From positions 6,234 to 70,233 of the forward strand of contig JBFWMB010000012.1 in NCBI GenBank assembly GCA_050251815.1: DNA of 64,000 nt, written 5' to 3'. The translations under genes were made by a program, and so were the position numbers. Shown one piece after another: positions 1 to 64,000 of the stretch (positions within the stretch are counted from its first letter, which is position 1; the number at the start of each line of letters is the position of its first letter). This stretch comes from Salinivirgaceae bacterium. GTDB taxonomy: Bacteria; Bacteroidota; Bacteroidia; Bacteroidales; SZUA-534. Below the pieces are notes generated by a model. That model was not told where the DNA came from. It saw nothing but the letters and a program-made list of their open reading frames with translations, and did not search any database.

Positions 1-245
1 CCCCTAAAAACGACGAACGCATTGGCGATGTTTCAAATGTTGTTTTCTCGAACGGTTGGATTTGCGACGATGATGGAACGGTTTATATCTATTATGCATC
101 GTCCGACACCCGATTGCATGTTGCCACATCGTCAATTGAACAACTTGTGGATTACTGTATGAACACCCCGGCCGATCAGTTAAGGAGTGCTGCGTCGGTA
201 AATACAATTATTGAGCTGATAAATAAAAACTTAAACAACAATTAA
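1..245 (+). CDS. 3' end of a GH130-family beta-mannoside phosphorylase gene (truncated by the window edge)
   Basis: Not in the ORF track because no start lies in the window. Reading from nt 3 gives [80 protein letters not shown], with TAA at 243-245. The GDVxNVVFxNGW...[15 protein letters not shown] block matches the conserved C-terminal blade of GH130 mannoside phosphorylases as I remember it. The mannan PUL context and the 2-epimerase downstream agree. The listed minus ORF 4..207 is a shadow of this frame. Confidence 0.7.
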
Positions 246-255
246 TAACTGTTAT

Positions 256-3200
256 ATGAAAAAATCTACACCTATAAAATTTGTGCAGATGCTCATCATA
301 CTCATGTTTCCTTTGGGAATTCTGGCACAAAATGCCAGTATCTCTGGTAAAATTACCGATTCAAAAGGGGAACCCCTGATTGGGGTGAACATTGTAATTA
401 AAGGCACAACTCAGGGAACCGTTTCCGACCTGGATGGAAACTATTCAATTATCAATTTACCCAATGAAAAGTTGGAATTATTAGCCAGCTTTATTGGTTT
501 TAATAACGAAACCAGGTTGGTCGATTTAACCAATAGCAAAACCATGGTAATAAACTTTACCATGAATGAAGATATTGCTGAACTGTCTGAAGTTGTTGTA
601 ATTGGTTATGGAACACAAAAAAAATCTGATTTGACCAGTTCAGTTGCCTCTGTATCTGCTTCTGATTTGGAACAAGCCCGGGCTGCAAATATTTCAGAAG
701 CACTGCAGGGGCGTGCAGCTGGAGTTCATGTTTCCCAAAATACCGGGGCTCCGGGTTCAAACGTTAGCATTAAGATAAGAGGTGTCACGTCAATAAACGG
801 TACTGATCCCCTTTGGGTGGTCGATGGAGTGGTTACTGATCCCAATACGGTAAACGCTTCGGATATTGAATCGATGGAAATTTTAAAAGATGCTTCATCG
901 GCAGCTATATATGGGTCTAATGCTGCAGGTGGTGTTGTTTTGGTTACGACAAAAAAAGGAAAAGCCGGCGATACTAAAGTAACCTTTAATTCCTATTTAG
1001 GTTGGCAAAAAATTACCAAAACCATTGATGTGGCCAATGGTGTCGATTTTGCCAATATGTATCACGAATACCAGGTGTTAGCCAATACACCGGCCCGAAG
1101 GTATTTAACCCTGGAACCAGACACGTTTCAGACATATAATTATCAGGACATGGTTTTTAGAGAAGCCCTGATGCAAAATTATGATATAGGGGTTTCGGGC
1201 GGTAACGAAAAGTCGACATTCTATATGGGTATTGGTTACCTTAATCAGGAAGGAATTTTGAAGAGCACCGATTACAACAAAATTACAGTTCGTATGAACG
1301 GTGAACACAAAGCCAACAATTGGTTAACAGTGGGCTTGAATTCTTCTTATTCGAGACAGGAAACCGGTGGTTTTGAAGAATGGGAATTAAAAAACGAATA
1401 TGCCAACCCAATTTTACAGGCTTTAACCTATCACTCGTTTGTGGCCCCTTACGGAACAAAAGAAACGGATTCAGAATACGATAAGGGATGGTCGTACACA
1501 CCATTGGGGAATACGCAAAACCCATTGTCAACCATCAGTATGAAACATCATAAATCAACCACACAAAACTTGTCGGGAACTTTCTTTGCAGCAATTTCAC
1601 CTTTCGAAGGGCTTAAATTGGAAAGCCGTTTAACAGGTAACGCTGCATTTAATAATAACTACAGTTTTGAGCCTGTCTTTTATATTTCAGGGTCGTTGCA
1701 AAACACTAACAGTTCCATTAATAAAGGAGTTGGCTTTTATCAGGGATGGAACTGGCAAAATCTTATCACCTTTAATAAAACCCTTTTCGATGTTCACAAT
1801 ATAAGTCTGATGGCTGGTTATGAATCGGGATACGGGAAAAGTGAAACCATGTCGGCTACCCGCTACGATTTAATTAATCAGACTCCTGAAATGTGGTATT
1901 TTGATGCCAGCACCAATAATGAGTTTCTTTCTCAATTACCTTTTGGATCGGCCCAGGAACAATCGGGGTATTCTTACCTGGGTCGGATTAACTACGATTA
2001 TAAAGGGATGTTACTGGGACAGTTTAATTTCCGAAAGGATTATTCTTCTTTGTTTGGACCCAATAACAGAGATGGTAATTTCCCCTCATTTTCTGCAGGA
2101 TTCAAGTTTACCGAACTCGACAGGGTTAAAAATTACTTGCCCTTTTTGAGTTTTGGAAAAATTCGTTACGGATGGGGTAAAGCAGGTAATAATTCCATCA
2201 CTCCTTATCAGTATTATTCAACGGTGGCTTTTGAAAATGTTTATGGGTATTCCTTTGATAATACCGAAGTTTCAAGTACCGGGGCAGCACCCAATTTGTT
2301 TGTAAATCGCGCGGTTCACTGGGAAGATGTAATAACCAGCAATGTTGGACTTGATTTAAGTTTCTTAAATAACCGATTATCGACTACTGTAGATTATTTT
2401 GAGCGGCATAATGTAGGCATGCTTATGATTGTAGAATCGGCATGGCTAGCTGGTTGGATAGTAGAGAATTCATATCAGGAAGGAGGCGTTTCCGATCCAT
2501 TTAAAAATGTTGGGGAATTTAACAACAAAGGCCTGGAGTTTACAGCTAACTGGAAGGAACAGCGTGGCCCGTTAAATTATGGAGCCAACGTGAATATGTC
2601 GTTTATAAAAACTACAGTGGGCGATATTAACCCTGATACGCTTTATAGAAATAATACCAAAGGAATAAGCGATTACTTAACCCGTACCATTCAAGGACAG
2701 GAGTTTTTACCTTTTTATGGTTTTGTTACCGATGGAATTTTTACTTCAGCCGATTTACCCAACGCTAGTGGCGTGGTAACCAACCAGCCTTATACCATTA
2801 ACCCCGATGGCGACACCTTATATGCACAACCCAAAGCACGTCCCGGCGATTTTAGGTATAAGGATGTGAATAACGATGGCAAAATTGATGATAACGATAT
2901 GGTAGCTTTAGGAAGCCCCCATCCAAAATTTACTTATGCATTTAACATCTTTGCCGAATACAAATTACCAGGAAGCTGGGGTGAAGTGGATATAAAAGCT
3001 TTTTTTCAGGGAGCGTATGGTAATAAGGTTTTTAATGCAACTAAATTTTATCTGTTTAATACCGATGGGGCGTTTAACTGGAGCGAAGATTATGCAAAAA
3101 ACCATTATACCGTGGAACTCTATGATCGTAACGATATTCTAGTCACTTCTTTAAATGAAAAGGCAAAATACCCAAGAATCGATCCCCTGGGAGCCAATGA

Positions 3201-3498
3201 AAACTTTACCCAGCTATCTGACTTTTATATTGAAGATGCTTCCTATTTACGTTTAAAGAACCTCGAAATTGGATACACTTTTGCCAGTTCCATAACCCAG
3301 ACGGTAGGAATTGAAAAAGTGCGTCTTTACCTGGGAGCTAAAAATCTCTTTACCTGGACCAAGTATTCCGGACAAGATCCGGAAGTCGGAACTACCCGTA
3401 ACGAAAGCGGCAAATCCGATCCTTTATCTGAAGGGATCGATAAAGCAGCATATCCAGTGGCACGAATGTACACTATTGGTATTAATGTAACATTTTAA
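256..3498 (+). CDS. susC: SusC/RagA-family TonB-dependent outer-membrane glycan transporter
   Basis: 1080 aa. Has a signal peptide, an N-terminal carboxypeptidase-regulatory-like domain (SGKITDSKGEPLIGVNIVIKGTTQGTVSDLDGNYSI), a plug region (VVIGYGTQKK) and a C-terminal beta-barrel ending in an aromatic residue. A SusD gene follows immediately. Confidence 0.95.
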   Translation: MKKSTPIKFVQMLIILMFPLGILAQNASISGKITDSKGEPLIGVNIVIKGTTQGTVSDLDGNYSIINLPNEKLELLASFIGFNNETRLVDLTNSKTMVINFTMNEDIAELSEVVVIGYGTQKKSDLTSSVASVSASDLEQARAANISEALQGRAAGVHVSQNTGAPGSNVSIKIRGVTSINGTDPLWVVDGVVTDPNTVNASDIESMEILKDASSAAIYGSNAAGGVVLVTTKKGKAGDTKVTFNSYLGWQKITKTIDVANGVDFANMYHEYQVLANTPARRYLTLEPDTFQTYNYQDMVFREALMQNYDIGVSGGNEKSTFYMGIGYLNQEGILKSTDYNKITVRMNGEHKANNWLTVGLNSSYSRQETGGFEEWELKNEYANPILQALTYHSFVAPYGTKETDSEYDKGWSYTPLGNTQNPLSTISMKHHKSTTQNLSGTFFAAISPFEGLKLESRLTGNAAFNNNYSFEPVFYISGSLQNTNSSINKGVGFYQGWNWQNLITFNKTLFDVHNISLMAGYESGYGKSETMSATRYDLINQTPEMWYFDASTNNEFLSQLPFGSAQEQSGYSYLGRINYDYKGMLLGQFNFRKDYSSLFGPNNRDGNFPSFSAGFKFTELDRVKNYLPFLSFGKIRYGWGKAGNNSITPYQYYSTVAFENVYGYSFDNTEVSSTGAAPNLFVNRAVHWEDVITSNVGLDLSFLNNRLSTTVDYFERHNVGMLMIVESAWLAGWIVENSYQEGGVSDPFKNVGEFNNKGLEFTANWKEQRGPLNYGANVNMSFIKTTVGDINPDTLYRNNTKGISDYLTRTIQGQEFLPFYGFVTDGIFTSADLPNASGVVTNQPYTINPDGDTLYAQPKARPGDFRYKDVNNDGKIDDNDMVALGSPHPKFTYAFNIFAEYKLPGSWGEVDIKAFFQGAYGNKVFNATKFYLFNTDGAFNWSEDYAKNHYTVELYDRNDILVTSLNEKAKYPRIDPLGANENFTQLSDFYIEDASYLRLKNLEIGYTFASSITQTVGIEKVRLYLGAKNLFTWTKYSGQDPEVGTTRNESGKSDPLSEGIDKAAYPVARMYTIGINVTF

Positions 3499-3518
3499 TC
3501 GAATAAAATTAAAGTCCT

Positions 3519-5267
3519 ATGTTTAGTAATACAAAATATATACTGGTAATAGCCTTAACGGTATTTTTGGTAGCATGCAGCGACGATTTTTTAGAGAATA
3601 GTCCTATAGCTTTAGATACCACAGAATCGTTTTACACCAGTTTCGAAAGCCTCGATTATACCGCAACTTCGGCCTATGGTATGTTGGCATCCATGTCGGT
3701 TTTTGATATTATGTACTCCATTGGTTATCAAAGCGCATCAGACGATGTGGAAGTGGGCGGTGAGAACATTAACGACTGGCCTGAGTTTCAGCGCATCGAC
3801 CGATTAACACATACACCCAGCGAGGCTAATATTCACATCATGTGGGGTTATCCTTACAAAGGTATTCGCATGGCAAACGAGTATTTAACCCGCTTTGAGG
3901 CAGTTAAAGAAATTGAAGTTCAAAAAGCTAAATCGGAAGAAGACGCATTGGCCAGACTTGAACTTATGGATTTACGCGCAGCCGAAATGCATTTCATGCG
4001 GGCGTTTTATCATTTCACCCTGTTACAAATATATGGTGGAGTTCCCATCATCGATTTTATTGTTGACCCGGAACAATTTAATGTGCCTCGGAATTCGATT
4101 GCTGAGGTTTTGCATTTTGTTCAGGATGAATTGTTATTAGCCATTCCACTATTAAAACTGAAGAGTGAACAGGGTGCCGATGTGGGGCGGGTTACCAAAG
4201 GCGCTGCCCAGGCGCTTTTAGCCAAAGCTTATTTGTATGAGTCGTCGTATGCCGAGAATTACTCAGGAGACGAAAGGTTTGAAGGCTGTGAACAGCATTA
4301 CGATTTGGCTTTAAAATATGCTGAAGACGTAATGATTTCAGGTGAATATGGATTGGTTGGAATAGGCGGGGAACGCTTTGATTCTTGGAGAGCACCACTT
4401 GGCGGCCAAATTGGCGGTTACCGATGGATTTTTACGCTTGACGGCGACAATAGTGATGAGTCGGTTTGGGAAATACAAAATGTTCAGGACCGGGCAGGTT
4501 GGTGTTATACCCGCGGTAGTTATATTACCATTTATACCACAGTGCGTAAGTTATTCATTAACGATTCTACCCTAAGCACTGATTATGGTTGGAGCTTTAA
4601 TTTGCCATCAAAATATTTAATCGATGCTTTTGGAAATAACGATATCCGTGAAACAGGATTGAATTCCATGGTCGTTGATCCTACTTTGGATCCTCGTTTT
4701 TCAACTACCATTGGACGCGAAGGTGACACCCTGTTGGCAAATATGAATGGTTCAAAAAAGTGGTACAAAATGGCCTTTAGCAATTTACCTACAGGAACCA
4801 TAAGTCGTAAGTACGAATGTTCTCCCGATGAATTTACTTTTGGAGCAAACGACACCTATGGCGAAGGCCCTATGAACATTCGCTTAATTCGTTATGCCGA
4901 TGTAGTATTAATGGCAGCTGAAGCCGCTTATAAATCGGGCGATGCACCCAAAGCCCTGGGTTATGTTAATCAGGTAAGAACGCGTGCCCGTTTATCCGGT
5001 GAAACCGGATATCCTGTGGACTTACCAGCCATTACTTTTGAAGACATCGTTCACGAAAGGCGTTTGGAATTGGCTATGGAGCCGCATCGACTGTTCGATT
5101 TGGTACGATGGAATCTGGCAGAAAAGTATATGAACGGTATAACCCTTGCTTCAATGGGTGAGGGTTTGGTTGTAAATTATGAAAAAGGAAAACACGAGTT
5201 TTTTCCTATACCGGCGCGTGAAATGCAAAAGGCAACGGGTTTGTTACAATACGATGGTTGGAAGTAA
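3519..5267 (+). CDS. susD: SusD/RagB-family nutrient-binding outer-membrane lipoprotein
   Basis: 582 aa. Lipoprotein signal (LVACSDDF), TPR-like SusD architecture and typical C-terminal motifs (IVHERRLELAMEPHRLFDLVRW). It sits 20 nt after susC. Confidence 0.95.
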   Translation: MFSNTKYILVIALTVFLVACSDDFLENSPIALDTTESFYTSFESLDYTATSAYGMLASMSVFDIMYSIGYQSASDDVEVGGENINDWPEFQRIDRLTHTPSEANIHIMWGYPYKGIRMANEYLTRFEAVKEIEVQKAKSEEDALARLELMDLRAAEMHFMRAFYHFTLLQIYGGVPIIDFIVDPEQFNVPRNSIAEVLHFVQDELLLAIPLLKLKSEQGADVGRVTKGAAQALLAKAYLYESSYAENYSGDERFEGCEQHYDLALKYAEDVMISGEYGLVGIGGERFDSWRAPLGGQIGGYRWIFTLDGDNSDESVWEIQNVQDRAGWCYTRGSYITIYTTVRKLFINDSTLSTDYGWSFNLPSKYLIDAFGNNDIRETGLNSMVVDPTLDPRFSTTIGREGDTLLANMNGSKKWYKMAFSNLPTGTISRKYECSPDEFTFGANDTYGEGPMNIRLIRYADVVLMAAEAAYKSGDAPKALGYVNQVRTRARLSGETGYPVDLPAITFEDIVHERRLELAMEPHRLFDLVRWNLAEKYMNGITLASMGEGLVVNYEKGKHEFFPIPAREMQKATGLLQYDGWK

Positions 5268-5333
5268 TACTGGAATTGGAATCCGATTCCTAAAAAACAA
5301 TAATCAATCAATTATTAACTAAATTTTTTAATT

Positions 5334-7715
5334 ATGAGAAAACTAATCTTTACTCTTTTGATGAGTTTACTTGTGTTTGGGTATTCTCAGGCACAGGTAA
5401 TTTTCGATCCCGCAACATACACGGGAGATTTACCAACCGGAGCCTCCATCGTGACCATTGATGGGGTTAAATACATGAAATGTCCACTTAATGGATGGGA
5501 AACTACTTTTGCTGTTCCCGAAGTTAAGTTGGCTGCCAACATTACCAAGTTTAAAGCAACAGCAATGTTTAAAGAAGGAACATCAGGATTTACTTTAAGC
5601 CAGGTATTAAGTTTTATAAAACTGGTCGATAACAGTTCATCAGGCTGGGCCGAAGCTGCTCTAATAAAAGAAGCCAGTACAGCCGAAGTTTCAAATTATT
5701 CCAGTGATATTTTAATACCTGAAGCTACCATTACGAACATTCAGTTAGCGGGTCAGGAAACTTCAGGATGGTCAGCTGTAGTAGGTGACACTCTTTTTGT
5801 TGGCACCATCATTGCTTACGATCCACATCTTATTTTTGACCCCAATATGTATGCTGAAGGTCAGTTCCAGGGAAGCGATGCCATGAATATTGTTACCATT
5901 GAAGGAGAGAAATACCTTAAAGTGGAATTGGCTGGTTGGGAATCTGTATTTCAGGTTTCTTCAACAATTCTGGAAGACGATTACAATATGTTTAGTGCCG
6001 TGACAAAATATGAAGTGGGAACTTCAGGTTTTGCTCTTGATAACATCAACACTTTTGTTCAACTGGCACATGGTGATCCCTGGGCAACTTTTGGAAAGAT
6101 TGAAGCGACAAGTAGTGCAACATTTACTGAGTTTTCAGCCGATATTACAACTCCGGGTGGCGATGTAACAGCTATTCAGGTTGCTGGTCAGGAGAAAACA
6201 GGCTGGACTGCTGTATCGGGTGACTTTATGTATTTAGGTAAAATTACTGCCTATAAATACGACAACACCGTGCTGTTCGATCCGGCAACCTTTGGTGGAG
6301 AATTAGGTAGCGGAATGGAAATTGTTGATTTGGATGGTACCAAGTATCTGAAAGTAACCAGCGAAGCCAGTTGGACGCATACTTTAGCTATCGACGATTA
6401 CAATACCGATATTTACAACACGGTTACTACAACCATGAAATGGGCTGCCGGAACCAGTGGTCTAACAGCCGATCATGCACAAACAGTTGTTAATATTCAG
6501 ACTGCAGGTGTTACCGGAAACGTTGCTTCTTTAGCGATGTATCCTTCAGAAACCGAACTTGCGGAAGTTGACGGTATGATTACTCCGGGAACAACAATTA
6601 ATACCTTGCAGTTTTTTGTACAGCAGGATGAGGGCTCGTGGCCAACAGTAGCCGGAGCTGAAATCTACCTGGGTAAAATTGTTGCTTCTTTTGTTCAATT
6701 GGAACCCGTTACACCTCCCAATACAACAGATATTAATTTTACTGAACTAACTGTTGAGGTTAATGGCTTGTACGATGATGCTTTTGACGCTTCAACCGAG
6801 AATGTGATTAATCGGATAGCCCTGGGTGCTGTTAATGGTATTGATGCTGCTGAAAATGCAGAAGTTGATGAAAACGCTGATAGTTATGCCTATTGGTATG
6901 GTGTATTCGATTTGGATAACTTCTATTTGTACATCGACGTTACCGACAACGATCCAGTTGATTTGGGTACAAGTGAATCTCCCTGGAATAACGATGGTAT
7001 CGAAGTGTTTGTAGATATTCAAGATCGTCGCTATGTGGGTTGGGATCGTATTGACGGACAACAACATCAATTCCGCTTTAACGTGGGTACTGAAGGACCG
7101 GCACATGGTTCTGACGATGATGCTGGAATTACAAGCCTTGGAATGCCTGATTTCTTTGGGGTAAACGACACAACAAACATTCAATATGCCATTGTTAAAG
7201 GTTCAAACGGGTATGCTATTGAAATGGCTATTCCATGGGCAACATTCTTTAGAACAAGTGCCCAGGATGATAACAAACAAGCCGTTGCGGATGCAGCTGC
7301 AGGTGTGGTTGATGGCAAGAAAATTGCTTTCGAACTTTCTTTATTGGATGCCAGTGCTGTTGATACTCGTAAGTCAATTATGAACTGGGCTAATAATACC
7401 GGTGAAGATATGGCTTATGAAACTACTGAATTCTGGGGACAGGTTAATCTGAATGGAGGTCCGGAGGGAATCTTAAATAAAATATCCACAAGGGCTCTTT
7501 CTGTATTCCCGAATCCGGCAGATAATTACCTGAATATTGCTATGAATAATCTCGATAAAGTTGAAGTTTATAATATTTTAGGTGCTCAGGTTCTTAATTC
7601 AAAAATGAATTACAGCAATTGGCTCGATGTTTCATCGCTTAAAACAGGAGTTTATATTGTAAAAGCAACCGATGCTAACGGTAAAGTAGCTGTTGCTAAG
7701 TTTAATAAAAAATAA
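5334..7715 (+). CDS. Secreted PUL-encoded putative glycan-binding protein: three ~140-aa tandem repeats, a CBM9-like domain and a T9SS C-terminal sorting domain
   Basis: 793 aa with an SPI-type signal peptide. Three internal repeats span aa ~22-163, 166-307 and 313-452, each starting (I/L)FDPxxY/F...G.KYLKV...GW. A CBM9/DOMON-like block follows (YWYGVFDLDNFYLYIDVTDNDPV...NDGIEVFVD). The C-terminus is VFPNPADNYLNI...GVYIVKATDANGKVAVAKFNKK, typical of Por/T9SS sorting domains. It occupies the position after susD that surface glycan-binding proteins usually hold. Confidence 0.75.
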   Translation: MRKLIFTLLMSLLVFGYSQAQVIFDPATYTGDLPTGASIVTIDGVKYMKCPLNGWETTFAVPEVKLAANITKFKATAMFKEGTSGFTLSQVLSFIKLVDNSSSGWAEAALIKEASTAEVSNYSSDILIPEATITNIQLAGQETSGWSAVVGDTLFVGTIIAYDPHLIFDPNMYAEGQFQGSDAMNIVTIEGEKYLKVELAGWESVFQVSSTILEDDYNMFSAVTKYEVGTSGFALDNINTFVQLAHGDPWATFGKIEATSSATFTEFSADITTPGGDVTAIQVAGQEKTGWTAVSGDFMYLGKITAYKYDNTVLFDPATFGGELGSGMEIVDLDGTKYLKVTSEASWTHTLAIDDYNTDIYNTVTTTMKWAAGTSGLTADHAQTVVNIQTAGVTGNVASLAMYPSETELAEVDGMITPGTTINTLQFFVQQDEGSWPTVAGAEIYLGKIVASFVQLEPVTPPNTTDINFTELTVEVNGLYDDAFDASTENVINRIALGAVNGIDAAENAEVDENADSYAYWYGVFDLDNFYLYIDVTDNDPVDLGTSESPWNNDGIEVFVDIQDRRYVGWDRIDGQQHQFRFNVGTEGPAHGSDDDAGITSLGMPDFFGVNDTTNIQYAIVKGSNGYAIEMAIPWATFFRTSAQDDNKQAVADAAAGVVDGKKIAFELSLLDASAVDTRKSIMNWANNTGEDMAYETTEFWGQVNLNGGPEGILNKISTRALSVFPNPADNYLNIAMNNLDKVEVYNILGAQVLNSKMNYSNWLDVSSLKTGVYIVKATDANGKVAVAKFNKK

Positions 7716-7800
7716 TCCATCAATTTTATAAATAGTGCAGGAGTTATTCCTGCACTATTTTTTTCTTTTTAGGAGATCTTATTATTTACCTCACTTAAAT

Positions 7801-9111
7801 ATGAACAAACTCCACTCTTTATTCATATACAGCTTGTTCGTTAGCTTGTTATTTTTTCAATGTTCACCTGGTGTGGAAAAACATACCAGTTTTATTAGCG
7901 TTCAAAACGGACAGTTTATAAAAAACAATAAACCCTACCAATTTATTGGAGCTAATTACTGGTATGGAGCCCTTATTGCTTCCGATACAGTTGGAGGCGA
8001 CCGGACAAGGCTAATGCGTGAACTCGACTTTTTAAAGGCCAATGGAATCGATAACCTGCGTATTTTGGTTGGCGCTGAAGGCCCCGACTTTCAGCCTTTT
8101 CGGGTAACTCCGGCTTTGGTTAAAGCGCCCGGTGTTTATAGTACCAAATTGCTCGAAGGCCTCGATTATTTACTTCATCAATTGCAACTCCGTAACATGG
8201 TTGCTGTACTTTATTTTACCAACAACTGGGAATGGTCAGGAGGTATGGCCCAATACCTGAACTGGAACGGATATGGCGATTATGTAAATCCCAACCTGGA
8301 ACAGTATTCCTGGAACGACTTTTATAATTATCAGAAACAGTTTTACAGCTGTCAGCCCTGCATCAATCAGGTTAACCAATATATCGAAACCGTAGTTTCC
8401 CGAACCAATACGGTTACCGGGATAAAATATGCCGACGATCCGACCATTATGGCCTGGGAACTGGCCAATGAACCCCGACCCATGGCAACCGATAACTTCG
8501 AACCCTTTATTCAATGGATTAAAAATACCTCAGCGTTTATTAAGAATCTTGATCCAAACCATTTAGTTACCACTGGAAACGAAGGAGAGAAAGGATGTTC
8601 CGAGTCCATCGAATTATTTGAGGCCATACATGCCTTTTCAAGTATTGATTACATAACCTTTCATATCTGGATAAAAAATTGGGGTTGGTATCAGCATCAG
8701 CAGGCCGACTCAACTTTTCCACAAGCATTACAACTCGTTCAGAAATATTTTGACGATCATGTGGCTATTGCTCAAAGGCTGAACAAACCATTGGTGCTCG
8801 AAGAGTTTGGCATGGCCCGCGATCAGGAAAAGTTCGGACCAGGAACTCCTACTTCTTTACGTGATACTTATTATGATTTCTGCTTTAACCAGATTGCCCA
8901 AAGTGTTTCTAAAAACGGAGTCTTGGTCGGAGCCAACTTCTGGTCGTTTGGAGGTTTTACTCATCCGGTTAACAATCAAACCTACTGGAAACCAGGTGAC
9001 CCTTTTTCAGGCGATCCACCCCAGGAAGAGCAGGGCCTGAATTCTGTTTATCCCGGCGATTCTTCAACCATGCGCATCATTCTTAATTATAACCAGTTAT
9101 TTAAACGATGA
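7801..9111 (+). CDS. GH5-family endo-beta-1,4-mannanase (lipoprotein)
   Basis: The ORF track starts at 7735. The ATG at 7801 gives a clean lipoprotein signal (MNKLHSLFIYSLFVSLLFFQCS). It has FIGANYWYG...NLRILVG and the acid/base WELANEP motif of clan GH-A mannanases. Stop is TGA at 9109-9111. Confidence 0.8.
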   Translation: MNKLHSLFIYSLFVSLLFFQCSPGVEKHTSFISVQNGQFIKNNKPYQFIGANYWYGALIASDTVGGDRTRLMRELDFLKANGIDNLRILVGAEGPDFQPFRVTPALVKAPGVYSTKLLEGLDYLLHQLQLRNMVAVLYFTNNWEWSGGMAQYLNWNGYGDYVNPNLEQYSWNDFYNYQKQFYSCQPCINQVNQYIETVVSRTNTVTGIKYADDPTIMAWELANEPRPMATDNFEPFIQWIKNTSAFIKNLDPNHLVTTGNEGEKGCSESIELFEAIHAFSSIDYITFHIWIKNWGWYQHQQADSTFPQALQLVQKYFDDHVAIAQRLNKPLVLEEFGMARDQEKFGPGTPTSLRDTYYDFCFNQIAQSVSKNGVLVGANFWSFGGFTHPVNNQTYWKPGDPFSGDPPQEEQGLNSVYPGDSSTMRIILNYNQLFKR

Positions 9112-9121
9112 ACCTAAAAAA

Positions 9122-10321
9122 ATGAATCAGGAATTTAACTTATTGCGAAAGGAACTCGACAACGAACTGAATCAAAATATACTGCCTTACTGGATGCAGC
9201 ATTCCCTTGATACCAATTACGGCGGATTTATTGGAGGCATCAATTTTTTTAATAAACCTATACCTAAAGCCACCAAAGGAGCTGTTTTAAATGCCCGAAT
9301 ATTATGGACATTTTCAGCAGCTTTCAGGCTTACAAGCAAACAGACTTATTATGATATCGCCAAACGGGCTTACAATTATTTAATTGCTTATTTTATCGAT
9401 AAACAATTTGGCGGTGTATTCTGGGAACTTTCTTATACCGGCGAACCGGTTAATACGCGCAAACAAATTTATGCCCTTTCGTTTGCTTTGTACGGATTGG
9501 TTGAATACTACCGGGCCAGCGGCGAAGAGCAGGCGTTAAATGAGGCAGTTAAGCTGTTTTCTTTAATTGAAAAGTACAGTTTCGATAAAGAAAAAAACGG
9601 ATATGTTGAGGCTTTTTCCCGTAATTGGCAAGTACTTACCGATATGCGGCTGAGTGAAAAGGATGCCAACGAAAGCAAAACCATGAATACCCACTTGCAT
9701 ATTTTAGAGGCTTATACCCATTTATTCCGGGTTTATAAGAATCAACGTTTAAAGCAAGCATTAAAAAATTTGATTGAACTGTTTTTAGAAAAGTTTATAA
9801 GCAACGAATTTCACCTCAACCTGTTTTTTGACGAAGACTGGAACCCAAAAAGCAATCACATTTCCTATGGTCATGATATTGAATGTGCCTGGCTGCTTTA
9901 CGAGGCTGCTGAAGTTTTACACGACGTAGTACTGATAGAAAAGGTAAAAAAGATTTCAATTGCTATGACAAAAGCAGTTTTACCAGCTGTTGATAATGAT
10001 GGGGGTTTATTTAACGAGTACGAACCCAACCATAATTTAACCGATACCGATAAGCACTGGTGGCCTCAGGCCGAAGCCCTGGTTGGTTTTTTTAACGCCT
10101 ATCAGCTTTCAGGCGAAACAATTTTTGCCAAACAAACTCTTGCATCATGGAATTTTATTAAACACTACATGATTGATAAAAATCATGGAGAATGGTTCTG
10201 GCGGGTTAATAAACAAGGGATACCTTATACAACCAACGAAAAAGCAGGATTCTGGAAGTGTCCCTATCACAATGCTAGAGCTTGTATGGAAATTTTAGCT
10301 CGAAATACTGATAACATATAA
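9122..10321 (+). CDS. N-acylglucosamine 2-epimerase superfamily protein, cellobiose/mannobiose 2-epimerase type
   Basis: 399 aa with no signal peptide. Alpha/alpha-barrel AGE-family signature regions are present (ILPYWM, NTHLHILEAYT, GHDIECAWLL, KHWWPQAEA). It co-occurs with GH130 and GH26, as in the known epimerase/phosphorylase mannan route. Confidence 0.85.
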   Translation: MNQEFNLLRKELDNELNQNILPYWMQHSLDTNYGGFIGGINFFNKPIPKATKGAVLNARILWTFSAAFRLTSKQTYYDIAKRAYNYLIAYFIDKQFGGVFWELSYTGEPVNTRKQIYALSFALYGLVEYYRASGEEQALNEAVKLFSLIEKYSFDKEKNGYVEAFSRNWQVLTDMRLSEKDANESKTMNTHLHILEAYTHLFRVYKNQRLKQALKNLIELFLEKFISNEFHLNLFFDEDWNPKSNHISYGHDIECAWLLYEAAEVLHDVVLIEKVKKISIAMTKAVLPAVDNDGGLFNEYEPNHNLTDTDKHWWPQAEALVGFFNAYQLSGETIFAKQTLASWNFIKHYMIDKNHGEWFWRVNKQGIPYTTNEKAGFWKCPYHNARACMEILARNTDNI

Positions 10322-10347
10322 TACAAATATAAATAAGCTGAATTTTG

Positions 10348-11406
10348 ATGAAAACTATTAAACACGGGGCCATATTTTTAGCTTTGTTTTTTTCGCTGCA
10401 AGCTTGCCATAATCCAATAAAATCAAAAACCTCATCGAACCATCTAAATCCGGTGCCGGTAAACCCAAACGCTACCCCCGAAACAAAGCGCCTGTTGGAA
10501 TTTATTTATGAAATCCATGGAGAATATACCATTGCTGGACAGCACAACTACCTGGGTAAAATGTCGGTTTACAGCGATACGCTTTTTCAAATTACCGGAA
10601 AATACCCCGGTCTTTGGGGAGGAGATTACGGTTTTGCCGATTCTACCCACGACATCGACAATATAAAATACCGGCCATTGTTGGTTCCTGAAATTGTAAA
10701 ACAACACAAAAGGGGGAGTCTTATTACCCTCACCTACCACCAAGCCGACCCAACCATTGGCGAGCCTTGTCCCTTTGTGGGCGGCGTTCAAACCAAATTA
10801 ACCGATGAGCAATGGCATCAACTGCTCAGTGACGGTACTGAAATTAATCAGACGTGGAAAATGTATGTTGATAGGTTGGCCAATGAATTGAAACAACTTC
10901 AGCAATTGCAGATTCCGGTTTTATTTCGTCCCTACCATGAAATGAACGGCAAGTGGTTCTGGTGGGGTGGTCGATCGGGAGATGAAGGTTTTATTGCCCT
11001 CTGGAAAATGCTCTATCATTATTATACTGACACCCATCAGTTAAATAACCTGATCTGGGTATGGAGCCCTGATAAACCCTGGCATGGTTTAAAAGAGTTT
11101 TATCCGGGAGATGCCTATGTCGATTTGGTATCATTGGATATTTATCCTGAAAAGGATACCAATATTGTATTCCGCCCGGAATGGTATGCTGAAATTAAAG
11201 AAATAGCTAACCAACGACCCTTTGCCATCGGTGAATGCAGTCGGATGCCTTCAATCGATGAGTTAAAAATCCAATCGGGTTATGCTTGGTTTATGCTTTG
11301 GTCCGATTTGGGTACCAAAGAAAACTCCAACCAGGAACTGATTAAAATATTAAATGCAAAAAATGTTCTCACAGCCGACGAAGTTCTTAAAATGAGGGGA
11401 TATTAG
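10348..11406 (+). CDS. GH26 beta-mannanase (lipoprotein)
   Basis: Has the lipobox LQAC and the GH26 hallmark RPYHEMNGKWFWWGG. A second catalytic region is present (DLVSLDIYP). The ORF track starts at TTG 10345; the ATG is at 10348. Confidence 0.85.
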   Translation: MKTIKHGAIFLALFFSLQACHNPIKSKTSSNHLNPVPVNPNATPETKRLLEFIYEIHGEYTIAGQHNYLGKMSVYSDTLFQITGKYPGLWGGDYGFADSTHDIDNIKYRPLLVPEIVKQHKRGSLITLTYHQADPTIGEPCPFVGGVQTKLTDEQWHQLLSDGTEINQTWKMYVDRLANELKQLQQLQIPVLFRPYHEMNGKWFWWGGRSGDEGFIALWKMLYHYYTDTHQLNNLIWVWSPDKPWHGLKEFYPGDAYVDLVSLDIYPEKDTNIVFRPEWYAEIKEIANQRPFAIGECSRMPSIDELKIQSGYAWFMLWSDLGTKENSNQELIKILNAKNVLTADEVLKMRGY

Positions 11407-11455
11407 CCGACTATGATAAAGCAATACTTTATTTTCATAAATAAACAAAAATACC

Positions 11456-12685
11456 ATGAACCTTAAAAAGCATTTATTCCTGATATTGTTTTTCCTTACT
11501 CAATTTTCCTTTGCGCAAAAGTTCGAAAACCTGGCTTTGACACCGCCTATGGGTTGGAACAGCTGGAATCATTTTGCCTGCGACATTAACGAAACAATTG
11601 TTCGGGAAATGGCAGATGCAATGGTGTCTTCAGGCATGAAAGATGCCGGTTACGAATACATAAATATCGACGATTGCTGGCAGGGCGAGCGCGATAGTCT
11701 CGGTTTTATACATCCTGACAAAATACGGTTCCCTAATGGTATGAAAGCTTTGGCTGACTATATACACAGTAAAGGGTTAAAACTGGGTATTTATTCCGAT
11801 GCCGGATGGAAAACCTGTGGAGGGAGGTCCGGAAGCCGCGGTTACGAATACCAGGATGCACTGCAATATGCTAATTGGGGAATTGACTATTTGAAATATG
11901 ATTGGTGTAACACCAAAGGACTTAAAGCCGAAGGAGCTTACCTTACCATTCGTGATGCAATATATCAAGCGGGTCGGCCAATGGTTTTAAGCATTTGCGA
12001 ATGGGGCGACAACGAACCCTGGGTGTGGGCAAAAGATATCGGCCATTTGTGGCGTACCACCGGCGACATTTATAACTGTTTCGACTGTGTGTATGATCAT
12101 GGCACCTGGAATTCTTGGGGAGTTTTGCAGATTCTTGACCTACGCGATAATGATATGCTCCGAAAAGTTGCAGGACCTGGTCATTGGAACGATCCTGACA
12201 TGATGGAGGTAGGCAACGGGATGTTAGTAAACGAAGATCGGGCTCATTTCAGTATGTGGTGTATGTTGGCTGCCCCTCTAATTGCCGGTAACGACTTACG
12301 AAAAATAAACCGCCCTACTTTGAAAATATTGACCAATCCGCATGCCATAGCTATAAATCAGGACACCCTGGGTATCCAAGGCTACAAGCATGGTGTGGTA
12401 AGCAATGTCGATGTTTGGGTTAAACCCCTTGTAGACAATGAATTTGCTGTTTGTTTTCTTAACCGAAGCGCTGAATCGGTAAGCATTGTGTTTGATTGGA
12501 AAAACAATCCTTTTAACGATGAATATAGCCAGCAAAGAGCAAACTTTGATAAGGAAGACTATGCTTTATTCAATATCTGGGAAAGCAAACCGGATGGTAA
12601 TACTCAAAAGTCTCTTAAAGCAATAATTCCCGGACATGATGTATTGATGTATCGATTAAAAAAAGCAACAACTAGCCATCCATGA
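11456..12685 (+). CDS. GH27 alpha-galactosidase
   Basis: 409 aa with a signal peptide. GH27 motifs are present: PPMGWNSWNHFACDINE, YEYINIDDCW and DYLKYDWC. Confidence 0.9.
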   Translation: MNLKKHLFLILFFLTQFSFAQKFENLALTPPMGWNSWNHFACDINETIVREMADAMVSSGMKDAGYEYINIDDCWQGERDSLGFIHPDKIRFPNGMKALADYIHSKGLKLGIYSDAGWKTCGGRSGSRGYEYQDALQYANWGIDYLKYDWCNTKGLKAEGAYLTIRDAIYQAGRPMVLSICEWGDNEPWVWAKDIGHLWRTTGDIYNCFDCVYDHGTWNSWGVLQILDLRDNDMLRKVAGPGHWNDPDMMEVGNGMLVNEDRAHFSMWCMLAAPLIAGNDLRKINRPTLKILTNPHAIAINQDTLGIQGYKHGVVSNVDVWVKPLVDNEFAVCFLNRSAESVSIVFDWKNNPFNDEYSQQRANFDKEDYALFNIWESKPDGNTQKSLKAIIPGHDVLMYRLKKATTSHP

Positions 12686-12748
12686 TTTTTTGGCAATCTG
12701 AATATGCAGGAGCCTGTGGAAAAGATAAAAGATTTTAACTTATAGATA

Positions 12749-15622
12749 ATGAAAAAAATATGTGTTTTATTCATCCTAATTACTCTTTCACTTACAATTA
12801 GCTGGGCACAACCGGTTAAAAAGTACGGTGCATTAAGGGTTGAAGGAACCCAGCTTTGTGATTCATCAGGAAAGCCGATAGTGCTACGAGGTATGAGTTT
12901 TGGCTGGCACAATTGGTGGCCGCGTTTTTATAATCAAGAGGTGGTAAATTGGTTAGTTTCCGACTGGAAAGTTGATGCGGTACGGGCAGCCATGGGAGTT
13001 GAACCAGCCGGAGCTTATTTATACGATTCGGTGGGTGCAATTCAAAAAATAAGGGCAGTAGTTGATGCATCGATTGCTGCCGAGACCTATGTTATTATTG
13101 ATTGGCACAGCCATGGTTTGCTTTTGGATCAGGCAAAAGCATATTTTACGCTAATGGCCGAGACATATGGACACTTTCCTCATGTAATCTATGAAATATA
13201 CAATGAGCCCGATGATACTTATACCTGGGAGGAAGTAAAAGCCTATTCAGTTGAGGTAATCGCTGCCATAAGGGCTGTTGATCCCGACAACATTATTTTA
13301 GTAGGTTCACCCCACTGGGATCAGGATTTACATTTGGTGGCTGCAGATCCCATCACGGGTTATCAGAACCTAATGTATACCATGCACTTTTATGCCGGAA
13401 CACATGGAGGTTGGTTGCGAGATCGTTGCGATGCATCCATGGAGGCCGGTATTCCAATTTTTGTGTCAGAATCAGCTGGTTGTTTGGCTTCCGGTGATGG
13501 CCCCATTGATTATGAATCGTGGAACACCTACCTGCACTGGATGGAACAAAAACAAATCAGCTGGTTTTGTTGGTCAATTTCCGATAAAAACGAAACCAGT
13601 GCTGCACTATACACCACCGCATCGTCAACCGGTTCCTGGTCTAATACCGATTTAAAGGAGTGGGGTAAATACGTCCGCGGCCTTTTTCAAAAATACCATT
13701 ACAGTTATGAACCTGCGCGCATATTTAAAGCAATGGAGAAGGGTCGCTTAGGAGAGGATATTACTATTGGAGTAATTGGAGGTTCAATAACTGCGGGTTA
13801 CGCAGCCAGTACTGAAAGTAAACGATGGGCAAACCTGGTGGCCGACTGGTGGGAAACAACTTTCCCGGAGAGTAAGGTACAGCTTATCAATGCCGGTTGG
13901 GGGGGCACGGGTTCCGACATTGGAGTCCATCGGGTATCGGATGATTTACTGTCAAAAAAACCCGATTTTGTTGTAATCGAGTTTGGCGTTAATGATGTGG
14001 AAGGGCCGCATGCTACTAAAATGATGGAAGGTTTGGTACAGCAAATAATTTTAGATGAAAATGCTCCGGGTATCATGATATTGGTATTAAAGCAGGAAAA
14101 TGGAGCAACAGCGCTCAAAAGCCATAAGGCTGTGGCAGAACATTATAATACTCCATTGATAAACTTTGCCGACTTAATTGACACTCAGGTTGCTGAGGAT
14201 GGATTATCGCTTAATAGTATTTTTGTTGACGGATTGCATCCAAACGATGCAGGAATGGCATATATTGCACACTTTATCAACCAGCAACTCGATAGCCTTT
14301 ACCTGCAAATACCGGATGCTGAAAACCTGCCCCAGGTGAACACCCAATTGCCAGCACCGCTGGTAACAGATACTTATGCGAATACATTTCAGTTTTTTCC
14401 CCACAACATTATTCCTTTGCATAATCAGGGTTGGGATATTACCGAATTAGGATGGACTACTGAAGTGCCTGATAACCAAATCGATTTTAAAGTAATGGGC
14501 AATGCTTTTTCAGTGGTTTTTACCCAAAACAATAGCGACCAACGCGGTAAAGCAGAATTATGGGTCGACGAAGGAGAAAAAATTATAATTGATGCTTATA
14601 TGAATGAAGACTGGGGTACCCGATATGCTTTTGCTCTTATACAGGAAGGACTCAGCGATGGTGAACACACCGTCCACATACGCTCTGTTGATGAAACCAG
14701 CACTCAGGGACACTTTGTGCAGATAAGCCGTCTGTTGGTAGCCGGTAATATTGGATCCGCTGCGCCCATTGCAATTACCTCGAATTACCAAAAGGGCCTC
14801 ATTGATAAAATGCTTGAACTTGACGGCTCTAACAGTTTCGATCCCGATGGAGAAACTATTGAAACGTATCAATGGCTTATTGAAGAAAAACCCGACGGAA
14901 GTTCATCGATCATTCAAAATGCTGACCAGGTTATGGCAACATTTACTCCCGATTTGGCAGGAACATACCTGATTAGTTTAATTGTTGGTTCTGGTTTTAA
15001 CCAAAGCGTTCCTGCATACAAAACACTTGATATTCGCTCCTTTAACAACAAACCCGTTGCCGTTGCCGGACGCGATACCATGAGTGCCATCAATAAATAC
15101 TTTAGGCTCGACGCATCTGCAAGTTATGATGCAGATAACGACCCACTTACCTACCAATGGAATCTGGAATCGTCACCGGAAACAAGTACCGCTGAATTGA
15201 TGGGAACTACGCTTGTTCGCCCTCAAATAAAATTCGATGTAGAAGGTTCTTATACTTTTAGTCTGGTGGTTTTTGATAGCATTGAATACAGTGAAAAAAG
15301 TTTTATTATTGTGATTGCAAAAGAAGGATATACTGAAATTTATTCAGAAAAACCCCAAAAAACCGATGCCATATGGGTTTTTCCTAATCCCACAACTGGA
15401 ACTGTATTTTTGGATGTTGGTGCATTTGACGGAGAAGAATTACACATAGAATTGTTTTCAATTTTGGGCAAGAAAATTGGATCATTAGCAAAATACGTCG
15501 ATGTTTCCAATGGCCAAAACATGTCCATTAATATCAGGCAATTTACCCAGGAGCCAGGGGTATATTTTGTTCGGGTTATTATTAACGGAAATTCGTTTAC
15601 AAGGCGAATAAGTTTGCTATAA
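12749..15622 (+). CDS. Multidomain secreted enzyme: GH5 endoglucanase/mannanase-like domain, SGNH esterase domain, PKD-like repeats and a T9SS C-terminal sorting domain
   Basis: 957 aa. The GH5 part has LRGMSFGWHNWW, IYEIYNEPD (acid/base) and IFVSESAG (nucleophile region). SGNH blocks are GVIGGSITAGY, GWGGTGS, EFGVNDV and DGLHPNDAG. Two PKD/Ig-like repeats follow (DGSNSFDPDGETIETYQW; DASASYDADNDPLTYQW). The C-terminus is VFPNPTTGTVFLD...GVYFVRVIINGNSFTRRISLL. Confidence 0.8.
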   Translation: MKKICVLFILITLSLTISWAQPVKKYGALRVEGTQLCDSSGKPIVLRGMSFGWHNWWPRFYNQEVVNWLVSDWKVDAVRAAMGVEPAGAYLYDSVGAIQKIRAVVDASIAAETYVIIDWHSHGLLLDQAKAYFTLMAETYGHFPHVIYEIYNEPDDTYTWEEVKAYSVEVIAAIRAVDPDNIILVGSPHWDQDLHLVAADPITGYQNLMYTMHFYAGTHGGWLRDRCDASMEAGIPIFVSESAGCLASGDGPIDYESWNTYLHWMEQKQISWFCWSISDKNETSAALYTTASSTGSWSNTDLKEWGKYVRGLFQKYHYSYEPARIFKAMEKGRLGEDITIGVIGGSITAGYAASTESKRWANLVADWWETTFPESKVQLINAGWGGTGSDIGVHRVSDDLLSKKPDFVVIEFGVNDVEGPHATKMMEGLVQQIILDENAPGIMILVLKQENGATALKSHKAVAEHYNTPLINFADLIDTQVAEDGLSLNSIFVDGLHPNDAGMAYIAHFINQQLDSLYLQIPDAENLPQVNTQLPAPLVTDTYANTFQFFPHNIIPLHNQGWDITELGWTTEVPDNQIDFKVMGNAFSVVFTQNNSDQRGKAELWVDEGEKIIIDAYMNEDWGTRYAFALIQEGLSDGEHTVHIRSVDETSTQGHFVQISRLLVAGNIGSAAPIAITSNYQKGLIDKMLELDGSNSFDPDGETIETYQWLIEEKPDGSSSIIQNADQVMATFTPDLAGTYLISLIVGSGFNQSVPAYKTLDIRSFNNKPVAVAGRDTMSAINKYFRLDASASYDADNDPLTYQWNLESSPETSTAELMGTTLVRPQIKFDVEGSYTFSLVVFDSIEYSEKSFIIVIAKEGYTEIYSEKPQKTDAIWVFPNPTTGTVFLDVGAFDGEELHIELFSILGKKIGSLAKYVDVSNGQNMSINIRQFTQEPGVYFVRVIINGNSFTRRISLL

Positions 15623-15661
15623 GGTTATTTGCAAAAAACAGAATCAATAAAAAGATATCAA

Positions 15662-17512
15662 ATGAACACTTTAAAGATTATAACAATCTTGGTTTTTGTT
15701 GGTTGTTTTTCGTGCACTGATGCAAACGAAGCAAGCAGCGAAAAACAGATTCTTTCATTCCTAGTCGAAGGGCAGGTACAGGAAACCAAGATAAATACTG
15801 AAGAATCTACCGTTCAGGTTTGGATTGATAGTACCATTTCATTAACTGCAGTAGCTCCTGAAATAAGGGTATCAGAAAAGGCACAAATATATCCGGCTTC
15901 TGGACAAGTGGTTGATTTTAGTAAAGGTCCGGTAGACTATACCGTTACTGCCGAAGATAATTCTACGGAAATTTGGAAAGCCACCATCGAATACCAGAAA
16001 AGTAATGCGGCTGAAATTCTGTCGTTTTATCTGAAACGTCAGAATAAACCTGCCGTAATTAGCGATTCCACGGTAGTCATCGAGGTAAAACTAGGAACTG
16101 ACTTGACTTCTTTAGCACCGGAGATTCAAATTTCACCTAAAGCTGTAATTATTCCGGAATCGGGCAAAACGGTTGACTTTAGCCAAGGGCCCGTTTCGTA
16201 TTTGGTTACTGCTGAAAATGGGATTCAAAAGAACTGGAAAGTTAGCGTAACTACAGAAAAAATCTACGAAGCAGATATTATTAGTTACACCATACCAGAC
16301 CAATCAGGACCTTCTGTTTTCAACTATGCAACCATCACTATCGAAGTGCCAGCAGACTACAATCTTACATCAGTGGTTCCTGAAATTGTGATTTCCGACG
16401 AAGCGACTATAGAACCAGCTTCAGGTGTTGCTGTCGATTTTTCTGAAACCGGCTATGTTGATTACCTTGTAACTACCCCAATAAATTCAGTTAAGAACTG
16501 GAGGGTATACGTAATTGAAGAGGTTATAAAACCAACAGATCAAAATATTCAATACCTGGGTCGGGTTGATTTTACCAACCCTCTGGCTCCTCGTTTCTAT
16601 GCTGCCGGAACCGGGTTTATCCTCAAATTCTCAGGAACTTATTGCCAGGTTCTGTTAAACGATCAGGTGCGGTATGGCAGCTATCATAATTACATTCAGG
16701 TGGTTATTGATGGAGTTCCAACACGTATACAAACCAGCGATAAAAAAAACACCATTGATTTGGCTAAAGACTTGCCCGAGGGGGAACATACACTCATGAT
16801 TTTTAAAGATACCGAAGCTGGTATTGGATATATGGAACTGGCCGGATTACGTTGCGATAAATTGCTGGTGCCCGATCCCTTACCGGAACGTCGTATTGAA
16901 TTTATCGGAAATTCAATTACTTGTGGGTATGGAGCCGACGAAAGTCAAATTGCCTGTAATGCTGCCGAATGGTACGATCAACACAATGCTTACCGTTCTT
17001 ACGGTCCCGAAGTGGCCCGTCGGTTAAATGCACAATGGATGCTTACTTCTGTTTCGGGTATAGGAATGACTCATAGCTGCTGCGATATTACTTACGAAAT
17101 GCCCGACATTTATCATTCGGTTAACATGACTACCGGTGATTATCCCTGGGATTTTACCAAATACCCGGCCGATGTGGTCACCATTTGTTTGGGACAAAAC
17201 GATGGGGTGCAAGACTCGGTTAAATTTTGCAGTGCCTATGTAAGTTTTATTGCAAACATCCGTTCAAAATATCCGCAAGCTCAAATTATTTGTTTAACCA
17301 GTCCAATGGCCGACAACTATTTGTTTAATGCCCTCGAAAACTATTTATCCGGAATTGTGGCTTATTGCCATGAACAGGGCGATGTAAAAGTTCATAAGCT
17401 GTCTTTAAGTTACAATATGAATAGTGGGTGTGACGCACACCCGAGTATGGAGGAACATCAACAGGTAGCCAACGAACTGGAACCATTTATTAAGCAATTG
17501 ATGAACTGGTAA
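15662..17512 (+). CDS. Lipoprotein with three ~85-aa Ig-like tandem repeats fused to a CE2-like (jelly-roll + SGNH) carbohydrate acetylesterase
   Basis: The ORF track starts at TTG 15629. The ATG at 15662 gives MNTLKIITILVFVGCFSC (lipobox). Each of the three repeats carries ILSF...L(T/S)xxAPEIxxSxxAxIxPxSGxxVDFSxGPVxYxVTAE. The C-terminal half has IEFIGNSITCGYG, CLGQNDG and CDAHPS, which resemble SGNH blocks I, III and V. Confidence 0.7.
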   Translation: MNTLKIITILVFVGCFSCTDANEASSEKQILSFLVEGQVQETKINTEESTVQVWIDSTISLTAVAPEIRVSEKAQIYPASGQVVDFSKGPVDYTVTAEDNSTEIWKATIEYQKSNAAEILSFYLKRQNKPAVISDSTVVIEVKLGTDLTSLAPEIQISPKAVIIPESGKTVDFSQGPVSYLVTAENGIQKNWKVSVTTEKIYEADIISYTIPDQSGPSVFNYATITIEVPADYNLTSVVPEIVISDEATIEPASGVAVDFSETGYVDYLVTTPINSVKNWRVYVIEEVIKPTDQNIQYLGRVDFTNPLAPRFYAAGTGFILKFSGTYCQVLLNDQVRYGSYHNYIQVVIDGVPTRIQTSDKKNTIDLAKDLPEGEHTLMIFKDTEAGIGYMELAGLRCDKLLVPDPLPERRIEFIGNSITCGYGADESQIACNAAEWYDQHNAYRSYGPEVARRLNAQWMLTSVSGIGMTHSCCDITYEMPDIYHSVNMTTGDYPWDFTKYPADVVTICLGQNDGVQDSVKFCSAYVSFIANIRSKYPQAQIICLTSPMADNYLFNALENYLSGIVAYCHEQGDVKVHKLSLSYNMNSGCDAHPSMEEHQQVANELEPFIKQLMNW

Positions 17513-17604
17513 TTTTTCAGTGTTTGGTTTTAAAAACGCACGTGATTACATTGAAAAGAATTCAATAAATTAGCATTCTCGAAAAAACAAATGCATCAGA
17601 TATT

Positions 17605-19596
17605 ATGAAATCAAAAAAACTACTTATTGGAATGATAGCTGTCATCTTAATGATAGCTTCAAGTTGCACCAAAACTACTTTTATTGAACCCGACCAGTTA
17701 TTTACCAATAATCTGGTACTTCAGCAGAACTCAAAAGTAAATATTTGGGGAAGTGCAGATCCTGGAGCAAAGATTACCATAAGGGGATCGTGGGGAAGCC
17801 AGACAAATTGCATCGCTGACAAATCAGGAAAATGGCTTGCCCAATTAACAACAATAGAAGCGGGCGGACCTTATGAGCTGAGCATATCGTCAGGTAAAAT
17901 AAACAAAACATTTACCAACCTGATGTTGGGCGAAGTGTGGGTTTGTTCCGGTCAGTCGAATATGGAGATGCCCTTGGTGGGAAACTGGGCACATGTAAAC
18001 AATGCGGAACAGGAAGCGGTAGCAGCTGATTATCCAAATATTCGATTGTTTACCGTTGCTAAAAGCATAGCCTTTAATCCCATCGACACCTTAACAACTC
18101 AGGGGTGGCAGGTTTGTGATTCGAATACGGTAAAAGATTTTTCAGCCACAGCTTATTTCTTTGGCCGAAAATTGCATAAAGAACTAAATGTTCCTATTGG
18201 GCTAATCCATACATCGTGGGGAGGGACTGTAGCGGAAGCCTGGACCAGCAAGCAAGCCTTGTTGCAAATGCCCGATTTTTCCAATCAAGTGGATAAGATT
18301 AGCAGTCTCGACGCTTCGCGCGATAGTCTGGAGAAAAAATTTGAAGCAGATACACACCAGATGATGCAGGAAATAACAGCTGCCGATCCCGGATTCGAAG
18401 GAACCTTTGTTCGATTTGCCGACCCGGATTTGGACGATTCCAATTGGATGCCCATCGATTTTCCGAAACTTTGGGAAGAAACCAAGCTGGGTAATTACGA
18501 TGGTTCGGGTTGGTTCCGAAAAACAATTACACTTTCAGCAGCTATGGCCGAAAGTGAATTAACCCTGTATTACGGTGCTCCCGACGATTACGACGAAGCC
18601 TGGTTTAATGGTGTAAAAGTGGGTGAAAATAAAGAATGGGGAAAACAACGGATCTATAAAATTCCTCAAGGAATAGCCCAAGTAGGCAAAAATGTTATCA
18701 CTCTACGTGTTTACGATTATACCGGGGGAGGTGGTTTTATGGGAGAACCTAAAGATTACCAGCTGGTTTCTGGGTTGGGAACTTCTATTCCACTGGCCAA
18801 AGGGTGGAAGGCAAAAAAAGGTTTCGATTTTGCCGATATTACAACCCGCCCGGTTTCTCTGTTCGATCCCAATCAGCCCACCGTTTTATATAATGCTATG
18901 ATTCATCCGCTTATTCCTTATTCCATTCAGGGAGCTATATGGTATCAGGGTGAAAGCAATGCCGGTCGGGCATTTCAGTACCGCGAATTATTTAAAACCA
19001 TGATTCAGGATTGGCGAACCAATTGGGATCAGGGCGATTTTCCCTTTTATTTTGTACAATTAGCCAGCTACATGCCCCGAAACCAAAATCCCATGGATGA
19101 TACCTGGGCTGAGTTACGCGAAGCCCAAACCATGGCCCTTGAATTACCCAATACCGGAATGGCTGTTACCATTGATATTGGCGACGCCAAAGACATTCAC
19201 CCGGGAAACAAGCAGGATGTTGGAAATCGACTGGCCTTTAATGCCCTGGCTAAAACCTACGGAATTGAAATTCCTTACTCCGGACCCATGTATCTGTCGC
19301 ACGAACTTAAAGGAAACAGCATTGAACTTGCCTTTGATTTCGTTTATGAAGGTTTGTCAACTTCAGATGGTAGTATGCCTAGCGGATTTGCCATTGCCGG
19401 AGCTGATAAAAAATTCTATTGGGCCGCTGCTAAAATCATTGGAAATAAAGTAATGGTCAGTTCCACCAAAGTTTTGGAACCGGTGGCCGTGCGTTATGCC
19501 TGGTCGAGCAATCCTGAGTGCAATCTGGTAAATAGCGCCGGATTACCAGCTTCTCCTTTCAGAACTGATGACTGGAGAGGGATAACACAACCCTAA
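17605..19596 (+). CDS. Sialate-O-acetylesterase-like (DUF303/SGNH) carbohydrate acetylesterase (lipoprotein)
   Basis: 663 aa with lipobox ASSC. It has GEVWVCSGQSNME (block I) and GAIWYQGESN, with an inserted galactose-binding-like domain. Genes of this family are common in hemicellulose PULs. Confidence 0.75.
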   Translation: MKSKKLLIGMIAVILMIASSCTKTTFIEPDQLFTNNLVLQQNSKVNIWGSADPGAKITIRGSWGSQTNCIADKSGKWLAQLTTIEAGGPYELSISSGKINKTFTNLMLGEVWVCSGQSNMEMPLVGNWAHVNNAEQEAVAADYPNIRLFTVAKSIAFNPIDTLTTQGWQVCDSNTVKDFSATAYFFGRKLHKELNVPIGLIHTSWGGTVAEAWTSKQALLQMPDFSNQVDKISSLDASRDSLEKKFEADTHQMMQEITAADPGFEGTFVRFADPDLDDSNWMPIDFPKLWEETKLGNYDGSGWFRKTITLSAAMAESELTLYYGAPDDYDEAWFNGVKVGENKEWGKQRIYKIPQGIAQVGKNVITLRVYDYTGGGGFMGEPKDYQLVSGLGTSIPLAKGWKAKKGFDFADITTRPVSLFDPNQPTVLYNAMIHPLIPYSIQGAIWYQGESNAGRAFQYRELFKTMIQDWRTNWDQGDFPFYFVQLASYMPRNQNPMDDTWAELREAQTMALELPNTGMAVTIDIGDAKDIHPGNKQDVGNRLAFNALAKTYGIEIPYSGPMYLSHELKGNSIELAFDFVYEGLSTSDGSMPSGFAIAGADKKFYWAAAKIIGNKVMVSSTKVLEPVAVRYAWSSNPECNLVNSAGLPASPFRTDDWRGITQP

Positions 19597-19827
19597 TTTT
19601 TGGAAATTATTTAAAATAATTTGAAAAAATTTAAAGATGGAGGCTGTAAGATAACTGTTCAGTTTCCATTTTTTTGTTATAGTTTACTAATAATACGGTA
19701 TCTCCTTAACAGAAGTATCAATTAATTAATAGCAAGATTCTATAGTTATAGAAATGGATACATTTTTGAAAGAAATTATCAGCAAACCGCATTAATTTCG
19801 GGCTTTATCACATTAAATTTTACCTCA

Positions 19828-20886
19828 ATGAAAACAACATTAATGAATCTGTTCGTATTAATAATATTTATGCTTGGTGCATTAAGTACTCAGGCACAAA
19901 GCAATCCGGATTATCATGAATGGTGGCACGAAAGTCATCCGGGTGAACCTTTAAATGCAACAAATCAAAAGAAATTGCCCTTGGTAAAGGTTGAGAAAAA
20001 TAAGTTTGTGAATGAGCAGGGCAAAACACTCTTCATTAAAGGGGTGTCAATTTCCGATCCGGATAAAATTGCCAATCAGGGACATTGGAACAAGAAATAT
20101 TTCGAAGTAATCAAGGACTGGGGCATTGAAATGGTTCGTATTCCTGTTCATCCGGTTGCCTGGCGCGAGCGAACACCGATTGGTTACATGCAATTGCTCG
20201 ATCAGGCAGTAAACTGGTGTACTGAATTGGGAATCTATGTAATTATCGACTGGCATTCCATCGGTAATCTGAAAACGGAGCTTTTTCAGAATCCAATGTA
20301 CCACACTTCGTTTAGCGAAACCTGTATGTTTTGGCGTACCATGGCAATTCGTTACGGTGGCCATAACACGGTTGCCTTTTATGAGCTGTTTAACGAACCC
20401 ACAACGTATCGTAAACAGTTGGGTACCATTTCGTGGAGTACATGGAAAGCCATGATGGAAGAAGTTATTGATATAATTCGTGCATTCGATAAAGAAACCA
20501 TTCCCCTGGTGGCTGGTTTCGACTGGGCTTACGACCTTACGCCCCTGCGACTGGAACCCATTGCCCGCGAAGGGATTGGATATGTTACCCATCCCTACGG
20601 ACACAAACGCACACAACCCTGGGAACCTAAGTGGGAAGAAGCCTTTGGTTTTGCAGCCTGGGAGTATCCGGTGGTGGCCACCGAAATTGGATTTGTGTTG
20701 GGCGATTCCGGATTAAAAGATAATGAAGATTATGGGAAACGTATCATCGATTATTTAAATGCAAACGGTATTAGTTGGCTTTGGTGGGTTTTCGATCCCG
20801 AATGGCATCCAAACATGATTGAGTCGTGGGATACTTTTAAACCCACTGAATTCGGACAATTTTGTAAAGACACTTACAAAAAATGA
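19828..20886 (+). CDS. GH5-family glycoside hydrolase
   Basis: 352 aa with a signal peptide. Motifs are VRIPVHP, YVIIDWHSIGN, YELFNEP (acid/base) and VVATEIGF (nucleophile). Confidence 0.8.
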   Translation: MKTTLMNLFVLIIFMLGALSTQAQSNPDYHEWWHESHPGEPLNATNQKKLPLVKVEKNKFVNEQGKTLFIKGVSISDPDKIANQGHWNKKYFEVIKDWGIEMVRIPVHPVAWRERTPIGYMQLLDQAVNWCTELGIYVIIDWHSIGNLKTELFQNPMYHTSFSETCMFWRTMAIRYGGHNTVAFYELFNEPTTYRKQLGTISWSTWKAMMEEVIDIIRAFDKETIPLVAGFDWAYDLTPLRLEPIAREGIGYVTHPYGHKRTQPWEPKWEEAFGFAAWEYPVVATEIGFVLGDSGLKDNEDYGKRIIDYLNANGISWLWWVFDPEWHPNMIESWDTFKPTEFGQFCKDTYKK

Positions 20887-21028
20887 TGTAATTTTATTCA
20901 AACTATTGCTGAAGCTCTGGCTGTTTTACTTGTTATTGTTAGTTTGCAATACCTATCGATTAGTTAATTGTCATCCCTATTTTAGAGAGAATACTGAATT
21001 AGACCATATTACATTTAAAACTTTGACT

Positions 21029-23665
21029 ATGAAAAAGGCTAAACAAATTTTCTCCAAACTGGTATTGCTTGTATTTTTTTGGATACTAACAGCATGTAAT
21101 AATACTTCGATTGAATATCCTTTTCAGAATCCTAAACTTCCGGTTGAGGAACGTATTGATGATTTGTTGAATCGCATGACCCTTGAAGAAAAAGCATCGC
21201 AACTTGTTTATGAGTCGCCGGCTATTGAACGCCTGGGAATTCCGGAATACAATTGGTGGAATGAGTGCCTACACGGTGTGGGGCGGGCCGGATTAGCCAC
21301 CGTTTTTCCACAGGCCATTGGAATGGCTGCCATGTTCGATAAAGAACAACTATTTGCCAATGCAGTAATTATTTCCGACGAAGCCCGGGCAAAACATCAC
21401 GAAGCTGCAAGGAACGGTCAGCGGGGCATTTATCAGGGACTTACCTTTTGGACACCCAACATCAATATTTTTCGCGATCCCCGCTGGGGACGCGGTATGG
21501 AAACTTATGGCGAAGATCCTTTTTTAACTGGTGAATTAGCGGTTGAGTTTATAAAAGGCTTGCAGGGCAACAATGAAAAGTACCTAAAGCTGGTAGCAAC
21601 CGCTAAACATTTTGTAGTTCACAGTGGGCCCGAATACAACCGTCACACCTTTGATGCGCTGGTAAATAAACGCGATTTTTTTGAGACCTATGCTCCGCAT
21701 TTCAAGCGAACCATTGACGAGGCGCAGGTAGAGTCGTTTATGTGCGCTTACAACCGGCTCGACGGCGAACCCTGTTGTGGAAGCGGATACTTGCTAAACG
21801 ACTTGTTGCGTGAGCAATGGGGCTTTAAAGGTTATGTGGTTTCGGATTGCTGGGCACTGGTCGATTTTTACAAAAACCATAAGGTGGTAGGAACTGAAGC
21901 TGAAGCAGCCGCCATGGCATTAAAATCGGGTACCGATTTAAATTGTGGCAGCGTGTATCCTTCGCTGGTTGATGCAATAAACAAAGGACTGGTCGACGAA
22001 ATGTATGTCGATGAATCGCTTCGGCGTTTGCTACATGCCCGTTTTAAACTGGGCATGTTCGATCCTGAACCGATGGTTCCCTTTGCACAGATTCCCTATG
22101 AAGTGGTGAATTCCGATAAGCACAAAGAGGTCGCTTTGCTTTCGGCTCAAAAAAGCATGGTCTTGCTTAAAAACGAACAAAACCTGCTTCCACTTTCCAA
22201 AAACTTAAAAACAATTGCCGTAATTGGGCCAAATGCGAACGATGAGGAAATGCTTTTAGGCAATTACAACGGGCATCCCGAAAAAGCGATTACTCCCTTG
22301 CAGGGGATTGTTAGTAAGCTTGGAAATACAGCGGAAGTTCTGTATGCCAAGGGTTGTGATTTGGCTGAAAACCTACCTTTCTTACAGGCCATTCCTGCTG
22401 CGAATTTTTATCTCGATGCCCATAAAACTTCCCGGGGATTAACAGCATCTTTCTATAACAATATAGATTGTTCGGGCGATGCTGTGTTTAGCGAGACGCA
22501 TCCACAGATTAATTTTAACTGGCAGGGAAACGCTCCCGTTCCGCAGGTTCCGGTCGATAGTTTTAGCATTCGCTGGAACGGCTGGCTGATTCCCGAACTC
22601 ACCGGAGAATACTACCTGGGTGGCGACGGAAAAGATGGCTACCGGATATGGATTGATGGCGAAGAGCTGGTGAATTATCAGGGATATCATCGGAACCAAA
22701 GTCGTTATAAAAGAATAAAACTGGAGAAGGGAAAACCGTATCAGTTACAGGTTGATTATACCCACCTGACCCGTTCGGCTATGATGAAACTGGTTTGGGC
22801 GCGAACCGGCATCGATTTGGAGCAGGAAGCCCTTGAACTTGCAATAAAGGCCGATGTGGTGGTTCTTTGCATGGGTTTGTCGCCACAGCTCGAAGGAGAA
22901 GAAATGGAGGTGGCTGTTGAAGGTTTTAAAGGAGGCGACCGGCTCACCTTAGGGTTGCCCGAAACGCAGACGCAGCTCATCAGGAAAATTCATGCCACCG
23001 GACGTCCCGTTGTCCTTGTTCTGTTGAATGGAAGTGCGCTGTCAGTTAACTGGGAGGCAAAACATATTCCGGCCATACTGGAAGCCTGGTATCCCGGACA
23101 AGCCGGAGGAACAGCCATTGCCGATGTGCTGTTTGGAGATTACAATCCAGCCGGACGCTTACCCGTTACTTTCTACAAAAGTGAAAACCAACTTCCCGAT
23201 TTTGAAGATTATGCCATGCAGGGACGAACCTACCGCTTTTTTAAGGGTGAACCTTTGTTCTCGTTTGGGCACGGGTTGAGTTATACGCAATTTGAATACT
23301 CCGATTTTGTACTACCCCAAAAAGCATCCTTTTCCCAACCTTTAACCCTAAGTGTAAAAGTAACCAACACCGGAAGAATTGCCGGCGACGAAGTAGTACA
23401 ACTGTATGTAAAAGATGTTGAAGCCTCAGTAACTGTTCCTTTGGTTTCGTTGCAGGGGTTACAGCGCATTCACCTGAAACCCGGGGAATCAAAAATGGTA
23501 AGTTTTATGTTGACATCGGATCAACTTGTCGTGTTCGATGAGGATGGCTGTGCAAAAAACGAAGCCGGAGTTTTTGAGATTTCGGTAGGAGGGAAAGCTC
23601 CTTATCAGAAAGGTTTTGATGCACAAACCACTCAGGTTTTAACCCAGTCGGTTTGGCTTGAATAA
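21029..23665 (+). CDS. GH3 beta-glucosidase/beta-xylosidase-type exo-glycosidase with an inserted PA14 domain
   Basis: The ORF track extends to 20819 and overlaps the previous gene. The ATG at 21029 gives MKKAKQIFSKLVLLVFFWILTACNN (lipobox). GH3 motifs are present (NIFRDPRWGRGMETYGEDP, GYVVSDCWAL). A PA14 insert is present (FSIRWNGWLIPELTGEYYLGGDGKDGYRIWIDGE). Confidence 0.9.
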   Translation: MKKAKQIFSKLVLLVFFWILTACNNTSIEYPFQNPKLPVEERIDDLLNRMTLEEKASQLVYESPAIERLGIPEYNWWNECLHGVGRAGLATVFPQAIGMAAMFDKEQLFANAVIISDEARAKHHEAARNGQRGIYQGLTFWTPNINIFRDPRWGRGMETYGEDPFLTGELAVEFIKGLQGNNEKYLKLVATAKHFVVHSGPEYNRHTFDALVNKRDFFETYAPHFKRTIDEAQVESFMCAYNRLDGEPCCGSGYLLNDLLREQWGFKGYVVSDCWALVDFYKNHKVVGTEAEAAAMALKSGTDLNCGSVYPSLVDAINKGLVDEMYVDESLRRLLHARFKLGMFDPEPMVPFAQIPYEVVNSDKHKEVALLSAQKSMVLLKNEQNLLPLSKNLKTIAVIGPNANDEEMLLGNYNGHPEKAITPLQGIVSKLGNTAEVLYAKGCDLAENLPFLQAIPAANFYLDAHKTSRGLTASFYNNIDCSGDAVFSETHPQINFNWQGNAPVPQVPVDSFSIRWNGWLIPELTGEYYLGGDGKDGYRIWIDGEELVNYQGYHRNQSRYKRIKLEKGKPYQLQVDYTHLTRSAMMKLVWARTGIDLEQEALELAIKADVVVLCMGLSPQLEGEEMEVAVEGFKGGDRLTLGLPETQTQLIRKIHATGRPVVLVLLNGSALSVNWEAKHIPAILEAWYPGQAGGTAIADVLFGDYNPAGRLPVTFYKSENQLPDFEDYAMQGRTYRFFKGEPLFSFGHGLSYTQFEYSDFVLPQKASFSQPLTLSVKVTNTGRIAGDEVVQLYVKDVEASVTVPLVSLQGLQRIHLKPGESKMVSFMLTSDQLVVFDEDGCAKNEAGVFEISVGGKAPYQKGFDAQTTQVLTQSVWLE

Positions 23666-23684
23666 ACCGAATTTGTTTTAAAAC

Positions 23685-23728
23685 AAAGGCGGCCCGGAAT
23701 TGAAATTCCAGGCCGCCTTTTCTTTCTT
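23685..23728. terminator. Bidirectional rho-independent terminator between convergent genes
   Basis: AAAGGCGGCC(CGGAAT)...(ATTCCA)GGCCGCCTTT forms a perfect 10-bp GC-rich stem with an inner extension. It is flanked by A-rich and T-rich runs and lies between the GH3 stop (23665) and the kinase stop (23738). Confidence 0.8.
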
Positions 23729-23737
23729 TTCGTATTT

Positions 23738-24706
23738 TTATTCCAGATGTTCTTTAATAAAAGCCCATCCTTTTTCAGATATTTTAGCCCCTAAGTTTTC
23801 AATAACCTTTCCTGAAAGCAAGGCTCCCATTTTGCCGCATTTGCTTAGCGACAGCTTATGAACCATTCCGTATAAAAATCCGGCGGCATAAAGGTCGCCT
23901 GCTCCGGTGGTATCAAAAGCATCGATACCAATAATGCCAACCCGGGCTTCATCGGTTCCGTGTTTGATTAAAGAACCCTGTTTACCGATCTTTACTACGG
24001 CGTATTCACAAAGTGTAGCCAGTTCGTTTAGCGATTCTTCCGGATTTTTTCCGGTAAAGGCACGGGCTTCTTCCTCGTTGGCAAAAATTATATCAACATA
24101 ATCACGAACAATCCGGTGCAAAAATTCTTTGTTTTCTTCAACTACATTGTAGCTGGCCAAATCGAGCGAAACGTTCAGTCCTTTTTCTTTGGCAATTTTA
24201 ACTGCGGTTTCAATCAGTTCATGGTTTTGAACCAAATATCCTTCGATGTGGAAGTATTGATAGCCTTCGAAAATACCCGGATTGATATCGGATGCACACA
24301 ATTCAACCGCCGCTCCCAGATAAGTAGCAAAGGTGCGTTCCGAATCGGGTGAAACCAAAGCTACCGCTTTACCGGTTGGTGTTTCGCTCAACAGAAGAAA
24401 AGGTTCAATACCGGCTTCCTCCAGATCTTCTTTAAAAAACACACCCAGCGGATCGGCGCCAACTTTACCCACAAAACCGGTTTCAATGCCCAAACGGGCC
24501 AGTCCGTGTATGGTATTTGCTGCAGAACCACCTGATGTCATTACCTGATTCAGGTGGTGGGTACTTTCAATTACCAGTTTGCTGAAATTGGCATCCACCA
24601 GTTGCATGCTTCCTTTTGGCAGGTTTAATTCGGTTAATGTACTGTCGTTGTTTAACTTAGTCATCACATCGACCAGGGCGTTGCCCATTCCTAAAATCTT
24701 ATCCAT
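23738..24706 (-). CDS. PfkB-family sugar/nucleoside kinase (adenosine-kinase-like)
   Basis: 322 aa. It has the ribokinase-fold motifs GGSAANT and DTTGAGDLYAAGFLYG. Confidence 0.8.
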   Translation of the reverse strand: MDKILGMGNALVDVMTKLNNDSTLTELNLPKGSMQLVDANFSKLVIESTHHLNQVMTSGGSAANTIHGLARLGIETGFVGKVGADPLGVFFKEDLEEAGIEPFLLLSETPTGKAVALVSPDSERTFATYLGAAVELCASDINPGIFEGYQYFHIEGYLVQNHELIETAVKIAKEKGLNVSLDLASYNVVEENKEFLHRIVRDYVDIIFANEEEARAFTGKNPEESLNELATLCEYAVVKIGKQGSLIKHGTDEARVGIIGIDAFDTTGAGDLYAAGFLYGMVHKLSLSKCGKMGALLSGKVIENLGAKISEKGWAFIKEHLE

Positions 24707-24866
24707 TGTATTGGTTCAAAAATTCAAAAAACGTTGCGAAATAACTCTAAATTTAAAGAATAAAAAAATAATATCGCAATTAATTGACAGTCACAACAGA
24801 AACTTTAAAGTTGAATGAGGTTAAAAAAATTTTGGTTAAATATTTTGCAGATTCAAAAGATGCGCT

Positions 24867-24874
24867 TATTTTTG
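24867..24874 (+). promoter_or_regulatory. Candidate Bacteroidota -7 promoter element (TAnnTTTG) for tRNA-Asn
   Basis: TATTTTTG at 24867-24874 lies 45 nt upstream of the mature tRNA 5' end. This is a motif match only. Confidence 0.3.
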
Positions 24875-24918
24875 CCACGCAATTTGAGAAACGGATTTAC
24901 TCAGGTTGTAAGCGTTCT

Positions 24919-24992
24919 TCCTCCTTAGCTCAGTTGGTTAGAGCACCTGACTGTTAATCAGGGGGTCCTTGGTTCAAGTCCAAGAGGGGGAG
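24919..24992 (+). tRNA. tRNA-Asn (anticodon GUU), 74 nt, no encoded CCA
   Basis: The cloverleaf was folded by hand. Acceptor is TCCTCCT/AGGGGGA (one G-U), D arm is GCTC-AGTTGGTTA-GAGC, anticodon arm is CCTGA-CTGTTAA-TCAGG, variable loop is GGGTC, T arm is CTTGG-TTCAAGT-CCAAG and the discriminator is G. Confidence 0.95.
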
Positions 24993-25003
24993 CTCAACAA
25001 AAT

Positions 25004-25043
25004 AAAGCCTTTGCAGATTTTTTGCAAAGGCTTTTTTATTTTA
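25004..25043 (+). terminator. Rho-independent terminator of tRNA-Asn
   Basis: AAAGCCTTTGCA-gatttt-TGCAAAGGCTTT forms a 12-bp stem, followed by TTTTATTTT. Confidence 0.85.
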
Positions 25044-25045
25044 TA

Positions 25046-25807
25046 ACTGTTAACCAGGGCCCCGAAAGCCTTCGGGGTTGGTTCAAGGGCCTACCGGAAG
25101 GGTTCGGAAAGGGAGCTCAGTAAAAACAAAGCACCTGCAAATTTATTGTGAAGGTTTTTTTATTATATGACAAGAGCAAAAGGTCAAGCCGAATGGTTGC
25201 TCTGGATATTCAACTTTTAAATGATTAATTTTGATGGGCTGTTAACCAGGGCCCCGAAAGCCTTCGGGGTTGGTTCAAGTCCCTGACGAAAGGGTTCGGA
25301 AAGGAACTCAGTAAAAACAAAGCTCCTGCAAATTTATTGTCAAGGTTTTTTATTGTATGACAAGAGCAAAAGGTTAAGCCGAATGGTTGCTCTGGTTATT
25401 CAACTTTTAAGTGATTAATTTTGTAACTGTTAATCAGGGCTCCGAAAGCTTTCGGGGTTGGTTCAAGTCCATTCCGAAAGTTTTCTGATGGGGGAGTCCA
25501 GCAAAATAATGCACTTACAAATTATTGTAGGTACCTTTTTGTTTTGTAGCCATACGAAAGGGTCAATTCGAATACCATTTCTCGAAATATTTAACTTTTT
25601 AATGATTAATTTTATAACTGTTAATCAGGGCCCCGAAAGCTTTCGGGGTTGGTTCAAGTCCATTCCGAAAGGCTTCGGAAGGGGGAGTCCAGCAAAATAA
25701 TGCGCTTGTAAATTATTATAGGTGCCTTTTTATTTTGTAGCCATACGAAAGGGTTAATTCGAATACCATTTCTCGAAATATTTAACTTTTTAATGATTAA
25801 TTTTGAA
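25046..25807 (+). repeat. Four tandem ~190-bp modules (A1 25046-25237, A2 25238-25425, B1 25426-25616, B2 25617-25807), each headed by a hairpin-expanded copy of the 3' half of tRNA-Asn
   Basis: Each unit starts (A/G)CTGTTAA(C/T)CAGG, which corresponds to tRNA positions 31-43. A 7-bp-stem hairpin follows (CCCCGAA-agcy-TTCGGGG), then TTGGTTCAAGTCC (T arm), a second similar hairpin (TTCCGAA-aggc-TTCGGAA in B2), GGGGAG (acceptor 3' strand) and a hairpin plus T-run. A1/A2 and B1/B2 are each roughly 90% identical by eye. A and B types share the head and the tail AACTTTT(T)AAxTGATTAATTTT but differ in the middle. Confidence 0.9.
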
Positions 25808-25851
25808 AGTGTTAATCAATGTCCCGAAAGCCTTTGTGCTTTTCACCAACT
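25808..25851 (+). repeat. Degenerate fifth copy (C) of the tRNA-Asn-derived head, directly upstream of the GIY-YIG ORF
   Basis: AGTGTTAATCAATGTCCCGAAAGCCTTTGTGC aligns with the unit heads (CTGTTAATCAGGGCCCCGAAAGCTTTCGGGG) and has several substitutions. Confidence 0.7.
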
Positions 25852-26151
25852 ATGGAACAAGGCTTTGTATACATATTGTTTAGTAAAAAACTATCGCGAT
25901 TTTATGTTGGTGCTACACGATTAGCCCCAACAGATAGACTATCCTGACATTTGACCAACTATTACGGGATTTTAAAATTCACTGCAAAAGCCGACGATTG
26001 GGAGCCCTTTATAAACATTGAATGTAAAAACTTTGAGCAGGCTTTAAAAATAGAAGCACACATCAAGAAGATGAAAAGTAAAAAGTACATTGAGAATCTT
26101 CAATACTATCCTGATATTATTACCAAATTGCTCGAAAAATATTCTTCGTGA
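25852..26151 (+). pseudogene. Small GIY-YIG (URI-domain) nuclease gene interrupted by an in-frame TGA at codon 32
   Basis: ATG at 25852 gives MEQGFVYILFSKKLSRFYVGATRLAPTDRLS, then TGA (25945-25947). The same frame continues HLTNYYGILKFTAKADDWEPFINIECKNFEQALKIEAHIKKMKSKKYIENL... to TGA at 26149-26151. The (F/Y)VYIL...YVG...R(L)..H......W.......E.Ex.IK pattern is that of the GIY-YIG/URI fold. The ORF track shows only the distal part (25951..26151, TTG start). Confidence 0.7.
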
Positions 26152-26154
26152 AAA

Positions 26155-26195
26155 ACTGTTAATCATTGCCCCGAAAGCTTTCGGGCTTGGTTCAA
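26155..26195 (+). repeat. Sixth copy (D) of the tRNA-Asn-derived head
   Basis: ACTGTTAATCATTGCCCCGAAAGCTTTCGGGCTTGGTTCAAGCCCA starts 4 nt after the GIY-YIG stop and ends 15 nt before the hicB stop. Confidence 0.8.
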
Positions 26196-26209
26196 GCCCA
26201 TTGTCAAAG

Positions 26210-26596
26210 CTAGATTAGAAAACTGGCCTCCGATAATTCGCGACCAATTTGTTGTACACCCTCTAAGATTCTTTTTAACTGGCTGGTCGAGGGTTTTTTA
26301 CTGCCTTTAATATATTGCGCCAACAAACTTTGATTCATACCTATACGTTCACTTAAAGCCTTTGCGTTTATTACCTTGTAAAAATCGAAAAAGCTTTCAA
26401 GGTCATAGGCAAACTGAATGTCGCTAAGGGTATATTCCTCGCTTTCAAAAGCCAAATTTACAGCCTCAACTGCATTTTTTTGAAGGGCTGTAAAACTTTC
26501 GGCCTCGGTGGCAATAAAATTATTTTCAATAGTTCCGGTAGCACTGTATCCTGTATCTTCTTTTACAACTTCTAATAGTATTTTTTTCTTTTTCAT
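26210..26596 (-). CDS. hicB: HicB-family antitoxin (HicB N-terminal fold plus C-terminal XRE-type HTH)
   Basis: 128 aa. The N-terminal part resembles a HicB-like fold (EDTGYSATG...FIATEAESF). The C-terminal HTH is LSERIGMNQSLLAQYIKGSKKPSTSQLKRI. Its start ATG overlaps the hicA stop in the sequence ATGA. Confidence 0.8.
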   Translation of the reverse strand: MKKKKILLEVVKEDTGYSATGTIENNFIATEAESFTALQKNAVEAVNLAFESEEYTLSDIQFAYDLESFFDFYKVINAKALSERIGMNQSLLAQYIKGSKKPSTSQLKRILEGVQQIGRELSEASFLI

Positions 26597-26790
26597 CGCT
26601 TGTTTGTTTTAATATCAGCTTGCTTTAATATTGCCTTTAGCAATCCTTTTTTAACCTCCTTACCTGCATGGTAGGGTACTGTTAACTGTAGATCCTTTTC
26701 GGGATGTTGCATAATAACATGACTTCCTTTTTGCCGGACTACAACCCAACCATTGTTTTTTAATAGCTTAAAAAGGTCGTTGTATTTTAT
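26593..26790 (-). CDS. hicA: HicA-family mRNA-interferase toxin gene lacking a canonical start codon (ATA at the expected Met position)
   Basis: Not in the ORF track. The minus-strand translation is (I)KYNDLFKLLKNNGWVVVRQKGSHVIMQHPEKDLQLTVPYHAGKEVKKGLLKAILKQADIKTNKR, with stop TGA at 26593-26595. The GW...RQKGSH...H....L.VP.H..KE...G motif is classic HicA. The in-frame upstream codons are TAA-TAT-ATT-TAT-TAC-CTT-TGC-ACC-ATA, so no ATG, GTG or TTG is available. Confidence 0.75.
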   Translation of the reverse strand: MKYNDLFKLLKNNGWVVVRQKGSHVIMQHPEKDLQLTVPYHAGKEVKKGLLKAILKQADIKTNKR

Positions 26791-26888
26791 GGTGCAAAGG
26801 TAATAAATATATTACTTTTTCAAACAAATGGAATTTTTGTGTGTTATTGAGTGAATAACCAAGGTATTGAAAAGGTACGCCTAATGAG

Positions 26889-26914
26889 GCTGTTAATCTG
26901 GTTCTCAAACGGGC
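26889..26914 (+). repeat. Seventh, hairpin-less copy (E) of the tRNA-Asn anticodon-loop/T-arm segment
   Basis: GCTGTTAATCTGGTTCTCAAACGGGC corresponds to CTGTTAATC joined directly to a TGGTTC..CAA T-arm-like segment. It lies 99 nt upstream of the hicA start position. Confidence 0.55.
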
Positions 26915-26922
26915 ATTAATAA

Positions 26923-27131
26923 AAACCCGATCTTTTTTAAAAAGATCGGGACTTTGTAAAAAAAGATCGGGTTCTTATAAAATAAAGTCGTGATCTTGTA
27001 AAAAAAGATCGTGACCTTGTAAAATAAAGTCCCGACTTTGTAAAAAATAAACGAGACCTTTTTGCAAAAAGATCGGGACTTGTTTGAAAAAAGATCCCGA
27101 CCTTTTCGAAGAAAGATCGGGACTTTGTTGG
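26923..27131 (+). repeat. Block of one inverted plus nine direct, degenerate 21-22-bp repeats (consensus approx AAAGATCGGGACTTTGTAAAAA); iteron-like and GATC-rich
   Basis: The G of the AGATC/AGTC/ACGAG cores falls at 26944, 26965, 26987, 27007, 27029, 27053, 27071, 27093 and 27115. An inverted copy CCCGATCTTTTT at 26926-26937 forms a palindrome with the first direct copy. A-tracts are phased at about 21 bp. I count 8 GATC sites in about 210 bp. Confidence 0.85.
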
Positions 27132-27431
27132 CCTACGAACCCGTCTTTGATTATTACAGGTAACCTATCCTTAGGCCTGAATTCTAATTGTGTAACGAAC
27201 AGGCATTACGGGTTGTATTTACCAGGCTTTAGCTACTTCTTGTAAAAATGCCTCCACGCCAAGGAACAGGAACCAATACAACCCGGAAATCAATCCAGCA
27301 CTGCTGGAGCTTATTCAAAGTAAAAATCCCAACTTTTAGGGATTGCCGCCATTTTTCTTCGCTGCTACTTTTGACCCGAAGTTTATTCAAATAATAATTC
27401 GAGGGATTTAGTTGGAGAAGAAAAAAGCATC

Positions 27432-29819
27432 ATGATACAAAAAGCCATACTCATAAGTTCATTCATCTGCTATTCAATCATCAGTTTTGGTCAGCAAGCT
27501 GTTGGTACTATTGCGGGAACAGTTAAAGACGCGAAAGGAACTGCTATTCCCTTTAGTAGCATTGCTATTCTGGGTACAAACCAGGGAACAATTTCTGACG
27601 AACAGGGGCATTTCTCACTAAACACTCCTGTTATTGGATCGCAAACCTTGGTTGTGAGTAGTTTGGGATACGAACCCCGCCATATTCCCCTTAGCCTGGG
27701 AAAAGAAAAACAGCTTAAACTCGATGTTTTGCTTGAGTCCGGTAGCATTGCTATAAACGAAGTGGTGGTTTCTGAAAAAAGCGAAACCACCCGGCGTAAA
27801 GAATTGCCTTTTTCGATAACAGCCATCGATGCCAAACCTTTACAGGCAAAAAATATGGATATAAATCAGGTGCTAAATACCACAACGGGAATCCGCATTC
27901 GTGAGGAGGGCGGACTGGGCTCCAATTTTAGTTTTTCGTTGAATGGCTTTACCGGAAATCAGGTAAAGTTTTTTTTGGATGGCGTTCCCATGGATAATTT
28001 TGGCAGTTCGCTTACTTTAAATAATATTCCGGTCAATTTAATCTCAAGCATTGAAGTTTATAAGGGTGTGGTTCCCATACATCTGGGTTCCGATGCCCTG
28101 GGCGGTGCGGTAAATGTAATTACCAATAACAAGATTAGTAACTATGTGGATGCTTCTTATGCCTACGGTTCTTTTAACACCCACCGGCTGGCTTTAATCA
28201 GTCGCTATACCCATGCTAAAACGGGTCTGGTGGTAAAAGCCAATGCCTTTTATAATTATTCCGATAACGATTATAAAATGTTTATTCCCGTATCGGATAT
28301 CTCGAATGGCGGAAAATACGGGGAACCCGAATGGATACGCAGGTTTCACGATGCTTATGAGTCGCAGACTGTCCAGCTTGAAATTGGGGTGATGGATAAA
28401 AAACTGGCCGACCGCCTCTTTTTTGGAATAATTACCTCAAAAAACTATAAGGAGCTGCAAACCGGGCACAACATGAATATTGTAATTGGGGAAGCTTTTG
28501 ATGAAGACCAGGTAATTATTCCCACCTTACACTATTCAAAAAACGATTTGTTTATTCCGGGATTATCGGTAAACCTGTACGCCAATTACAATTTCAGGCA
28601 GGCCCTGAGTGCCGATACCAGCAGCCGAAAATACGACTGGTACCAAAACTATGAGGTGAAAGGGATTAATACCACCAGTGGTGAAATAGCCTGGAACAAA
28701 ACCTTGTTTAGCTATAACGATAACTCGGCCCTGGTTTCGGCAAACCTGACTTACACCATAAACAGCAACCACAGCCTGTCGTTAAATAATACCTACAGCA
28801 GTTTTCGCCGGAAGGGTGAAGATCCCATCAGTTTATCGGTAGTGCCCTTCAGTAAACCCAATGTTTTAAATAAGAACATTACCGGCTTTTCGTACAGTAT
28901 CAGTTTGCTGGGAGGTAAATTAAAAACGGTTGTTTTTACCAAGCTGTTTGTTATGGAATCGACCGGATTCGAAGGCGACCGCTACAGTAAGTCGGACACC
29001 GCTTTAACCAAAATAAAGGCCGCTTACAACAAGTCATCATTAGGGATAGCTTCAACCTATTACCTTACCCCGGAAACCCAGCTTAAGCTGAGCTATGAGA
29101 ATACCTACCGCTTGCCCGAAGCTCGCGAAATGTTTGGAAACGGTTTGACGTTGCTGAGTAACCTGAACATTCAACCCGAGGAAAGCAAAAACTTTAATGT
29201 GGGGATATTAAGCAACCACACCTTTAACAGGCATCGGCTGATGGCAGAACTGGAATACTTGTATCGCCTGCCCGAAAATATGATTCGCTATATGGCTGAA
29301 GGAAACGACGGATTTTATGAGAACCTGGTCTCGGTTAAAGGATACAGCATCGAAGGAGGTATTAAATACAATTACAATAACAAATTAAACCTGGAGTTGA
29401 ACGGAACCTACCAAAAAATGGTGTACAACAATAAAACAACACCAACAGGCGGCGTCAATTACCTGTATGAGCAACAATTAGCCAACATTCCTTTTCTTTT
29501 TGGTTCGTTAAATATGGGTTACCAATGGGCCAATGTTTTAGGTGATGGCAATACCTTGGCGGCGAATTGGGCAACGCTGTTTGTCGAGTCGTTTTATTTA
29601 AAGTCGCCTTCTAACGGGAACCCAACCGGAAAGAACGATATCCCCCGACAAATTTCCAATTCGGCGAATGTGTCCTACAGTTTTAAAAACGGGCAATACA
29701 CCATTTCCCTGGCTTGTACCAACTTGTCCGATAAACCGCTTTACGATAACTGGAAACTGCCAAAACCAGGCCGTGCCTTTAATGTAAAGCTTCGCTATTA
29801 TATTTTTAGTAACCAATAA
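27432..29819 (+). CDS. TonB-dependent receptor (XusA-like siderophore-type)
   Basis: 795 aa. It has a signal peptide, a CarboxypepD_reg-like domain (GTVKDAKGTAIPFSSIAILGTNQGTISDEQGHFSL), a plug and a 22-strand-type barrel with a terminal aromatic region. A DUF4374-type lipoprotein gene and a PepSY gene follow. Confidence 0.9.
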   Translation: MIQKAILISSFICYSIISFGQQAVGTIAGTVKDAKGTAIPFSSIAILGTNQGTISDEQGHFSLNTPVIGSQTLVVSSLGYEPRHIPLSLGKEKQLKLDVLLESGSIAINEVVVSEKSETTRRKELPFSITAIDAKPLQAKNMDINQVLNTTTGIRIREEGGLGSNFSFSLNGFTGNQVKFFLDGVPMDNFGSSLTLNNIPVNLISSIEVYKGVVPIHLGSDALGGAVNVITNNKISNYVDASYAYGSFNTHRLALISRYTHAKTGLVVKANAFYNYSDNDYKMFIPVSDISNGGKYGEPEWIRRFHDAYESQTVQLEIGVMDKKLADRLFFGIITSKNYKELQTGHNMNIVIGEAFDEDQVIIPTLHYSKNDLFIPGLSVNLYANYNFRQALSADTSSRKYDWYQNYEVKGINTTSGEIAWNKTLFSYNDNSALVSANLTYTINSNHSLSLNNTYSSFRRKGEDPISLSVVPFSKPNVLNKNITGFSYSISLLGGKLKTVVFTKLFVMESTGFEGDRYSKSDTALTKIKAAYNKSSLGIASTYYLTPETQLKLSYENTYRLPEAREMFGNGLTLLSNLNIQPEESKNFNVGILSNHTFNRHRLMAELEYLYRLPENMIRYMAEGNDGFYENLVSVKGYSIEGGIKYNYNNKLNLELNGTYQKMVYNNKTTPTGGVNYLYEQQLANIPFLFGSLNMGYQWANVLGDGNTLAANWATLFVESFYLKSPSNGNPTGKNDIPRQISNSANVSYSFKNGQYTISLACTNLSDKPLYDNWKLPKPGRAFNVKLRYYIFSNQ

Positions 29820-29831
29820 ACAATACATACG

Positions 29832-31073
29832 ATGAAACCAATTTTGAATACAATTAAACTAACGACTGTGGCTGTAGTAATCGGTACATTTGCTTCCTGC
29901 GAAGAAAGCGAACCCACAACAGATACTACCACAGCCAACTATGTTATGTCATTACGTACTACCGGAGCCAACGACGAAAGCTCCGATTACTTGTTAACTG
30001 TTGATGATTTAATGACCGGCGAAATTTCGGCCCAGGGAACAGGCACCGAACTGGTTGGTTGGAACTATACCGGCAAATTTGGAGGAACATTTTTTTCATT
30101 CGGTTACGATTTGAACGAGTGCATCGCCTATGAGATTTCAAATAACACTTTACAGGAGAAAGGAAAGTTTGTTTTCGATCGTTTCGATGTGATGAATCCC
30201 ATCGACAACAATACCTTTATGGCAATTGGAGCGCCCTGGGGAGGTGGTTCGTACGATTGTCAACTTCAGGTGGTCGATATTAACGAGGTAGCTATTGCCA
30301 AAACCGTATTGCATCCAATTTACGTGTCTTTCGACCCCAACAATCCCGAGGTGCAACTGAATGCCTGGCCTACCCATTCTTATCTAGATGGCGACAAATT
30401 CTATGTGGCATTTTATACCCTGAATGGTGTATCGTGGGAAACACCCAATACCGACACGGCTTACGTAAGCGTGTTCTCGTATCCTGAACTGGAATACATT
30501 AAAACAATAAAAGATACCCGTACCGGACCCATAGGATATTACGGAGCCCAACCAGCTATTTTGACGGATGAGGCCGGCGATCATTATACCTTATCGTCGG
30601 GGGCTTACTCGGCCGGATTTACCCAGGTTACCAAAGGCTCAGGCATCTTAAAAATTGCATCGGGTAGCGATGAGTTCGATGCCAATTATTTTTTCGATGT
30701 GGAAGCTACCGGTTACCGGGTTACCTCGGCTACGTATGTGGGCAATGGCCTGGCTGTAGCCAATGTAATCTCCAAATTGCTCGACGAAACAGCGGCTTTG
30801 CAAAGCCAATGGGCTTTGTTTTCAGAAGTAACCCCTTTGCTAAACACGGCAATTATCGATTTATATAACAAAACCCTTACGCTTGTCGATGAAGTACCCT
30901 TGCACGGGGGACAATACCAGACTCCTTTTTTGGTGGAAGATGGTTTGGTATATATTTCGGTTAATGATGGAAGGGAAACCTATGTTTACCAGGTTGATGC
31001 CGTAAATAAAATAGCTGTTAAAGGGGCTAAGCTTATTGGTAATCAGTTTCAGGGACTTTATTCAGCAAAATAA
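29832..31073 (+). CDS. DUF4374-like surface lipoprotein (XusB-like)
   Basis: 413 aa with lipobox FASCEE. Composition looks beta-propeller-like. It sits 12 nt after the TonB-dependent receptor, which is the gene order of Bacteroides xusABC. Confidence 0.6.
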   Translation: MKPILNTIKLTTVAVVIGTFASCEESEPTTDTTTANYVMSLRTTGANDESSDYLLTVDDLMTGEISAQGTGTELVGWNYTGKFGGTFFSFGYDLNECIAYEISNNTLQEKGKFVFDRFDVMNPIDNNTFMAIGAPWGGGSYDCQLQVVDINEVAIAKTVLHPIYVSFDPNNPEVQLNAWPTHSYLDGDKFYVAFYTLNGVSWETPNTDTAYVSVFSYPELEYIKTIKDTRTGPIGYYGAQPAILTDEAGDHYTLSSGAYSAGFTQVTKGSGILKIASGSDEFDANYFFDVEATGYRVTSATYVGNGLAVANVISKLLDETAALQSQWALFSEVTPLLNTAIIDLYNKTLTLVDEVPLHGGQYQTPFLVEDGLVYISVNDGRETYVYQVDAVNKIAVKGAKLIGNQFQGLYSAK

Positions 31074-31343
31074 AACCGTCTTTTTTTTGCGTTGTGTCAG
31101 AGCGTGTAAATTATATAATGCAGGCTACTGGCATTTCGCAATTTAAATATAGCGGGGTGAAAGCTTGCTAATTAAGCTTATCCGTTACTTCATGTTTTTA
31201 ACTACATCAAAACAATAATTAGATACGATGAAACACCCATGTTCTTGCAAACACAACTATTCTCATGAGCAAAGCGAATAAACACGATAAATTAAAATAT
31301 GCAACATGGGTGTTCCATCATTCCTTGAAAATTAAATTTTATT

Positions 31344-32477
31344 ATGATGAAACAAGTAATTGTAAAAACACACCTGATTGTAGGATTTATTTCCGGCCTT
31401 GTGTTGTTTATTGTGGCCATAACCGGGGCCATGTATTCTTTCAAAACCGAAATAGAAGCGCTTACGCAATCGTACCGGAAAGTTGATTTGGAACCCAAAG
31501 CCATGATTCCTCCTTCAAAGGCCTTGGAAATTGGTCATAAAACATTACCAGATATCGAAATTCACGGGGTGATTTACCGCAAAGCGGATGATGCTCTGGA
31601 GGTAGTTTACTATCAGGAAGAACCACTTTATTATGGGGCAGCCTACCTGAATCCTTATTCGGGTGAATTGCTCAAAACCAAGGATTTTTATAAATCCTTT
31701 TTTGGTTTTGCCCTGCGTGGCCACATTGCTTTATGGCTTCCGTTGCACATTGGCCAACCCATTGTGGCTATTGCCACCCTGTTTTTTCTGCTTATGTTTG
31801 TCAGTGGCCTGATACTCTGGTGGCCTAAAAAATCGGGTTCAACAAAGAGTTTTGCTTTTACCCGGGAGGCAAAACCTTCGGTAAGGCGCCTGGAATGGCA
31901 TAAGGTAATTGGCTTTTATGTGGTTTGGCTTGCCTTAATCCTGGTGTTAACCGGAATGACCTGGGTTTTTAAAGGATTTGACAGAGCAGTGTACAAGGCA
32001 ATGGGCGGTAAATTGGAAACCCATTTTAGCATGCCTGCATCCGATACCACAAATACCATCCGTATGGATTCCGTTGCTAAACCCATTGATTTGTTGTGGG
32101 CAAATTTAAAACAACAATATCCTGAAATGCCCTTTATTGAGATTCATGCTGTTTACGATTCGGTTTCCACATTTTTAGTTGAATTAAACAGCGACCCATC
32201 GAAGTATTGGAAAACCGACTATTTGTATTTTGATCAACACACCCTTGAACCGGTGGAATCGAATACCATTTACGGAAGATTAGAACAGGCGGGCATTCCC
32301 GAAAAAATTAAACGGATGTACTACGATATGCATACCGGAGCCATCTGGGGTCTGCCCGGGAAAATTATCATGTTTTTAGCCAGCTTGTTTATCGCCAGTC
32401 TGCCGCTTACCGGTTTTCTGTTGTGGTGGTCGCGCAGGCGCGAACAAAAGAATTTTATGAAGCAATTGGATTTATAG
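31344..32477 (+). CDS. PepSY-associated transmembrane protein (XusC/PiuB-N-like)
   Basis: 377 aa. Four hydrophobic helices are arranged as in the PepSY_TM family, with an N-terminal THLIVGFISGLVLFIVAITGAMYSF helix and a C-terminal helix ending LLWWSRRREQK. Confidence 0.8.
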   Translation: MMKQVIVKTHLIVGFISGLVLFIVAITGAMYSFKTEIEALTQSYRKVDLEPKAMIPPSKALEIGHKTLPDIEIHGVIYRKADDALEVVYYQEEPLYYGAAYLNPYSGELLKTKDFYKSFFGFALRGHIALWLPLHIGQPIVAIATLFFLLMFVSGLILWWPKKSGSTKSFAFTREAKPSVRRLEWHKVIGFYVVWLALILVLTGMTWVFKGFDRAVYKAMGGKLETHFSMPASDTTNTIRMDSVAKPIDLLWANLKQQYPEMPFIEIHAVYDSVSTFLVELNSDPSKYWKTDYLYFDQHTLEPVESNTIYGRLEQAGIPEKIKRMYYDMHTGAIWGLPGKIIMFLASLFIASLPLTGFLLWWSRRREQKNFMKQLDL

Positions 32478-32493
32478 TATAACTCCGTTTAAC

Positions 32494-34086
32494 ATGTGGT
32501 GGTGGAGAAATAGAAAAAAAACAGACAAAGATGCGGTTTTGATCTTGTTTGGTACCAAAACTGGAAATGCACGGATAGTTGCCCAAAAGGCCCGGCAATA
32601 TTTTATTCAAAACGGAATAGGCGCAAATTGCCTAAATATGTCCGACTACGATCCCCGACAGCTGGGTTCGGTAAAGCGGCTCTTGGCTGTGGTTAGTACA
32701 CAGGGTGAAGGAGAGCCTCCGGTACAGGCTAAAAAGTTTTATTCTACCCTTATGGATAGCAATATTCCGGAATTAAAACACCTGAATTATTCCGTTTGTG
32801 CTTTAGGCGATAGCGGATACGAGTGGTTTTGTAAGGCAGGAAGAGATTTGGATCAACGTTTGAATCAATTGGGGGCTACTCCTTTGCTGGAACGTACAGA
32901 ATGCGATGTTGATTTTTCGGTAGCTGCAGTTCAATGGATTAAAGAAACCTGCCGCAAATTAAACCAAAACACGAATCGACAGGCAGCACCGATTGAGGCG
33001 CTCGATATTCCTGATGGAAACAAATCCTTTAAAGCAAAACTTGTGAGTCAAACGCGGGTAAATGCTGAGGAGGCTCATGATCCTGTTTTTCGGGTAAGAT
33101 TGAAGGTAGCAAATCCTGAATTTTCGTTCCAGGCGGGTGATTCAGTTTCCATTAAACCGGTAAACCATCCGGATTTGGTAAGTGAAATAATGAAAAAACT
33201 ATACGGTACCGATCAATTATCCAAATCAGAAGTTGATAGCATACAAAAGCAACTTCAGTATAAGCTGGAACTTACCAACCTGAGTAAAGGTACCCTTAAG
33301 CGCTACCAAAGAGTAGTCGAAAATAACGCACTTCATGCACTTTTAAGCGATAATGCCCAACGGCTTTCATACCTAAAAGAAGCCAATGTAAACGATTTAT
33401 TAAACGATTTTCCTGGAACAATTACCGCAAATCAACTGATGCAGGTTTTACCTGCCATAAAAGAGCGGGTCTATTCCATTGCTTCAGCCTTCGATAAAGA
33501 GTCGAGACAATTCGATTTGTTGGTTAAATCCATTCATTATGAATACAAGCAGCGGTTGCATCAGGGAGCGGCTTCGGTTTTTTTAAACGAAGGATTGCAG
33601 GTTAATGATGATCTTACTTTTTCGTTAATCGAAAATGCGCAGTTTCGCTTACCTGAAGATCCCCAAACTCCGATAATATTATTGGCTGCCGGAACCGGTC
33701 TGGCCCCTTTTAGGGCCTTTTTGCAACAACGACAACAATTGGGAATAAAAAATAATTGCTGGCTTATTTGGGGTACCCGTCATCGGGAGCACGACAGGCT
33801 TTGTATTGATGAATTAACCAATTTTAAGAAAAATGGAGTGATTCAACACTTAAACTTTGTTTTTTCGAGAGATAATCAGGGGTTTAAATATGTTCAGGAT
33901 GTTTTGTTCAGGGAACAAGCCTTGGTTTTAGACTGGCTTAACAGAGGTGCTATGTTATATGTGTGTGGATCGATGGCATTGGGTAGGGGGGTTAAAAACA
34001 ACCTGAATTTGGTTTTACAGCAAACTCCGTTTAAAGATGTTGAAAGCCTTCAGGCGACTAACCGTTATTTTACCGATTTGTATTAA
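32494..34086 (+). CDS. Sulfite-reductase-alpha (CysJ)-like flavoprotein: flavodoxin domain plus FAD/NAD(P)H ferredoxin-reductase domain
   Basis: 530 aa. The flavodoxin-like part is LILFGTKTGNA...VVSTQGEGEPP. The FAD motif is RVYSIASA and the NAD(P)H motif is LLAAGTGLAPFRAF. The C-terminus is YFTDLY, diflavin-reductase-like. Confidence 0.85.
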   Translation: MWWWRNRKKTDKDAVLILFGTKTGNARIVAQKARQYFIQNGIGANCLNMSDYDPRQLGSVKRLLAVVSTQGEGEPPVQAKKFYSTLMDSNIPELKHLNYSVCALGDSGYEWFCKAGRDLDQRLNQLGATPLLERTECDVDFSVAAVQWIKETCRKLNQNTNRQAAPIEALDIPDGNKSFKAKLVSQTRVNAEEAHDPVFRVRLKVANPEFSFQAGDSVSIKPVNHPDLVSEIMKKLYGTDQLSKSEVDSIQKQLQYKLELTNLSKGTLKRYQRVVENNALHALLSDNAQRLSYLKEANVNDLLNDFPGTITANQLMQVLPAIKERVYSIASAFDKESRQFDLLVKSIHYEYKQRLHQGAASVFLNEGLQVNDDLTFSLIENAQFRLPEDPQTPIILLAAGTGLAPFRAFLQQRQQLGIKNNCWLIWGTRHREHDRLCIDELTNFKKNGVIQHLNFVFSRDNQGFKYVQDVLFREQALVLDWLNRGAMLYVCGSMALGRGVKNNLNLVLQQTPFKDVESLQATNRYFTDLY

Positions 34087-34094
34087 TAGAGAGA

Positions 34095-34136
34095 TACAAA
34101 ACGCCACATTTAGGCTGGTAAATGTGGCGTTTTGTA
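34095..34136. terminator. Bidirectional terminator (18-bp perfect stem) between convergent genes
   Basis: TACAAAACGCCACATTTA-ggctgg-TAAATGTGGCGTTTTGTA lies between the reductase stop (34086) and the esterase stop (34142). Confidence 0.85.
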
Positions 34137-34141
34137 TGTAT

Positions 34142-35293
34142 TTATTTTTTTAACTGTTCCGATACCCGGTCAAGGTTGGCCTTGTATAAAGCCGTGTTGG
34201 GATGATTCGTCAGTTTACCCAGTGTGTAGGCTTTTTCATAACAATCGCGGGCTTTATCCCATTCCTTATTTTGCTCGTAAGCTTCACCCAAACTATCGAA
34301 TACGTTCGAAGAGCCGGGATAGCGTTTGCTGTTTTCAATAAAGGTGAGTAATGCAGTTTTTATATCACCCGCTTGAAGGTAGCGATATCCCAGCATGTTA
34401 ATTATGTTCTCGGGGGTATGAATGGGATATCCGTACTTTTTCGAAAGCTTAGCATAGTAGGCATCCAAGGTGGCCAAATCTTTTTGTTGAAATTCCTGTG
34501 GTAAGCGCCAATCGGAATAAACAAAACGCAAACCCCGGTAAAGGCTTACATAAGGAATGCTGCCGTGATTTTCGTCGGGCATTTTCAGGTAACAGTAATT
34601 TATGCTGTTTTGCTGTTTCATTAGCGAATCGAATGTGTTGTGAGCCTCATAATAATTGGGTTCGTTTCCTACGGTCATAAAGAAGTTTTTATTCCCTTGT
34701 TTTTCCGGGGTTTGCCCTGCTTTTGCCATACCCAGTAAATAGCTGTTATCGTAATGAATAACGGGACTAAAGGCCAGGTAAGCCTCAAAAAGTTCCGGCT
34801 GGGTTAAAAAGGTAAAGGTGGCAAATGTTCCTCCAAACGAGTGTCCCATCAGGATGCGGTAAGGTGCTGCCCGGAATTCTTGTTCAATACGGGGAATCAG
34901 TTCTTCCTTCAAAAACTGCTGAAATTTGTTGGCTTCGCCTGATGTAGGAATAGCCCCAGTATGCGTGGGCAAAAAATTACGGTTTCTGTCGGTGTTGGTA
35001 AGGGCTACTACTATCATGGGAGGAATCTCGCCCAGACGGTTTAGGTAATCAGTAGCGGCTACAGCATGTTGAAAATGGGTATTCCCATCGAGCAAAAAAA
35101 GAACCGGGTAACTTACCTCATTCGAGGCATATCCTTCGGGTAATTGTACCAGCATTACACGCTCCTCACTCAGTATTTTTGATTGGATGGTGAGTATTTG
35201 GCTTGATTCAACGGTGTTTTGTGCTTTGCATAACGCTGTTCCTGATAAAATTCCCAGCGCTAAAAACAGGGTGAGTAAAAGAGTTTTGTTCAT
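34142..35293 (-). CDS. Secreted alpha/beta-hydrolase of the putative-esterase (Fes/IroE-like) family with a C-terminal TPR-like region
   Basis: 383 aa with a signal peptide. It has YPVLFLLDGN and the nucleophile elbow GHSFGG. The C-terminal ~110 aa has TPR-like repeats (AGDIKTALLTFIENSKRYPGSSNVFDSLGEAYEQNKEWDKARDCYEKAY). Confidence 0.7.
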   Translation of the reverse strand: MNKTLLLTLFLALGILSGTALCKAQNTVESSQILTIQSKILSEERVMLVQLPEGYASNEVSYPVLFLLDGNTHFQHAVAATDYLNRLGEIPPMIVVALTNTDRNRNFLPTHTGAIPTSGEANKFQQFLKEELIPRIEQEFRAAPYRILMGHSFGGTFATFTFLTQPELFEAYLAFSPVIHYDNSYLLGMAKAGQTPEKQGNKNFFMTVGNEPNYYEAHNTFDSLMKQQNSINYCYLKMPDENHGSIPYVSLYRGLRFVYSDWRLPQEFQQKDLATLDAYYAKLSKKYGYPIHTPENIINMLGYRYLQAGDIKTALLTFIENSKRYPGSSNVFDSLGEAYEQNKEWDKARDCYEKAYTLGKLTNHPNTALYKANLDRVSEQLKK

Positions 35294-35378
35294 AATCCAA
35301 TGTTTTTAAGGGGTGTTTTTTTAATTTTTAACAAGTATGGGTCGCACAAAAACACCGGAAGTAACAGTTGTTTATTGT

Positions 35379-36359
35379 TTAATAGTTGCCCCAGTGAACA
35401 GCAATTTCATCTAAAATGGAACGCAGGGTGTCGGGATTGGTTTCAGTTACCAAACGCATGCGGGTTTCCTTAAAGTTTGGCAGTCCTTTAAAATAATTTG
35501 AAAAATGCTGACGCATTTCAAAAATGCCGGTAATTCCACCTTTCCACTCCAAGGAATAGCCCAAATGCCGTTTGGCCAGTTCCACTTTTTCAGGAACGGT
35601 AATGGGTGGAAGTATTTCGCCGGTTTGTAAGTAGTGTTTAACCTCTTTAAAAAGCCAGGGTTTTCCAATGGCTGCACGCCCAATCATTATGGCATCAACC
35701 CCATAATTGGTAAACTTCTGCAGGGCAATTTCGGGACTGCTCACATCGCCATTGCCAATTATGGGGATGGTCATACGGGGGTTTCTTTTAATGGCTCCAA
35801 TCAATGTCCAGTCGGCTTCACCCTTGTACATTTGTTTGCGGGTGCGGCCGTGAACGGTGAGTGCGGCAATGCCCACATCCTGTAATTGTTCGGCCAGATT
35901 AACAATGGGCAGGTTGCTTTCGTCCCAACCCAACCGGGTTTTTACTGTTACCGGAAGTTTAACGGCTTGTACCACTTTAGCCGTAATCTCAAGCATAAGG
36001 GGAATATTTTGCAGCAAACCGGCTCCGGCACCTTTTCCGGCAACCCTTTTTACCGGACAACCAAAATTCAGATCAATTAAATCGGGTTGGGCTTCTTCGC
36101 AGCGTAAGGCAGCTTCAACCATGGCGGCAGGATCTTTTCCGTAAATCTGAATCCCCACAGGGCGCTCGTAATCGGCAATATCGAGTTTGCGTACGCTTTT
36201 TTCAGCATCGCGGATAAGGCCATCGGACGAAATGAATTCGGTGTACATCATGTCGGCACCAAATTCTTTGCAAAGCCTGCGAAACGAAGGATCACTCACA
36301 TCTTCCATGGGTGCAAAAAACACCGGTCGCTCGCCCAAATCAATAGTCCCAATTTTCAT
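35379..36359 (-). CDS. dusB: tRNA-dihydrouridine synthase
   Basis: It has FFAPMEDVSDPSFRRLC...DLNFGCP...VKTRLGW...HGRT. The start was chosen at MKIGTIDLG; the ORF track extends 10 codons further to 36389. Confidence 0.9.
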   Translation of the reverse strand: MKIGTIDLGERPVFFAPMEDVSDPSFRRLCKEFGADMMYTEFISSDGLIRDAEKSVRKLDIADYERPVGIQIYGKDPAAMVEAALRCEEAQPDLIDLNFGCPVKRVAGKGAGAGLLQNIPLMLEITAKVVQAVKLPVTVKTRLGWDESNLPIVNLAEQLQDVGIAALTVHGRTRKQMYKGEADWTLIGAIKRNPRMTIPIIGNGDVSSPEIALQKFTNYGVDAIMIGRAAIGKPWLFKEVKHYLQTGEILPPITVPEKVELAKRHLGYSLEWKGGITGIFEMRQHFSNYFKGLPNFKETRMRLVTETNPDTLRSILDEIAVHWGNY

Positions 36360-36430
36360 ACGCATCAGTTTTCGGCCACAAAAATACATTACCCGAATCT
36401 ATTTCTAAAATTTAAGCCTACTTTTGCAGT

Positions 36431-36910
36431 ATGGCAACAAAAATTACCATGTATACCGATGGTGCTGCAAGCGGAAATCCCGGTCCGGGTGGATACGGAG
36501 TAGTACTGATTTCAGGAAACCACCGCAAAGATTTGTCGGAAGGTTACCGCATGACCACCAATAACCGAATGGAACTACTGGCAGTAATTGTGGGCCTTGA
36601 GGCATTAAAAACTCCCGGTTGCGAGGTTACCATTTATTCCGATTCAAAATATGTGATTGATGCTGTTGAAAAAGGCTGGCTGCAAAACTGGGTAAAAACC
36701 TCGTTTAAAAAGAAAAAAAATGCCGATTTGTGGAAGCGCTTTTTGTTGGTTTATAAAAAGCACAAGGTTGTTTTTAGCTGGGTAAAAGGACACGCAGGAA
36801 ATCCGGGAAACGAGCGCTGTGATTTTTTGGCCGTTGAAGCCTCTAAAAAAAACATCCTCCAGATTGATCATGCCTATGAGAGTGGTGAAGCTGAAGGAAT
36901 GCTGTTTTAA
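36431..36910 (+). CDS. rnhA: Ribonuclease HI
   Basis: 159 aa. Motifs are TDGAASGNPGPGGYG, TNNRMEL and WVKGHAGNPGNERCD. Confidence 0.9.
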   Translation: MATKITMYTDGAASGNPGPGGYGVVLISGNHRKDLSEGYRMTTNNRMELLAVIVGLEALKTPGCEVTIYSDSKYVIDAVEKGWLQNWVKTSFKKKKNADLWKRFLLVYKKHKVVFSWVKGHAGNPGNERCDFLAVEASKKNILQIDHAYESGEAEGMLF

Positions 36911-36963
36911 AGTATTTTGTATCTTTGATAAGTTAAAACACATGTTTAGCTGAATACTTGCTC

Positions 36964-37533
36964 ATGATTAAAATAGCACTTTTTGCCTCTGGTTCAGGAA
37001 CAAATGTCGAAAATATAGCCCGGTATTTTTCAAACCATGCTGCCATTGAAGTAGCAGGAATATTCTCGAACAATGCCCATGCCTACGTTCTGGAACGGGC
37101 CAAAAAGCTGGAACTTCCATCGGTGGTTTTTAACCGAAGCCAGTTCTACGATTCCGATTGGATATTGAAGCAACTAAACAATTTTGAAATTGATTGGATA
37201 GTGCTTGCCGGTTTTTTATGGTTGGTGCCCCATCAATTAATACATGCTTTCCCAAGCCGGATAATTAATATTCACCCGGCTTTGTTGCCCAAGTTTGGGG
37301 GTAAGGGTATGTATGGCGACCGGGTGCATCAGGCCGTGGTGGCCAATGGTGAAAACGAAACAGGTATTACTGTTCATTTTGTAAACGATCTTTATGATCA
37401 GGGAACAATTATTGAACAAAAAAAGGTGCCGGTTTTGCCAACCGACACCCCTGAATTGGTAGCTCAAAAAGTTCATGCGCTCGAGTATGCGTTTTTTCCT
37501 CCAATAATTGAGCGCACAATACTTTCGGAATAA
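36964..37533 (+). CDS. purN: Phosphoribosylglycinamide formyltransferase
   Basis: Motifs are IALFASGSGTN, LAGFLWL and INIHPALLPKFGGKGMYG. ATG is at 36964; the ORF track starts at TTG 36958. Confidence 0.9.
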   Translation: MIKIALFASGSGTNVENIARYFSNHAAIEVAGIFSNNAHAYVLERAKKLELPSVVFNRSQFYDSDWILKQLNNFEIDWIVLAGFLWLVPHQLIHAFPSRIINIHPALLPKFGGKGMYGDRVHQAVVANGENETGITVHFVNDLYDQGTIIEQKKVPVLPTDTPELVAQKVHALEYAFFPPIIERTILSE

Positions 37534-37534
37534 T

Positions 37535-39583
37535 TTATTGTTTTATTTTGGTTAACGCCTCATCAACGGCGGTTATAATCGACTCATTTGAAATTTCATG
37601 ACCGGTAGCCCTTTTCATCCAGGTTTGCGGAGTCAGGCGCCCCATGCTGAACATTCGTTCTACTTCTGTGGACAATTTTTTTCCTTTTAAGTGCTGTTCA
37701 ATTTGAAAGTCGATTAAATGACCAAAGGAATACGCAGACAAGTACAGTGGATAAGCAATCATGTGAGAGTAGATAGCCAGAATGGGTTCATCTTTTACCC
37801 CAAATACTTCGGCATAATAACTGTTCCACACTTCGTTGGCAATAGTAAGGGTTGCATTTTTTAGCTGCTCGGCATCGGCATTTGGATTGGCATAAAGCCA
37901 TTTCCAAACCTTCATGTCAACCATACTAACACCCATTATTTCATAAATACTCCAAAAGGTATCCAGTGTTTTTAAGGCATCCTTATCCGGATTGGGGTCG
38001 TTCATGTCGAGTAATTTTAAGTCTCGGCTTTGGAAAATAAAAGCCAGGGCTTCGGTAAATGCTGTATTGGGAACTCCATGCAACATGTAATAAGGTACAC
38101 TGTGCAGCGAGATGGTTTGTTCCACATTGTGTCCAAACTCATGAACAGCAATGTTGTATCCTTTATAGTTCATCCCGGTTTCTGGAACGCGGGTACGCAG
38201 GTACGAATACATGTCATGCATTTCAGCGCCTAATGCATGGCCTGAACCACGGGCTGCCTGAACGGTTATTTTTGAAGCCAGGAATTTAGCCCGTTCCTTA
38301 TCCCATCCCAGTTTAACCAGCATGTTGGGCATGTCAGTTTCAAAAGCTTTGGCATCGGGATATTTTTTTTCAGTTTTGTTATTGAGGATATCGGCTGAAA
38401 TGGAGCTGCGGGCTTTAAAACCATCATACCAAATGTCGTAAGGTTGTAATTCGCGTCCCAGTCGGGTTTTTATTAATTCAGCTACCTTTTTTACCTGGGG
38501 AGCACTTAAGAATTCATGAAACAATTGTTCTACCTCAGGCTGGGCAATTTCCATGTTTCCTGAGAAGCTGCGTTCAATGTAAGTGTTCATTACCGGGTAG
38601 TAGGCATCCATGGCTTGCAAAGCCTTAAAACTGTTTATGATTTGTTGGTAGCGATCCGTATTTTCAGGAGTAACCGAAACCGGCTGGTTTTGATCATAAA
38701 CTATATTATCGTAAGGATTCCATTGGTATTTTCCTGAATTTATTACTTCCCTGGGAATGCTTTGGTCGATAATCCGCTTCATTACCTGATACACCATCTG
38801 TTGTTTTTCATAACCCTTTTGTGCATCGGCATAGTTCGATTTTATTTCGTCACGAAGGTTCCAATGGGTTAAAAGAATCATATCATCAGTAAACAACTGC
38901 TCATTTTCCGCATTACGCAAGCTTCCCATGTAAATATTGTAGGCTGAAATATAAATGTCGGCACTGGTATTTGCCTTAGAATATTGTTGTTTCAAGTGGG
39001 CTGGTACACGAGCTGCAAACAGGTCGCCCAGACGGGCCCAGGCCCATTCTTCATTACTCCATTCGGACCCCAGGCTCTCTTTTTCACTTAAGGTGAAATA
39101 GGGGAAATTCAGGGCAATTACAAAAGCAATTTTGTTTGCGTACAAATCATCGTTCAGGTGAGCGCTTGGATTGTATGCTCCAAACATTTTGTCGATTTCG
39201 TGCAGCGGACCATTATCTAAAGTCAGGTTCAGGTTCAGACCTACACCCATTTTGGTAAAGTTACCCGTCAGGTTTTCGAAATAATGTTCAAGTTTTGAGA
39301 ATACCAACGATTTTTCTTCGTAGGTTTTCAGGTAATTATCGAGGCAAAACTGCTGAAAAACTGTTTTGTCGCCATCGGTTTGTCGCCATAGTGATGCGGC
39401 GTGTTTTACTCCTTTTACTATGAGTTGAGCGTTGCTATTGGGGTTAACTTGTTGCAAAAGTTCAATGGTTTGGTCAACAACTTCTGCTGAAATGTTGGCC
39501 ACCTCACCCGGTTTTTTTTCAGTTGATGGATTGCAAGCCGCAAAAAGCATCAGTACCAGGGTGGCTATCCCAATTTTTTTCAT
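37535..39583 (-). CDS. Lipoprotein, putative gluzincin-type zinc metallopeptidase of uncertain family
   Basis: 682 aa with lipobox FAACN. It has a single HEXXH (AVHEFGHNVEQ) with a candidate third ligand about 27 residues downstream (AFTEALAF). I do not recognise the family with confidence. Confidence 0.5.
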   Translation of the reverse strand: MKKIGIATLVLMLFAACNPSTEKKPGEVANISAEVVDQTIELLQQVNPNSNAQLIVKGVKHAASLWRQTDGDKTVFQQFCLDNYLKTYEEKSLVFSKLEHYFENLTGNFTKMGVGLNLNLTLDNGPLHEIDKMFGAYNPSAHLNDDLYANKIAFVIALNFPYFTLSEKESLGSEWSNEEWAWARLGDLFAARVPAHLKQQYSKANTSADIYISAYNIYMGSLRNAENEQLFTDDMILLTHWNLRDEIKSNYADAQKGYEKQQMVYQVMKRIIDQSIPREVINSGKYQWNPYDNIVYDQNQPVSVTPENTDRYQQIINSFKALQAMDAYYPVMNTYIERSFSGNMEIAQPEVEQLFHEFLSAPQVKKVAELIKTRLGRELQPYDIWYDGFKARSSISADILNNKTEKKYPDAKAFETDMPNMLVKLGWDKERAKFLASKITVQAARGSGHALGAEMHDMYSYLRTRVPETGMNYKGYNIAVHEFGHNVEQTISLHSVPYYMLHGVPNTAFTEALAFIFQSRDLKLLDMNDPNPDKDALKTLDTFWSIYEIMGVSMVDMKVWKWLYANPNADAEQLKNATLTIANEVWNSYYAEVFGVKDEPILAIYSHMIAYPLYLSAYSFGHLIDFQIEQHLKGKKLSTEVERMFSMGRLTPQTWMKRATGHEISNESIITAVDEALTKIKQ

Positions 39584-39855
39584 CTTTTATGAATTTATGT
39601 TAATGAATTTTTGTTTGCCGATAAAAGTCGTTTATCAACAGTTTTTTCTCCTATTTTTTGTTGGCTATAAAAGTAATAGCTATTTTCAGAGAAAAACAAA
39701 AAATACATGAGCTAAAAAACATACAGACTTGATTAGCTTGCAAGACCCAATGGAAGTATGTAAATTTGTGGCGCTCCGGTATTAATTGCAACATGTTTTA
39801 GTTGCCGGATTTCCAATCACTTAAATGTTTAGTTATGGTATTTGACCGGTTACGG

Positions 39856-40341
39856 ATGAGGCAGGAAAAAATAACACGCGAAATTGAACGCAAATTTTTG
39901 GTGCGTGATGATTTTCGGTCGATGGCAGCTGGAAAATTTGAAATAAAACAAGGATATCTTTCAGTCGAGCCGGAGCGTACCGTGCGAATACGTATTGCTT
40001 CAAAAAAAGGTTTTCTAACCATTAAGGGACCCAGTGATGCTTCGGGCATGAGTCGTTTTGAGTGGGAACAGGAAATTTCGCTGAGTGATGCTGAAGGTCT
40101 GTTGAAGCTTTGTCTTCCCCATATTATTGAAAAAACCCGTTACGTAGTTGATTACGAAGACCATGTGTTCGAAATCGATGAGTTTCATGGAGTCAATAAC
40201 GGTCTTTTACTGGCCGAAGTTGAACTATCGTCAACAACCGAAGAATTCTCCCTGCCCGAATGGATTGGCCAGGAAGTAACCAACGACCCACGGTATTACA
40301 ATTCGTATTTAAGTAACCATCCGTTTGGCACTTGGGAGTAA
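39856..40341 (+). CDS. CYTH-domain protein (triphosphate tunnel metalloenzyme / CyaB-like)
   Basis: It has the N-terminal EIERKFLV signature with alternating charged beta strands. The start was chosen at ATG 39856 (MRQEKITREIERKF); the ORF track extends to 39802. Confidence 0.75.
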   Translation: MRQEKITREIERKFLVRDDFRSMAAGKFEIKQGYLSVEPERTVRIRIASKKGFLTIKGPSDASGMSRFEWEQEISLSDAEGLLKLCLPHIIEKTRYVVDYEDHVFEIDEFHGVNNGLLLAEVELSSTTEEFSLPEWIGQEVTNDPRYYNSYLSNHPFGTWE

Positions 40342-40431
40342 GCTTGGGTTAATTGCTAAAAACAAGTAGTTTACCCTGTTTAGTTTCGCTTTATTTTATA
40401 CATTTGCCCTCCTGTTTTTGACGCAATTGAT

Positions 40432-41655
40432 ATGAAGGGATACGAATATTATACTTTGGCCAATGGCATTCGGCTGATACATCAACAAAGTACCGGCAAG
40501 GTAGCTCATCTGGGGGTTATCATCAATACGGGTTCGCGCGACGAAACTCCTAATCAGCATGGTATTGCTCATTTTATTGAGCACGTAATTTTTAAAGGGA
40601 CACATAAACGGAAAGCCTATCATGTAATTAGTCGGCTTGAAGATGTGGGAGGTGAGATTGACGCATATACCACCAAAGAAGAAACCTGCATTTATGCATC
40701 GTTTCTGAAAGAATATACCAGCCGAACCATGGAACTTTTTGCTGACATTATTTTTAATGCCTCGTTTCCGGTAAAGGAACTTGAAAAAGAAAAAGAGGTA
40801 ATTCTCGACGAAATAAATTCCTACAAAGACAGTCCGGCCGAATTAATTTTTGACGACTTCGAGGAGCAGATTTTTGATGGTCATCCTATCGGGCGGAATA
40901 TTCTGGGAGAACCCAATTTGCTGAATACTTATAAACAAGCCGATTTGTTGCGCTTTATTGCCGATAAATACCATACCGATCAAATGGTTATTTGCTCGGT
41001 GGGTGATATCAATTTTAACCTGTTGAAGCGGTGGGCCGAGAAATATTTTGGCCCGGTTAAGGCCAACCTTCGACAGGAAAGGCGAATGGTACTTAATGGC
41101 TACAAAGCGGAACAAAAAGTAATAAAAAAAGATACGTTTCAGGCACATTGCATCACCGGAAACCGCGCCTATTCCATCGATCACAAAAACCGCCTGCCAC
41201 TGGAACTGCTGAATAATATTCTGGGTGGGCCGGGTATGAATTCGCGCCTAAACCTGGCCTTACGCGAACGTCATGGCTATACCTATAATGTAGAATCATT
41301 TTATAATCCGTACAGTGACACCGGAATTGTGGGCATCTATTTTGGTACCGAACCCGAAAAAGTGGAAAAAAGCCTGAGAATAATTAAGTTGGAAATTCAG
41401 AAACTTCAGACCACCACCCTGGGAATCCTGCAATTGGAGCGGGCCAAAAAGCAAATGATTGGTCAAATGGCCATTGGTGCCGAAAATCTTTCGGGATTAA
41501 TGCTGAATATCGGACGAAGCTACCTGCTCTTTGGTAAAGTGGATCCATTGGAAAAGGTTTACGAAAAAATTCAGCAACTTACCGCCCAACAATTGATTGA
41601 AGTGGCTAATGAGGTTTATGATTACAAGCAACTCTCTACCTTAACCTACCTCTAA
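40432..41655 (+). CDS. M16-family (pitrilysin/insulinase-like) zinc peptidase
   Basis: 407 aa with the inverted zinc motif HFIEH (GIAHFIEHVIFKGT). Confidence 0.85.
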   Translation: MKGYEYYTLANGIRLIHQQSTGKVAHLGVIINTGSRDETPNQHGIAHFIEHVIFKGTHKRKAYHVISRLEDVGGEIDAYTTKEETCIYASFLKEYTSRTMELFADIIFNASFPVKELEKEKEVILDEINSYKDSPAELIFDDFEEQIFDGHPIGRNILGEPNLLNTYKQADLLRFIADKYHTDQMVICSVGDINFNLLKRWAEKYFGPVKANLRQERRMVLNGYKAEQKVIKKDTFQAHCITGNRAYSIDHKNRLPLELLNNILGGPGMNSRLNLALRERHGYTYNVESFYNPYSDTGIVGIYFGTEPEKVEKSLRIIKLEIQKLQTTTLGILQLERAKKQMIGQMAIGAENLSGLMLNIGRSYLLFGKVDPLEKVYEKIQQLTAQQLIEVANEVYDYKQLSTLTYL

Positions 41656-41709
41656 TTACCAGGTAATACCCTGAAGGATCCCCGGAGACTGTATGAATGG
41701 GAAAAAATT

Positions 41710-41732
41710 AAAGCCTGAAGGGTTCAGGCTTT
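41710..41732. terminator. Bidirectional terminator
   Basis: AAAGCCTGAA-ggg-TTCAGGCTTT forms a 10-bp stem between convergent genes. Confidence 0.75.
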
Positions 41733-41756
41733 AAAAACTGTGCTGTTAAGTCCTGT

Positions 41757-42323
41757 TTATTTCTTAATCCAGGGTTTGCCCATGCTCAGCACTTCTTTTC
41801 CGGCCACCTCGTTAATGATAACCACAGCCATCATGTACCAGGCTGCCAGTGCGCAGCATATCAATTCGTAGCCGGCTATTTTATTCATCAGGGGAAAGCC
41901 AAAATGTCCCAAATCCAAAAGAATAAAACCGATTAGCAATAAGGTAAAAGTAATGGCCATGGCACTGTGAATATGCCACGAAGCCACCCAGAAAATCAGG
42001 GTTAACAGGGTCCATGCAATCAGGTAATAACCCACATCGCTAGTCGACGAGGAATAAATATCTTGATGGTTGAATATCCAGATAAAACCCAGGCCAATCC
42101 AAAAGGCTCCATAACTGGAGAAGGCGGCAAAGCCAAAATTATTTCCGGTTTTTTGTTCCATAAAACCTGCTACCAACTGGGCAAATCCGCCAAACACAAA
42201 TCCCATAGCCACCACCGGACCCAGGCCCATAAGCCCAATGTTGTGCAGCTGAAGCAGCAATGTGGTAAGGCCAAAACCTGCTAATCCAACAACTGCAGGA
42301 TTTCCAATTTTTCCGTTTGTCAT
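41757..42323 (-). CDS. GPR1/FUN34/YaaH-family acetate/succinate transporter
   Basis: 188 aa with six TM segments and the N-terminal NPAVVGLAGFGLTT signature. Confidence 0.85.
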   Translation of the reverse strand: MTNGKIGNPAVVGLAGFGLTTLLLQLHNIGLMGLGPVVAMGFVFGGFAQLVAGFMEQKTGNNFGFAAFSSYGAFWIGLGFIWIFNHQDIYSSSTSDVGYYLIAWTLLTLIFWVASWHIHSAMAITFTLLLIGFILLDLGHFGFPLMNKIAGYELICCALAAWYMMAVVIINEVAGKEVLSMGKPWIKK

Positions 42324-42577
42324 AATGTTTACTGTTTAAAATAATTGTCATGCTTCGATTGGGCACACTGGCTAACTAGTTTGGGTGTGCCGCCAGAATT
42401 TAATCACCGACATGACCGGTTAATTTTTTTTTGAGGCTGCAAAACTAATCGAATTCTTTCCAGTTGATTCCTAAATCAAGAGCTTTGATGCAGTTTTTTT
42501 CGTTCAAAAAGGATCAACTTAGGTTTTTTAAGTTCCGACGTTTTTAACTTTTTGACCATCTGCCTGAGTGGACTCAT

Positions 42578-42606
42578 AAAAAAAGCCCGAAAGAGAAGAT
42601 CCGGGC
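42578..42606 (-). terminator. Rho-independent terminator downstream of the aspartase gene
   Basis: On the minus strand GCCCGG...CGGGC is followed by TTTTTTT. On the plus strand this reads AAAAAAAGCCCGAAAGAGAAGATCCGGGC. Confidence 0.55.
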
Positions 42607-42631
42607 AATTTTTATTTAAATCTTTTGTGGC

Positions 42632-44500
42632 TTAATGCATCTTCCGAGGGCGAATCATGTTTTCCGGAGTCAAAATATTGTCGAGTTCCTCTTTCGAGAG
42701 CAGGTTTTGCTCCAGCACCAAGTCGTAAACACTACGGTTGTTTTGCAGTGCTTCTTTTGCCAGTTTACTACATACCTCGTATCCTAATGCAGGATTTAAT
42801 GCAGTTACCAGGCCAATACTGTTTTGAACCAGTTCGCGGCAACGGGTTTCATTAGCAGTAATTCCATCGATGCAGCGGAAGCGCAAGACTTCCATACCGT
42901 TTTTCAACATCTCAACACTTTCAAAAATACTTTGTGTAATAACCGGTTCCATTACGTTCAATTCCAATTGTCCGGCTTCAGAAGCAAGGGTAACTGTAAG
43001 GTCATTACCAATTACTTTAAATGCAATCTGGTTAACCACTTCGGGAATTACCGGATTAACTTTTCCAGGCATTATCGATGAGCCAGGCTGCATCGGGGGC
43101 AGGTTAATCTCGTTAAATCCGGTACGTGGCCCCGACGAAAGCAGCCGCAGGTCGTTACTGATTTTTGATAGTTTAACCGCCAGTCGTTTGATAGCCGATG
43201 AGTACATGATAAATGCGCCGGTGTCCTGGGTGGCTTCAATTAAGTTTCCGGCCAGTTTAATGTCGAGACCGGTAACCTCTTTTAAATGTTTGACGCAAAG
43301 TTCACTGTAGCCGGGTTCTGAATTAATGCCGGTTCCGATAGCGGTGGCGCCCATGTTCACTTCGAGAAACAGTTGTACATTTTGTTCCAGCCGTTCAATC
43401 TCTTCCGAAAGGGTTACAGCATAGGCTTCAAATGCCTGTCCCAGTGTCATGGGAACGGCATCTTGTAACTGGGTGCGGCCCATCTTGATAATGTCACGAA
43501 AATCGCGCGCTTTGGTATTAAACGATTCAATAAGGTCTTTAAGCACCTCGATAAAACGGGCATTGTTTAAAATAAGCGCTATTTTAACTGCCGTGGGATA
43601 TGCATCGTTGGTCGATTGGCTCAGATTTACATGATTGTTTGGGTGACAATATTGGTATTCTCCTTTTTTGTGACCCAGAATTTCCAGAGCGCGGTTGGCA
43701 ATTACCTCGTTAGCTGCCATATTGGTTGAGGTTCCGGCACCTCCCTGAATCATATCAACGGCAAAGTTTTTATGGAATTTTCCCTTAATAATCTCGTCGC
43801 AGGCGGCTACAATGGCATCGGTTATGGTATTGTTTAAAAGCCCCAGTTCGTTGTTTGCTTTGGCAGCAGCCAGTTTTACCATGGCAAGCGCCTGAACAAA
43901 CACCGGATAAAAATTCAAGGTTACCCCACTAATGTTGAAGTTTTCCATGGCACGCAGGGTTTGAACCCCGTAATAGGCTTCTGCCGGCACATCGCGGTCA
44001 CCCAGTAAATCGTGTTCGCTGCGGGTACGCCCCGAAACATATTGAGCACCTGCGTTGGTGAGGTGTGCGTTAGCCTGGTTCATGCGGCGTGCTACCAGTT
44101 TGGCCAGGTAGCGATATACTTTAGCGGCCAGTTCTTTATTGTCGTCGAACAGTTCTTGCATGGTTTTGCGACTCAACGACAATACAATTACATCGGTCAT
44201 TGCCCGGGCAGTGGTGGAGTGTGGCGAATTGTCGATTAACGATCCCTCTCCAATAAAATCATATTTCTGGAAGAACGATAAACGGCGTTCTTCGCCAAAG
44301 GGAGTGCGGGTAAAAAGTTCAACCTCGCCTTCGTAAATTACAAAGATGGCTTCGCGTTCCGAGCCTTCTTTAAAAAGGTAGGCACCTTGTTTAATCGCTT
44401 TTTCGCTGAACTTGGCAGCGAGCAAATCTATTTCGTCGGTGTTGAGTGAGTCAAACAGTTGAACTTCAGTAATAAAGTTCGATATCTTTTGCTTGTCCAT
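42632..44500 (-). CDS. aspA: Aspartate ammonia-lyase (class II fumarase/aspartase family) with an N-terminal cyclic-nucleotide-binding (CAP effector) domain
   Basis: 622 aa. aa ~10-135 has the cNMP-binding fold pattern (LFKEGSEREAIFVIYEGEVELF...FIGEGSLI...RTATARAMTDVIVLSL). From aa ~150 it reads RSEHDLLGDRDVPAEAYYGVQTLRAMENFNISG. It has the signature GSSIMPGKVNPV and TQLQDAVPMTLGQ. Confidence 0.85.
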   Translation of the reverse strand: MDKQKISNFITEVQLFDSLNTDEIDLLAAKFSEKAIKQGAYLFKEGSEREAIFVIYEGEVELFTRTPFGEERRLSFFQKYDFIGEGSLIDNSPHSTTARAMTDVIVLSLSRKTMQELFDDNKELAAKVYRYLAKLVARRMNQANAHLTNAGAQYVSGRTRSEHDLLGDRDVPAEAYYGVQTLRAMENFNISGVTLNFYPVFVQALAMVKLAAAKANNELGLLNNTITDAIVAACDEIIKGKFHKNFAVDMIQGGAGTSTNMAANEVIANRALEILGHKKGEYQYCHPNNHVNLSQSTNDAYPTAVKIALILNNARFIEVLKDLIESFNTKARDFRDIIKMGRTQLQDAVPMTLGQAFEAYAVTLSEEIERLEQNVQLFLEVNMGATAIGTGINSEPGYSELCVKHLKEVTGLDIKLAGNLIEATQDTGAFIMYSSAIKRLAVKLSKISNDLRLLSSGPRTGFNEINLPPMQPGSSIMPGKVNPVIPEVVNQIAFKVIGNDLTVTLASEAGQLELNVMEPVITQSIFESVEMLKNGMEVLRFRCIDGITANETRCRELVQNSIGLVTALNPALGYEVCSKLAKEALQNNRSVYDLVLEQNLLSKEELDNILTPENMIRPRKMH

Positions 44501-44695
44501 AATGTTGATGTTTATACTTTTTGTAGGGCGAATGTGATTCTTTTTTTAAAACTGCCCAAGCAAAAGTATCATATAAAAATGTACTTTACAACACATATTT
44601 CTTACGTTTTTTTAGGGTTAAGGAGACTGATATTTTTTTGACTTATCTATATCGGGATGCTTATATTTTTCTACTTTTGAGCAAATTTTTAAAGC

Positions 44696-45613
44696 ATGGT
44701 TCAATCTCATCTTGGGGAGCTGATAGCGTTGGGAACAGCTGTATGCTGGACCGTTACCGGACTGGCTTTTCAACAAGCCACTCGCCGTAGTGGTTCCTTA
44801 TCGGTAAACCTTATTCGTTTGCTGATGGCTTTTGTAATTTATGCAATAGTTTCGTGGTTTTTGCGCGGACGTTTTTTTCCTACCGATGCTTCTGGTTTTA
44901 ACTGGCTGTGGTTGAGTATTTCAGGTCTGGTAGGTTTTGTATTTGGCGATTATTTTTTATTTAAAAGTTACGAATACATCAGTGCGCGCATCTCGATGTT
45001 GGTGATGTCGCTGAGCCCGCCCTTTGCCGCTTTTATCAGCTGGATTGCCCTGGGCGAAACCCTGAGTTTTCAGGCGATGCTGGCTATGGCTGTAACCCTT
45101 TCGGGGATTATATTAGTGGTTACCGAAAAGAAAAAACTGGATGACGAAAAACTGGGAAAGAAGAAAGGCTTGCAATTTTCGTTTTCGCCCAAAGGACTGA
45201 TTTTTGCTTTGCTTGGAACTATTGGTCAGGCCAGCGGCCTGGTGCTTAGCAAATATGGTATGGGCGACTATAATGTGTTTGCTGCCACACACATTCGGGT
45301 CATTACGGGTAGTGTAGGCTTTGTTATTCTTATTACTTTAATAAACCGGTGGCCGCGCGTTACTGCTGCTGTAAAAGACGGTAAAGCTCTTCGCTTTATG
45401 GCGATTGGAGCAGTTTTTGGTCCCTTTGTCGGGGTTTACCTCTCGCTGCTTTCGGTTAAATTTACTTCAGTAGGTATTGCATCAACCATTATGTCAATTA
45501 TTCCGGTACTGATAATTCCTCCGGCAATTCTGCTTTATAAGGAAAAAGTTACCTTAAAAGAGGTACTGGGTGCAGTAATTACTGTAGGAGGCGTGGCTTT
45601 GTTTTTTATATAA
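44696..45613 (+). CDS. EamA/DMT-family transporter
   Basis: 305 aa, 10 TM segments, two EamA repeats. Confidence 0.8.
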   Translation: MVQSHLGELIALGTAVCWTVTGLAFQQATRRSGSLSVNLIRLLMAFVIYAIVSWFLRGRFFPTDASGFNWLWLSISGLVGFVFGDYFLFKSYEYISARISMLVMSLSPPFAAFISWIALGETLSFQAMLAMAVTLSGIILVVTEKKKLDDEKLGKKKGLQFSFSPKGLIFALLGTIGQASGLVLSKYGMGDYNVFAATHIRVITGSVGFVILITLINRWPRVTAAVKDGKALRFMAIGAVFGPFVGVYLSLLSVKFTSVGIASTIMSIIPVLIIPPAILLYKEKVTLKEVLGAVITVGGVALFFI

Positions 45614-45759
45614 AGAATTTTGCAGGAATGGATTCAGACGATTGTTGCTTCAGAGCTTTGCGGTTTTAAAACGTCACTTTTACTTTTAGCCAAAAAGCTT
45701 GAGGTTTGTAGCTCATTTTTTGTAGTTTTGCCCGATTGTAAGCCAAAGTTAAAAAATCT

Positions 45760-46341
45760 ATGTACGAATACATACAAGGTACCATAGCAGAACTTACACC
45801 TGCCACAGTAGTTATCGACAACCAGGGTGTCGGTTATCATATTCAGATTTCGCTAAATACTTATTCGGCCTTATCAGGAAGAGAGCAGGCTGTTGTTTTT
45901 GTTCATCAGGTGGTGCGCGATGATGCACATCTTTTGTATGGCTTTTTCAACAAAAGTGAGCGCGAGATATTCCGCCAGTTAATATCGGTTTCAGGCATTG
46001 GTTCAAACACGGCACGAATGATTCTTTCATCGCTAAGTCCTGACGAAATCAAAGAAGCCATTCTTTCAGGTAACGTTAAACTTTTGAATAATATAAAAGG
46101 GGTAGGGGCTAAAACGGCGCAGCGCATCATTGTCGATTTAAAAGATAAGGTGGGCAAATCGGACCTGAAGGGAGAATTTTTCCAGACCCAGAGCAATACA
46201 AACCGCGAAGAAGCGTTATCAGCATTAGTAATGTTGGGTTTTGTTAAAAGCAGCGTCGAAAAAATTCTTGATAAGCTGTTGCAGACAAATCCCAACGCCA
46301 GTGTTGAGGAACTGGTGAAACAAGCTTTAAAATCGTTTTAA
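45760..46341 (+). CDS. ruvA: Holliday junction branch-migration complex subunit RuvA
   Basis: It starts MYEYIQGTI...GVGY and has HhH motifs (ISVSGIGSNTARMIL, IKGVGAKTAQRIIVDLK). Confidence 0.95.
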   Translation: MYEYIQGTIAELTPATVVIDNQGVGYHIQISLNTYSALSGREQAVVFVHQVVRDDAHLLYGFFNKSEREIFRQLISVSGIGSNTARMILSSLSPDEIKEAILSGNVKLLNNIKGVGAKTAQRIIVDLKDKVGKSDLKGEFFQTQSNTNREEALSALVMLGFVKSSVEKILDKLLQTNPNASVEELVKQALKSF

Positions 46342-46359
46342 TTAACTGTTACCATTGCC

Positions 46360-49300
46360 TTGAAAAGACAATACCTAAGCATAGCAATAACACTTTTTTT
46401 TGCCGGGAACTTTTTAAATGGTTGGGCACAAACCCAAGCCGATTCCATAAAGTTGCCTTATTCCCTTACACCACAAAGTCAAAACCCTTACGATACCCGA
46501 AGACCTTCGTCGAATATTGATTTTAAAACCGACGAACTGATTACCACCGAGATTGTGTACGACGAGAAAACCAATCAATACGTGGTTCAGAAAAAAATTG
46601 GAAACGTTGTTTTGGGGGCTCCTTATACCATGAATTTTGAGGAGTTTCAACAATACAATGTACAGCAAAATCTGAAAAAGTACTGGGATCAACGCTATAA
46701 AAGTGAATCTTTTGAGCATCAGTCGTCGCTTATTCCAAAAATAAATATTGGAAGCGAAGCGTTCGAAACCATCTTCGGAAGCAACACCATTGACATTAAG
46801 CCCAGTGGTTCTGCTGCATTAAAATTTGGAATAAAAATCACCAATTCCGAAAACCCCAACCAGCATGTCGATTTGCGCCGAAACACCACCTTCGATTTTA
46901 AGGAAGAGATTCAGATGAGTGTGGTAGGTAAAATTGGTGACAACCTGGAGATGCGTGTTAGTTATGATACCGAGAGCCAGTTCGATTTCGATAATACCAT
47001 GAACCTTCGTTATCAGGGTAAGGAAGACGATATTCTGCAAAAAATTGAAGCGGGCGATGTGAGCATGCCGCTTTCAACTTCTCTGATATCTGGAAGCCAA
47101 AGTTTATTCGGGATTTTAACCGAGATGAAATTTGGAAATCTTTACGTCACCAGTATTTTTTCGCAACAGGAAGGCGAAACCAAAACCATTCTGGTTGAAG
47201 GCGGTGCCCAAAAAAGTAGCTACAATCTTTCGGCTATTGATTACGACAGAAACCGACACTTCTTTTTGTCGCATTATTTCCGCACTCATTACGATGAGTG
47301 GCTGGCCAATCTGCCCATGATAAATTCGCCCATCAATATTACAAAAATTGAAGTCTGGGTGACCAATTCAAAAAAAGAAACCTCGGGGGCACGAAACATT
47401 ATGGCCTTTATGGATTTGGGCGAAGAAAAAGCAACGCAAGTTTTTTATAATAACAACGAATTTGTGTTGCTCGATCCTGCTATAACTACTTACAATAGCA
47501 AGTTCCCCACAAATAAAGCCAACAGTTTGTACCAGCAGGTTGCCGACACCCAGGCAAATCCGGGTATCCGAAACATAAATATGGTTTCGCGTATTTTAAA
47601 CAGCCTTAATTTTGAAGGTGGAAAACACTACGAAAAGGTAGAATACGCACGTAAGCTGGGGCCCAACGAATTTACCCTTAACGAACGGCTGGGTTATATT
47701 TCGCTGAATTTGTCGCTAAACAGCGATGAGGTTTTGGCCGTAGCCTATGAATACACCGCCAATGGCGATACTTATAAGGTGGGTGAGTTTTCGCAGGATG
47801 GTATCATTCATCCCGATGTGCTGGTAACAAAACTTTTAAAGGGGACCAATTTTAATCCCCTGCTGCCCAACTGGAAACTGATGATGAAAAACGTGTATTC
47901 CATTGGCGGATACCAGCTGAGTCAGGAAGATTTTCGCTTTGAGGTGGAGTATTATGACGACAATATTGGAACCCGGGTTTTAAATATCCCCAATTCCGAA
48001 CAGGACGAGAAGTTTATCCGGTTTCTTAACCTCGATAATCTGAATTCTCAAGGCAATTTTATTGAAACCGGCGATGGCGTGTTTGATTTTGTGGAAGGAG
48101 TAACTATTTTATCGCAAACCGGGCGCATAATTTTCCCCGTGGTGGAACCTTTTGGTCGTTATCTAACACAAAATATTGAAGACGATGGTCTGGCTGAGCG
48201 GCTTACTTACCAGGCCTTGTACGATTCTACTCAATTTAAAGCCAAACAAATCACCTCAAAAAACAAGTTTTTTTTGAGTGGCGATTACAAATCATCGGGA
48301 GGCTCTGAGATATTTTTAAACTCATTTAATATTCCCCAGGGTTCGGTAAAAGTTACTGCTGGAGGTATTGTGTTGCAAGAGAATCTCGATTATTCGGTCG
48401 ATTACAATTTGGGTCGGGTAAAAATACTGAACGAAAGTTACCTTGCTTCGGGCACGCCCTTAAAAATATCGCTCGAAAGCAACGCTCTGTTTAGCATTCA
48501 AAGCAAAACCCTGATGGGAACCCATTTCGACTACCGTTTTAACAGCGATTTTAATCTGGGGGCTACCATTATGAATCTTACCGAGCGGCCTCTTACTCAA
48601 AAGGTGAATATGGGCGACGAACCCATAAATAATACCATTTGGGGATTAAACGGTTCGTACCGTACCGACGTTCCTTTTCTTACCCGATTGATTGATCGCC
48701 TGCCTTTTCTTGAAACCAAAGAGATGTCGTCGATAACTGTTGAGGGTGAATTTGCCCATTTAATACCGGGACATAACAAAGCCATTGGTAGCAATGGTAA
48801 TGCATTTATCGACGATTTTGAAGGAAGTGAATCCAGCATTGATTTACGCAGCCGGGTGGGCTGGGTTTTATCCAGTATTCCGCATGATAAAGAAGTTTTT
48901 CCTGAATCGGACGACTTTAGCGGGTTAAGTTCAGGATACAACCGCGCCCTTTTGGCCTGGTATCAGATTGATCCCTTATTCTTTCGTTCCACGTCAACGA
49001 TAAACGTAAGCGATGAACAGCTTTCCAGCTTGCAGGTTTACCGGGTAAACGAACGGGAAATTTACCCAAACCGCGATACGCCAAGTGGTCAACCCACAGA
49101 GATTACAACTCTCGACCTGGCCTTTTATCCTGAAGAAAGAGGTCCGTATAACTTTGATACCGAACCAACAGTACATTCTGCCGGGATAAATAGTCAGGGA
49201 AAACTGAACAATCCTGAAACTCGGTGGGCCGGAATAATGCGGGAATTAAACACCAAGGATTTTGAAGCCCAAAATGTGGAATACATCATGTTTTGGATGA

Positions 49301-52300
49301 TGGATCCTTTTGTTGAGGGCGACACGCTGAATCCGGGAGGAAAACTAAACTTTAACCTGGGAAATATATCAGAAGATATTCTAAAAGACGGCCGGAAAAG
49401 TTATGAAAACGGTCTGCCTACCGGAAATCCTCCTGCTGCAGACTCATACATAGAGACGCAATGGGGTAGGGTTCCTGCATTTCAGGCGGTAACTACCGAA
49501 TTTGTTCAGGATGCTGACCTGCGTATTCGCCAGGATGTCGGGTTCGACGGGCTGAGCGGAACTTTAATAAACGAAGCTACCGGCATGACTGACGAACAGG
49601 AATTTCATGCAGTTTATCTGAATTACATCAGTCAAAATGTAAGTGACGAAACTCAAAAAGCCAACATTCTGGCCGACCCTGCTGGCGATGATTTTCGTTA
49701 TTTTCGTGGTGCAACATATGATTCAGACGAACCTGACATTTTGGAGCGTTATAAAAAATTCAGTAATTCTGAGGGTAATACTCCGGTAAACGATAACGCC
49801 AATGTGGAATACACTACCACAGGGCAGGTAAATCCAGATGTGGAAGATATTAACGAAGATTTTACCTTGAGTGAAGGAGAATCGTACTTTCATTATACCA
49901 TCGATTTGAGAAAGGAGAACTTAAAAGTAGGTAGCGGTTATATAACCGATGCGCTTACTTCGAACGTTGAAATGAAAGATGGCTCACGCAAAGAAGTTAC
50001 CTGGTATCAGTTTAAAGTACCCATAAATAACCCCGATTTTAAGGTGGGAACCATTCAGGATTTTAAATCCATCCGCTTTATACGTATGTTTATGAATGAA
50101 TGGAGTGAAGATGTGGTACTTCGTTTTGGCGCTTTGGAGCTGGTGCGTAGTGAATGGCGAAAGTACGATTATGCTATAAAGGAGGGCGGCGAATCAATTG
50201 GTAGTGGTGATGAAAGTCATGATCCAAACAACATTCCATTTACTGTTTCAACGGTTAACATCGAAGAAAATGGCAATCGAGCACCCATTCCCTATGTGCT
50301 TCCTCCGGGTGTTGACCGGCAGCAGGATCCGTCAAACCCGCAACTGCAAAAGCTGAACGAACAATCCATGACCCTAAAGGTTAACGGCCTTGAGGACGGA
50401 TACGCCAAAGCAGTTTATAAAACCCTGAATATGGATATGCGTGACTATGGCAAGTTGCAAATGTACATTCATGCCGAAAGCATGTTCGACGATTATCGTA
50501 TTGTAAATGATTATGATGTATCGTGTTTTGTGCGCCTTGGTGCCGATTTTACCGACAATTATTATGAATACGAGGTTCCCCTGAAGATAACTCCCTGGGG
50601 AAGTAGAAGCCGTGAAGACGTCTGGCCTGCTGAGAATAACCTGGAAGTTGATTTTGAAGAGCTGGTAAATGCTAAACTCGACCGGAATAAAGCCATGCGC
50701 AGAGCAAATTCAGAAGTTTCATATGTTGATGCCTACACGTATTATACCCAGTCGGGCAAACGAATTATTGTGAAAGGAAATCCAAACCTGGCCAACGTGA
50801 ATACCCTGATGATAGGTTTAAAGAACCCTAAAGCCAAATTCAATAACCTGGTTGACGACCGGAATGAAAAATCGGTTGAAGTATGGGTAAATGAATTGCG
50901 TTTGACCGATTTCGATGAAAAAGGGGGTTGGGCTGCAACCGGACGTGTAAGTGCCCGTCTGGCCGATTTTGGAACCCTGTCGGTTGCCGGAAGTACCACC
51001 CAACCTGGATTCGGAAGCATTGAACAAAGCGGGCAGGAGCGTGCCAAAGAAGAAACCAATCAGATTGATGTGGCTACCAACCTGGAGTTGGGTAAATTTT
51101 TCCCCAAAGAAGCTAATGTGCGTATTCCTATGTTTTTGGGTTATTCGCGAACAGCCATCAATCCCGAATACAACCCACTGGACCAGGATGTCAAACTTGA
51201 AACAAGCCTGAAGGACGAAAGCTTAACAAAAGCCGAAAAAGAAGAATTGGTGAAACAGGTTCAGGATTTAACCGAACGTAAAAGCTTAAACTTTACCAAT
51301 GTGGGCATTGGCCGTTCCGGAAAAGGCAAAACACGCTTTTATTCTCCCTCAAATCTTAGTGCAACCTATGCCTATAGCGAGCTGGCTCACCGCGACGTTG
51401 GGGTTAAATACAATACCGTTAAAACTTATATGGGGGCATTGAATTATGTGTACAACAATCAACCTAAAAACTACACGCCGTTTAAAAAGGTGAAGTTGCT
51501 AAATAAGCCTGCCTTTAAACTCATTGGCGATTTTAATTTTTATCTGGCCCCTCAGCAGGTTTCGTATCGTTCTACCATGAACCGGAAATACAGCGAAACC
51601 CAATTGAGGAACCTGAATAATCCGGAACAGATTTTTACGCCTACTTACGATAAAAATTTTTATTGGACCAATCAGTTCGACATTAAATACAATTTCTCGA
51701 GGGGATTGAAGTTTACCTTTACTACCAACACCAATGCGCTTATTGAAGAACCCGACGGCCTGATTTTAAAAGAAACCTACGACGAATACAAAAAGGAAGT
51801 GTGGCAGTCGATCCGGAGTTTTGGCGCACCCAATACTTACAATCAAAAGTTTGATGCCACTTACACTTTACCTATTAATAAAATTCCGCTACTCGATTTT
51901 GTTTCGGCCAATGCCCGCTATGCAGCTACTTACGATTGGAAAGTTGGAGCAAGGCTTAAGGAAGGCGACCTGGGCAACACCATAAAAAACACCCAGCAAA
52001 TTACCCTGAACGGGCAGTTTAACATGGATCGGCTATATAATAAAGTGGGTTTCATCGATAAAATTGACAAAAAATACAAACGTCCAAAGCAGCAACGTAA
52101 AAAACCAACTATTGAAGATGTTAAATATGTGCAGGAAGGGGTTCGTTTTAAAGGCGGTACTCCACGTCGTATTAGTCACAACCTGGGAACTCAGAATAAT
52201 ATTGTAGTTAAAGCAAAAGTTGCCGGAGGAATAGAAGTTAAGACCGATGTTGAAATACTAAGCGAAAACCGGGTTTCAGTTACCCTGGAACGCGATGCCG

Positions 52301-53769
52301 AAGAGGTAACCATTGAAGTTACCGGGAAAAAAGAGAAACATGATAACCTGTTTGTAGTTGGTTTGGAGCATATTGTTTTGGGAGTAACCGGGATTAAACA
52401 GGTTTCCGGAACGTTTACCCAAACCCGGGGAACCGCACTATATGGATATACCAAAGACCATAGTTTTGGCTCGCTTTATAAGGACCCCGGATTGCCGTTT
52501 ATTTTTGGCTGGCAGGACGAGGGCTTTGCCCTGAAAACGGCTTTAAACGAGGGGATAATTAAAGATGCCCGCTTGGTTTCGCCTTATACCATGACCGACA
52601 ATATAGCCTGGAACTTTAAAACCACGTATCAGCCGGTTCGCGATTTACGCATTGACTTTACCGGTCAACGAAGCGAAACTGAGATTATGACCGAATATTA
52701 TTTACCCAGGGACTTTAATAAACCCGACCGCCAGGACAGAATGCAAAGTGGTTCGTACAATACCAATATCTGGATGCTGGGTTCGGCTTTTGCCAAAAAA
52801 CCCGATTTGGATAATTTACAATCGGAGGCTTTTTTACAATATAAAAGGAATCTGTATGCTGTTGCTAATCGCCTGGCAGCCGGGAGGGTGCAAAATAATA
52901 TAGATAAAAATTTAGGCTACGACTATGCACCGGTTTATTCCGATTCGATTTTCCCCCAGGGTTTCAACAGTACCAATCCCGATGTGGCCTTGCCTGCATT
53001 TCTGGCGGCCTATACCAATGTGAATGCATCAAACGTTAGATTAAACTTTGCCAGCTGGGCTTTTTTCCGTCCTTCGTGGCGGGTTAAATACGACGGATTA
53101 AAGAACGTTGATTTCCTGGCCAAATATTTTAAAAATATTTCTTTATCGCATGGGTATAATGCAGCTTTTACCGTAGGTGGTTTTAAAACCAATCTGGCTT
53201 ACAACTTTGACGATGCAAATGATCCGAATATTGGCATGTCGTGGGCTGTTGGCGGAACCGATTCGGCCTTATTTGTATCGCAGTACGATATTTCGAGTTT
53301 TGCAGCTACCGAACAGTTTATTCCTTTGTTCGGTGTCGATGTTACCTGGAAGAACAACATTTTGACTCGGTTTGAATACAAAAAAACCCGGAATCTGACC
53401 ATGAGCTTGGTTAATAACCAGATGGTTGAGGTTTATACCTGGGAATACACCATCGGGAGCGGTTACCGTTTCGATAAACTAAAAATAATTGTAAACCAGA
53501 AACCCATTGTCAGCGATTTAAACCTGAGGGCCGATGTAAGTATCCGTGATAACATTAGCATTACACACGATTTGTCGCAAAATAATCCCCAGGCAACACA
53601 GGGACAAAAAGTGGTAACCACAAAAATATCGGCCGATTACCGCCTGAGCGACAACCTGAACTTTCAGGCCTATTACGACCGAACACTTACTAATCCTAAA
53701 GTAGGTTCGTTTAAGACTGTAGTTACCGAATTTGGATTCCGTTTCCAGTTTACACTGGCGAATTTATAG
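46360..53769 (+). CDS. sprA: SprA, the large outer-membrane translocon of the type IX secretion system
   Basis: 2469 aa with a TTG start and a good signal peptide (KRQYLSIAITLFFAGNFLNGWAQ). The size and the beta-rich, Asn/Tyr-rich composition with a C-terminal barrel-like end are characteristic. gldH and T9SS cargo genes are in the same window. Confidence 0.85.
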   Translation: MKRQYLSIAITLFFAGNFLNGWAQTQADSIKLPYSLTPQSQNPYDTRRPSSNIDFKTDELITTEIVYDEKTNQYVVQKKIGNVVLGAPYTMNFEEFQQYNVQQNLKKYWDQRYKSESFEHQSSLIPKINIGSEAFETIFGSNTIDIKPSGSAALKFGIKITNSENPNQHVDLRRNTTFDFKEEIQMSVVGKIGDNLEMRVSYDTESQFDFDNTMNLRYQGKEDDILQKIEAGDVSMPLSTSLISGSQSLFGILTEMKFGNLYVTSIFSQQEGETKTILVEGGAQKSSYNLSAIDYDRNRHFFLSHYFRTHYDEWLANLPMINSPINITKIEVWVTNSKKETSGARNIMAFMDLGEEKATQVFYNNNEFVLLDPAITTYNSKFPTNKANSLYQQVADTQANPGIRNINMVSRILNSLNFEGGKHYEKVEYARKLGPNEFTLNERLGYISLNLSLNSDEVLAVAYEYTANGDTYKVGEFSQDGIIHPDVLVTKLLKGTNFNPLLPNWKLMMKNVYSIGGYQLSQEDFRFEVEYYDDNIGTRVLNIPNSEQDEKFIRFLNLDNLNSQGNFIETGDGVFDFVEGVTILSQTGRIIFPVVEPFGRYLTQNIEDDGLAERLTYQALYDSTQFKAKQITSKNKFFLSGDYKSSGGSEIFLNSFNIPQGSVKVTAGGIVLQENLDYSVDYNLGRVKILNESYLASGTPLKISLESNALFSIQSKTLMGTHFDYRFNSDFNLGATIMNLTERPLTQKVNMGDEPINNTIWGLNGSYRTDVPFLTRLIDRLPFLETKEMSSITVEGEFAHLIPGHNKAIGSNGNAFIDDFEGSESSIDLRSRVGWVLSSIPHDKEVFPESDDFSGLSSGYNRALLAWYQIDPLFFRSTSTINVSDEQLSSLQVYRVNEREIYPNRDTPSGQPTEITTLDLAFYPEERGPYNFDTEPTVHSAGINSQGKLNNPETRWAGIMRELNTKDFEAQNVEYIMFWMMDPFVEGDTLNPGGKLNFNLGNISEDILKDGRKSYENGLPTGNPPAADSYIETQWGRVPAFQAVTTEFVQDADLRIRQDVGFDGLSGTLINEATGMTDEQEFHAVYLNYISQNVSDETQKANILADPAGDDFRYFRGATYDSDEPDILERYKKFSNSEGNTPVNDNANVEYTTTGQVNPDVEDINEDFTLSEGESYFHYTIDLRKENLKVGSGYITDALTSNVEMKDGSRKEVTWYQFKVPINNPDFKVGTIQDFKSIRFIRMFMNEWSEDVVLRFGALELVRSEWRKYDYAIKEGGESIGSGDESHDPNNIPFTVSTVNIEENGNRAPIPYVLPPGVDRQQDPSNPQLQKLNEQSMTLKVNGLEDGYAKAVYKTLNMDMRDYGKLQMYIHAESMFDDYRIVNDYDVSCFVRLGADFTDNYYEYEVPLKITPWGSRSREDVWPAENNLEVDFEELVNAKLDRNKAMRRANSEVSYVDAYTYYTQSGKRIIVKGNPNLANVNTLMIGLKNPKAKFNNLVDDRNEKSVEVWVNELRLTDFDEKGGWAATGRVSARLADFGTLSVAGSTTQPGFGSIEQSGQERAKEETNQIDVATNLELGKFFPKEANVRIPMFLGYSRTAINPEYNPLDQDVKLETSLKDESLTKAEKEELVKQVQDLTERKSLNFTNVGIGRSGKGKTRFYSPSNLSATYAYSELAHRDVGVKYNTVKTYMGALNYVYNNQPKNYTPFKKVKLLNKPAFKLIGDFNFYLAPQQVSYRSTMNRKYSETQLRNLNNPEQIFTPTYDKNFYWTNQFDIKYNFSRGLKFTFTTNTNALIEEPDGLILKETYDEYKKEVWQSIRSFGAPNTYNQKFDATYTLPINKIPLLDFVSANARYAATYDWKVGARLKEGDLGNTIKNTQQITLNGQFNMDRLYNKVGFIDKIDKKYKRPKQQRKKPTIEDVKYVQEGVRFKGGTPRRISHNLGTQNNIVVKAKVAGGIEVKTDVEILSENRVSVTLERDAEEVTIEVTGKKEKHDNLFVVGLEHIVLGVTGIKQVSGTFTQTRGTALYGYTKDHSFGSLYKDPGLPFIFGWQDEGFALKTALNEGIIKDARLVSPYTMTDNIAWNFKTTYQPVRDLRIDFTGQRSETEIMTEYYLPRDFNKPDRQDRMQSGSYNTNIWMLGSAFAKKPDLDNLQSEAFLQYKRNLYAVANRLAAGRVQNNIDKNLGYDYAPVYSDSIFPQGFNSTNPDVALPAFLAAYTNVNASNVRLNFASWAFFRPSWRVKYDGLKNVDFLAKYFKNISLSHGYNAAFTVGGFKTNLAYNFDDANDPNIGMSWAVGGTDSALFVSQYDISSFAATEQFIPLFGVDVTWKNNILTRFEYKKTRNLTMSLVNNQMVEVYTWEYTIGSGYRFDKLKIIVNQKPIVSDLNLRADVSIRDNISITHDLSQNNPQATQGQKVVTTKISADYRLSDNLNFQAYYDRTLTNPKVGSFKTVVTEFGFRFQFTLANL

Positions 53770-53840
53770 TTGATGCTTAAAAACAATTTGAAAATAAGGG
53801 GTATTCTGTTCGCAGACACTCGTTTATTGCAAAAAACCAT

Positions 53841-53848
53841 TAATTTTG
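53841..53848 (+). promoter_or_regulatory. Candidate -7 promoter element (TAATTTTG) for gcvH
   Basis: It matches TAnnTTTG and lies 41 nt upstream of the gcvH ATG. This is a motif match only. Confidence 0.3.
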
Positions 53849-53888
53849 TAATTATTAAATAAATCCAAATAGCTAAAATAATATCGAT

Positions 53889-54266
53889 ATGAATGTTCCC
53901 GAAAATTTAATGTACACTGAAGATCACGAATGGATCAAAGTTGATGGTGATGAAGCGTTTATAGGTATAACAGAGTACGCGCAGCAGCAGTTGGGCGATG
54001 TGGTTTTTGTTGAGATTGAAACTGAAGGTGAATCGTTAGCCAAAGGTGACACTTTTGGTACCATTGAGGCCGTTAAAACTGTTTCTGACTTATTCATGCC
54101 AGTGGCTGGAGAAGTGCTTGAAGTAAACCCAAAATTGGAATCAACTCCGGAAATTGTAAATAGCGATCCCTACGGTGATGGCTGGATGATTAAAATTAAG
54201 ATAGAAAATCAGGACGAATTGACTGACTTATTATCGGCAGCAGCCTATAAAGAAACGATTGGATAA
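53889..54266 (+). CDS. gcvH: Glycine cleavage system protein H
   Basis: 125 aa with YTEDHEWI and the lipoyl-lysine motif IEAVKTVSD. Confidence 0.95.
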   Translation: MNVPENLMYTEDHEWIKVDGDEAFIGITEYAQQQLGDVVFVEIETEGESLAKGDTFGTIEAVKTVSDLFMPVAGEVLEVNPKLESTPEIVNSDPYGDGWMIKIKIENQDELTDLLSAAAYKETIG

Positions 54267-54286
54267 TTATAGAAAATCATATGCAG

Positions 54287-54311
54287 AGCCGGGCTTTTGT
54301 CCGGCTTTTTT
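54287..54311. terminator. Terminator between convergent gcvH and the ATL gene
   Basis: AGCCGG-gcttttgt-CCGGCT is followed by TTTTT. Confidence 0.7.
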
Positions 54312-54314
54312 ATG

Positions 54315-54680
54315 CTATTCAAAACCTTCCATTAATTCTTTATTTGGATCCCAGAATAGTTCCTGAAAATTGATAATGGTATCATCAATAACTGCAATTC
54401 CTTCGTTTGCTAAAAGTTCCTGCATGGTATTTGGGCCGCCAAAAAAATGCTTTCCGGTAAGCATTCCCTTTCGATTAACCACGCGATGTGCAGGTACGTA
54501 TATGGCTTGAGCATGCGAGCTGTTCATGGCATAACCTACCATTCGCGACGATTGCGCTGAACCCAGAAACCGGGCTATGGCACCGTAGGAGCTTACCCGT
54601 CCGGGTGGAATCAACCGGACTACCTGATAAACCCGTTCAAAGAAATCGTTTTCAAGCTTCGCCATCGAATTCCGGTTCAA
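54315..54680 (-). CDS. MGMT-fold alkyltransferase-like (ATL) protein lacking the acceptor cysteine
   Basis: 121 aa. It has the DNA-binding-domain pattern GRVSSYGAIARFLG...MVGYAM. VPAHRVVN replaces the catalytic PCHRV. Confidence 0.8.
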   Translation of the reverse strand: MNRNSMAKLENDFFERVYQVVRLIPPGRVSSYGAIARFLGSAQSSRMVGYAMNSSHAQAIYVPAHRVVNRKGMLTGKHFFGGPNTMQELLANEGIAVIDDTIINFQELFWDPNKELMEGFE

Positions 54681-55362
54681 TTAAAATCTTATTTTTTGGT
54701 AATTCGAACACAATATAATTGATGCGGTCGCCCTCATCGATATGAATTTGTTCGTAATGTGTTTGAATCGACAGAATTTCATCGGTCCACGATTCACCAT
54801 ATAAATTGGGCGTGTTTTTTATCACTTTTAACTGGTTAACCCGCACAACTTCGTTGGTATATTCATACAAAAAAGTACTGTCGGTTTTTAAATGAACCAG
54901 CGCCTTGTTTTTAATAAATTTTTGGTATCGCGACAAAAAGCCTGAGGAAGTAAGTCGTTTTTTGGCCCGTCGTTTTTTCATTTGAGGATCAGGGAAGGTT
55001 ATCCAGATTTCATCGACCTCGTTGGGAGCAAAAAACGAATTAATAACTTCAATTCGGGTACGAAGAAAGGCTACGTTTTTTAATCCTTCTTCAAAACTGG
55101 TTTTTGCTCCTTTCCAGATGCGCGCTCCTTTTATATCGACTCCGATAAAGTTTTTTTCTGGAAAAATTCGTGCCAGACCTACTGAATACTCACCTTTTCC
55201 GCATCCCAATTCAAGCACTAAAGGCTGCTTGTTTTTAAAAAATGTAGTGTTCCAGTTTCCCTTTAAGGCATGGTCACTGGCTACATGACCCTTTACTTCA
55301 GGTTCAATTACATGTTCAAAACGTGCATTATCCTGAAATTTTTTCAGTTTTCCTTTTCCCAC
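54652..55362 (-). CDS. trmB: tRNA (guanine46-N7)-methyltransferase
   Basis: 236 aa with the SAM motif VLELGCGKGEY and FPDPQMKKR. It overlaps the start of the downstream ATL ORF by 29 nt, or 14 nt if the second Met is used. Confidence 0.9.
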   Translation of the reverse strand: MGKGKLKKFQDNARFEHVIEPEVKGHVASDHALKGNWNTTFFKNKQPLVLELGCGKGEYSVGLARIFPEKNFIGVDIKGARIWKGAKTSFEEGLKNVAFLRTRIEVINSFFAPNEVDEIWITFPDPQMKKRRAKKRLTSSGFLSRYQKFIKNKALVHLKTDSTFLYEYTNEVVRVNQLKVIKNTPNLYGESWTDEILSIQTHYEQIHIDEGDRINYIVFELPKNKILIEPEFDGEA

Positions 55363-55374
55363 AATCAGTAATTG

Positions 55375-55860
55375 TTATTTTGCTCTTTCAATGCGTATTC
55401 CGGCGCTTGCAACATGTTTAAGTTCTTCGTCGCGCATGGCCTGTTCTAAATAAAAGGTGTATCTCCCCGAGTAGGGAAATTTTATGTTTTTACGATAGGG
55501 TATTTTGTTCGACCAGATGTTTCCGAATCCTTTGCCGAGCCATTTTCCGTTGGGTTCGGCCAGAATACATTCCAGCGTATCGCGAAGGGTGTTATTGTAA
55601 GGTATGTTGGTGGTTATAAAAAAGTACATGTTGCTGTATTTATACTGTCCACTAATGCGGTTGTTTATGTAAACATTATAAACGGACGTTGAATCAATAA
55701 TTTCTACCTCGAACTGTAAAACACTGTCTTTGTGCCAGGTTTCGTTAGCAAAATCAACATTTTGCTCATACAGCCTGTTGCTGTCGCAGGCTAATGCTAA
55801 TGCAATCAGAATTAGAAAAGCAATTGTATTAAGAATTTTCATTGGTGCAGATTCATTCAA
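55375..55860 (-). CDS. gldH: Gliding-motility/T9SS lipoprotein GldH
   Basis: 161 aa with lipobox LACDS. It has WHKDSV...YNVYIN...NG.WLGKGFG...GIRIE blocks, as I recall them from Flavobacterium GldH. It lies downstream of a PSP1-domain gene. Confidence 0.65.
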   Translation of the reverse strand: MNESAPMKILNTIAFLILIALALACDSNRLYEQNVDFANETWHKDSVLQFEVEIIDSTSVYNVYINNRISGQYKYSNMYFFITTNIPYNNTLRDTLECILAEPNGKWLGKGFGNIWSNKIPYRKNIKFPYSGRYTFYLEQAMRDEELKHVASAGIRIERAK

Positions 55861-55870
55861 TTTGATGCAA

Positions 55871-57022
55871 TTATTTATTTGTTTTCGGATTATCGTGGCG
55901 TTTAAAGGGTTTTTTGCGTCGGTTCGATTTTTTATTTTTCACTTTACCTTTATCAAAACGGGTAAGGCTTTCCTGTCCCACTACATTGGAAAAATCGAGA
56001 CTGGTTGGATCGGTCGGAGCCTGGGTTTTAATAATAGTTACCTCAGCGGTTTTTCCGTTTTTATTTTGTTCAATAATGTCATGAATTTTTTCTACAGCTA
56101 ATGGAATTATTCCATTGCCTCCTTCAAGCGCGTACCACATAATATGGCGAAATACATCGGTTTTAACATAGTTTGCCCGACCTAAATTAGTGTTTAGTGT
56201 AACTTCGGTTGGAGGAAAATCTTTACGCTCGTCCATGTAAGAATCTATCTCATAATTCAGGCAGCATTTAAGTTTGCCACATTGACCAGCTAATTTCTGT
56301 GGGTTTAACGATAGTTCCTGATAGCGGGCTGCATTGGTGGTAACCGAAATAAAATTGCTTATCCAGGTTGAACAACAAAGTTCACGACCGCAGGAACCAA
56401 TTCCACCTATGCGGCCGGCTTCCTGTCGGGCTCCAATCTGGCGCATCTCAACCCGTATTTTAAAGCGGTCGGCAAGTACTTTTATCAACTGCCTGAAATC
56501 GACCCGTTCGTCGGCAATATAATAGAATATTGCTTTGGTTTTGTCGCCCTGATATTCCACATCGCCAATTTTCATATCCAGTTTTAGATCGCTGCTTATT
56601 TGACGCGAAGCAATCATGGTTTCCTCTTCCATTTCAATGGCTTCTTTCCATTTTTCAATGTCGTTGGGTTTTGCTTTGCGGTAAATAACCTTAAAGGTTT
56701 CGTCGGGCGAAATACGCAATTTCTTCAGTTGATACAATACCAGGGGGCCTTTTAAGGAGATGATTCCAATATCGTGTCCCGGCGATGCTTCAACGGCAAC
56801 AATGTCGCCGGTGTTTAATCGCAAATCGCTTGAATTATAGAAATAACCTTTACGGGTGTTTTTAAAACGGACTTCGTACAGCTCTTCTTTTTTAATTCCC
56901 TTGGGAATTTCGTTTAGCCAATTAAAGATGTTGAGCTTTCCCGAATAGGCAATTTTTAGGTTCGACGTTATTTCCGGATCGATATATTTTAAGGGGCATC
57001 CTCTGGTATAATTATCGTGCAT
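55871..57022 (-). CDS. PSP1-domain protein (RicT/YaaT-like)
   Basis: 383 aa. It has a Cys-rich PSP1 core (GSCGRELCCSTW...GQCGKLKCCLNYE) and a basic C-terminal tail. Confidence 0.85.
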   Translation of the reverse strand: MHDNYTRGCPLKYIDPEITSNLKIAYSGKLNIFNWLNEIPKGIKKEELYEVRFKNTRKGYFYNSSDLRLNTGDIVAVEASPGHDIGIISLKGPLVLYQLKKLRISPDETFKVIYRKAKPNDIEKWKEAIEMEEETMIASRQISSDLKLDMKIGDVEYQGDKTKAIFYYIADERVDFRQLIKVLADRFKIRVEMRQIGARQEAGRIGGIGSCGRELCCSTWISNFISVTTNAARYQELSLNPQKLAGQCGKLKCCLNYEIDSYMDERKDFPPTEVTLNTNLGRANYVKTDVFRHIMWYALEGGNGIIPLAVEKIHDIIEQNKNGKTAEVTIIKTQAPTDPTSLDFSNVVGQESLTRFDKGKVKNKKSNRRKKPFKRHDNPKTNK

Positions 57023-57184
57023 TCTTTCGAAATATTTAATTCTTAGATGGTTTGTTTGCTGAAAAACAACGGGTAAAGATAATAAAATATTATATGGTAA
57101 GAAGCCGGCCGAAAGCGAAGCATTATTTTTTGTACTTATTTATATCAAGTCTACGCTGTATTTTTATTTTCAGCAACTGCCGTT

Positions 57185-60100
57185 TTAAGGTAGCGGTAAC
57201 GAAAAAAAGAAAGTGCTGCCACTTCCCTCAATACTTGAGCACCAAATTTTGCCTCCGTGCATTTCAATAAATTCTTTGCAAAGAATTAATCCCAAACCAT
57301 TTCCTTTTTCTTTTTCAGTACCCATGGTTGTGTAGTTTTCTTCAATTTTAAACAGTTTGTCTTGTTTTTCGATGGGTATACCCACTCCAGTGTCGCATAT
57401 GCTAATTACAGCAAACGGAGTTTTATTATAAAGCTTAATGTTTGTTTCTATTGTTATAGTACCTGATTTATGCGTATATTTTATGGAATTCGAAATTAGA
57501 TTTCGTAACACAGTTAACAGCATATTGGCATCAGCTTTAACATAAATTTCTTTGGCGCTTTTGTCGATAAGGTTTATTTGTTTGTTTTTTGCTGTTAGCG
57601 ATTGTACTTCAAGAACATCGGTAATAAAGCTTTTAACATTTAAGGGTTGTGGATTAAATTCAATGCGTCCGGTTTGCGTGCGGGCCCAGGCTAGTAGGTT
57701 TTCGACCAGTTTTAATACCTGGTGGCTTGAGCTTGAAAGTAAACCGAGGTAGTTTCCCAGTGTGTTTTGATCGAGCTCTTTAAAATCGTTATGAAGCATA
57801 TTGGCCAAACCTACTAAGCCCGAAAACGGGGAGCGAAGGTCGTGGGCAATTATCGAAAAGAATTTGTCTTTTTGCGCATTTAGTTTTATGAGTTTTTTTT
57901 CGGATTCTTCAATTTTTTTAAGGTTTTGTTTTTGTTTGGTAATGTCTTCTTTTATCGAAATAAAATGGGTAATAGTTCCATCGTCAGAGAAAATGGGCGC
58001 AATTCGAGCTTTTTCACAATAAATTGTTCCATTCTTTTTCTTGTTTTGTAATTCCCCCATCCACACTTTTCCGCTTAAAATGGTATTCCAAAGTTCAGTG
58101 AAGGTTTCGGCCGGGGTATTTCCTGATTTTAATATGCGTGGGGTTTTTCCAAGTGCTTCGGCTTCGGAGTATCCCGTTACCTGACAAAAATATGGATTTA
58201 CATATTCTATAATGCCTCTTTTGTTTGTAATTACAATACTCATGGGAGTATTAATAATTCCGGCCGAAAGTTGGTTAAGTTTTAATTCTTTGTTCTTACG
58301 GTCGGTAATATCGCTGCCAATAACCAAAATAGCTTTTTGTCCTTCATAGTTCATAAGTGCTGCCGAAATATCGAGCCATTTTTCCTGTTTGTTTTTGCAA
58401 ATTATCTGCATCAGGTAATTCGATGGCGATGCTTCGTTGAGTAAACGTTTTTCAGAATAATCGATTATTCTTTTTTTATTTTCGGGATGCAGCAAGTCTG
58501 CCGGATTCATGGTCAGCCCCTCTTCAGCAGAATAACCCGTAATTTTTTCCCAGGCATCATTTACCAATAAAAAGCGTTTGCTGGTTTGTATGCTTATGGC
58601 TGCATTTGAATGCCGAAAAATGTTTTGGAATTTTTCCTGGCTAAAGTAGAGCGATTTTACCAGGTGTTTTTGTTGTAAAACAAGGCTGATTAAATTCGCA
58701 TACGAAACGATAAAACTGGAATCGTCAAGCTGCATCCCTTTTGTTCCGATTAACTGAAGAACAGCATACAAATGATCATCCTGCTTTAAGCCAATGGTGT
58801 AAACCTGGCTAATCTGGTATTGCTTATTCAGTTCGTCGATTCGTTCTTTTTTTATGGCGGGGGTTTTAAAATCGAACAGGCCATTTTCAAATTTTGTGAA
58901 TTTTCCACTTTTGAGTAAGTCAATAGTTTTCTGAGGTAACTTTTGAATTGTGCGGGTTAATTCGAAACCCAGAATTGATTCAATATTTTTTCTGCTTTCT
59001 TCTGAAATACCTGCTATACTTACTATGTTTATTGCGTTGGCTTTAGTGTTTAGTTTTAGAGACAACACAATGGCATTGTTTAGTTTGGTATGTAAATTTT
59101 GAGTTGCGTAATTAAGTATTTGTTCTTCCGATTTTAATTGCAATAATTCAATGGAAGCTTTGCTTAAAAATTTAAATCGCTGTTCACTTTCCAGAATGTT
59201 TTTTTCATTGATTATTTGTTGCGTGATGTCTTGCGATAAGCAACTTACTCCAATTGTTTGGTTTTCTTTTACAATTGGATTAAAATAGGTTTTGGCAAAA
59301 CGGGGAACTCCTTTGAAATTAAATTCATCGGCGAGGGAAAATTTTTCACCGTTTAGCGCTCTTTGGTAGCGCGTTTTCCATATTTCTTGCTGGGCTGGTG
59401 GAACTTTTTCTATGGCGTAAACGCCTTTAGCCAGGTTTACATTAAAAGCAAGTTTGTAATCGTTGGCAAAGTTGGTGTTTACCATAATAATGTTCAGGTC
59501 GGAATCGACAGACCAAATTCGGGCTTCAGTGTTTTCAAGTAGCGCCCTTTGGTTGGCTTCGTTTTCACTTAGATGGATTTCAGCCAGCGTTTGCTGGGTA
59601 ACATCTCTTGAGAAGATAGCAACTCCTACTACTTTTTTTTCAAGCCGAATGGGATTAAAACGAATTTCAACATATTGTGCTACATTTTCAAAATCGAAAT
59701 GTTCGGTCACCGTAAAATTTTCGCCTTTAAGCGCTCGGTCGTAGCGTTCTTTCCACATGGAACGGAGATTCACAGGAACGCAATGGATAATTTCGGAACC
59801 AATTTTTAAATCAACACCATAAGCAATTTTAAATTGTTGTTTAAAGTTGTTATTCAGGGTCTTAATTCGGTAATTGGTATCTATCGACCAAATTACATCC
59901 GATGTATTGTTAATTTGAGCATTCAAACTGGCCTCGTGCTCACTTAATTGCCGCTCAAAGTTTTTTCGTTCGGTTATGTTGCGCGAAACTCCTACAATTC
60001 CCTCAAAATTACCATCGTCAGAAAAGTATGGAGTTGTTATTGTTTCAAGAGTTACGGTAGTTCCCAGGCTATTGAAAACCTCAAATTCCCATCTTTTTTC

Positions 60101-60406
60101 TGTTTTATCATTTATGTCGGCAATCCTATTGTCGATAGCTTTTCGAATTATATCGAGGGTAGTTGGCGGGCAAAACGAGTGAAGCGATTTTTTTATTAGC
60201 ATTTTGTCAGTAAAGCCTAAAATACGATTTACCGATGGGCTAACCCAGGTAATGTCAAAGTGCTTGTTCATTACCCAAATAAAATCGTTGATGTGATTTA
60301 ATAAAAGTGCATATTTTTGGTTCGACTCCGTAAGAGTTTCAATGGTTTCCATTGCTTTAGCCAGTTGCTGCTTAAGACTATACAGCTCCTTCAATGAGTC
60401 ATCCAT
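57185..60406 (-). CDS. Cytoplasmic multi-PAS sensor histidine kinase
   Basis: 1073 aa with no obvious TM segment. It has at least five PAS/PAC-like repeats (repeated ...W..D........N..F....GY...E..G pattern). The HisKA H-box is FFSIIAHDLRSP and the HATPase_c N/G boxes are LISNSIKYT and GNGLGLILCKEFIEMHGG. Confidence 0.85.
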   Translation of the reverse strand: MDDSLKELYSLKQQLAKAMETIETLTESNQKYALLLNHINDFIWVMNKHFDITWVSPSVNRILGFTDKMLIKKSLHSFCPPTTLDIIRKAIDNRIADINDKTEKRWEFEVFNSLGTTVTLETITTPYFSDDGNFEGIVGVSRNITERKNFERQLSEHEASLNAQINNTSDVIWSIDTNYRIKTLNNNFKQQFKIAYGVDLKIGSEIIHCVPVNLRSMWKERYDRALKGENFTVTEHFDFENVAQYVEIRFNPIRLEKKVVGVAIFSRDVTQQTLAEIHLSENEANQRALLENTEARIWSVDSDLNIIMVNTNFANDYKLAFNVNLAKGVYAIEKVPPAQQEIWKTRYQRALNGEKFSLADEFNFKGVPRFAKTYFNPIVKENQTIGVSCLSQDITQQIINEKNILESEQRFKFLSKASIELLQLKSEEQILNYATQNLHTKLNNAIVLSLKLNTKANAINIVSIAGISEESRKNIESILGFELTRTIQKLPQKTIDLLKSGKFTKFENGLFDFKTPAIKKERIDELNKQYQISQVYTIGLKQDDHLYAVLQLIGTKGMQLDDSSFIVSYANLISLVLQQKHLVKSLYFSQEKFQNIFRHSNAAISIQTSKRFLLVNDAWEKITGYSAEEGLTMNPADLLHPENKKRIIDYSEKRLLNEASPSNYLMQIICKNKQEKWLDISAALMNYEGQKAILVIGSDITDRKNKELKLNQLSAGIINTPMSIVITNKRGIIEYVNPYFCQVTGYSEAEALGKTPRILKSGNTPAETFTELWNTILSGKVWMGELQNKKKNGTIYCEKARIAPIFSDDGTITHFISIKEDITKQKQNLKKIEESEKKLIKLNAQKDKFFSIIAHDLRSPFSGLVGLANMLHNDFKELDQNTLGNYLGLLSSSSHQVLKLVENLLAWARTQTGRIEFNPQPLNVKSFITDVLEVQSLTAKNKQINLIDKSAKEIYVKADANMLLTVLRNLISNSIKYTHKSGTITIETNIKLYNKTPFAVISICDTGVGIPIEKQDKLFKIEENYTTMGTEKEKGNGLGLILCKEFIEMHGGKIWCSSIEGSGSTFFFSLPLP

Positions 60407-60528
60407 GGTGCAGAATAGATTACCTTTGTCCTTGAATTTTTTTGATGTTTGCTTCCTGTAAATATAGAACTAAATTAGGTAAGTTTTACCACAATAAAAA
60501 ATATTCCTGTTAAGTAACGGTAATGGAT

Positions 60529-61452
60529 TTATGACGGGTTGAAGTTTTTCTTCTTTTTGTTATATATCAGTGTTGTTCGTTTTGTTTGTCCTAAGTATAG
60601 TCCTAACAATACAACTATTATTCCCAGGAATTTGTAAGTGGTTAGGGTTTCCCCAAACTTTAGGTACGCAAACAGTGCAGTAAACAAGGGAATGGTGTTT
60701 GTAAATAAACTGGCTTTGGTAATTCCAATGGTTTTAATGGAATAGGTAAACAATACATAAGCAAGCGAAGAGCCAAAAAGGCTAAGGTAAATTAGGTTTA
60801 ATACGATGGTTTGGGTAAACGGAGCCGTTACAAAATGTTTGTAATCGAAAATAAAAAAGAAGGGCAAAAAGTAAAAAAAACCAAACAGGTTTTGCCAACT
60901 GATAATGGTAAACGCATTGTACTTGTTAGTTAACCTTACAATAATTGCTGAATAACCTAGGGCTGAAAGCACGGCGCCAACTAATATTAACAGACCAAGA
61001 ATTGAGCCTTCGAATATAAAATTCTTGCCCAGCAAAACCATAATTACACCGATAAATGAAATAAGGATGCCCCAAAAATTATACATGGTTATGGTTTGGC
61101 GAAAAAACAGGTAAGCTACCAACGGAGTAAAAACTGGTATAGTTGATATTATAACAGCAGCAACCGTGGGCGAAACCATACTTACGCCGTAACTCTCGGC
61201 CAGAAAATATAAAAATGGTTGAAATAACGATAACAAAAGCAACCAGCCAAAATCTTTCCGATTGGGAATTTGCAGTTTTTTAATAACGCGCGAAAAAAAT
61301 AATAAAAATAGGGAAGAAAACAACAGGCGAATGGTCATTACCGAAATGGGCCTGAGTGCTTCAAAAACAATTTTGTACCAAATATAAGTAGCGCTCCAAA
61401 AAAGCATGGCAAGTATAACTATGCCATACACCATGTATTTTTTAGGTAACAT
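60529..61452 (-). CDS. EamA/DMT-family transporter
   Basis: 307 aa with 10 TM segments. Confidence 0.8.
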   Translation of the reverse strand: MLPKKYMVYGIVILAMLFWSATYIWYKIVFEALRPISVMTIRLLFSSLFLLFFSRVIKKLQIPNRKDFGWLLLLSLFQPFLYFLAESYGVSMVSPTVAAVIISTIPVFTPLVAYLFFRQTITMYNFWGILISFIGVIMVLLGKNFIFEGSILGLLILVGAVLSALGYSAIIVRLTNKYNAFTIISWQNLFGFFYFLPFFFIFDYKHFVTAPFTQTIVLNLIYLSLFGSSLAYVLFTYSIKTIGITKASLFTNTIPLFTALFAYLKFGETLTTYKFLGIIVVLLGLYLGQTKRTTLIYNKKKKNFNPS

Positions 61453-61534
61453 TCGTTTTTTCTATTTTATTTTTGCTTTTTTACGGATGCAAATATGGCA
61501 TTAAAAATTTGATGATTGCAAAAATTATTATGTA

Positions 61535-62680
61535 ATGGAAACGGATATTCAGCATTTAATAAATATAAGACAAACCTTACATCAAAATCCTGAACTATCG
61601 GGTTTCGAAGAATATACCGCCGAAGCTTTAAAGCGAACTATTATAAGGTATCAACCCGATGAGATTATTGACAATTTGGGTGGTTTTGGCCTTGCTTTTG
61701 TTTTTAAAGGATCGGAACCGGGCCCAAATGTATTATTCAGGGCCGATATGGATGCGCTTCCCATAAAAGAGTTAAATATAATTGATTATGCTTCGCGGGC
61801 TCATGGTGTTGGGCATCAATGCGGACACGATGGTCATATGGCTATTTTGGTGGGCTTGGCCGGGCATATCAGTAAAAACCGTCCGCAAAAAGGTAAAGTG
61901 ATTTTGCTGTTTCAACCCGCCGAAGAAACAGGAGAAGGAGCTTTAGCAGTAATTAACGACCCAAATTTTCACCGCATTACTCCTGAATATTGCTACGCTT
62001 TACATAACATTCCGGGTTTTTCAAAAGGAAGCATTCTTTTAAAGAATAACACTTTTACAGCAGCTTCGCAAGGTATAACTGTTAAACTGTTTGGAAAAAC
62101 TTCGCATGCGGCTGAACCTGAAAAAGGAATTAGCCCGGCGCTGGCACTTTCAAAAATTATCGAAGCCATTACCTTGCTGCCGGGTAAAAAGGAATTATTT
62201 ACTGATTATGTTTTGGCAACCATTGTTCATGCCCAACTTGGCGAACGTACTTTTGGAACGACTCCCGGACAGGCTGAAGTACTTATAACTTTGCGTTCAT
62301 TTGAGGATTCCGATATGGATGTGTTAATCCAGCAGGTTGAAAATTCAATAAAAGATATAGCTGATAGCCACGGATTGAAATCGGAACTAAGTTTTACCGA
62401 TATTTATCCAGGCACCCAAAACAATCCATCGCTGGTTCAACAGGTTAAAGAAGGTGCCGAAGAATTGGGTTATGAGATTGTTTTTCTTGATAAGCCCATG
62501 CCCTGGGCCGAAGATTTTTCACAATTCTCAAAATTGTTTAAAAGTGTTTTTTTTGGATTGGGTGCAGGTGAGGATCATCCCAAGCTGCATAATCCTGACT
62601 ACAACTTTCCGGACGATATAATTTCTTATGGTGTTAGCTTGTTTTGCAAAATATATGAGCAACACTTTACTATCCGTTAG
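61535..62680 (+). CDS. M20D-family amidohydrolase (N-acyl-amino-acid/hippurate hydrolase type)
   Basis: 381 aa with LHQNPELSGFE, ADMDALP, HQCGHDGH and FQPAEE motifs. Confidence 0.8.
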   Translation: METDIQHLINIRQTLHQNPELSGFEEYTAEALKRTIIRYQPDEIIDNLGGFGLAFVFKGSEPGPNVLFRADMDALPIKELNIIDYASRAHGVGHQCGHDGHMAILVGLAGHISKNRPQKGKVILLFQPAEETGEGALAVINDPNFHRITPEYCYALHNIPGFSKGSILLKNNTFTAASQGITVKLFGKTSHAAEPEKGISPALALSKIIEAITLLPGKKELFTDYVLATIVHAQLGERTFGTTPGQAEVLITLRSFEDSDMDVLIQQVENSIKDIADSHGLKSELSFTDIYPGTQNNPSLVQQVKEGAEELGYEIVFLDKPMPWAEDFSQFSKLFKSVFFGLGAGEDHPKLHNPDYNFPDDIISYGVSLFCKIYEQHFTIR

Positions 62681-63374
62681 CTTTTTGTAAAGCAAGCGCA
62701 ATAAAATTGCTGAATAAATACTTTCCGGCATTTTTAGCCCATTCACTTTGTTCAGGAGTCCCACAGGTTCCAATGCGGCCATTTCGTCGCCAGTATTCAT
62801 GGGCAATATTCCGGTTAAATTCCGGATGGAACTGTACTCCCCAGCAATTGGATCCATAGCATACCAGGTGGTTGTTGTCTTTGTTGCTATAGGCCAGTGA
62901 TTTTGCTCCAGGCGGTAGTTTCAACACGGTTTGATGGTGTGATGCGTATGTGTAAATAGATGGGGCTTGGAAAAATGATGGTGTTTCAGGCAAATCGTTA
63001 TTTTTGTGTACTTCAATCAAGCCAAATTCGCCACCTTTCGGGTTAACCCCCACTTTTCCTCCCAAGGCTTCGGCAATTATTTGATGTCCAAAACAAATTC
63101 CTAAGAGTGGGATGTTTTGGTTAAAAACTTGACGAATCCAATGCATCAGGTAAATCATCCATGCTGCATTATCGGTAACATCGTCATGAGATCCCGTAAT
63201 TATTACTGCGCCAACCGATTCGGGATTTGGTAATGGCGGTTGATGTTGAATTGTTATGCTTTCGGTTGTAAATGTTCGATTGGGAAGCTGTTTTTTAATA
63301 AGGTCGTCAAAATCGCCATATTTATTCTTTATCGATGCATGAGTGCATCCCGATTTGATGATGATTACCCTCAT
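62670..63374 (-). CDS. Stand-alone class I glutamine amidotransferase domain protein
   Basis: 234 aa with the nucleophile elbow LGICFGHQ and a distal HPE triad region (VQFHPEF). Its 3' end overlaps the convergent M20 gene by 11 nt. Confidence 0.8.
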   Translation of the reverse strand: MRVIIIKSGCTHASIKNKYGDFDDLIKKQLPNRTFTTESITIQHQPPLPNPESVGAVIITGSHDDVTDNAAWMIYLMHWIRQVFNQNIPLLGICFGHQIIAEALGGKVGVNPKGGEFGLIEVHKNNDLPETPSFFQAPSIYTYASHHQTVLKLPPGAKSLAYSNKDNNHLVCYGSNCWGVQFHPEFNRNIAHEYWRRNGRIGTCGTPEQSEWAKNAGKYLFSNFIALALQKANG

Positions 63375-63777
63375 TTTATACAGACAAAGTGATTTAAATA
63401 ATAAAGTCCAAAATACAGCAAGGCTATATTAAAACCTAGCCTTGCTGATTATGGATCTTCACGAATCTTTTTCCATGCCAAACAATTTAAAAAGGTGTTT
63501 TAGCATGAATTTGTTGTTTAGTTGTTGTTGTTAATCAAGTGTAAATTGCATCAAAAAAAAGTCTTATACAAATATTTTTTTGTGGTTGTTTAAAATTATT
63601 CTGTAAGTGTACAATTTTAATTCAACTTAAATGATACTAAATGAAGATGTTGCGCTCTCTATTGTGTTTTGCTTTATTGTCGTACGCAGCTGCCTGTTTT
63701 AGACTTGAAATGCAAAAACAAGTCGGGCTAATTTATTATTCAATTGTAAAAATTTATCAAAAGAGTTGTTTAGCCGG

Positions 63778-64000
63778 CTAAATTTCCGATTCCTGATTTT
63801 TTATGCAGCGAACTGAAATGGCATTTTGTTTTGGTTCGTGGTATTTAAATGCTTTCGATAAACTTTTATGGAAATAGATTTTCCACGCATTGTCACCGGC
63901 TTCGCCCGAAGTCCAGAAGCTAACAGATACATCGGTGTTTTGTATTCCATTGTTATAAAAACCAGGGAAAGTGAGCGATAATTCCTTAACCAGATTGGGA
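63778..64000 (-). CDS. 3' end of a gene truncated by the window edge; the C-terminus resembles the DUF1566/Fibrobacter-paralogous (FISUMP) domain
   Basis: The minus strand, read from nt 63999, gives PNLVKELSLTFPGFYNNGIQNTDVSVSFWTSGEAGDNAWKIYFHKSLSKAFKYHEPKQNAISVRCIKNQESEI, with stop TAG at 63778-63780. The (Y/F)W(T/S)S....AW......S........K....SVRC(I/V)K pattern is typical of that domain. Confidence 0.5.
   Translation of the reverse strand, partial: PNLVKELSLTFPGFYNNGIQNTDVSVSFWTSGEAGDNAWKIYFHKSLSKAFKYHEPKQNAISVRCIKNQESEI

Follow-up and report, generated by a model that had tools for sequence, protein, structure and literature searches.

Palindrome-marked tRNA fragments and a small GIY-YIG nuclease gene: an array behind a tRNA-Asn gene of a Salinivirgaceae bacterium and its counterparts in Bacteroidota

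A module composed of a tRNA gene, a tiny GIY-YIG gene and partial copies of the tRNA marked by a conserved palindrome is widespread in Bacteroidota and has apparently remained undescribed so far; a search of the literature, in full text and with the palindrome sequence included, found no prior description of it. The array considered here lies behind a tRNA-Asn gene in a stretch of 64,000 nucleotides from a Salinivirgaceae bacterium, referred to below as the window. In our judgement this array is rather probably the local footprint of homing-endonuclease-like selfish cassettes that occupy Bacteroidota tRNA genes and are built on a nuclease of about 95 amino acids of the Slx1/UPF0213 type. The association of tRNA gene, GIY-YIG gene and palindrome is directly observed, and it is the mechanism behind it that we infer.

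The array is anchored by a functional tRNA-Asn gene (anticodon GTT) at 24919-24993 of the forward strand, which the original prediction had taken to be genuine and which ARAGORN and Rfam (RF00005, 69 bits) both identify as such. A promoter of the Bacteroidota type, TTTG-N19-TATTTTTG, can be read by eye upstream of the gene, while sequence and alignment place an intrinsic terminator, GCCTTTGCA...TGCAAAGGC followed by a T run, at 25005-25042 of the same strand. The tRNA-derived boundary sequences that follow, here called heads, have the 41-nt form CTGTTAAYC...TTGGTTCAAG, of which copies with at most three mismatches begin at 25047, 25239, 25427, 25618 and 26156, the number expected by chance at this threshold being 0. 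A degenerate copy at 25809 reads GTGTTAATCAATGTCCCGAAAGCC and is divergent thereafter, and the seventh, at 26890-26904, is a deletion remnant consisting of CTGTTAATC and TGGTTC. The 9-mer of this last copy is weak when taken alone, with six matches in the window against 0.62 expected and one of these, at 22437, unrelated; because the related locus L091 has a complete head and unit exactly at this position, after hicA, we regard the copy as a genuine decayed head. All seven copies are on the forward strand, as had been proposed, and they delimit intervals of 192, 188, 191, 191, 347 and 734 bp, so that the earlier picture of 2 kb of cassette-like units bounded by tRNA-derived sequence is upheld.

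Four tandem units of about 190 bp stand directly behind tRNA-Asn, followed by the degenerate head with the GIY-YIG gene and then by a head with hicBA; Tandem Repeats Finder (TRF) reports a 191-bp period across 25038-25831. Units 1 and 2 (25047-25238 and 25239-25426, with palindromes at 25060-25077 and 25252-25269) are of type A, whereas units 3 and 4 (25427-25617 and 25618-25808) are of type B, the palindrome of the former (25440-25457) containing one G:T pair and that of the latter (25631-25648) being accompanied by a second perfect hairpin at 25663-25680; all four are on the forward strand, as are the heads beyond them. Head 5 (25809-25851), which forms the leader of the GIY-YIG gene, retains the anticodon loop with the palindrome's 5' arm, to which a remnant resembling a terminator is fused; loci L003 and L004 share this structure. 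Head 6 (26156-26204, palindrome at 26169-26186) covers tRNA positions 33-64 and is cut off by the 3' end of hicB; its equivalent in L091 lies immediately after the tRNA terminator. The copies had originally been described as anticodon-loop-to-T-arm segments, and their origin from the tRNA stands, but the description has to be extended, as a palindrome is inserted in them and the full units add a second hairpin, the acceptor 3' strand and a terminator. Unit 1, for example, comprises tRNA positions 32/33-63 with the palindrome, the second hairpin, the acceptor 3' strand, the terminator and a spacer that ends in TAATTTTG.

In the window heads the 18-nt palindrome (CCCCGAAAGCTTTCGGGG) stands in place of five nucleotides of the variable loop, tRNA positions 46-50 (GGTCC). 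Its conserved form across loci is YCCGAWAGCTWTCGGR, which takes the place of 3-5 nt in or beside a loop of the cloverleaf. The strict motif has 131 matches in 188 kb against about 0.05 expected, a figure that we estimated from the degeneracy of the motif assuming equal base frequencies; 116 of the 131 lie within 400 nt of a GIY-YIG ORF and none within the ORF itself. With a relaxed motif the palindrome is found in 69 of 79 metagenomic loci that encode homologues of the GIY-YIG protein, almost always inside partial duplicates of the neighbouring tRNA, and in the window it is confined to the array, the other 62 kb containing none. Among 68 non-identical sites with both flanks alignable to the intact tRNA, the 18-mer substitutes for 3-5 nt at 63. 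The same palindrome occurs at at least 12 different tRNA positions. In tRNA-Asn, the duplicates begin at position 32/33 in the anticodon loop and the palindrome is at 46-50 (20 sites), a design with which that of the window is identical.

Each unit also carries a diverged copy of the tRNA-Asn terminator, as seen in alignment, the differences between those of units 3 and 4 being compensatory changes that keep the stems, and between the unit types the heads are 90.8% identical against 59-66% for the remaining unit sequence. Such conservation of heads, together with a terminator for every unit, would be expected if the array were useful to the host, its units being independently transcribed tRNA-derived small RNAs that act as decoys or regulators and the GIY-YIG gene an accessory. 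In the window lineage, a TAATTTTG box resembling the Bacteroidota -7 element precedes the head by 5-7 nt in each unit, and unit 4 folds more stably in the sense than in the antisense direction (z = -4.8 vs -2.7). We nevertheless hold this reading to be quite unlikely: unit 1 folds no better than shuffled sequence (z = -0.4), units of other lineages have no promoter-like boxes of their own, Rfam models searched against the region at E<=1 recovered the true tRNA and no match to the units, and the number of units varies freely among relatives, the array being absent from L097-L101. When imperfect palindromes were examined for an RNA-level hairpin, the sense-strand excess of G:U over A:C was absent (G:T 22 vs A:C 42), and a palindrome acting as DNA is equally compatible with these counts.

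The GIY-YIG gene (25852-26151, forward strand, 99 codons; Pfam PF01541, E 5.8e-11) was at first listed as mere content of one interval, a role that the comparative data revise, since comparison of loci marks it as the hallmark of the whole system rather than as cargo. In an alignment of 40 homologues Y29, R40 and E79 are invariant and Y18, G31 and H44 nearly so, which gives the domain the conserved catalytic-type Tyr, Tyr, Arg and Glu of the GIY-YIG superfamily. The AF2 model (pLDDT 80.6) matches the folds of UPF0213, Slx1 and the I-TevI catalytic domain in Foldseek, and the best profile (PDB) and fold matches include 1zg2, 1ywl, Slx1 and HIGLE. The proteins, 93-100 amino acids in length, consist of the catalytic domain and two or three short basic helices; neither alignment nor AF2 model contains the separate DNA-binding domain of the I-TevI/Seg architecture, and nothing in a protein of about 95 amino acids stands out as a domain that could recognise a long target. 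Homologues form about 1,027 clusters at 50% identity with E<=1e-10, a search of viral contigs found no relatives, and NCBIfam, PADLOC and PHROGs provided no informative family. Slx1 enzymes cleave branched and stem-loop DNA. The best profile and fold matches being to Slx1/UPF0213 (YhbQ-like) proteins, a capacity for cutting stem-loops would fit the conserved hairpin partner, although Slx1 itself differs in that it is an enzyme of repair, contains a RING domain and has a partner protein. We know of no link between bacterial UPF0213 proteins and either tRNA genes or palindromes. The 2006 phylogenomic study of the GIY-YIG superfamily noted stand-alone bacterial Slx1-like proteins and no connection with tRNA genes. 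In the window, the ORF is interrupted by an in-frame TGA at 25945-25947, where the near-identical contig L004 has AGA and an intact copy (P0001) that is 99% identical to that of the window; the nonsense mutation seems to be newly acquired, and the window array is therefore probably decaying.

In 60 of the 79 homologue loci a tRNA gene lies no more than 500 nt away (median distance 58.5 nt), in all 60 co-oriented with the GIY-YIG gene, and in 12 of the 19 without a nearby tRNA the upstream sequence is shorter than 300 nt. The adjoining tRNA is that for Met, Asn, Leu, Phe, Thr or Arg. Typically the GIY-YIG gene is flanked by a palindrome-interrupted partial duplicate of this tRNA, while the intact tRNA remains and stays functional; for homologues of 50-60% identity, the combination of tRNA, GIY-YIG gene and palindrome-marked tRNA fragment was present in all four contexts inspected. 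A scan of a genome collection with the head pattern itself found one genome, a Salinivirgaceae MAG, the pattern being lineage-specific, and the cross-phylum picture was obtained through protein homologues. Modules of tRNA piece, palindrome and terminator, with or without the nuclease gene, also occur in tandem. Thus L063, L054 and L015 combine tandem full cassettes with ORF-less mini-units of 115 nt, in which no more than the final ~14 nt of the ORF survives, and L018, L039 and L017 have arrays made of 5'-half units. The 75-nt spacer of the window lineage was considered as a comparable remnant of a deleted GIY-YIG ORF, by analogy with the L054 mini-units, a view that is not supported, its local alignment scoring 19 against a shuffled mean of 18; a 21-bp tandem repeat was dismissed as a part of the system, its motif being absent from other GIY-YIG loci. 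As regards transposition, the same cassette in unrelated flanks would be the proof sought, and the few cases (L012/L014, L028/L056) are ambiguous. The tandem 191-bp periodicity, the degenerate second halves of the units and the damage to both the GIY-YIG gene and hicA in the window would all suit an inert satellite, in which the 3' region of the tRNA happened to be duplicated in tandem and has been decaying neutrally, with neither function nor dedicated machinery. This is highly improbable, as it is already contradicted by the cross-phylum recurrence: it leaves unexplained why dozens of unrelated Bacteroidota share palindrome, tRNA positions and gene family, and why conservation is so much higher in the heads than in the remainder of the unit.

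Close relatives gain or lose single intervals, with breakpoints at heads. L003 has the GIY-YIG gene and lacks hicBA; in L091 hicBA is directly behind the tRNA, units 1-4 and the GIY-YIG gene being missing; L002, a MAG, has three units; and the more distant relative represented by L097-L101 has an empty tRNA-Asn site without any array, an apparent second head there (L097, position 9778) being a chance match within a DinB-type gene. The presence/absence polymorphism for which a check had been suggested is therefore found, and the occupied (window, L003), gene-free (L091) and empty sites are those by which a free-standing homing gene is recognised. The units of L091 and L002 have no GIY-YIG gene nearby, which shows that units are maintained even where the enzyme is not encoded beside them; the array of the window lineage is older than a species split. 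The hicBA pair (hicB 26210-26596, hicA 26593-26784, reverse strand) consists of a HicA toxin domain (PF07927, 1.5e-24) and an adjacent HicB antitoxin with a helix-turn-helix (HTH_3, exactly at the 23-bit cut-off, E 8.4e-5), and is the cargo of a head-bounded interval; hicA begins with ATA in the window and with ATG in L091.

That intervals are individually present or absent, that hicBA has a different rank in the arrays of L091 and the window, that L012 has a further head-bounded interval of 1.2 kb with unrelated small ORFs, and that the palindrome is conserved in sequence as expected of a protein-binding site, might together suggest capture by a recombinase encoded elsewhere, which would use the head or palindrome hairpin to move single-gene cassettes (GIY-YIG, hicBA or ORF-less). 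The resemblance to integrons and CALINs extends to the common orientation of units that hold one gene or no ORF, to the presence of a toxin-antitoxin cassette and to a boundary able to form a hairpin, but the analogy drawn in the original prediction does not hold, for neither IntI nor any other recombinase is nearby, the boundary, read directly from the sequence, is a perfect 18-mer palindrome without attC architecture, and the anchor is a tRNA gene with tRNA-derived boundaries. The GIY-YIG gene is moreover the sole gene that always accompanies heads, and homologous recombination between 45-nt heads suffices to explain the indels, so that we regard capture of this kind as very unlikely.

Direct repeats beginning at the anticodon loop are typical of many tRNA-targeting integrases, and the other early suggestion, an eroded island graveyard, would make the heads attL/attR scars left by serial tyrosine-integrase integration and erosion at the tRNA-Asn anticodon loop. 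The start of the repeats at position 32/33, an element-borne tRNA 3' part that restores the gene and a variable downstream region, in which relatives differ by a 7-kb operon and an esterase gene, are shared with such elements. The absence of integrase, transposase and relaxase noted earlier for 23.7-27.4 kb nonetheless extends to every ORF scanned across the 64 kb (Pfam); the gene tables of the relatives contain no recombinase, their only match being an IS110 fragment that lies 0.9 kb away from the tRNA in L099, one of the empty-site loci; and neither window nor relatives have a tyrosine or serine integrase beside an att repeat, or, among those examined, an integrase-bearing element between two palindrome-free heads. 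Unlike att scars, every repeat has five nucleotides exchanged for the precise 18-nt palindrome, and the repeats continue beyond the tRNA into the terminator; the units are of 0.19-0.7 kb, four intervals being near-identical 191-bp units, and the design recurs phylum-wide, in 60-69 of 79 loci, beside a small nuclease gene rather than an integrase. Island scars are accordingly an extremely improbable source of the array.

Other known systems share single traits with the module. REP/RAYT and Rickettsia palindromic elements likewise tie a short palindrome to one nuclease-type gene and insert into RNA-gene sequence; the window, in contrast to REP/RAYT, has a GIY-YIG rather than an HUH/Y1 transposase gene of RAYT type, and its palindromes are restricted to gene-adjacent tRNA copies instead of being dispersed. 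Free-standing homing ORFs of fungal mitochondria, such as that at Allomyces atp6, reportedly supply the invaded gene with a new 3' end, the former one remaining as a fragment. The logic is that proposed for the present cassettes: a copy of the target terminus travels with the mobile ORF, the host gene keeps working and the old terminus persists downstream as a pseudo-copy. The mitochondrial targets are, however, protein-coding, the displaced copies have no conserved palindrome written into them, and host and nuclease clade are different. The closest precedent is SegB of phages T4 and T6, which cuts inside tRNA genes at RAWTSGAAC, a T-loop motif (PMC2330249; PMC13096335), and drives recombination-dependent tandem amplification of tRNA and segB that later collapses (PMC13096335). 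A GIY-YIG gene among tRNA genes, and amplification in keeping with the arrays and variable copy numbers of the present loci, link the two systems; they differ in that SegB is encoded by phages and possesses an additional DNA-binding region, whereas the present protein is a chromosomal minimal domain of 95 amino acids from the Slx1/UPF0213 branch, and PMC2330249 and PMC13096335 mention no palindrome-marked partial tRNA copies.

In the homing-like cycle that we favour, the nuclease, whose activity is predicted, would introduce a double-strand break in or near a copy of the tRNA gene, and repair would copy the cassette in the manner of intronless homing, the tRNA pieces providing the homology arms. 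Because a replacement tRNA segment and terminator would come with the cassette, the host would keep a working tRNA, whereas the palindrome would prevent the displaced copy from acting as a tRNA, from being cleaved or both, and may double as the recognition structure of the nuclease. Unequal recombination between heads would then amplify units and delete the ORF, yielding the 191-bp units, and would also trap unrelated genes such as hicBA. Several points weigh against this scheme. The adjoining intact tRNA shows no sign of protection, a difficulty for simple homing; the small size of the protein, the absence of relatives from the viral contigs searched and the scarcity of clear cases of one cassette in unrelated flanks also tell against it; ordinary homologous recombination among the repeats is enough to produce the gain and loss of intervals, with no need of a nuclease; the age of the array and the persistence of units without a cis-encoded enzyme in L091 and L002 count likewise; and the scheme offers no mechanism for the writing of one palindrome into so many tRNA positions. 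Alternatively, the palindrome-marked tRNA pieces could be specificity modules, in which the hairpin is the handle for the Slx1-like nuclease, the tRNA flanks base-pair, as DNA or transcript, with the tRNA gene to which they correspond, and the replaced 3-5 nt mark the cut loop. Unlikely as we consider this, it would amount to nucleic-acid-guided homing, re-programmable by swapping the tRNA flanks, and would explain how one family of 95-aa proteins serves six types of tRNA.

Genes for tRNAs are classic landing sites of integrase-borne islands, and the present finding points to a second, far smaller and integrase-free class of tenants. The stereotyped replacement of 3-5 nt of a loop by one palindrome implies a step of DNA writing or targeting, for which, to our knowledge, no known enzyme class accounts. 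If homing-like cassettes are indeed at work, no more than a 95-aa nuclease and an 18-nt palindrome would be needed to occupy essential tRNA genes throughout a phylum while leaving them alive, and to give rise to tandem arrays in which other genes, hicBA among them, can be caught. The system would then be a chromosomal bacterial counterpart of phage SegB-type amplification, would explain the breaks of short-read assemblies at these tRNAs, and would give a function to many of the proteins annotated as "GIY-YIG family protein", some 1,000 clusters at 50% identity.

The array in the window lies beside a single genuine tRNA-Asn(GTT) gene at 24919-24993, a call on which ARAGORN and Rfam are concordant, and on the other side of this gene a pfkB-type adenosine kinase gene (23738-24706) occupies the minus strand. 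Tandem Repeats Finder returned a 191-bp period spanning 25038-25831, and the 41-nt pattern of the tRNA-derived head recurs with at most three mismatches at 25047, 25239, 25427, 25618 and 26156, with none expected by chance. A degenerate head at 25809 stands immediately 5' of a GIY-YIG ORF of 99 codons (25852-26151), and the sixth head, at 26156, is shortened by the 3' end of hicB, the hicBA pair (26210-26784) being encoded on the minus strand. The seventh copy, at 26890, comprises just CTGTTAATC and TGGTTC and, taken alone, is poor evidence for a head; because the close relative L091 carries a full head and unit at the homologous site just past hicA, we regard it as a real, decayed head. The original prediction of seven tRNA-derived repeats is thereby upheld.

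Alignment of the units with the genuine tRNA-Asn showed a common order, in which tRNA sequence from position 32/33 to approximately 63 is followed by a second hairpin, the 3' strand of the acceptor (GGGGGAG), a terminator that is a diverged version of the tRNA's own, and a spacer of about 75 nt, the last bases of which are TAATTTTG. The heads, formerly described as plain copies of the segment from anticodon loop to T-arm, are of a different nature, since every one of them within the window has, in place of the five variable-loop nucleotides GGTCC (positions 46-50), a perfectly palindromic 18-mer, CCCCGAAAGC(T/C)TTCGGGG, and the relaxed form of this motif is confined to the array in the 64-kb window. 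Units 1 and 2 belong to one type (A) and units 3 and 4 to another (B); the types are 90.8% identical in the head and only 59-66% identical in the remaining unit. Compensatory changes distinguish the terminator stems. The spacer was also considered as a remnant of an ORF, an idea that found no support when tested.

The TAATTTTG box, for example at 25226-25233, precedes most heads by 5-7 nt, both in the window and in the relatives L002, L003 and L091, the variant preceding unit 4 being TAATTTTA; it matches the Bacteroidota -7 promoter element TAnnTTTG. Together with the maintenance of the terminators, such promoter-like boxes make a small-RNA array useful to the host a possible reading for the window lineage. 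Other lineages do not fit this reading, and in those examined the promoter-like box is not present in the units. In folding analysis the sense strand of unit 4, unlike that of unit 1, was supported as a structured transcript.

The key to the system is the GIY-YIG gene. In the window it contains an in-frame TGA at 25945-25947, whereas L004, a contig of 99% identity obtained from a sister sample, has AGA at this place and an intact gene. Pfam assigns a GIY-YIG domain to the window protein and the catalytic-type Tyr, Tyr, Arg and Glu are retained in the alignment of homologues, while a sequence profile search of the PDB placed the UPF0213 proteins 1zg2 and 1ywl first and Slx1 next, and the AlphaFold model (pLDDT 80.6) matches UPF0213 proteins, Slx1, HIGLE and the catalytic domain of I-TevI. 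No informative family was obtained from NCBIfam, PADLOC or PHROGs, the intact L004 protein (P0001) having no matches and a further protein, P0018, only matches below cutoff; likewise, a search of IMG/VR returned no relatives. The family comprises some 1,027 clusters (50% identity, E<=1e-10), and its named members are all from Bacteroidota. Since the nuclease gene has a nonsense codon and hicA is without an ATG (its start, 26782-26784, is ATA in the window and ATG in L091), the system is probably decaying in the window; both lesions look fresh and could represent either pseudogenisation or consensus errors.

Four homologues of 50-60% identity, from a metagenome, Altibacter and Mongoliibacter, all adjoin a tRNA gene and are all flanked by a partial duplicate of this same tRNA, with the palindrome CCCGATAGCTATCGGG in place of one of its loops. 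A metagenome scan queried with a 40-protein alignment yielded 79 loci, in 60 of which the ORF has a tRNA gene no more than 500 nt away (median 58.5 nt), invariably on the same strand (60/60), upstream in 49 cases and downstream in 11, the types being Met (28), Asn (17), Leu (8), Phe (4), Thr (2) and Arg (1). Among the 19 loci at which no such tRNA was found, the upstream sequence is shorter than 300 nt in 12. The strict palindrome motif matches 131 times in 188 kb of these loci, where about 0.05 matches are expected as estimated from motif degeneracy, and 116 of the 131 are no further than 400 nt from the ORF, which itself contains none; the relaxed motif occurs in 69 of the 79 loci, and loci lacking the strict motif carry loop variants of the same hairpin. 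Protein clusters mostly track tRNA type, the Leu clade being pure and the Asn clade nearly so; Met, Asn and Phe are mixed in three clusters, so that the tRNA partner is occasionally switched. The proposal that the array is neutral satellite DNA cannot explain such a recurrence of the design.

For 68 non-identical sites the flanks on either side align with the intact tRNA found at that locus, and here the 18-mer takes the place of five nucleotides in 36 cases, four in 12 and three in 15. The sites, which represent at least 12 different tRNA positions, are in or beside the loops of the cloverleaf, namely the D-loop (positions 11-18), the anticodon loop (ATAAT of tRNA-Met, 36-40), the variable loop (GGTCC, 46-50, at 20 tRNA-Asn sites as in the window) and the T-loop. 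The palindrome core CCGA/TCGG is almost invariant and the outer two pairs co-vary, GAT/ATC switching to GAA/TTC as a pair. Because the palindrome is kept among lineages whose proteins are only about 50% identical, it is under sequence-specific constraint; a wobble-pair test gave no sign of selection on the hairpin as sense RNA. Full-length tRNA-Asn copies with the palindrome in the variable loop also occur (L020, 1049-1134; L054, 1117-1204), and ARAGORN calls these as tRNAs of 86-88 nt, as if they possessed a long variable arm.

How such marked copies, that is, partial tRNA duplicates interrupted by the palindrome, are assembled with the nuclease gene is apparent at other loci. In L063 two tRNA-Asn genes are followed by terminator A, a GIY-YIG gene, a marked copy (33-75), terminator A again, a second full GIY-YIG gene, another marked copy and terminator B. 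Here (~553-561) and in L022 (~1776-1786) the stop codon of the GIY-YIG ORF is the TAA within the duplicated anticodon loop (AAC TGT TAA in tRNA-Asn, TCA TAA in tRNA-Met), which places the cassette junction exactly in that loop. L054 carries tandem 115-nt units, each made of a marked copy, a terminator and the final ~14 nt of the ORF, and these are ORF-less derivatives; in L018, L039 and L017 it is 5'-half units that form arrays, placed upstream of a tRNA-Phe or tRNA-Met gene. The window units break at 32/33 and carry the palindrome at 46-50, as other Asn-type loci do, and the four 191-bp units are the local equivalent of these arrays and ORF-less derivatives. In L012 (1-1400) marked tRNA-Met pieces with two palindromes lead into a 1.2-kb interval, likewise bounded by heads, and then a GIY-YIG cassette; the interval encodes a 152-aa lipoprotein-like ORF and an 81-aa ORF, suggesting that cargo capture is not limited to hicBA. 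Short-read Logan assemblies of the source organism and its relatives break within the tRNA or array (the contig ends of L001, L093 and L096, and the 946-bp contig L004), and metagenome assemblies probably under-represent such arrays or collapse them.

The tRNA-Asn locus of the window varies interval by interval among relatives. Five Marinilabiliales assemblies (L097-L101; kinase 76% identical) have the same tRNA-Asn with a similar terminator and, after it, no heads, palindromes or GIY-YIG gene, and so represent the empty site. In L091, L092 and L094 (kinase 98% identical) the tRNA terminator leads directly to head 6 with hicBA, followed by one full unit and a degenerate head, units 1-4 and the GIY-YIG gene being missing after the tRNA. 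L003 (~86-92% nucleotide identity) has a unit, head 5, the GIY-YIG gene and a shortened head, without hicBA, and L002, a Salinivirgaceae MAG (84-89%), has three type-B units with unrelated sequence beyond. Each interval is thus individually present or absent with the heads as breakpoints, and the differences of the window from L091, L003 and L002 support the cassette-like units originally proposed, for which this was the suggested test. Likewise borne out is the lack of a recombinase near the array: none of the ORFs checked over the 64 kb encodes an integrase, transposase or relaxase, nor was one found between heads in any relative. The suggestion of an eroded island graveyard, in which the heads would be scars of integrase elements at tRNA-Asn, fails, since the integrases are missing, the repeats contain palindromes and the link to the nuclease gene is phylum-wide. 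The integron-like (CALIN-like) alternative, in which a trans-acting recombinase would capture the cassettes, is very improbable, neither a candidate enzyme nor an attC-like site having been found.

Sequence downstream of the array is also variable. Directly beyond the last head, a 21-22-bp tandem repeat (26939-27128, consensus AAAAAGATCGGGACTTTGTAA, ~9 copies) is partly common to L003 (616-737) and absent from L091 and other GIY-YIG loci. The 7-kb block at 27145-34137 has the look of an operon for iron uptake, with genes for a TonB-dependent receptor, DUF4374 and PepSY_TM proteins and a flavodoxin/FAD/NAD reductase, and contains no mobility gene; it is missing in L091 and in L003, and in the latter the 21-bp repeats directly adjoin an esterase gene. 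This esterase/TPR gene (34142-35293), beside Dus in the window and L003, appears absent from L091/L092, where Dus lies ~0.7 kb from hicA, and is one more indel in the same variable region. The left 23 kb (235-23665) constitute a polysaccharide utilisation locus unrelated to the array, with SusC/SusD-like genes, glycoside hydrolases of families GH5, GH26, GH27 and GH3, CE2, SASA esterases and Por-secretion tails.

A tRNA gene, a small GIY-YIG gene and palindrome-marked partial tRNA copies form a three-way association, with stereotyped geometry, tandem and ORF-less derivatives and polymorphism at the level of intervals. On the reading that we favour, the nuclease would make a break in or near a copy of the tRNA gene and the cassette would be copied in by repair, flanking tRNA sequence providing the homology on either side. 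The tRNA segment and terminator brought by the cassette would preserve tRNA function, the palindrome would disable the displaced segment, and unequal recombination between heads would then amplify units, delete ORFs and trap foreign genes such as hicBA. This reading has to accommodate target finding by a protein of only 95 aa and an adjacent tRNA that stays intact. Such repair copying resembles intronless homing, and fungal mitochondrial ORFs likewise bring a replacement gene terminus. Experimentally, the nearest precedent is SegB of phage, a GIY-YIG enzyme which cuts inside tRNA genes at the T-loop motif (PMC13096335; PMC2330249) and causes tRNA and segB to be amplified in tandem, in a reversible process that depends on recombination (PMC13096335). 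That the marked tRNA pieces act as guide or handle modules for the nuclease we consider unlikely. A full-text literature search, which included the palindrome sequence, found no description of the module, although coverage was incomplete and absence is unproven. Ultimately, we file the module as a variant form of free-standing selfish gene of the homing-endonuclease type, the architecture of which, combining a minimal Slx1-like nuclease, tRNA pieces that serve as replacements and a patch formed by the conserved palindrome, is unprecedented.

Follow-up and report, generated by a model that had tools for sequence, protein, structure and literature searches.

Directly after tRNA-Asn in the window, i.e. 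the 64,000-nucleotide stretch of Salinivirgaceae DNA analyzed here, lie four tandem units that probably derive, as non-autonomous or decayed forms without a gene, from a selfish element of Bacteroidota that combines a nuclease with hairpins and nests in tRNA genes. In its full form, the element comprises a gene for a ~95-aa single-domain GIY-YIG protein beside a tRNA gene, together with a partial duplicate of the tRNA transcription unit. The duplicate usually consists of the tRNA 3' half and the terminator, placed after the gene, and sometimes of the promoter and the 5' part of the tRNA, placed before it. The association of gene, hairpin and duplicate occurs with three tRNA species and in three orders; tandem amplification is seen, and relatives differ by gain and loss. 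The repeats are real and are more than ordinary decay. They are best classed among nuclease-hairpin selfish elements, as a variant that nests in tRNA genes, of which the window presents a degenerate stage: the nuclease gene is dead, and modules lacking the gene have been amplified. An earlier note on this DNA had listed an ORF-less derivative of a tRNA-targeting mobile element among its alternatives, and our results support this one: a GIY-YIG gene with a head of the same type stands at the end of the array, and all 11 of the other loci studied are tied to a tRNA gene.

The array begins behind a complete tRNA transcription unit on the plus strand. This consists of a promoter of the Bacteroidota type (TTTG-N19-TATTTTTG; 24844..24874), the only place within 24700-26300 where our motif scan found -33 and -7 elements together; an intact tRNA-Asn(GTT) at 24919..24993 (ARAGORN; Rfam tRNA, 69 bits), the 3' part of which is copied in every unit; and the intrinsic terminator of the tRNA at 25004..25044, with a 14-bp stem (25004-25034) and a T-run (terminator scan and alignment). 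That four units of ~190 bp follow head to tail, as the earlier note had it, was confirmed by Tandem Repeats Finder (period 191, 4.2 copies, 25038-25831) and by the positions of CTGTTAA (25047, 25239, 25427 and 25618). Five copies of a 28-nt core, CCCCGAAAGCYTTCGGGGTTGGTTCAAG, are present, where 100 shuffles predict none. All four units are on the plus strand. Unit A1 (25046..25238) has its head at 25046-25118, with hairpins at 25060-25077 and 25092-25109, and a weak terminator copy at about 25131-25162, its tail running to 25238; in unit A2 (25239..25426) the hairpins are at 25252-25269 and 25284-25301. Unit B1 (25427..25617) has a first hairpin with one U-G pair (25440-25457), a broken second hairpin (25472-25489) and a terminator copy at 25511-25541, and unit B2 (25618..25807) has a first hairpin that is a perfect palindrome (25631-25648), a second at 25663-25680 and a terminator copy at 25702-25725, which is followed by a T-run. 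There are two subtypes, with identities of 90.5% between A1 and A2, 93.2% between B1 and B2, and 71-75% between A and B units.

Alignment to the 3' half of tRNA-Asn and its terminator substantiates the proposal that the units copy the tRNA from the anticodon loop onward. The anticodon loop, the 3' strand of the anticodon stem, the T arm, the 3' acceptor strand and the terminator are copied in each unit; two 18-nt hairpins interrupt the copy, the first at the variable loop, the second after the T stem. Both of the hairpins previously described for each unit are present, although they are not pure insertions, 3-5 nt being replaced; the stem of the second hairpin is good in B2 and roughly formed in A1 and A2, but it is disrupted in B1, as in each of the three copies carried by a related member of the Salinivirgaceae, L001. 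The units inherited their terminator-like stems as copies of the tRNA-Asn terminator. The earlier description of such a stem after each unit holds for the B units (fold z-scores against shuffles of -4.6 and -2.8), but the stem is weak in the A units (-0.6 and -1.6). Likewise, the compensatory changes reported between B1 and B2 are real, but they represent one double change rather than several independent events, because both terminator variants also occur in the second genome.

The array does not end at 25807, as had been supposed. A degenerate, truncated fifth head (GTGTTAATCAATG-TCCCGAAAGCC...; 25808..25840, plus strand) runs into a GIY-YIG nuclease pseudogene of 99 codons (25852..26151, plus strand), which was recognized by translation, by Pfam PF01541 (E 2.7e-10) and by an end-to-end match to an HMM of the family (E 1.5e-39). 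A single in-frame TGA at 25945-25947 interrupts what is otherwise a full-length gene, i.e. with its one stop codon this is a young pseudogene, recently dead. A sixth head (26156..26203, plus strand) follows, comprising an anticodon-loop copy, a hairpin (26169-26186) and a T-arm copy; this head is the oldest of the copies, and the closest relatives (L017, L018 and L020) have no other. The sixth head abuts hicB/hicA on the minus strand, and the array as a whole lies between tRNA-Asn and hicBA. The pseudogene was the sole match of the family HMM in the six-frame translation; the unit tails contain no detectable nuclease coding remnant, local alignment being no better than with shuffles, and blastn of the tails gave no match outside the arrays. 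Because the tails hold no detectable nuclease coding sequence, gene loss as the probable origin of the units is proposed on the grounds of their architecture.

Searches for the nuclease family yielded 189 word-indexed matches and, when made exhaustive, 1089 representative clusters at E<=1e-10; genomic contexts were examined for nine family members found by protein search and for L002 and L003, found by DNA pattern scan. All 11 of these loci have a tRNA gene (for Asn, Met or Arg) at a distance of 0-190 nt from the nuclease gene, together with hairpin-marked extra copies of the tRNA, partial or whole. Among the 12 occupied loci with such copies, 11 have a gene of the family, the exception (L004) having a lone head and no gene. 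The tRNA-linked arrangement of the nuclease is probably common in Bacteroidota. The DNA pattern scans also returned L001, in which the orthologous pfkB-tRNA-Asn locus carries B-type units, and three more loci with hairpin-bearing tRNA-Asn halves. The family proteins have 94-103 aa, with PF01541 as the only domain found and covering nearly the whole protein, and they end ~15 residues past the catalytic domain, with no C-terminal DNA-binding domain. The nearest solved structures in the PDB are UPF0213 proteins (E 8.7e-7) and SLX1. A search of NCBIfam with the nuclease gave no match, phage records and plasmids contained no homologue of it, and viral contigs contained no head pattern.

Several arrangements of gene and duplicate were observed. 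In the 3' type at tRNA-Asn (L002, L003, L005, L008 and L011), the tRNA and its terminator are followed by the gene, the head and a repeat of that terminator, and the stop codon of the gene usually lies within the copied anticodon arm (GAC TGT TAA in L003 and L011; TGT TAA in L008). The same order is found at tRNA-Met in L007 and L016, where a hairpin stands in place of ATAAT of the anticodon loop. The 5' type is a mirror image, with the promoter and the tRNA 5' copy before the gene and the intact promoter and tRNA after it (L006 at tRNA-Met, L013 at tRNA-Asn); here the hairpin is in the D loop of the copied 5' part, and in L013 a hairpin-marked piece flanks the gene on both sides. L015 has a full-length extra tRNA-Arg with a hairpin in the anticodon arm, and L003 also has a full-length tRNA-Asn with a hairpin in the variable loop. 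ARAGORN called an 86-nt pseudo-"tRNA-Asn" in L003. Tandem arrays of gene, head and terminator occur in four lineages (L002, L005, L007 and L011/L012). Heads with two hairpins, the first in the variable loop as in the window, are also present in L011 and L003; the second is right after the T stem in L011, which is its position in the window, and in the T loop in L003. At each locus, the copied tRNA and terminator or promoter match those of the local tRNA, not a common consensus; therefore, the duplicates were made or homogenized in place. For genes lying downstream of a tRNA, the start codon is 0-22 nt past the terminator T-run at six of eight loci, which leaves little space for a separate promoter.

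The element common to all of these copies is the 18-nt palindrome, with the consensus YCCCGAWAGCTWTCGGGR across loci. Every one of the 11 loci, like the window, has one or more 18-nt hairpins no farther than about 250 nt from the gene, and palindrome-bearing tRNA copies span Bacteroidales, Flavobacteriales and Chitinophagales. The two outer pairs covary from C-G to T-A across loci (CCCC/GGGG, TCCC/GGGA, CTCC/GGAG and TTCC/GGAA); hairpin type correlates only loosely with protein clade. Most copies are perfect palindromes through the center, and a site at the DNA level therefore fits better than an RNA stem-loop. The palindrome takes the place of 3-5 nt, usually 5, within a tRNA loop or at its margin: GGTCC in the variable loop, AGTCC or GTCCT in the T loop, ATAAT or GTTTC in the anticodon arm, AGTT in the D loop, and AGA or AGAGG after the T stem. 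The second hairpin of the window units and of L011 is at the junction of T stem and acceptor. A rule confining hairpins to loops was considered and rejected, several replacements also taking at least one stem base. At all of the 3'-type loci, homology to the tRNA begins 12-18 nt upstream of the first hairpin, and this holds alike for hairpins in the variable loop (Asn) and in the anticodon loop (Met). This spacing, wherever the hairpin sits, implies that the boundary of the duplication tracks the hairpin rather than a fixed position in the tRNA.

The closest known system is that of Ssn, a single-domain ~94-aa GIY-YIG nuclease that binds its hairpin repeat, NTS, only in single-stranded DNA (Chenal 2025, PMC11893778). 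Ssn cuts a few nt upstream of the NTS hairpin, and its genes are typically flanked by their own hairpins, the authors likening them to insertion sequences and REP/RAYT (PMC11893778). We liken the two systems on the basis of protein size and architecture, both nucleases being ~94-aa single-domain GIY-YIG proteins without a DNA-binding domain, and of the presence of a hairpin next to the gene. The hairpin cores are also similar (TTCCCGCG..CGCGGGAA for NTS and TCCCGA..TCGGGA here, often preceded by TCA or CA). However, the published SRM motif (HGTCWYN(0-2)YYVSBRHN(0-5)WNVSBRGN(0-2)RNCYNB) has no match on either strand in the 177 kb of window and loci. Further, NTS is dispersed in hundreds of copies, whereas the hairpins here are confined, in the window and loci, to copies of tRNA genes, where they replace nucleotides inside the duplicated pieces. 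The Ssn report (PMC11893778) mentions neither tRNA (0 occurrences) nor Bacteroidota, and we found no structure of Ssn in the PDB. As the earlier note suspected in saying that it knew of no element with this architecture, full-text literature searches returned no account of tRNA-linked GIY-YIG hairpin elements; the nesting of nuclease-hairpin modules in tRNA genes is apparently unreported.

By analogy with Ssn and NTS, the palindrome would be the cognate DNA hairpin of the nuclease, bound when single-stranded, with the cut falling some bases 5' of it; it is probably not an RNA module. The start of tRNA homology 12-18 nt 5' of the first hairpin may be an indirect hint, read from sequence comparison, of the position of such a cut. 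The duplicated tRNA signals probably let a promoter-less gene use read-through from the tRNA promoter and be terminated, and one intact tRNA is kept at the locus. Direct repeats of ~100 bp next to nuclease nicks would be expected to promote unequal recombination and hence tandem expansion, contraction and loss of the gene, and the same nicks and repeats may drive spread through conserved tRNA flanks. For the window, we propose that a 191-bp segment, which includes a head and a terminator copy besides about 70 nt of neighboring DNA carried along, was amplified to four copies of two subtypes upstream of what is now a dead nuclease gene; the units would not stem from four separate insertions.

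Relatives of the window provide an allelic series at the pfkB-tRNA-Asn locus. L026-30 have an empty site, with tRNA and terminator only (PfkB 76% identical); L017, L018 and L020 have the sixth head alone (pfkB 93% identical at the nucleotide level); L001 has 2.6 B units (pfkB 92% nucleotide identity); and the window has the fullest array, with four units, pseudogene and sixth head. Variation in copy number between relatives, a check that the earlier note had proposed, is thus seen directly, from zero through a lone head and 2.6 units to the full array. Unit B1 and unit U1 of L001 differ at 2 of 189 positions (98.9% identity), with flanks that are 92-94% identical (P about 1e-4), and this high identity between genomes would fit recent spread or conversion. 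Unit U2 of L001 combines a B2-type terminator with a B1-type second hairpin, which shows that the units recombine. Contigs of L019, L023 and L025 break exactly at CCTGACTGT or TTGGTTCAAG, as is expected because the sequence is a repeat.

A bolder proposal would make the element the founder of a new class of mobile elements. In this proposal, a minimal GIY-YIG single-strand nuclease recognizes the 18-nt palindrome and cuts ~15 nt upstream; the transferable cut-to-cut unit nests in tRNA units as cloverleaf single-stranded DNA, duplicating part of them, and the window units are non-autonomous and were mobilized or amplified in trans. We advance it tentatively, as a possibility that is rather less likely than not to hold in full.

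One observation that counts against derivation from a nuclease-hairpin element is that the terminator stems of the B units have kept their pairing although they diverge strongly from the tRNA terminator; selection on a transcript could also account for the high conservation of the B units. The alternative that survives best, although we consider it unlikely, is that each unit is a tRNA-derived structured small RNA with two hairpin modules and with a terminator and a promoter of its own, the promoter (TAATTTTG) lying at the tail end. A -7-like box of this sequence indeed lies ~6 nt before three heads (25226, 25416 and 25798), but the motif scan found no -33 element at any of them. For the B units, folding is better than in shuffles, conservation is higher than in the flanking DNA, and one double and several single compensatory changes preserve the terminator stem; against this, the A units are no better folded than shuffles, the second hairpin is broken in four of seven copies, and the unstructured tail is conserved as much as the head. 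Rfam at a permissive threshold found only the tRNA itself in 23500-28500. Covariation, suggested earlier as a check, did not rise above that of shuffles in the seven available units, which are few and closely related (0.139 versus 0.129, a value reached by 187 of 500 shuffles). Moreover, hairpins on the 5' side, the 3' side and both sides of the nuclease gene, at three tRNAs, are unexpected for a single RNA family. Overall, given the Rfam and covariation results, the broken second hairpin and the perfect palindromes, a structured RNA family, which the earlier note had put forward, is not supported, and a dedicated small RNA is a weaker reading than a DNA-level element.

Less probable still is that the tRNA 3' region was simply duplicated in tandem and decayed, with no link to the nuclease and with the hairpins as chance palindromic insertions. 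The simple head-to-tail geometry, the mosaic copies, which indicate unequal recombination, and the unit tail, with neither homologue nor detectable function, are all compatible with it. However, the core pattern is expected zero times by chance, the same 18-nt palindrome recurs in tRNA copies of three orders, and the same gene family accompanies the occupied loci with a single exception; this cross-phylum association largely refutes plain duplication.

We regard as highly improbable the proposal that the units are att scars of integrase-type islands or phages that repeatedly integrated at tRNA-Asn and were excised again. Some features agree with it: tRNA-Asn is a common integration site, the copies begin in the anticodon stem-loop, which is a classical crossover location, integrase att duplications are likewise direct repeats of the tRNA 3' part from the anticodon arm lying downstream of an intact tRNA, and L013 has a VapE/HTH_17 island beside the same tRNA. 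Yet the ORFs of 22000-30000 include no integrase, the copying extends past the tRNA end through the terminator, and at other loci promoter and 5' half are copied, which integrases do not duplicate; a palindrome is present in every copy, the scan of viral contigs was negative, and the gene has no phage or plasmid homologue. The view taken earlier that these are not plain att scars therefore stands, on the lack of an integrase, the copied terminator or promoter and the palindromes in the copies. Three further candidates found no support: a MITE or other dispersed repeat, copies occurring only at tRNA-Asn in the window and the genome scan yielding the head pattern at a single locus, in the genome of L001; a two-domain GIY-YIG homing endonuclease or group I intron, there being no C-terminal domain and no match to an intron model; and a decoy for anticodon-loop-directed enzymes, a speculation of the earlier note that lacks support, the loop copy being mutated in L005 (CTGATAA) and L008 (TTGTTAA) and replaced by the hairpin itself at the tRNA-Met loci L007 and L016. 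The scattered non-tRNA copies that the earlier note had named as the mark of a generic MITE were found neither in the window nor in the genome scan, and the palindrome did not occur outside tRNA copies in the 177 kb of window and loci.

The nuclease-hairpin element proposed here also shares features with other selfish systems. Free-standing GIY-YIG homing endonucleases, such as SegB in the tRNA gene cluster of phage T4 (PMC2330249), likewise have a GIY-YIG gene among or next to tRNA genes, a selfish passenger with presence/absence polymorphism between relatives. Seg and Tev enzymes have two domains and about 200+ aa, and they cut double-stranded targets that lack the gene, whereas the proteins here consist of the catalytic domain alone; in addition, the intact tRNA persists unchanged here, and a counterpart of the hairpin-marked duplicate is not known from those systems. 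REP/RAYT and IS200/IS605 resemble the present element in combining a small nuclease gene with palindromic hairpins recognized as single-stranded DNA, and in having gene-less copies. They differ in their nuclease fold (HUH/Y1 rather than GIY-YIG) and in their dispersed extragenic copies, whereas the copies here are nested in tRNA duplicates. Mobile mitochondrial ORFs at fungal atp6 and cox genes bring a replacement copy of the 3' end of the host gene, which stays functional, with the displaced or duplicated gene end lying beyond the endonuclease ORF; their targets are organellar protein-coding genes, marking by a palindrome is not known there, and the enzymes are larger, of the LAGLIDADG or GIY-YIG type.

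If the proposed link between nuclease, palindrome and tRNA duplicate is correct, the loci described here would place single-strand nucleases of the Ssn type in a second natural setting and point to a possible role for them in selfish elements; they would also supply new nuclease/hairpin pairs of biotechnological interest. It would likewise mean that a promoter-less gene can parasitize tRNA promoters and terminators without destroying the tRNA. Practical consequences for genome annotation would follow too, in that recurrent pseudo-tRNA calls, such as that in L003, and assembly breaks at tRNA genes, such as those in L019, L023 and L025, would be explained. At present, members of the family are annotated merely as "GIY-YIG nuclease family protein".

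The potential of the TGATTAA sequence at the end of each unit tail to pair with TTAATCA in the head (the hairpin-marked partial copy of the tRNA) of the following unit, which had been proposed in the earlier note, holds at the junctions at 25218-25250, 25408-25438 and 25599-25629 of the window, in each case as 7 bp enclosing an 11-nt loop. The two sequences do not vary among any of the copies, and the potential pairing therefore says nothing for or against function; it is not present in the gene-bearing loci, i.e. those with a GIY-YIG nuclease gene beside the tRNA.

The window member of the GIY-YIG family is interrupted by one in-frame TGA (25945-25947), the rest of the gene being intact. In relatives, the codon before the conserved His specifies N, R, K, H, F or Y. 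The TGA at this position could be explained by inactivation in the very recent past, by an error in sequencing or by recoding. Among the gene calls for the family in databases, many are of 120-135 aa, with 25-40 additional N-terminal residues preceding the domain; these extensions probably reflect starts mis-called upstream, through the terminator or the tRNA copy.

What ARAGORN reports as an 86-nt "tRNA-Asn" in gene-bearing locus L003 (7005-7090) is a copy of the whole tRNA-Asn whose variable loop carries the palindrome (the 18-nt hairpin that marks the tRNA copies) and whose T arm has decayed; full-length copies of this type can be mis-annotated as long-variable-arm tRNA genes. At L007, the intact tRNA-Met is preceded by four more decayed partial copies of it (2640-2890), with palindromes at differing positions, including the acceptor/D region and the anticodon loop; this tRNA-Met locus is one that has been struck repeatedly.

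Three public contigs of ≤67 kb stop exactly within tRNA-Asn, at the end of L019 and the starts of L025 and L023. The break points are CCTGACTGT or TTGGTTCAAG, and because it is there that the sequence common to tRNA-Asn and the heads begins, the contig ends are repeat-induced assembly breaks. Other mobile or defence genes occur near tRNA-Asn loci, i.e. a VapE/HTH_17 island (L013, 2566-3285), cas1-cas2 (L008, 5004-6312) and, at the otherwise empty site L028, an IS110 transposase fragment (1004-1264).

Directly beyond head 6, the sixth head in the window, lies a minus-strand HicB-like and HicA-like pair (26210-26712). The HicB-like protein has 128 aa, with an HTH. The hicA ORF encodes only 39 aa, aligning to profile positions 25-58 of 58, compared with 65 aa for HicA in the relative L017, where head 6 occurs alone; the window hicA copy may be truncated or frameshifted. 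A gene for a TonB-dependent receptor is separated from hicA by an interval that contains ~9 copies of a 21-22-bp unit (AAAAAGATCGGGACTTTGTAA; 26939-27128), some in inverted orientation, for which Rfam gave only noise matches. Within this unit, GATCGGGAC / GTCCCGA faintly resembles half of the palindrome.
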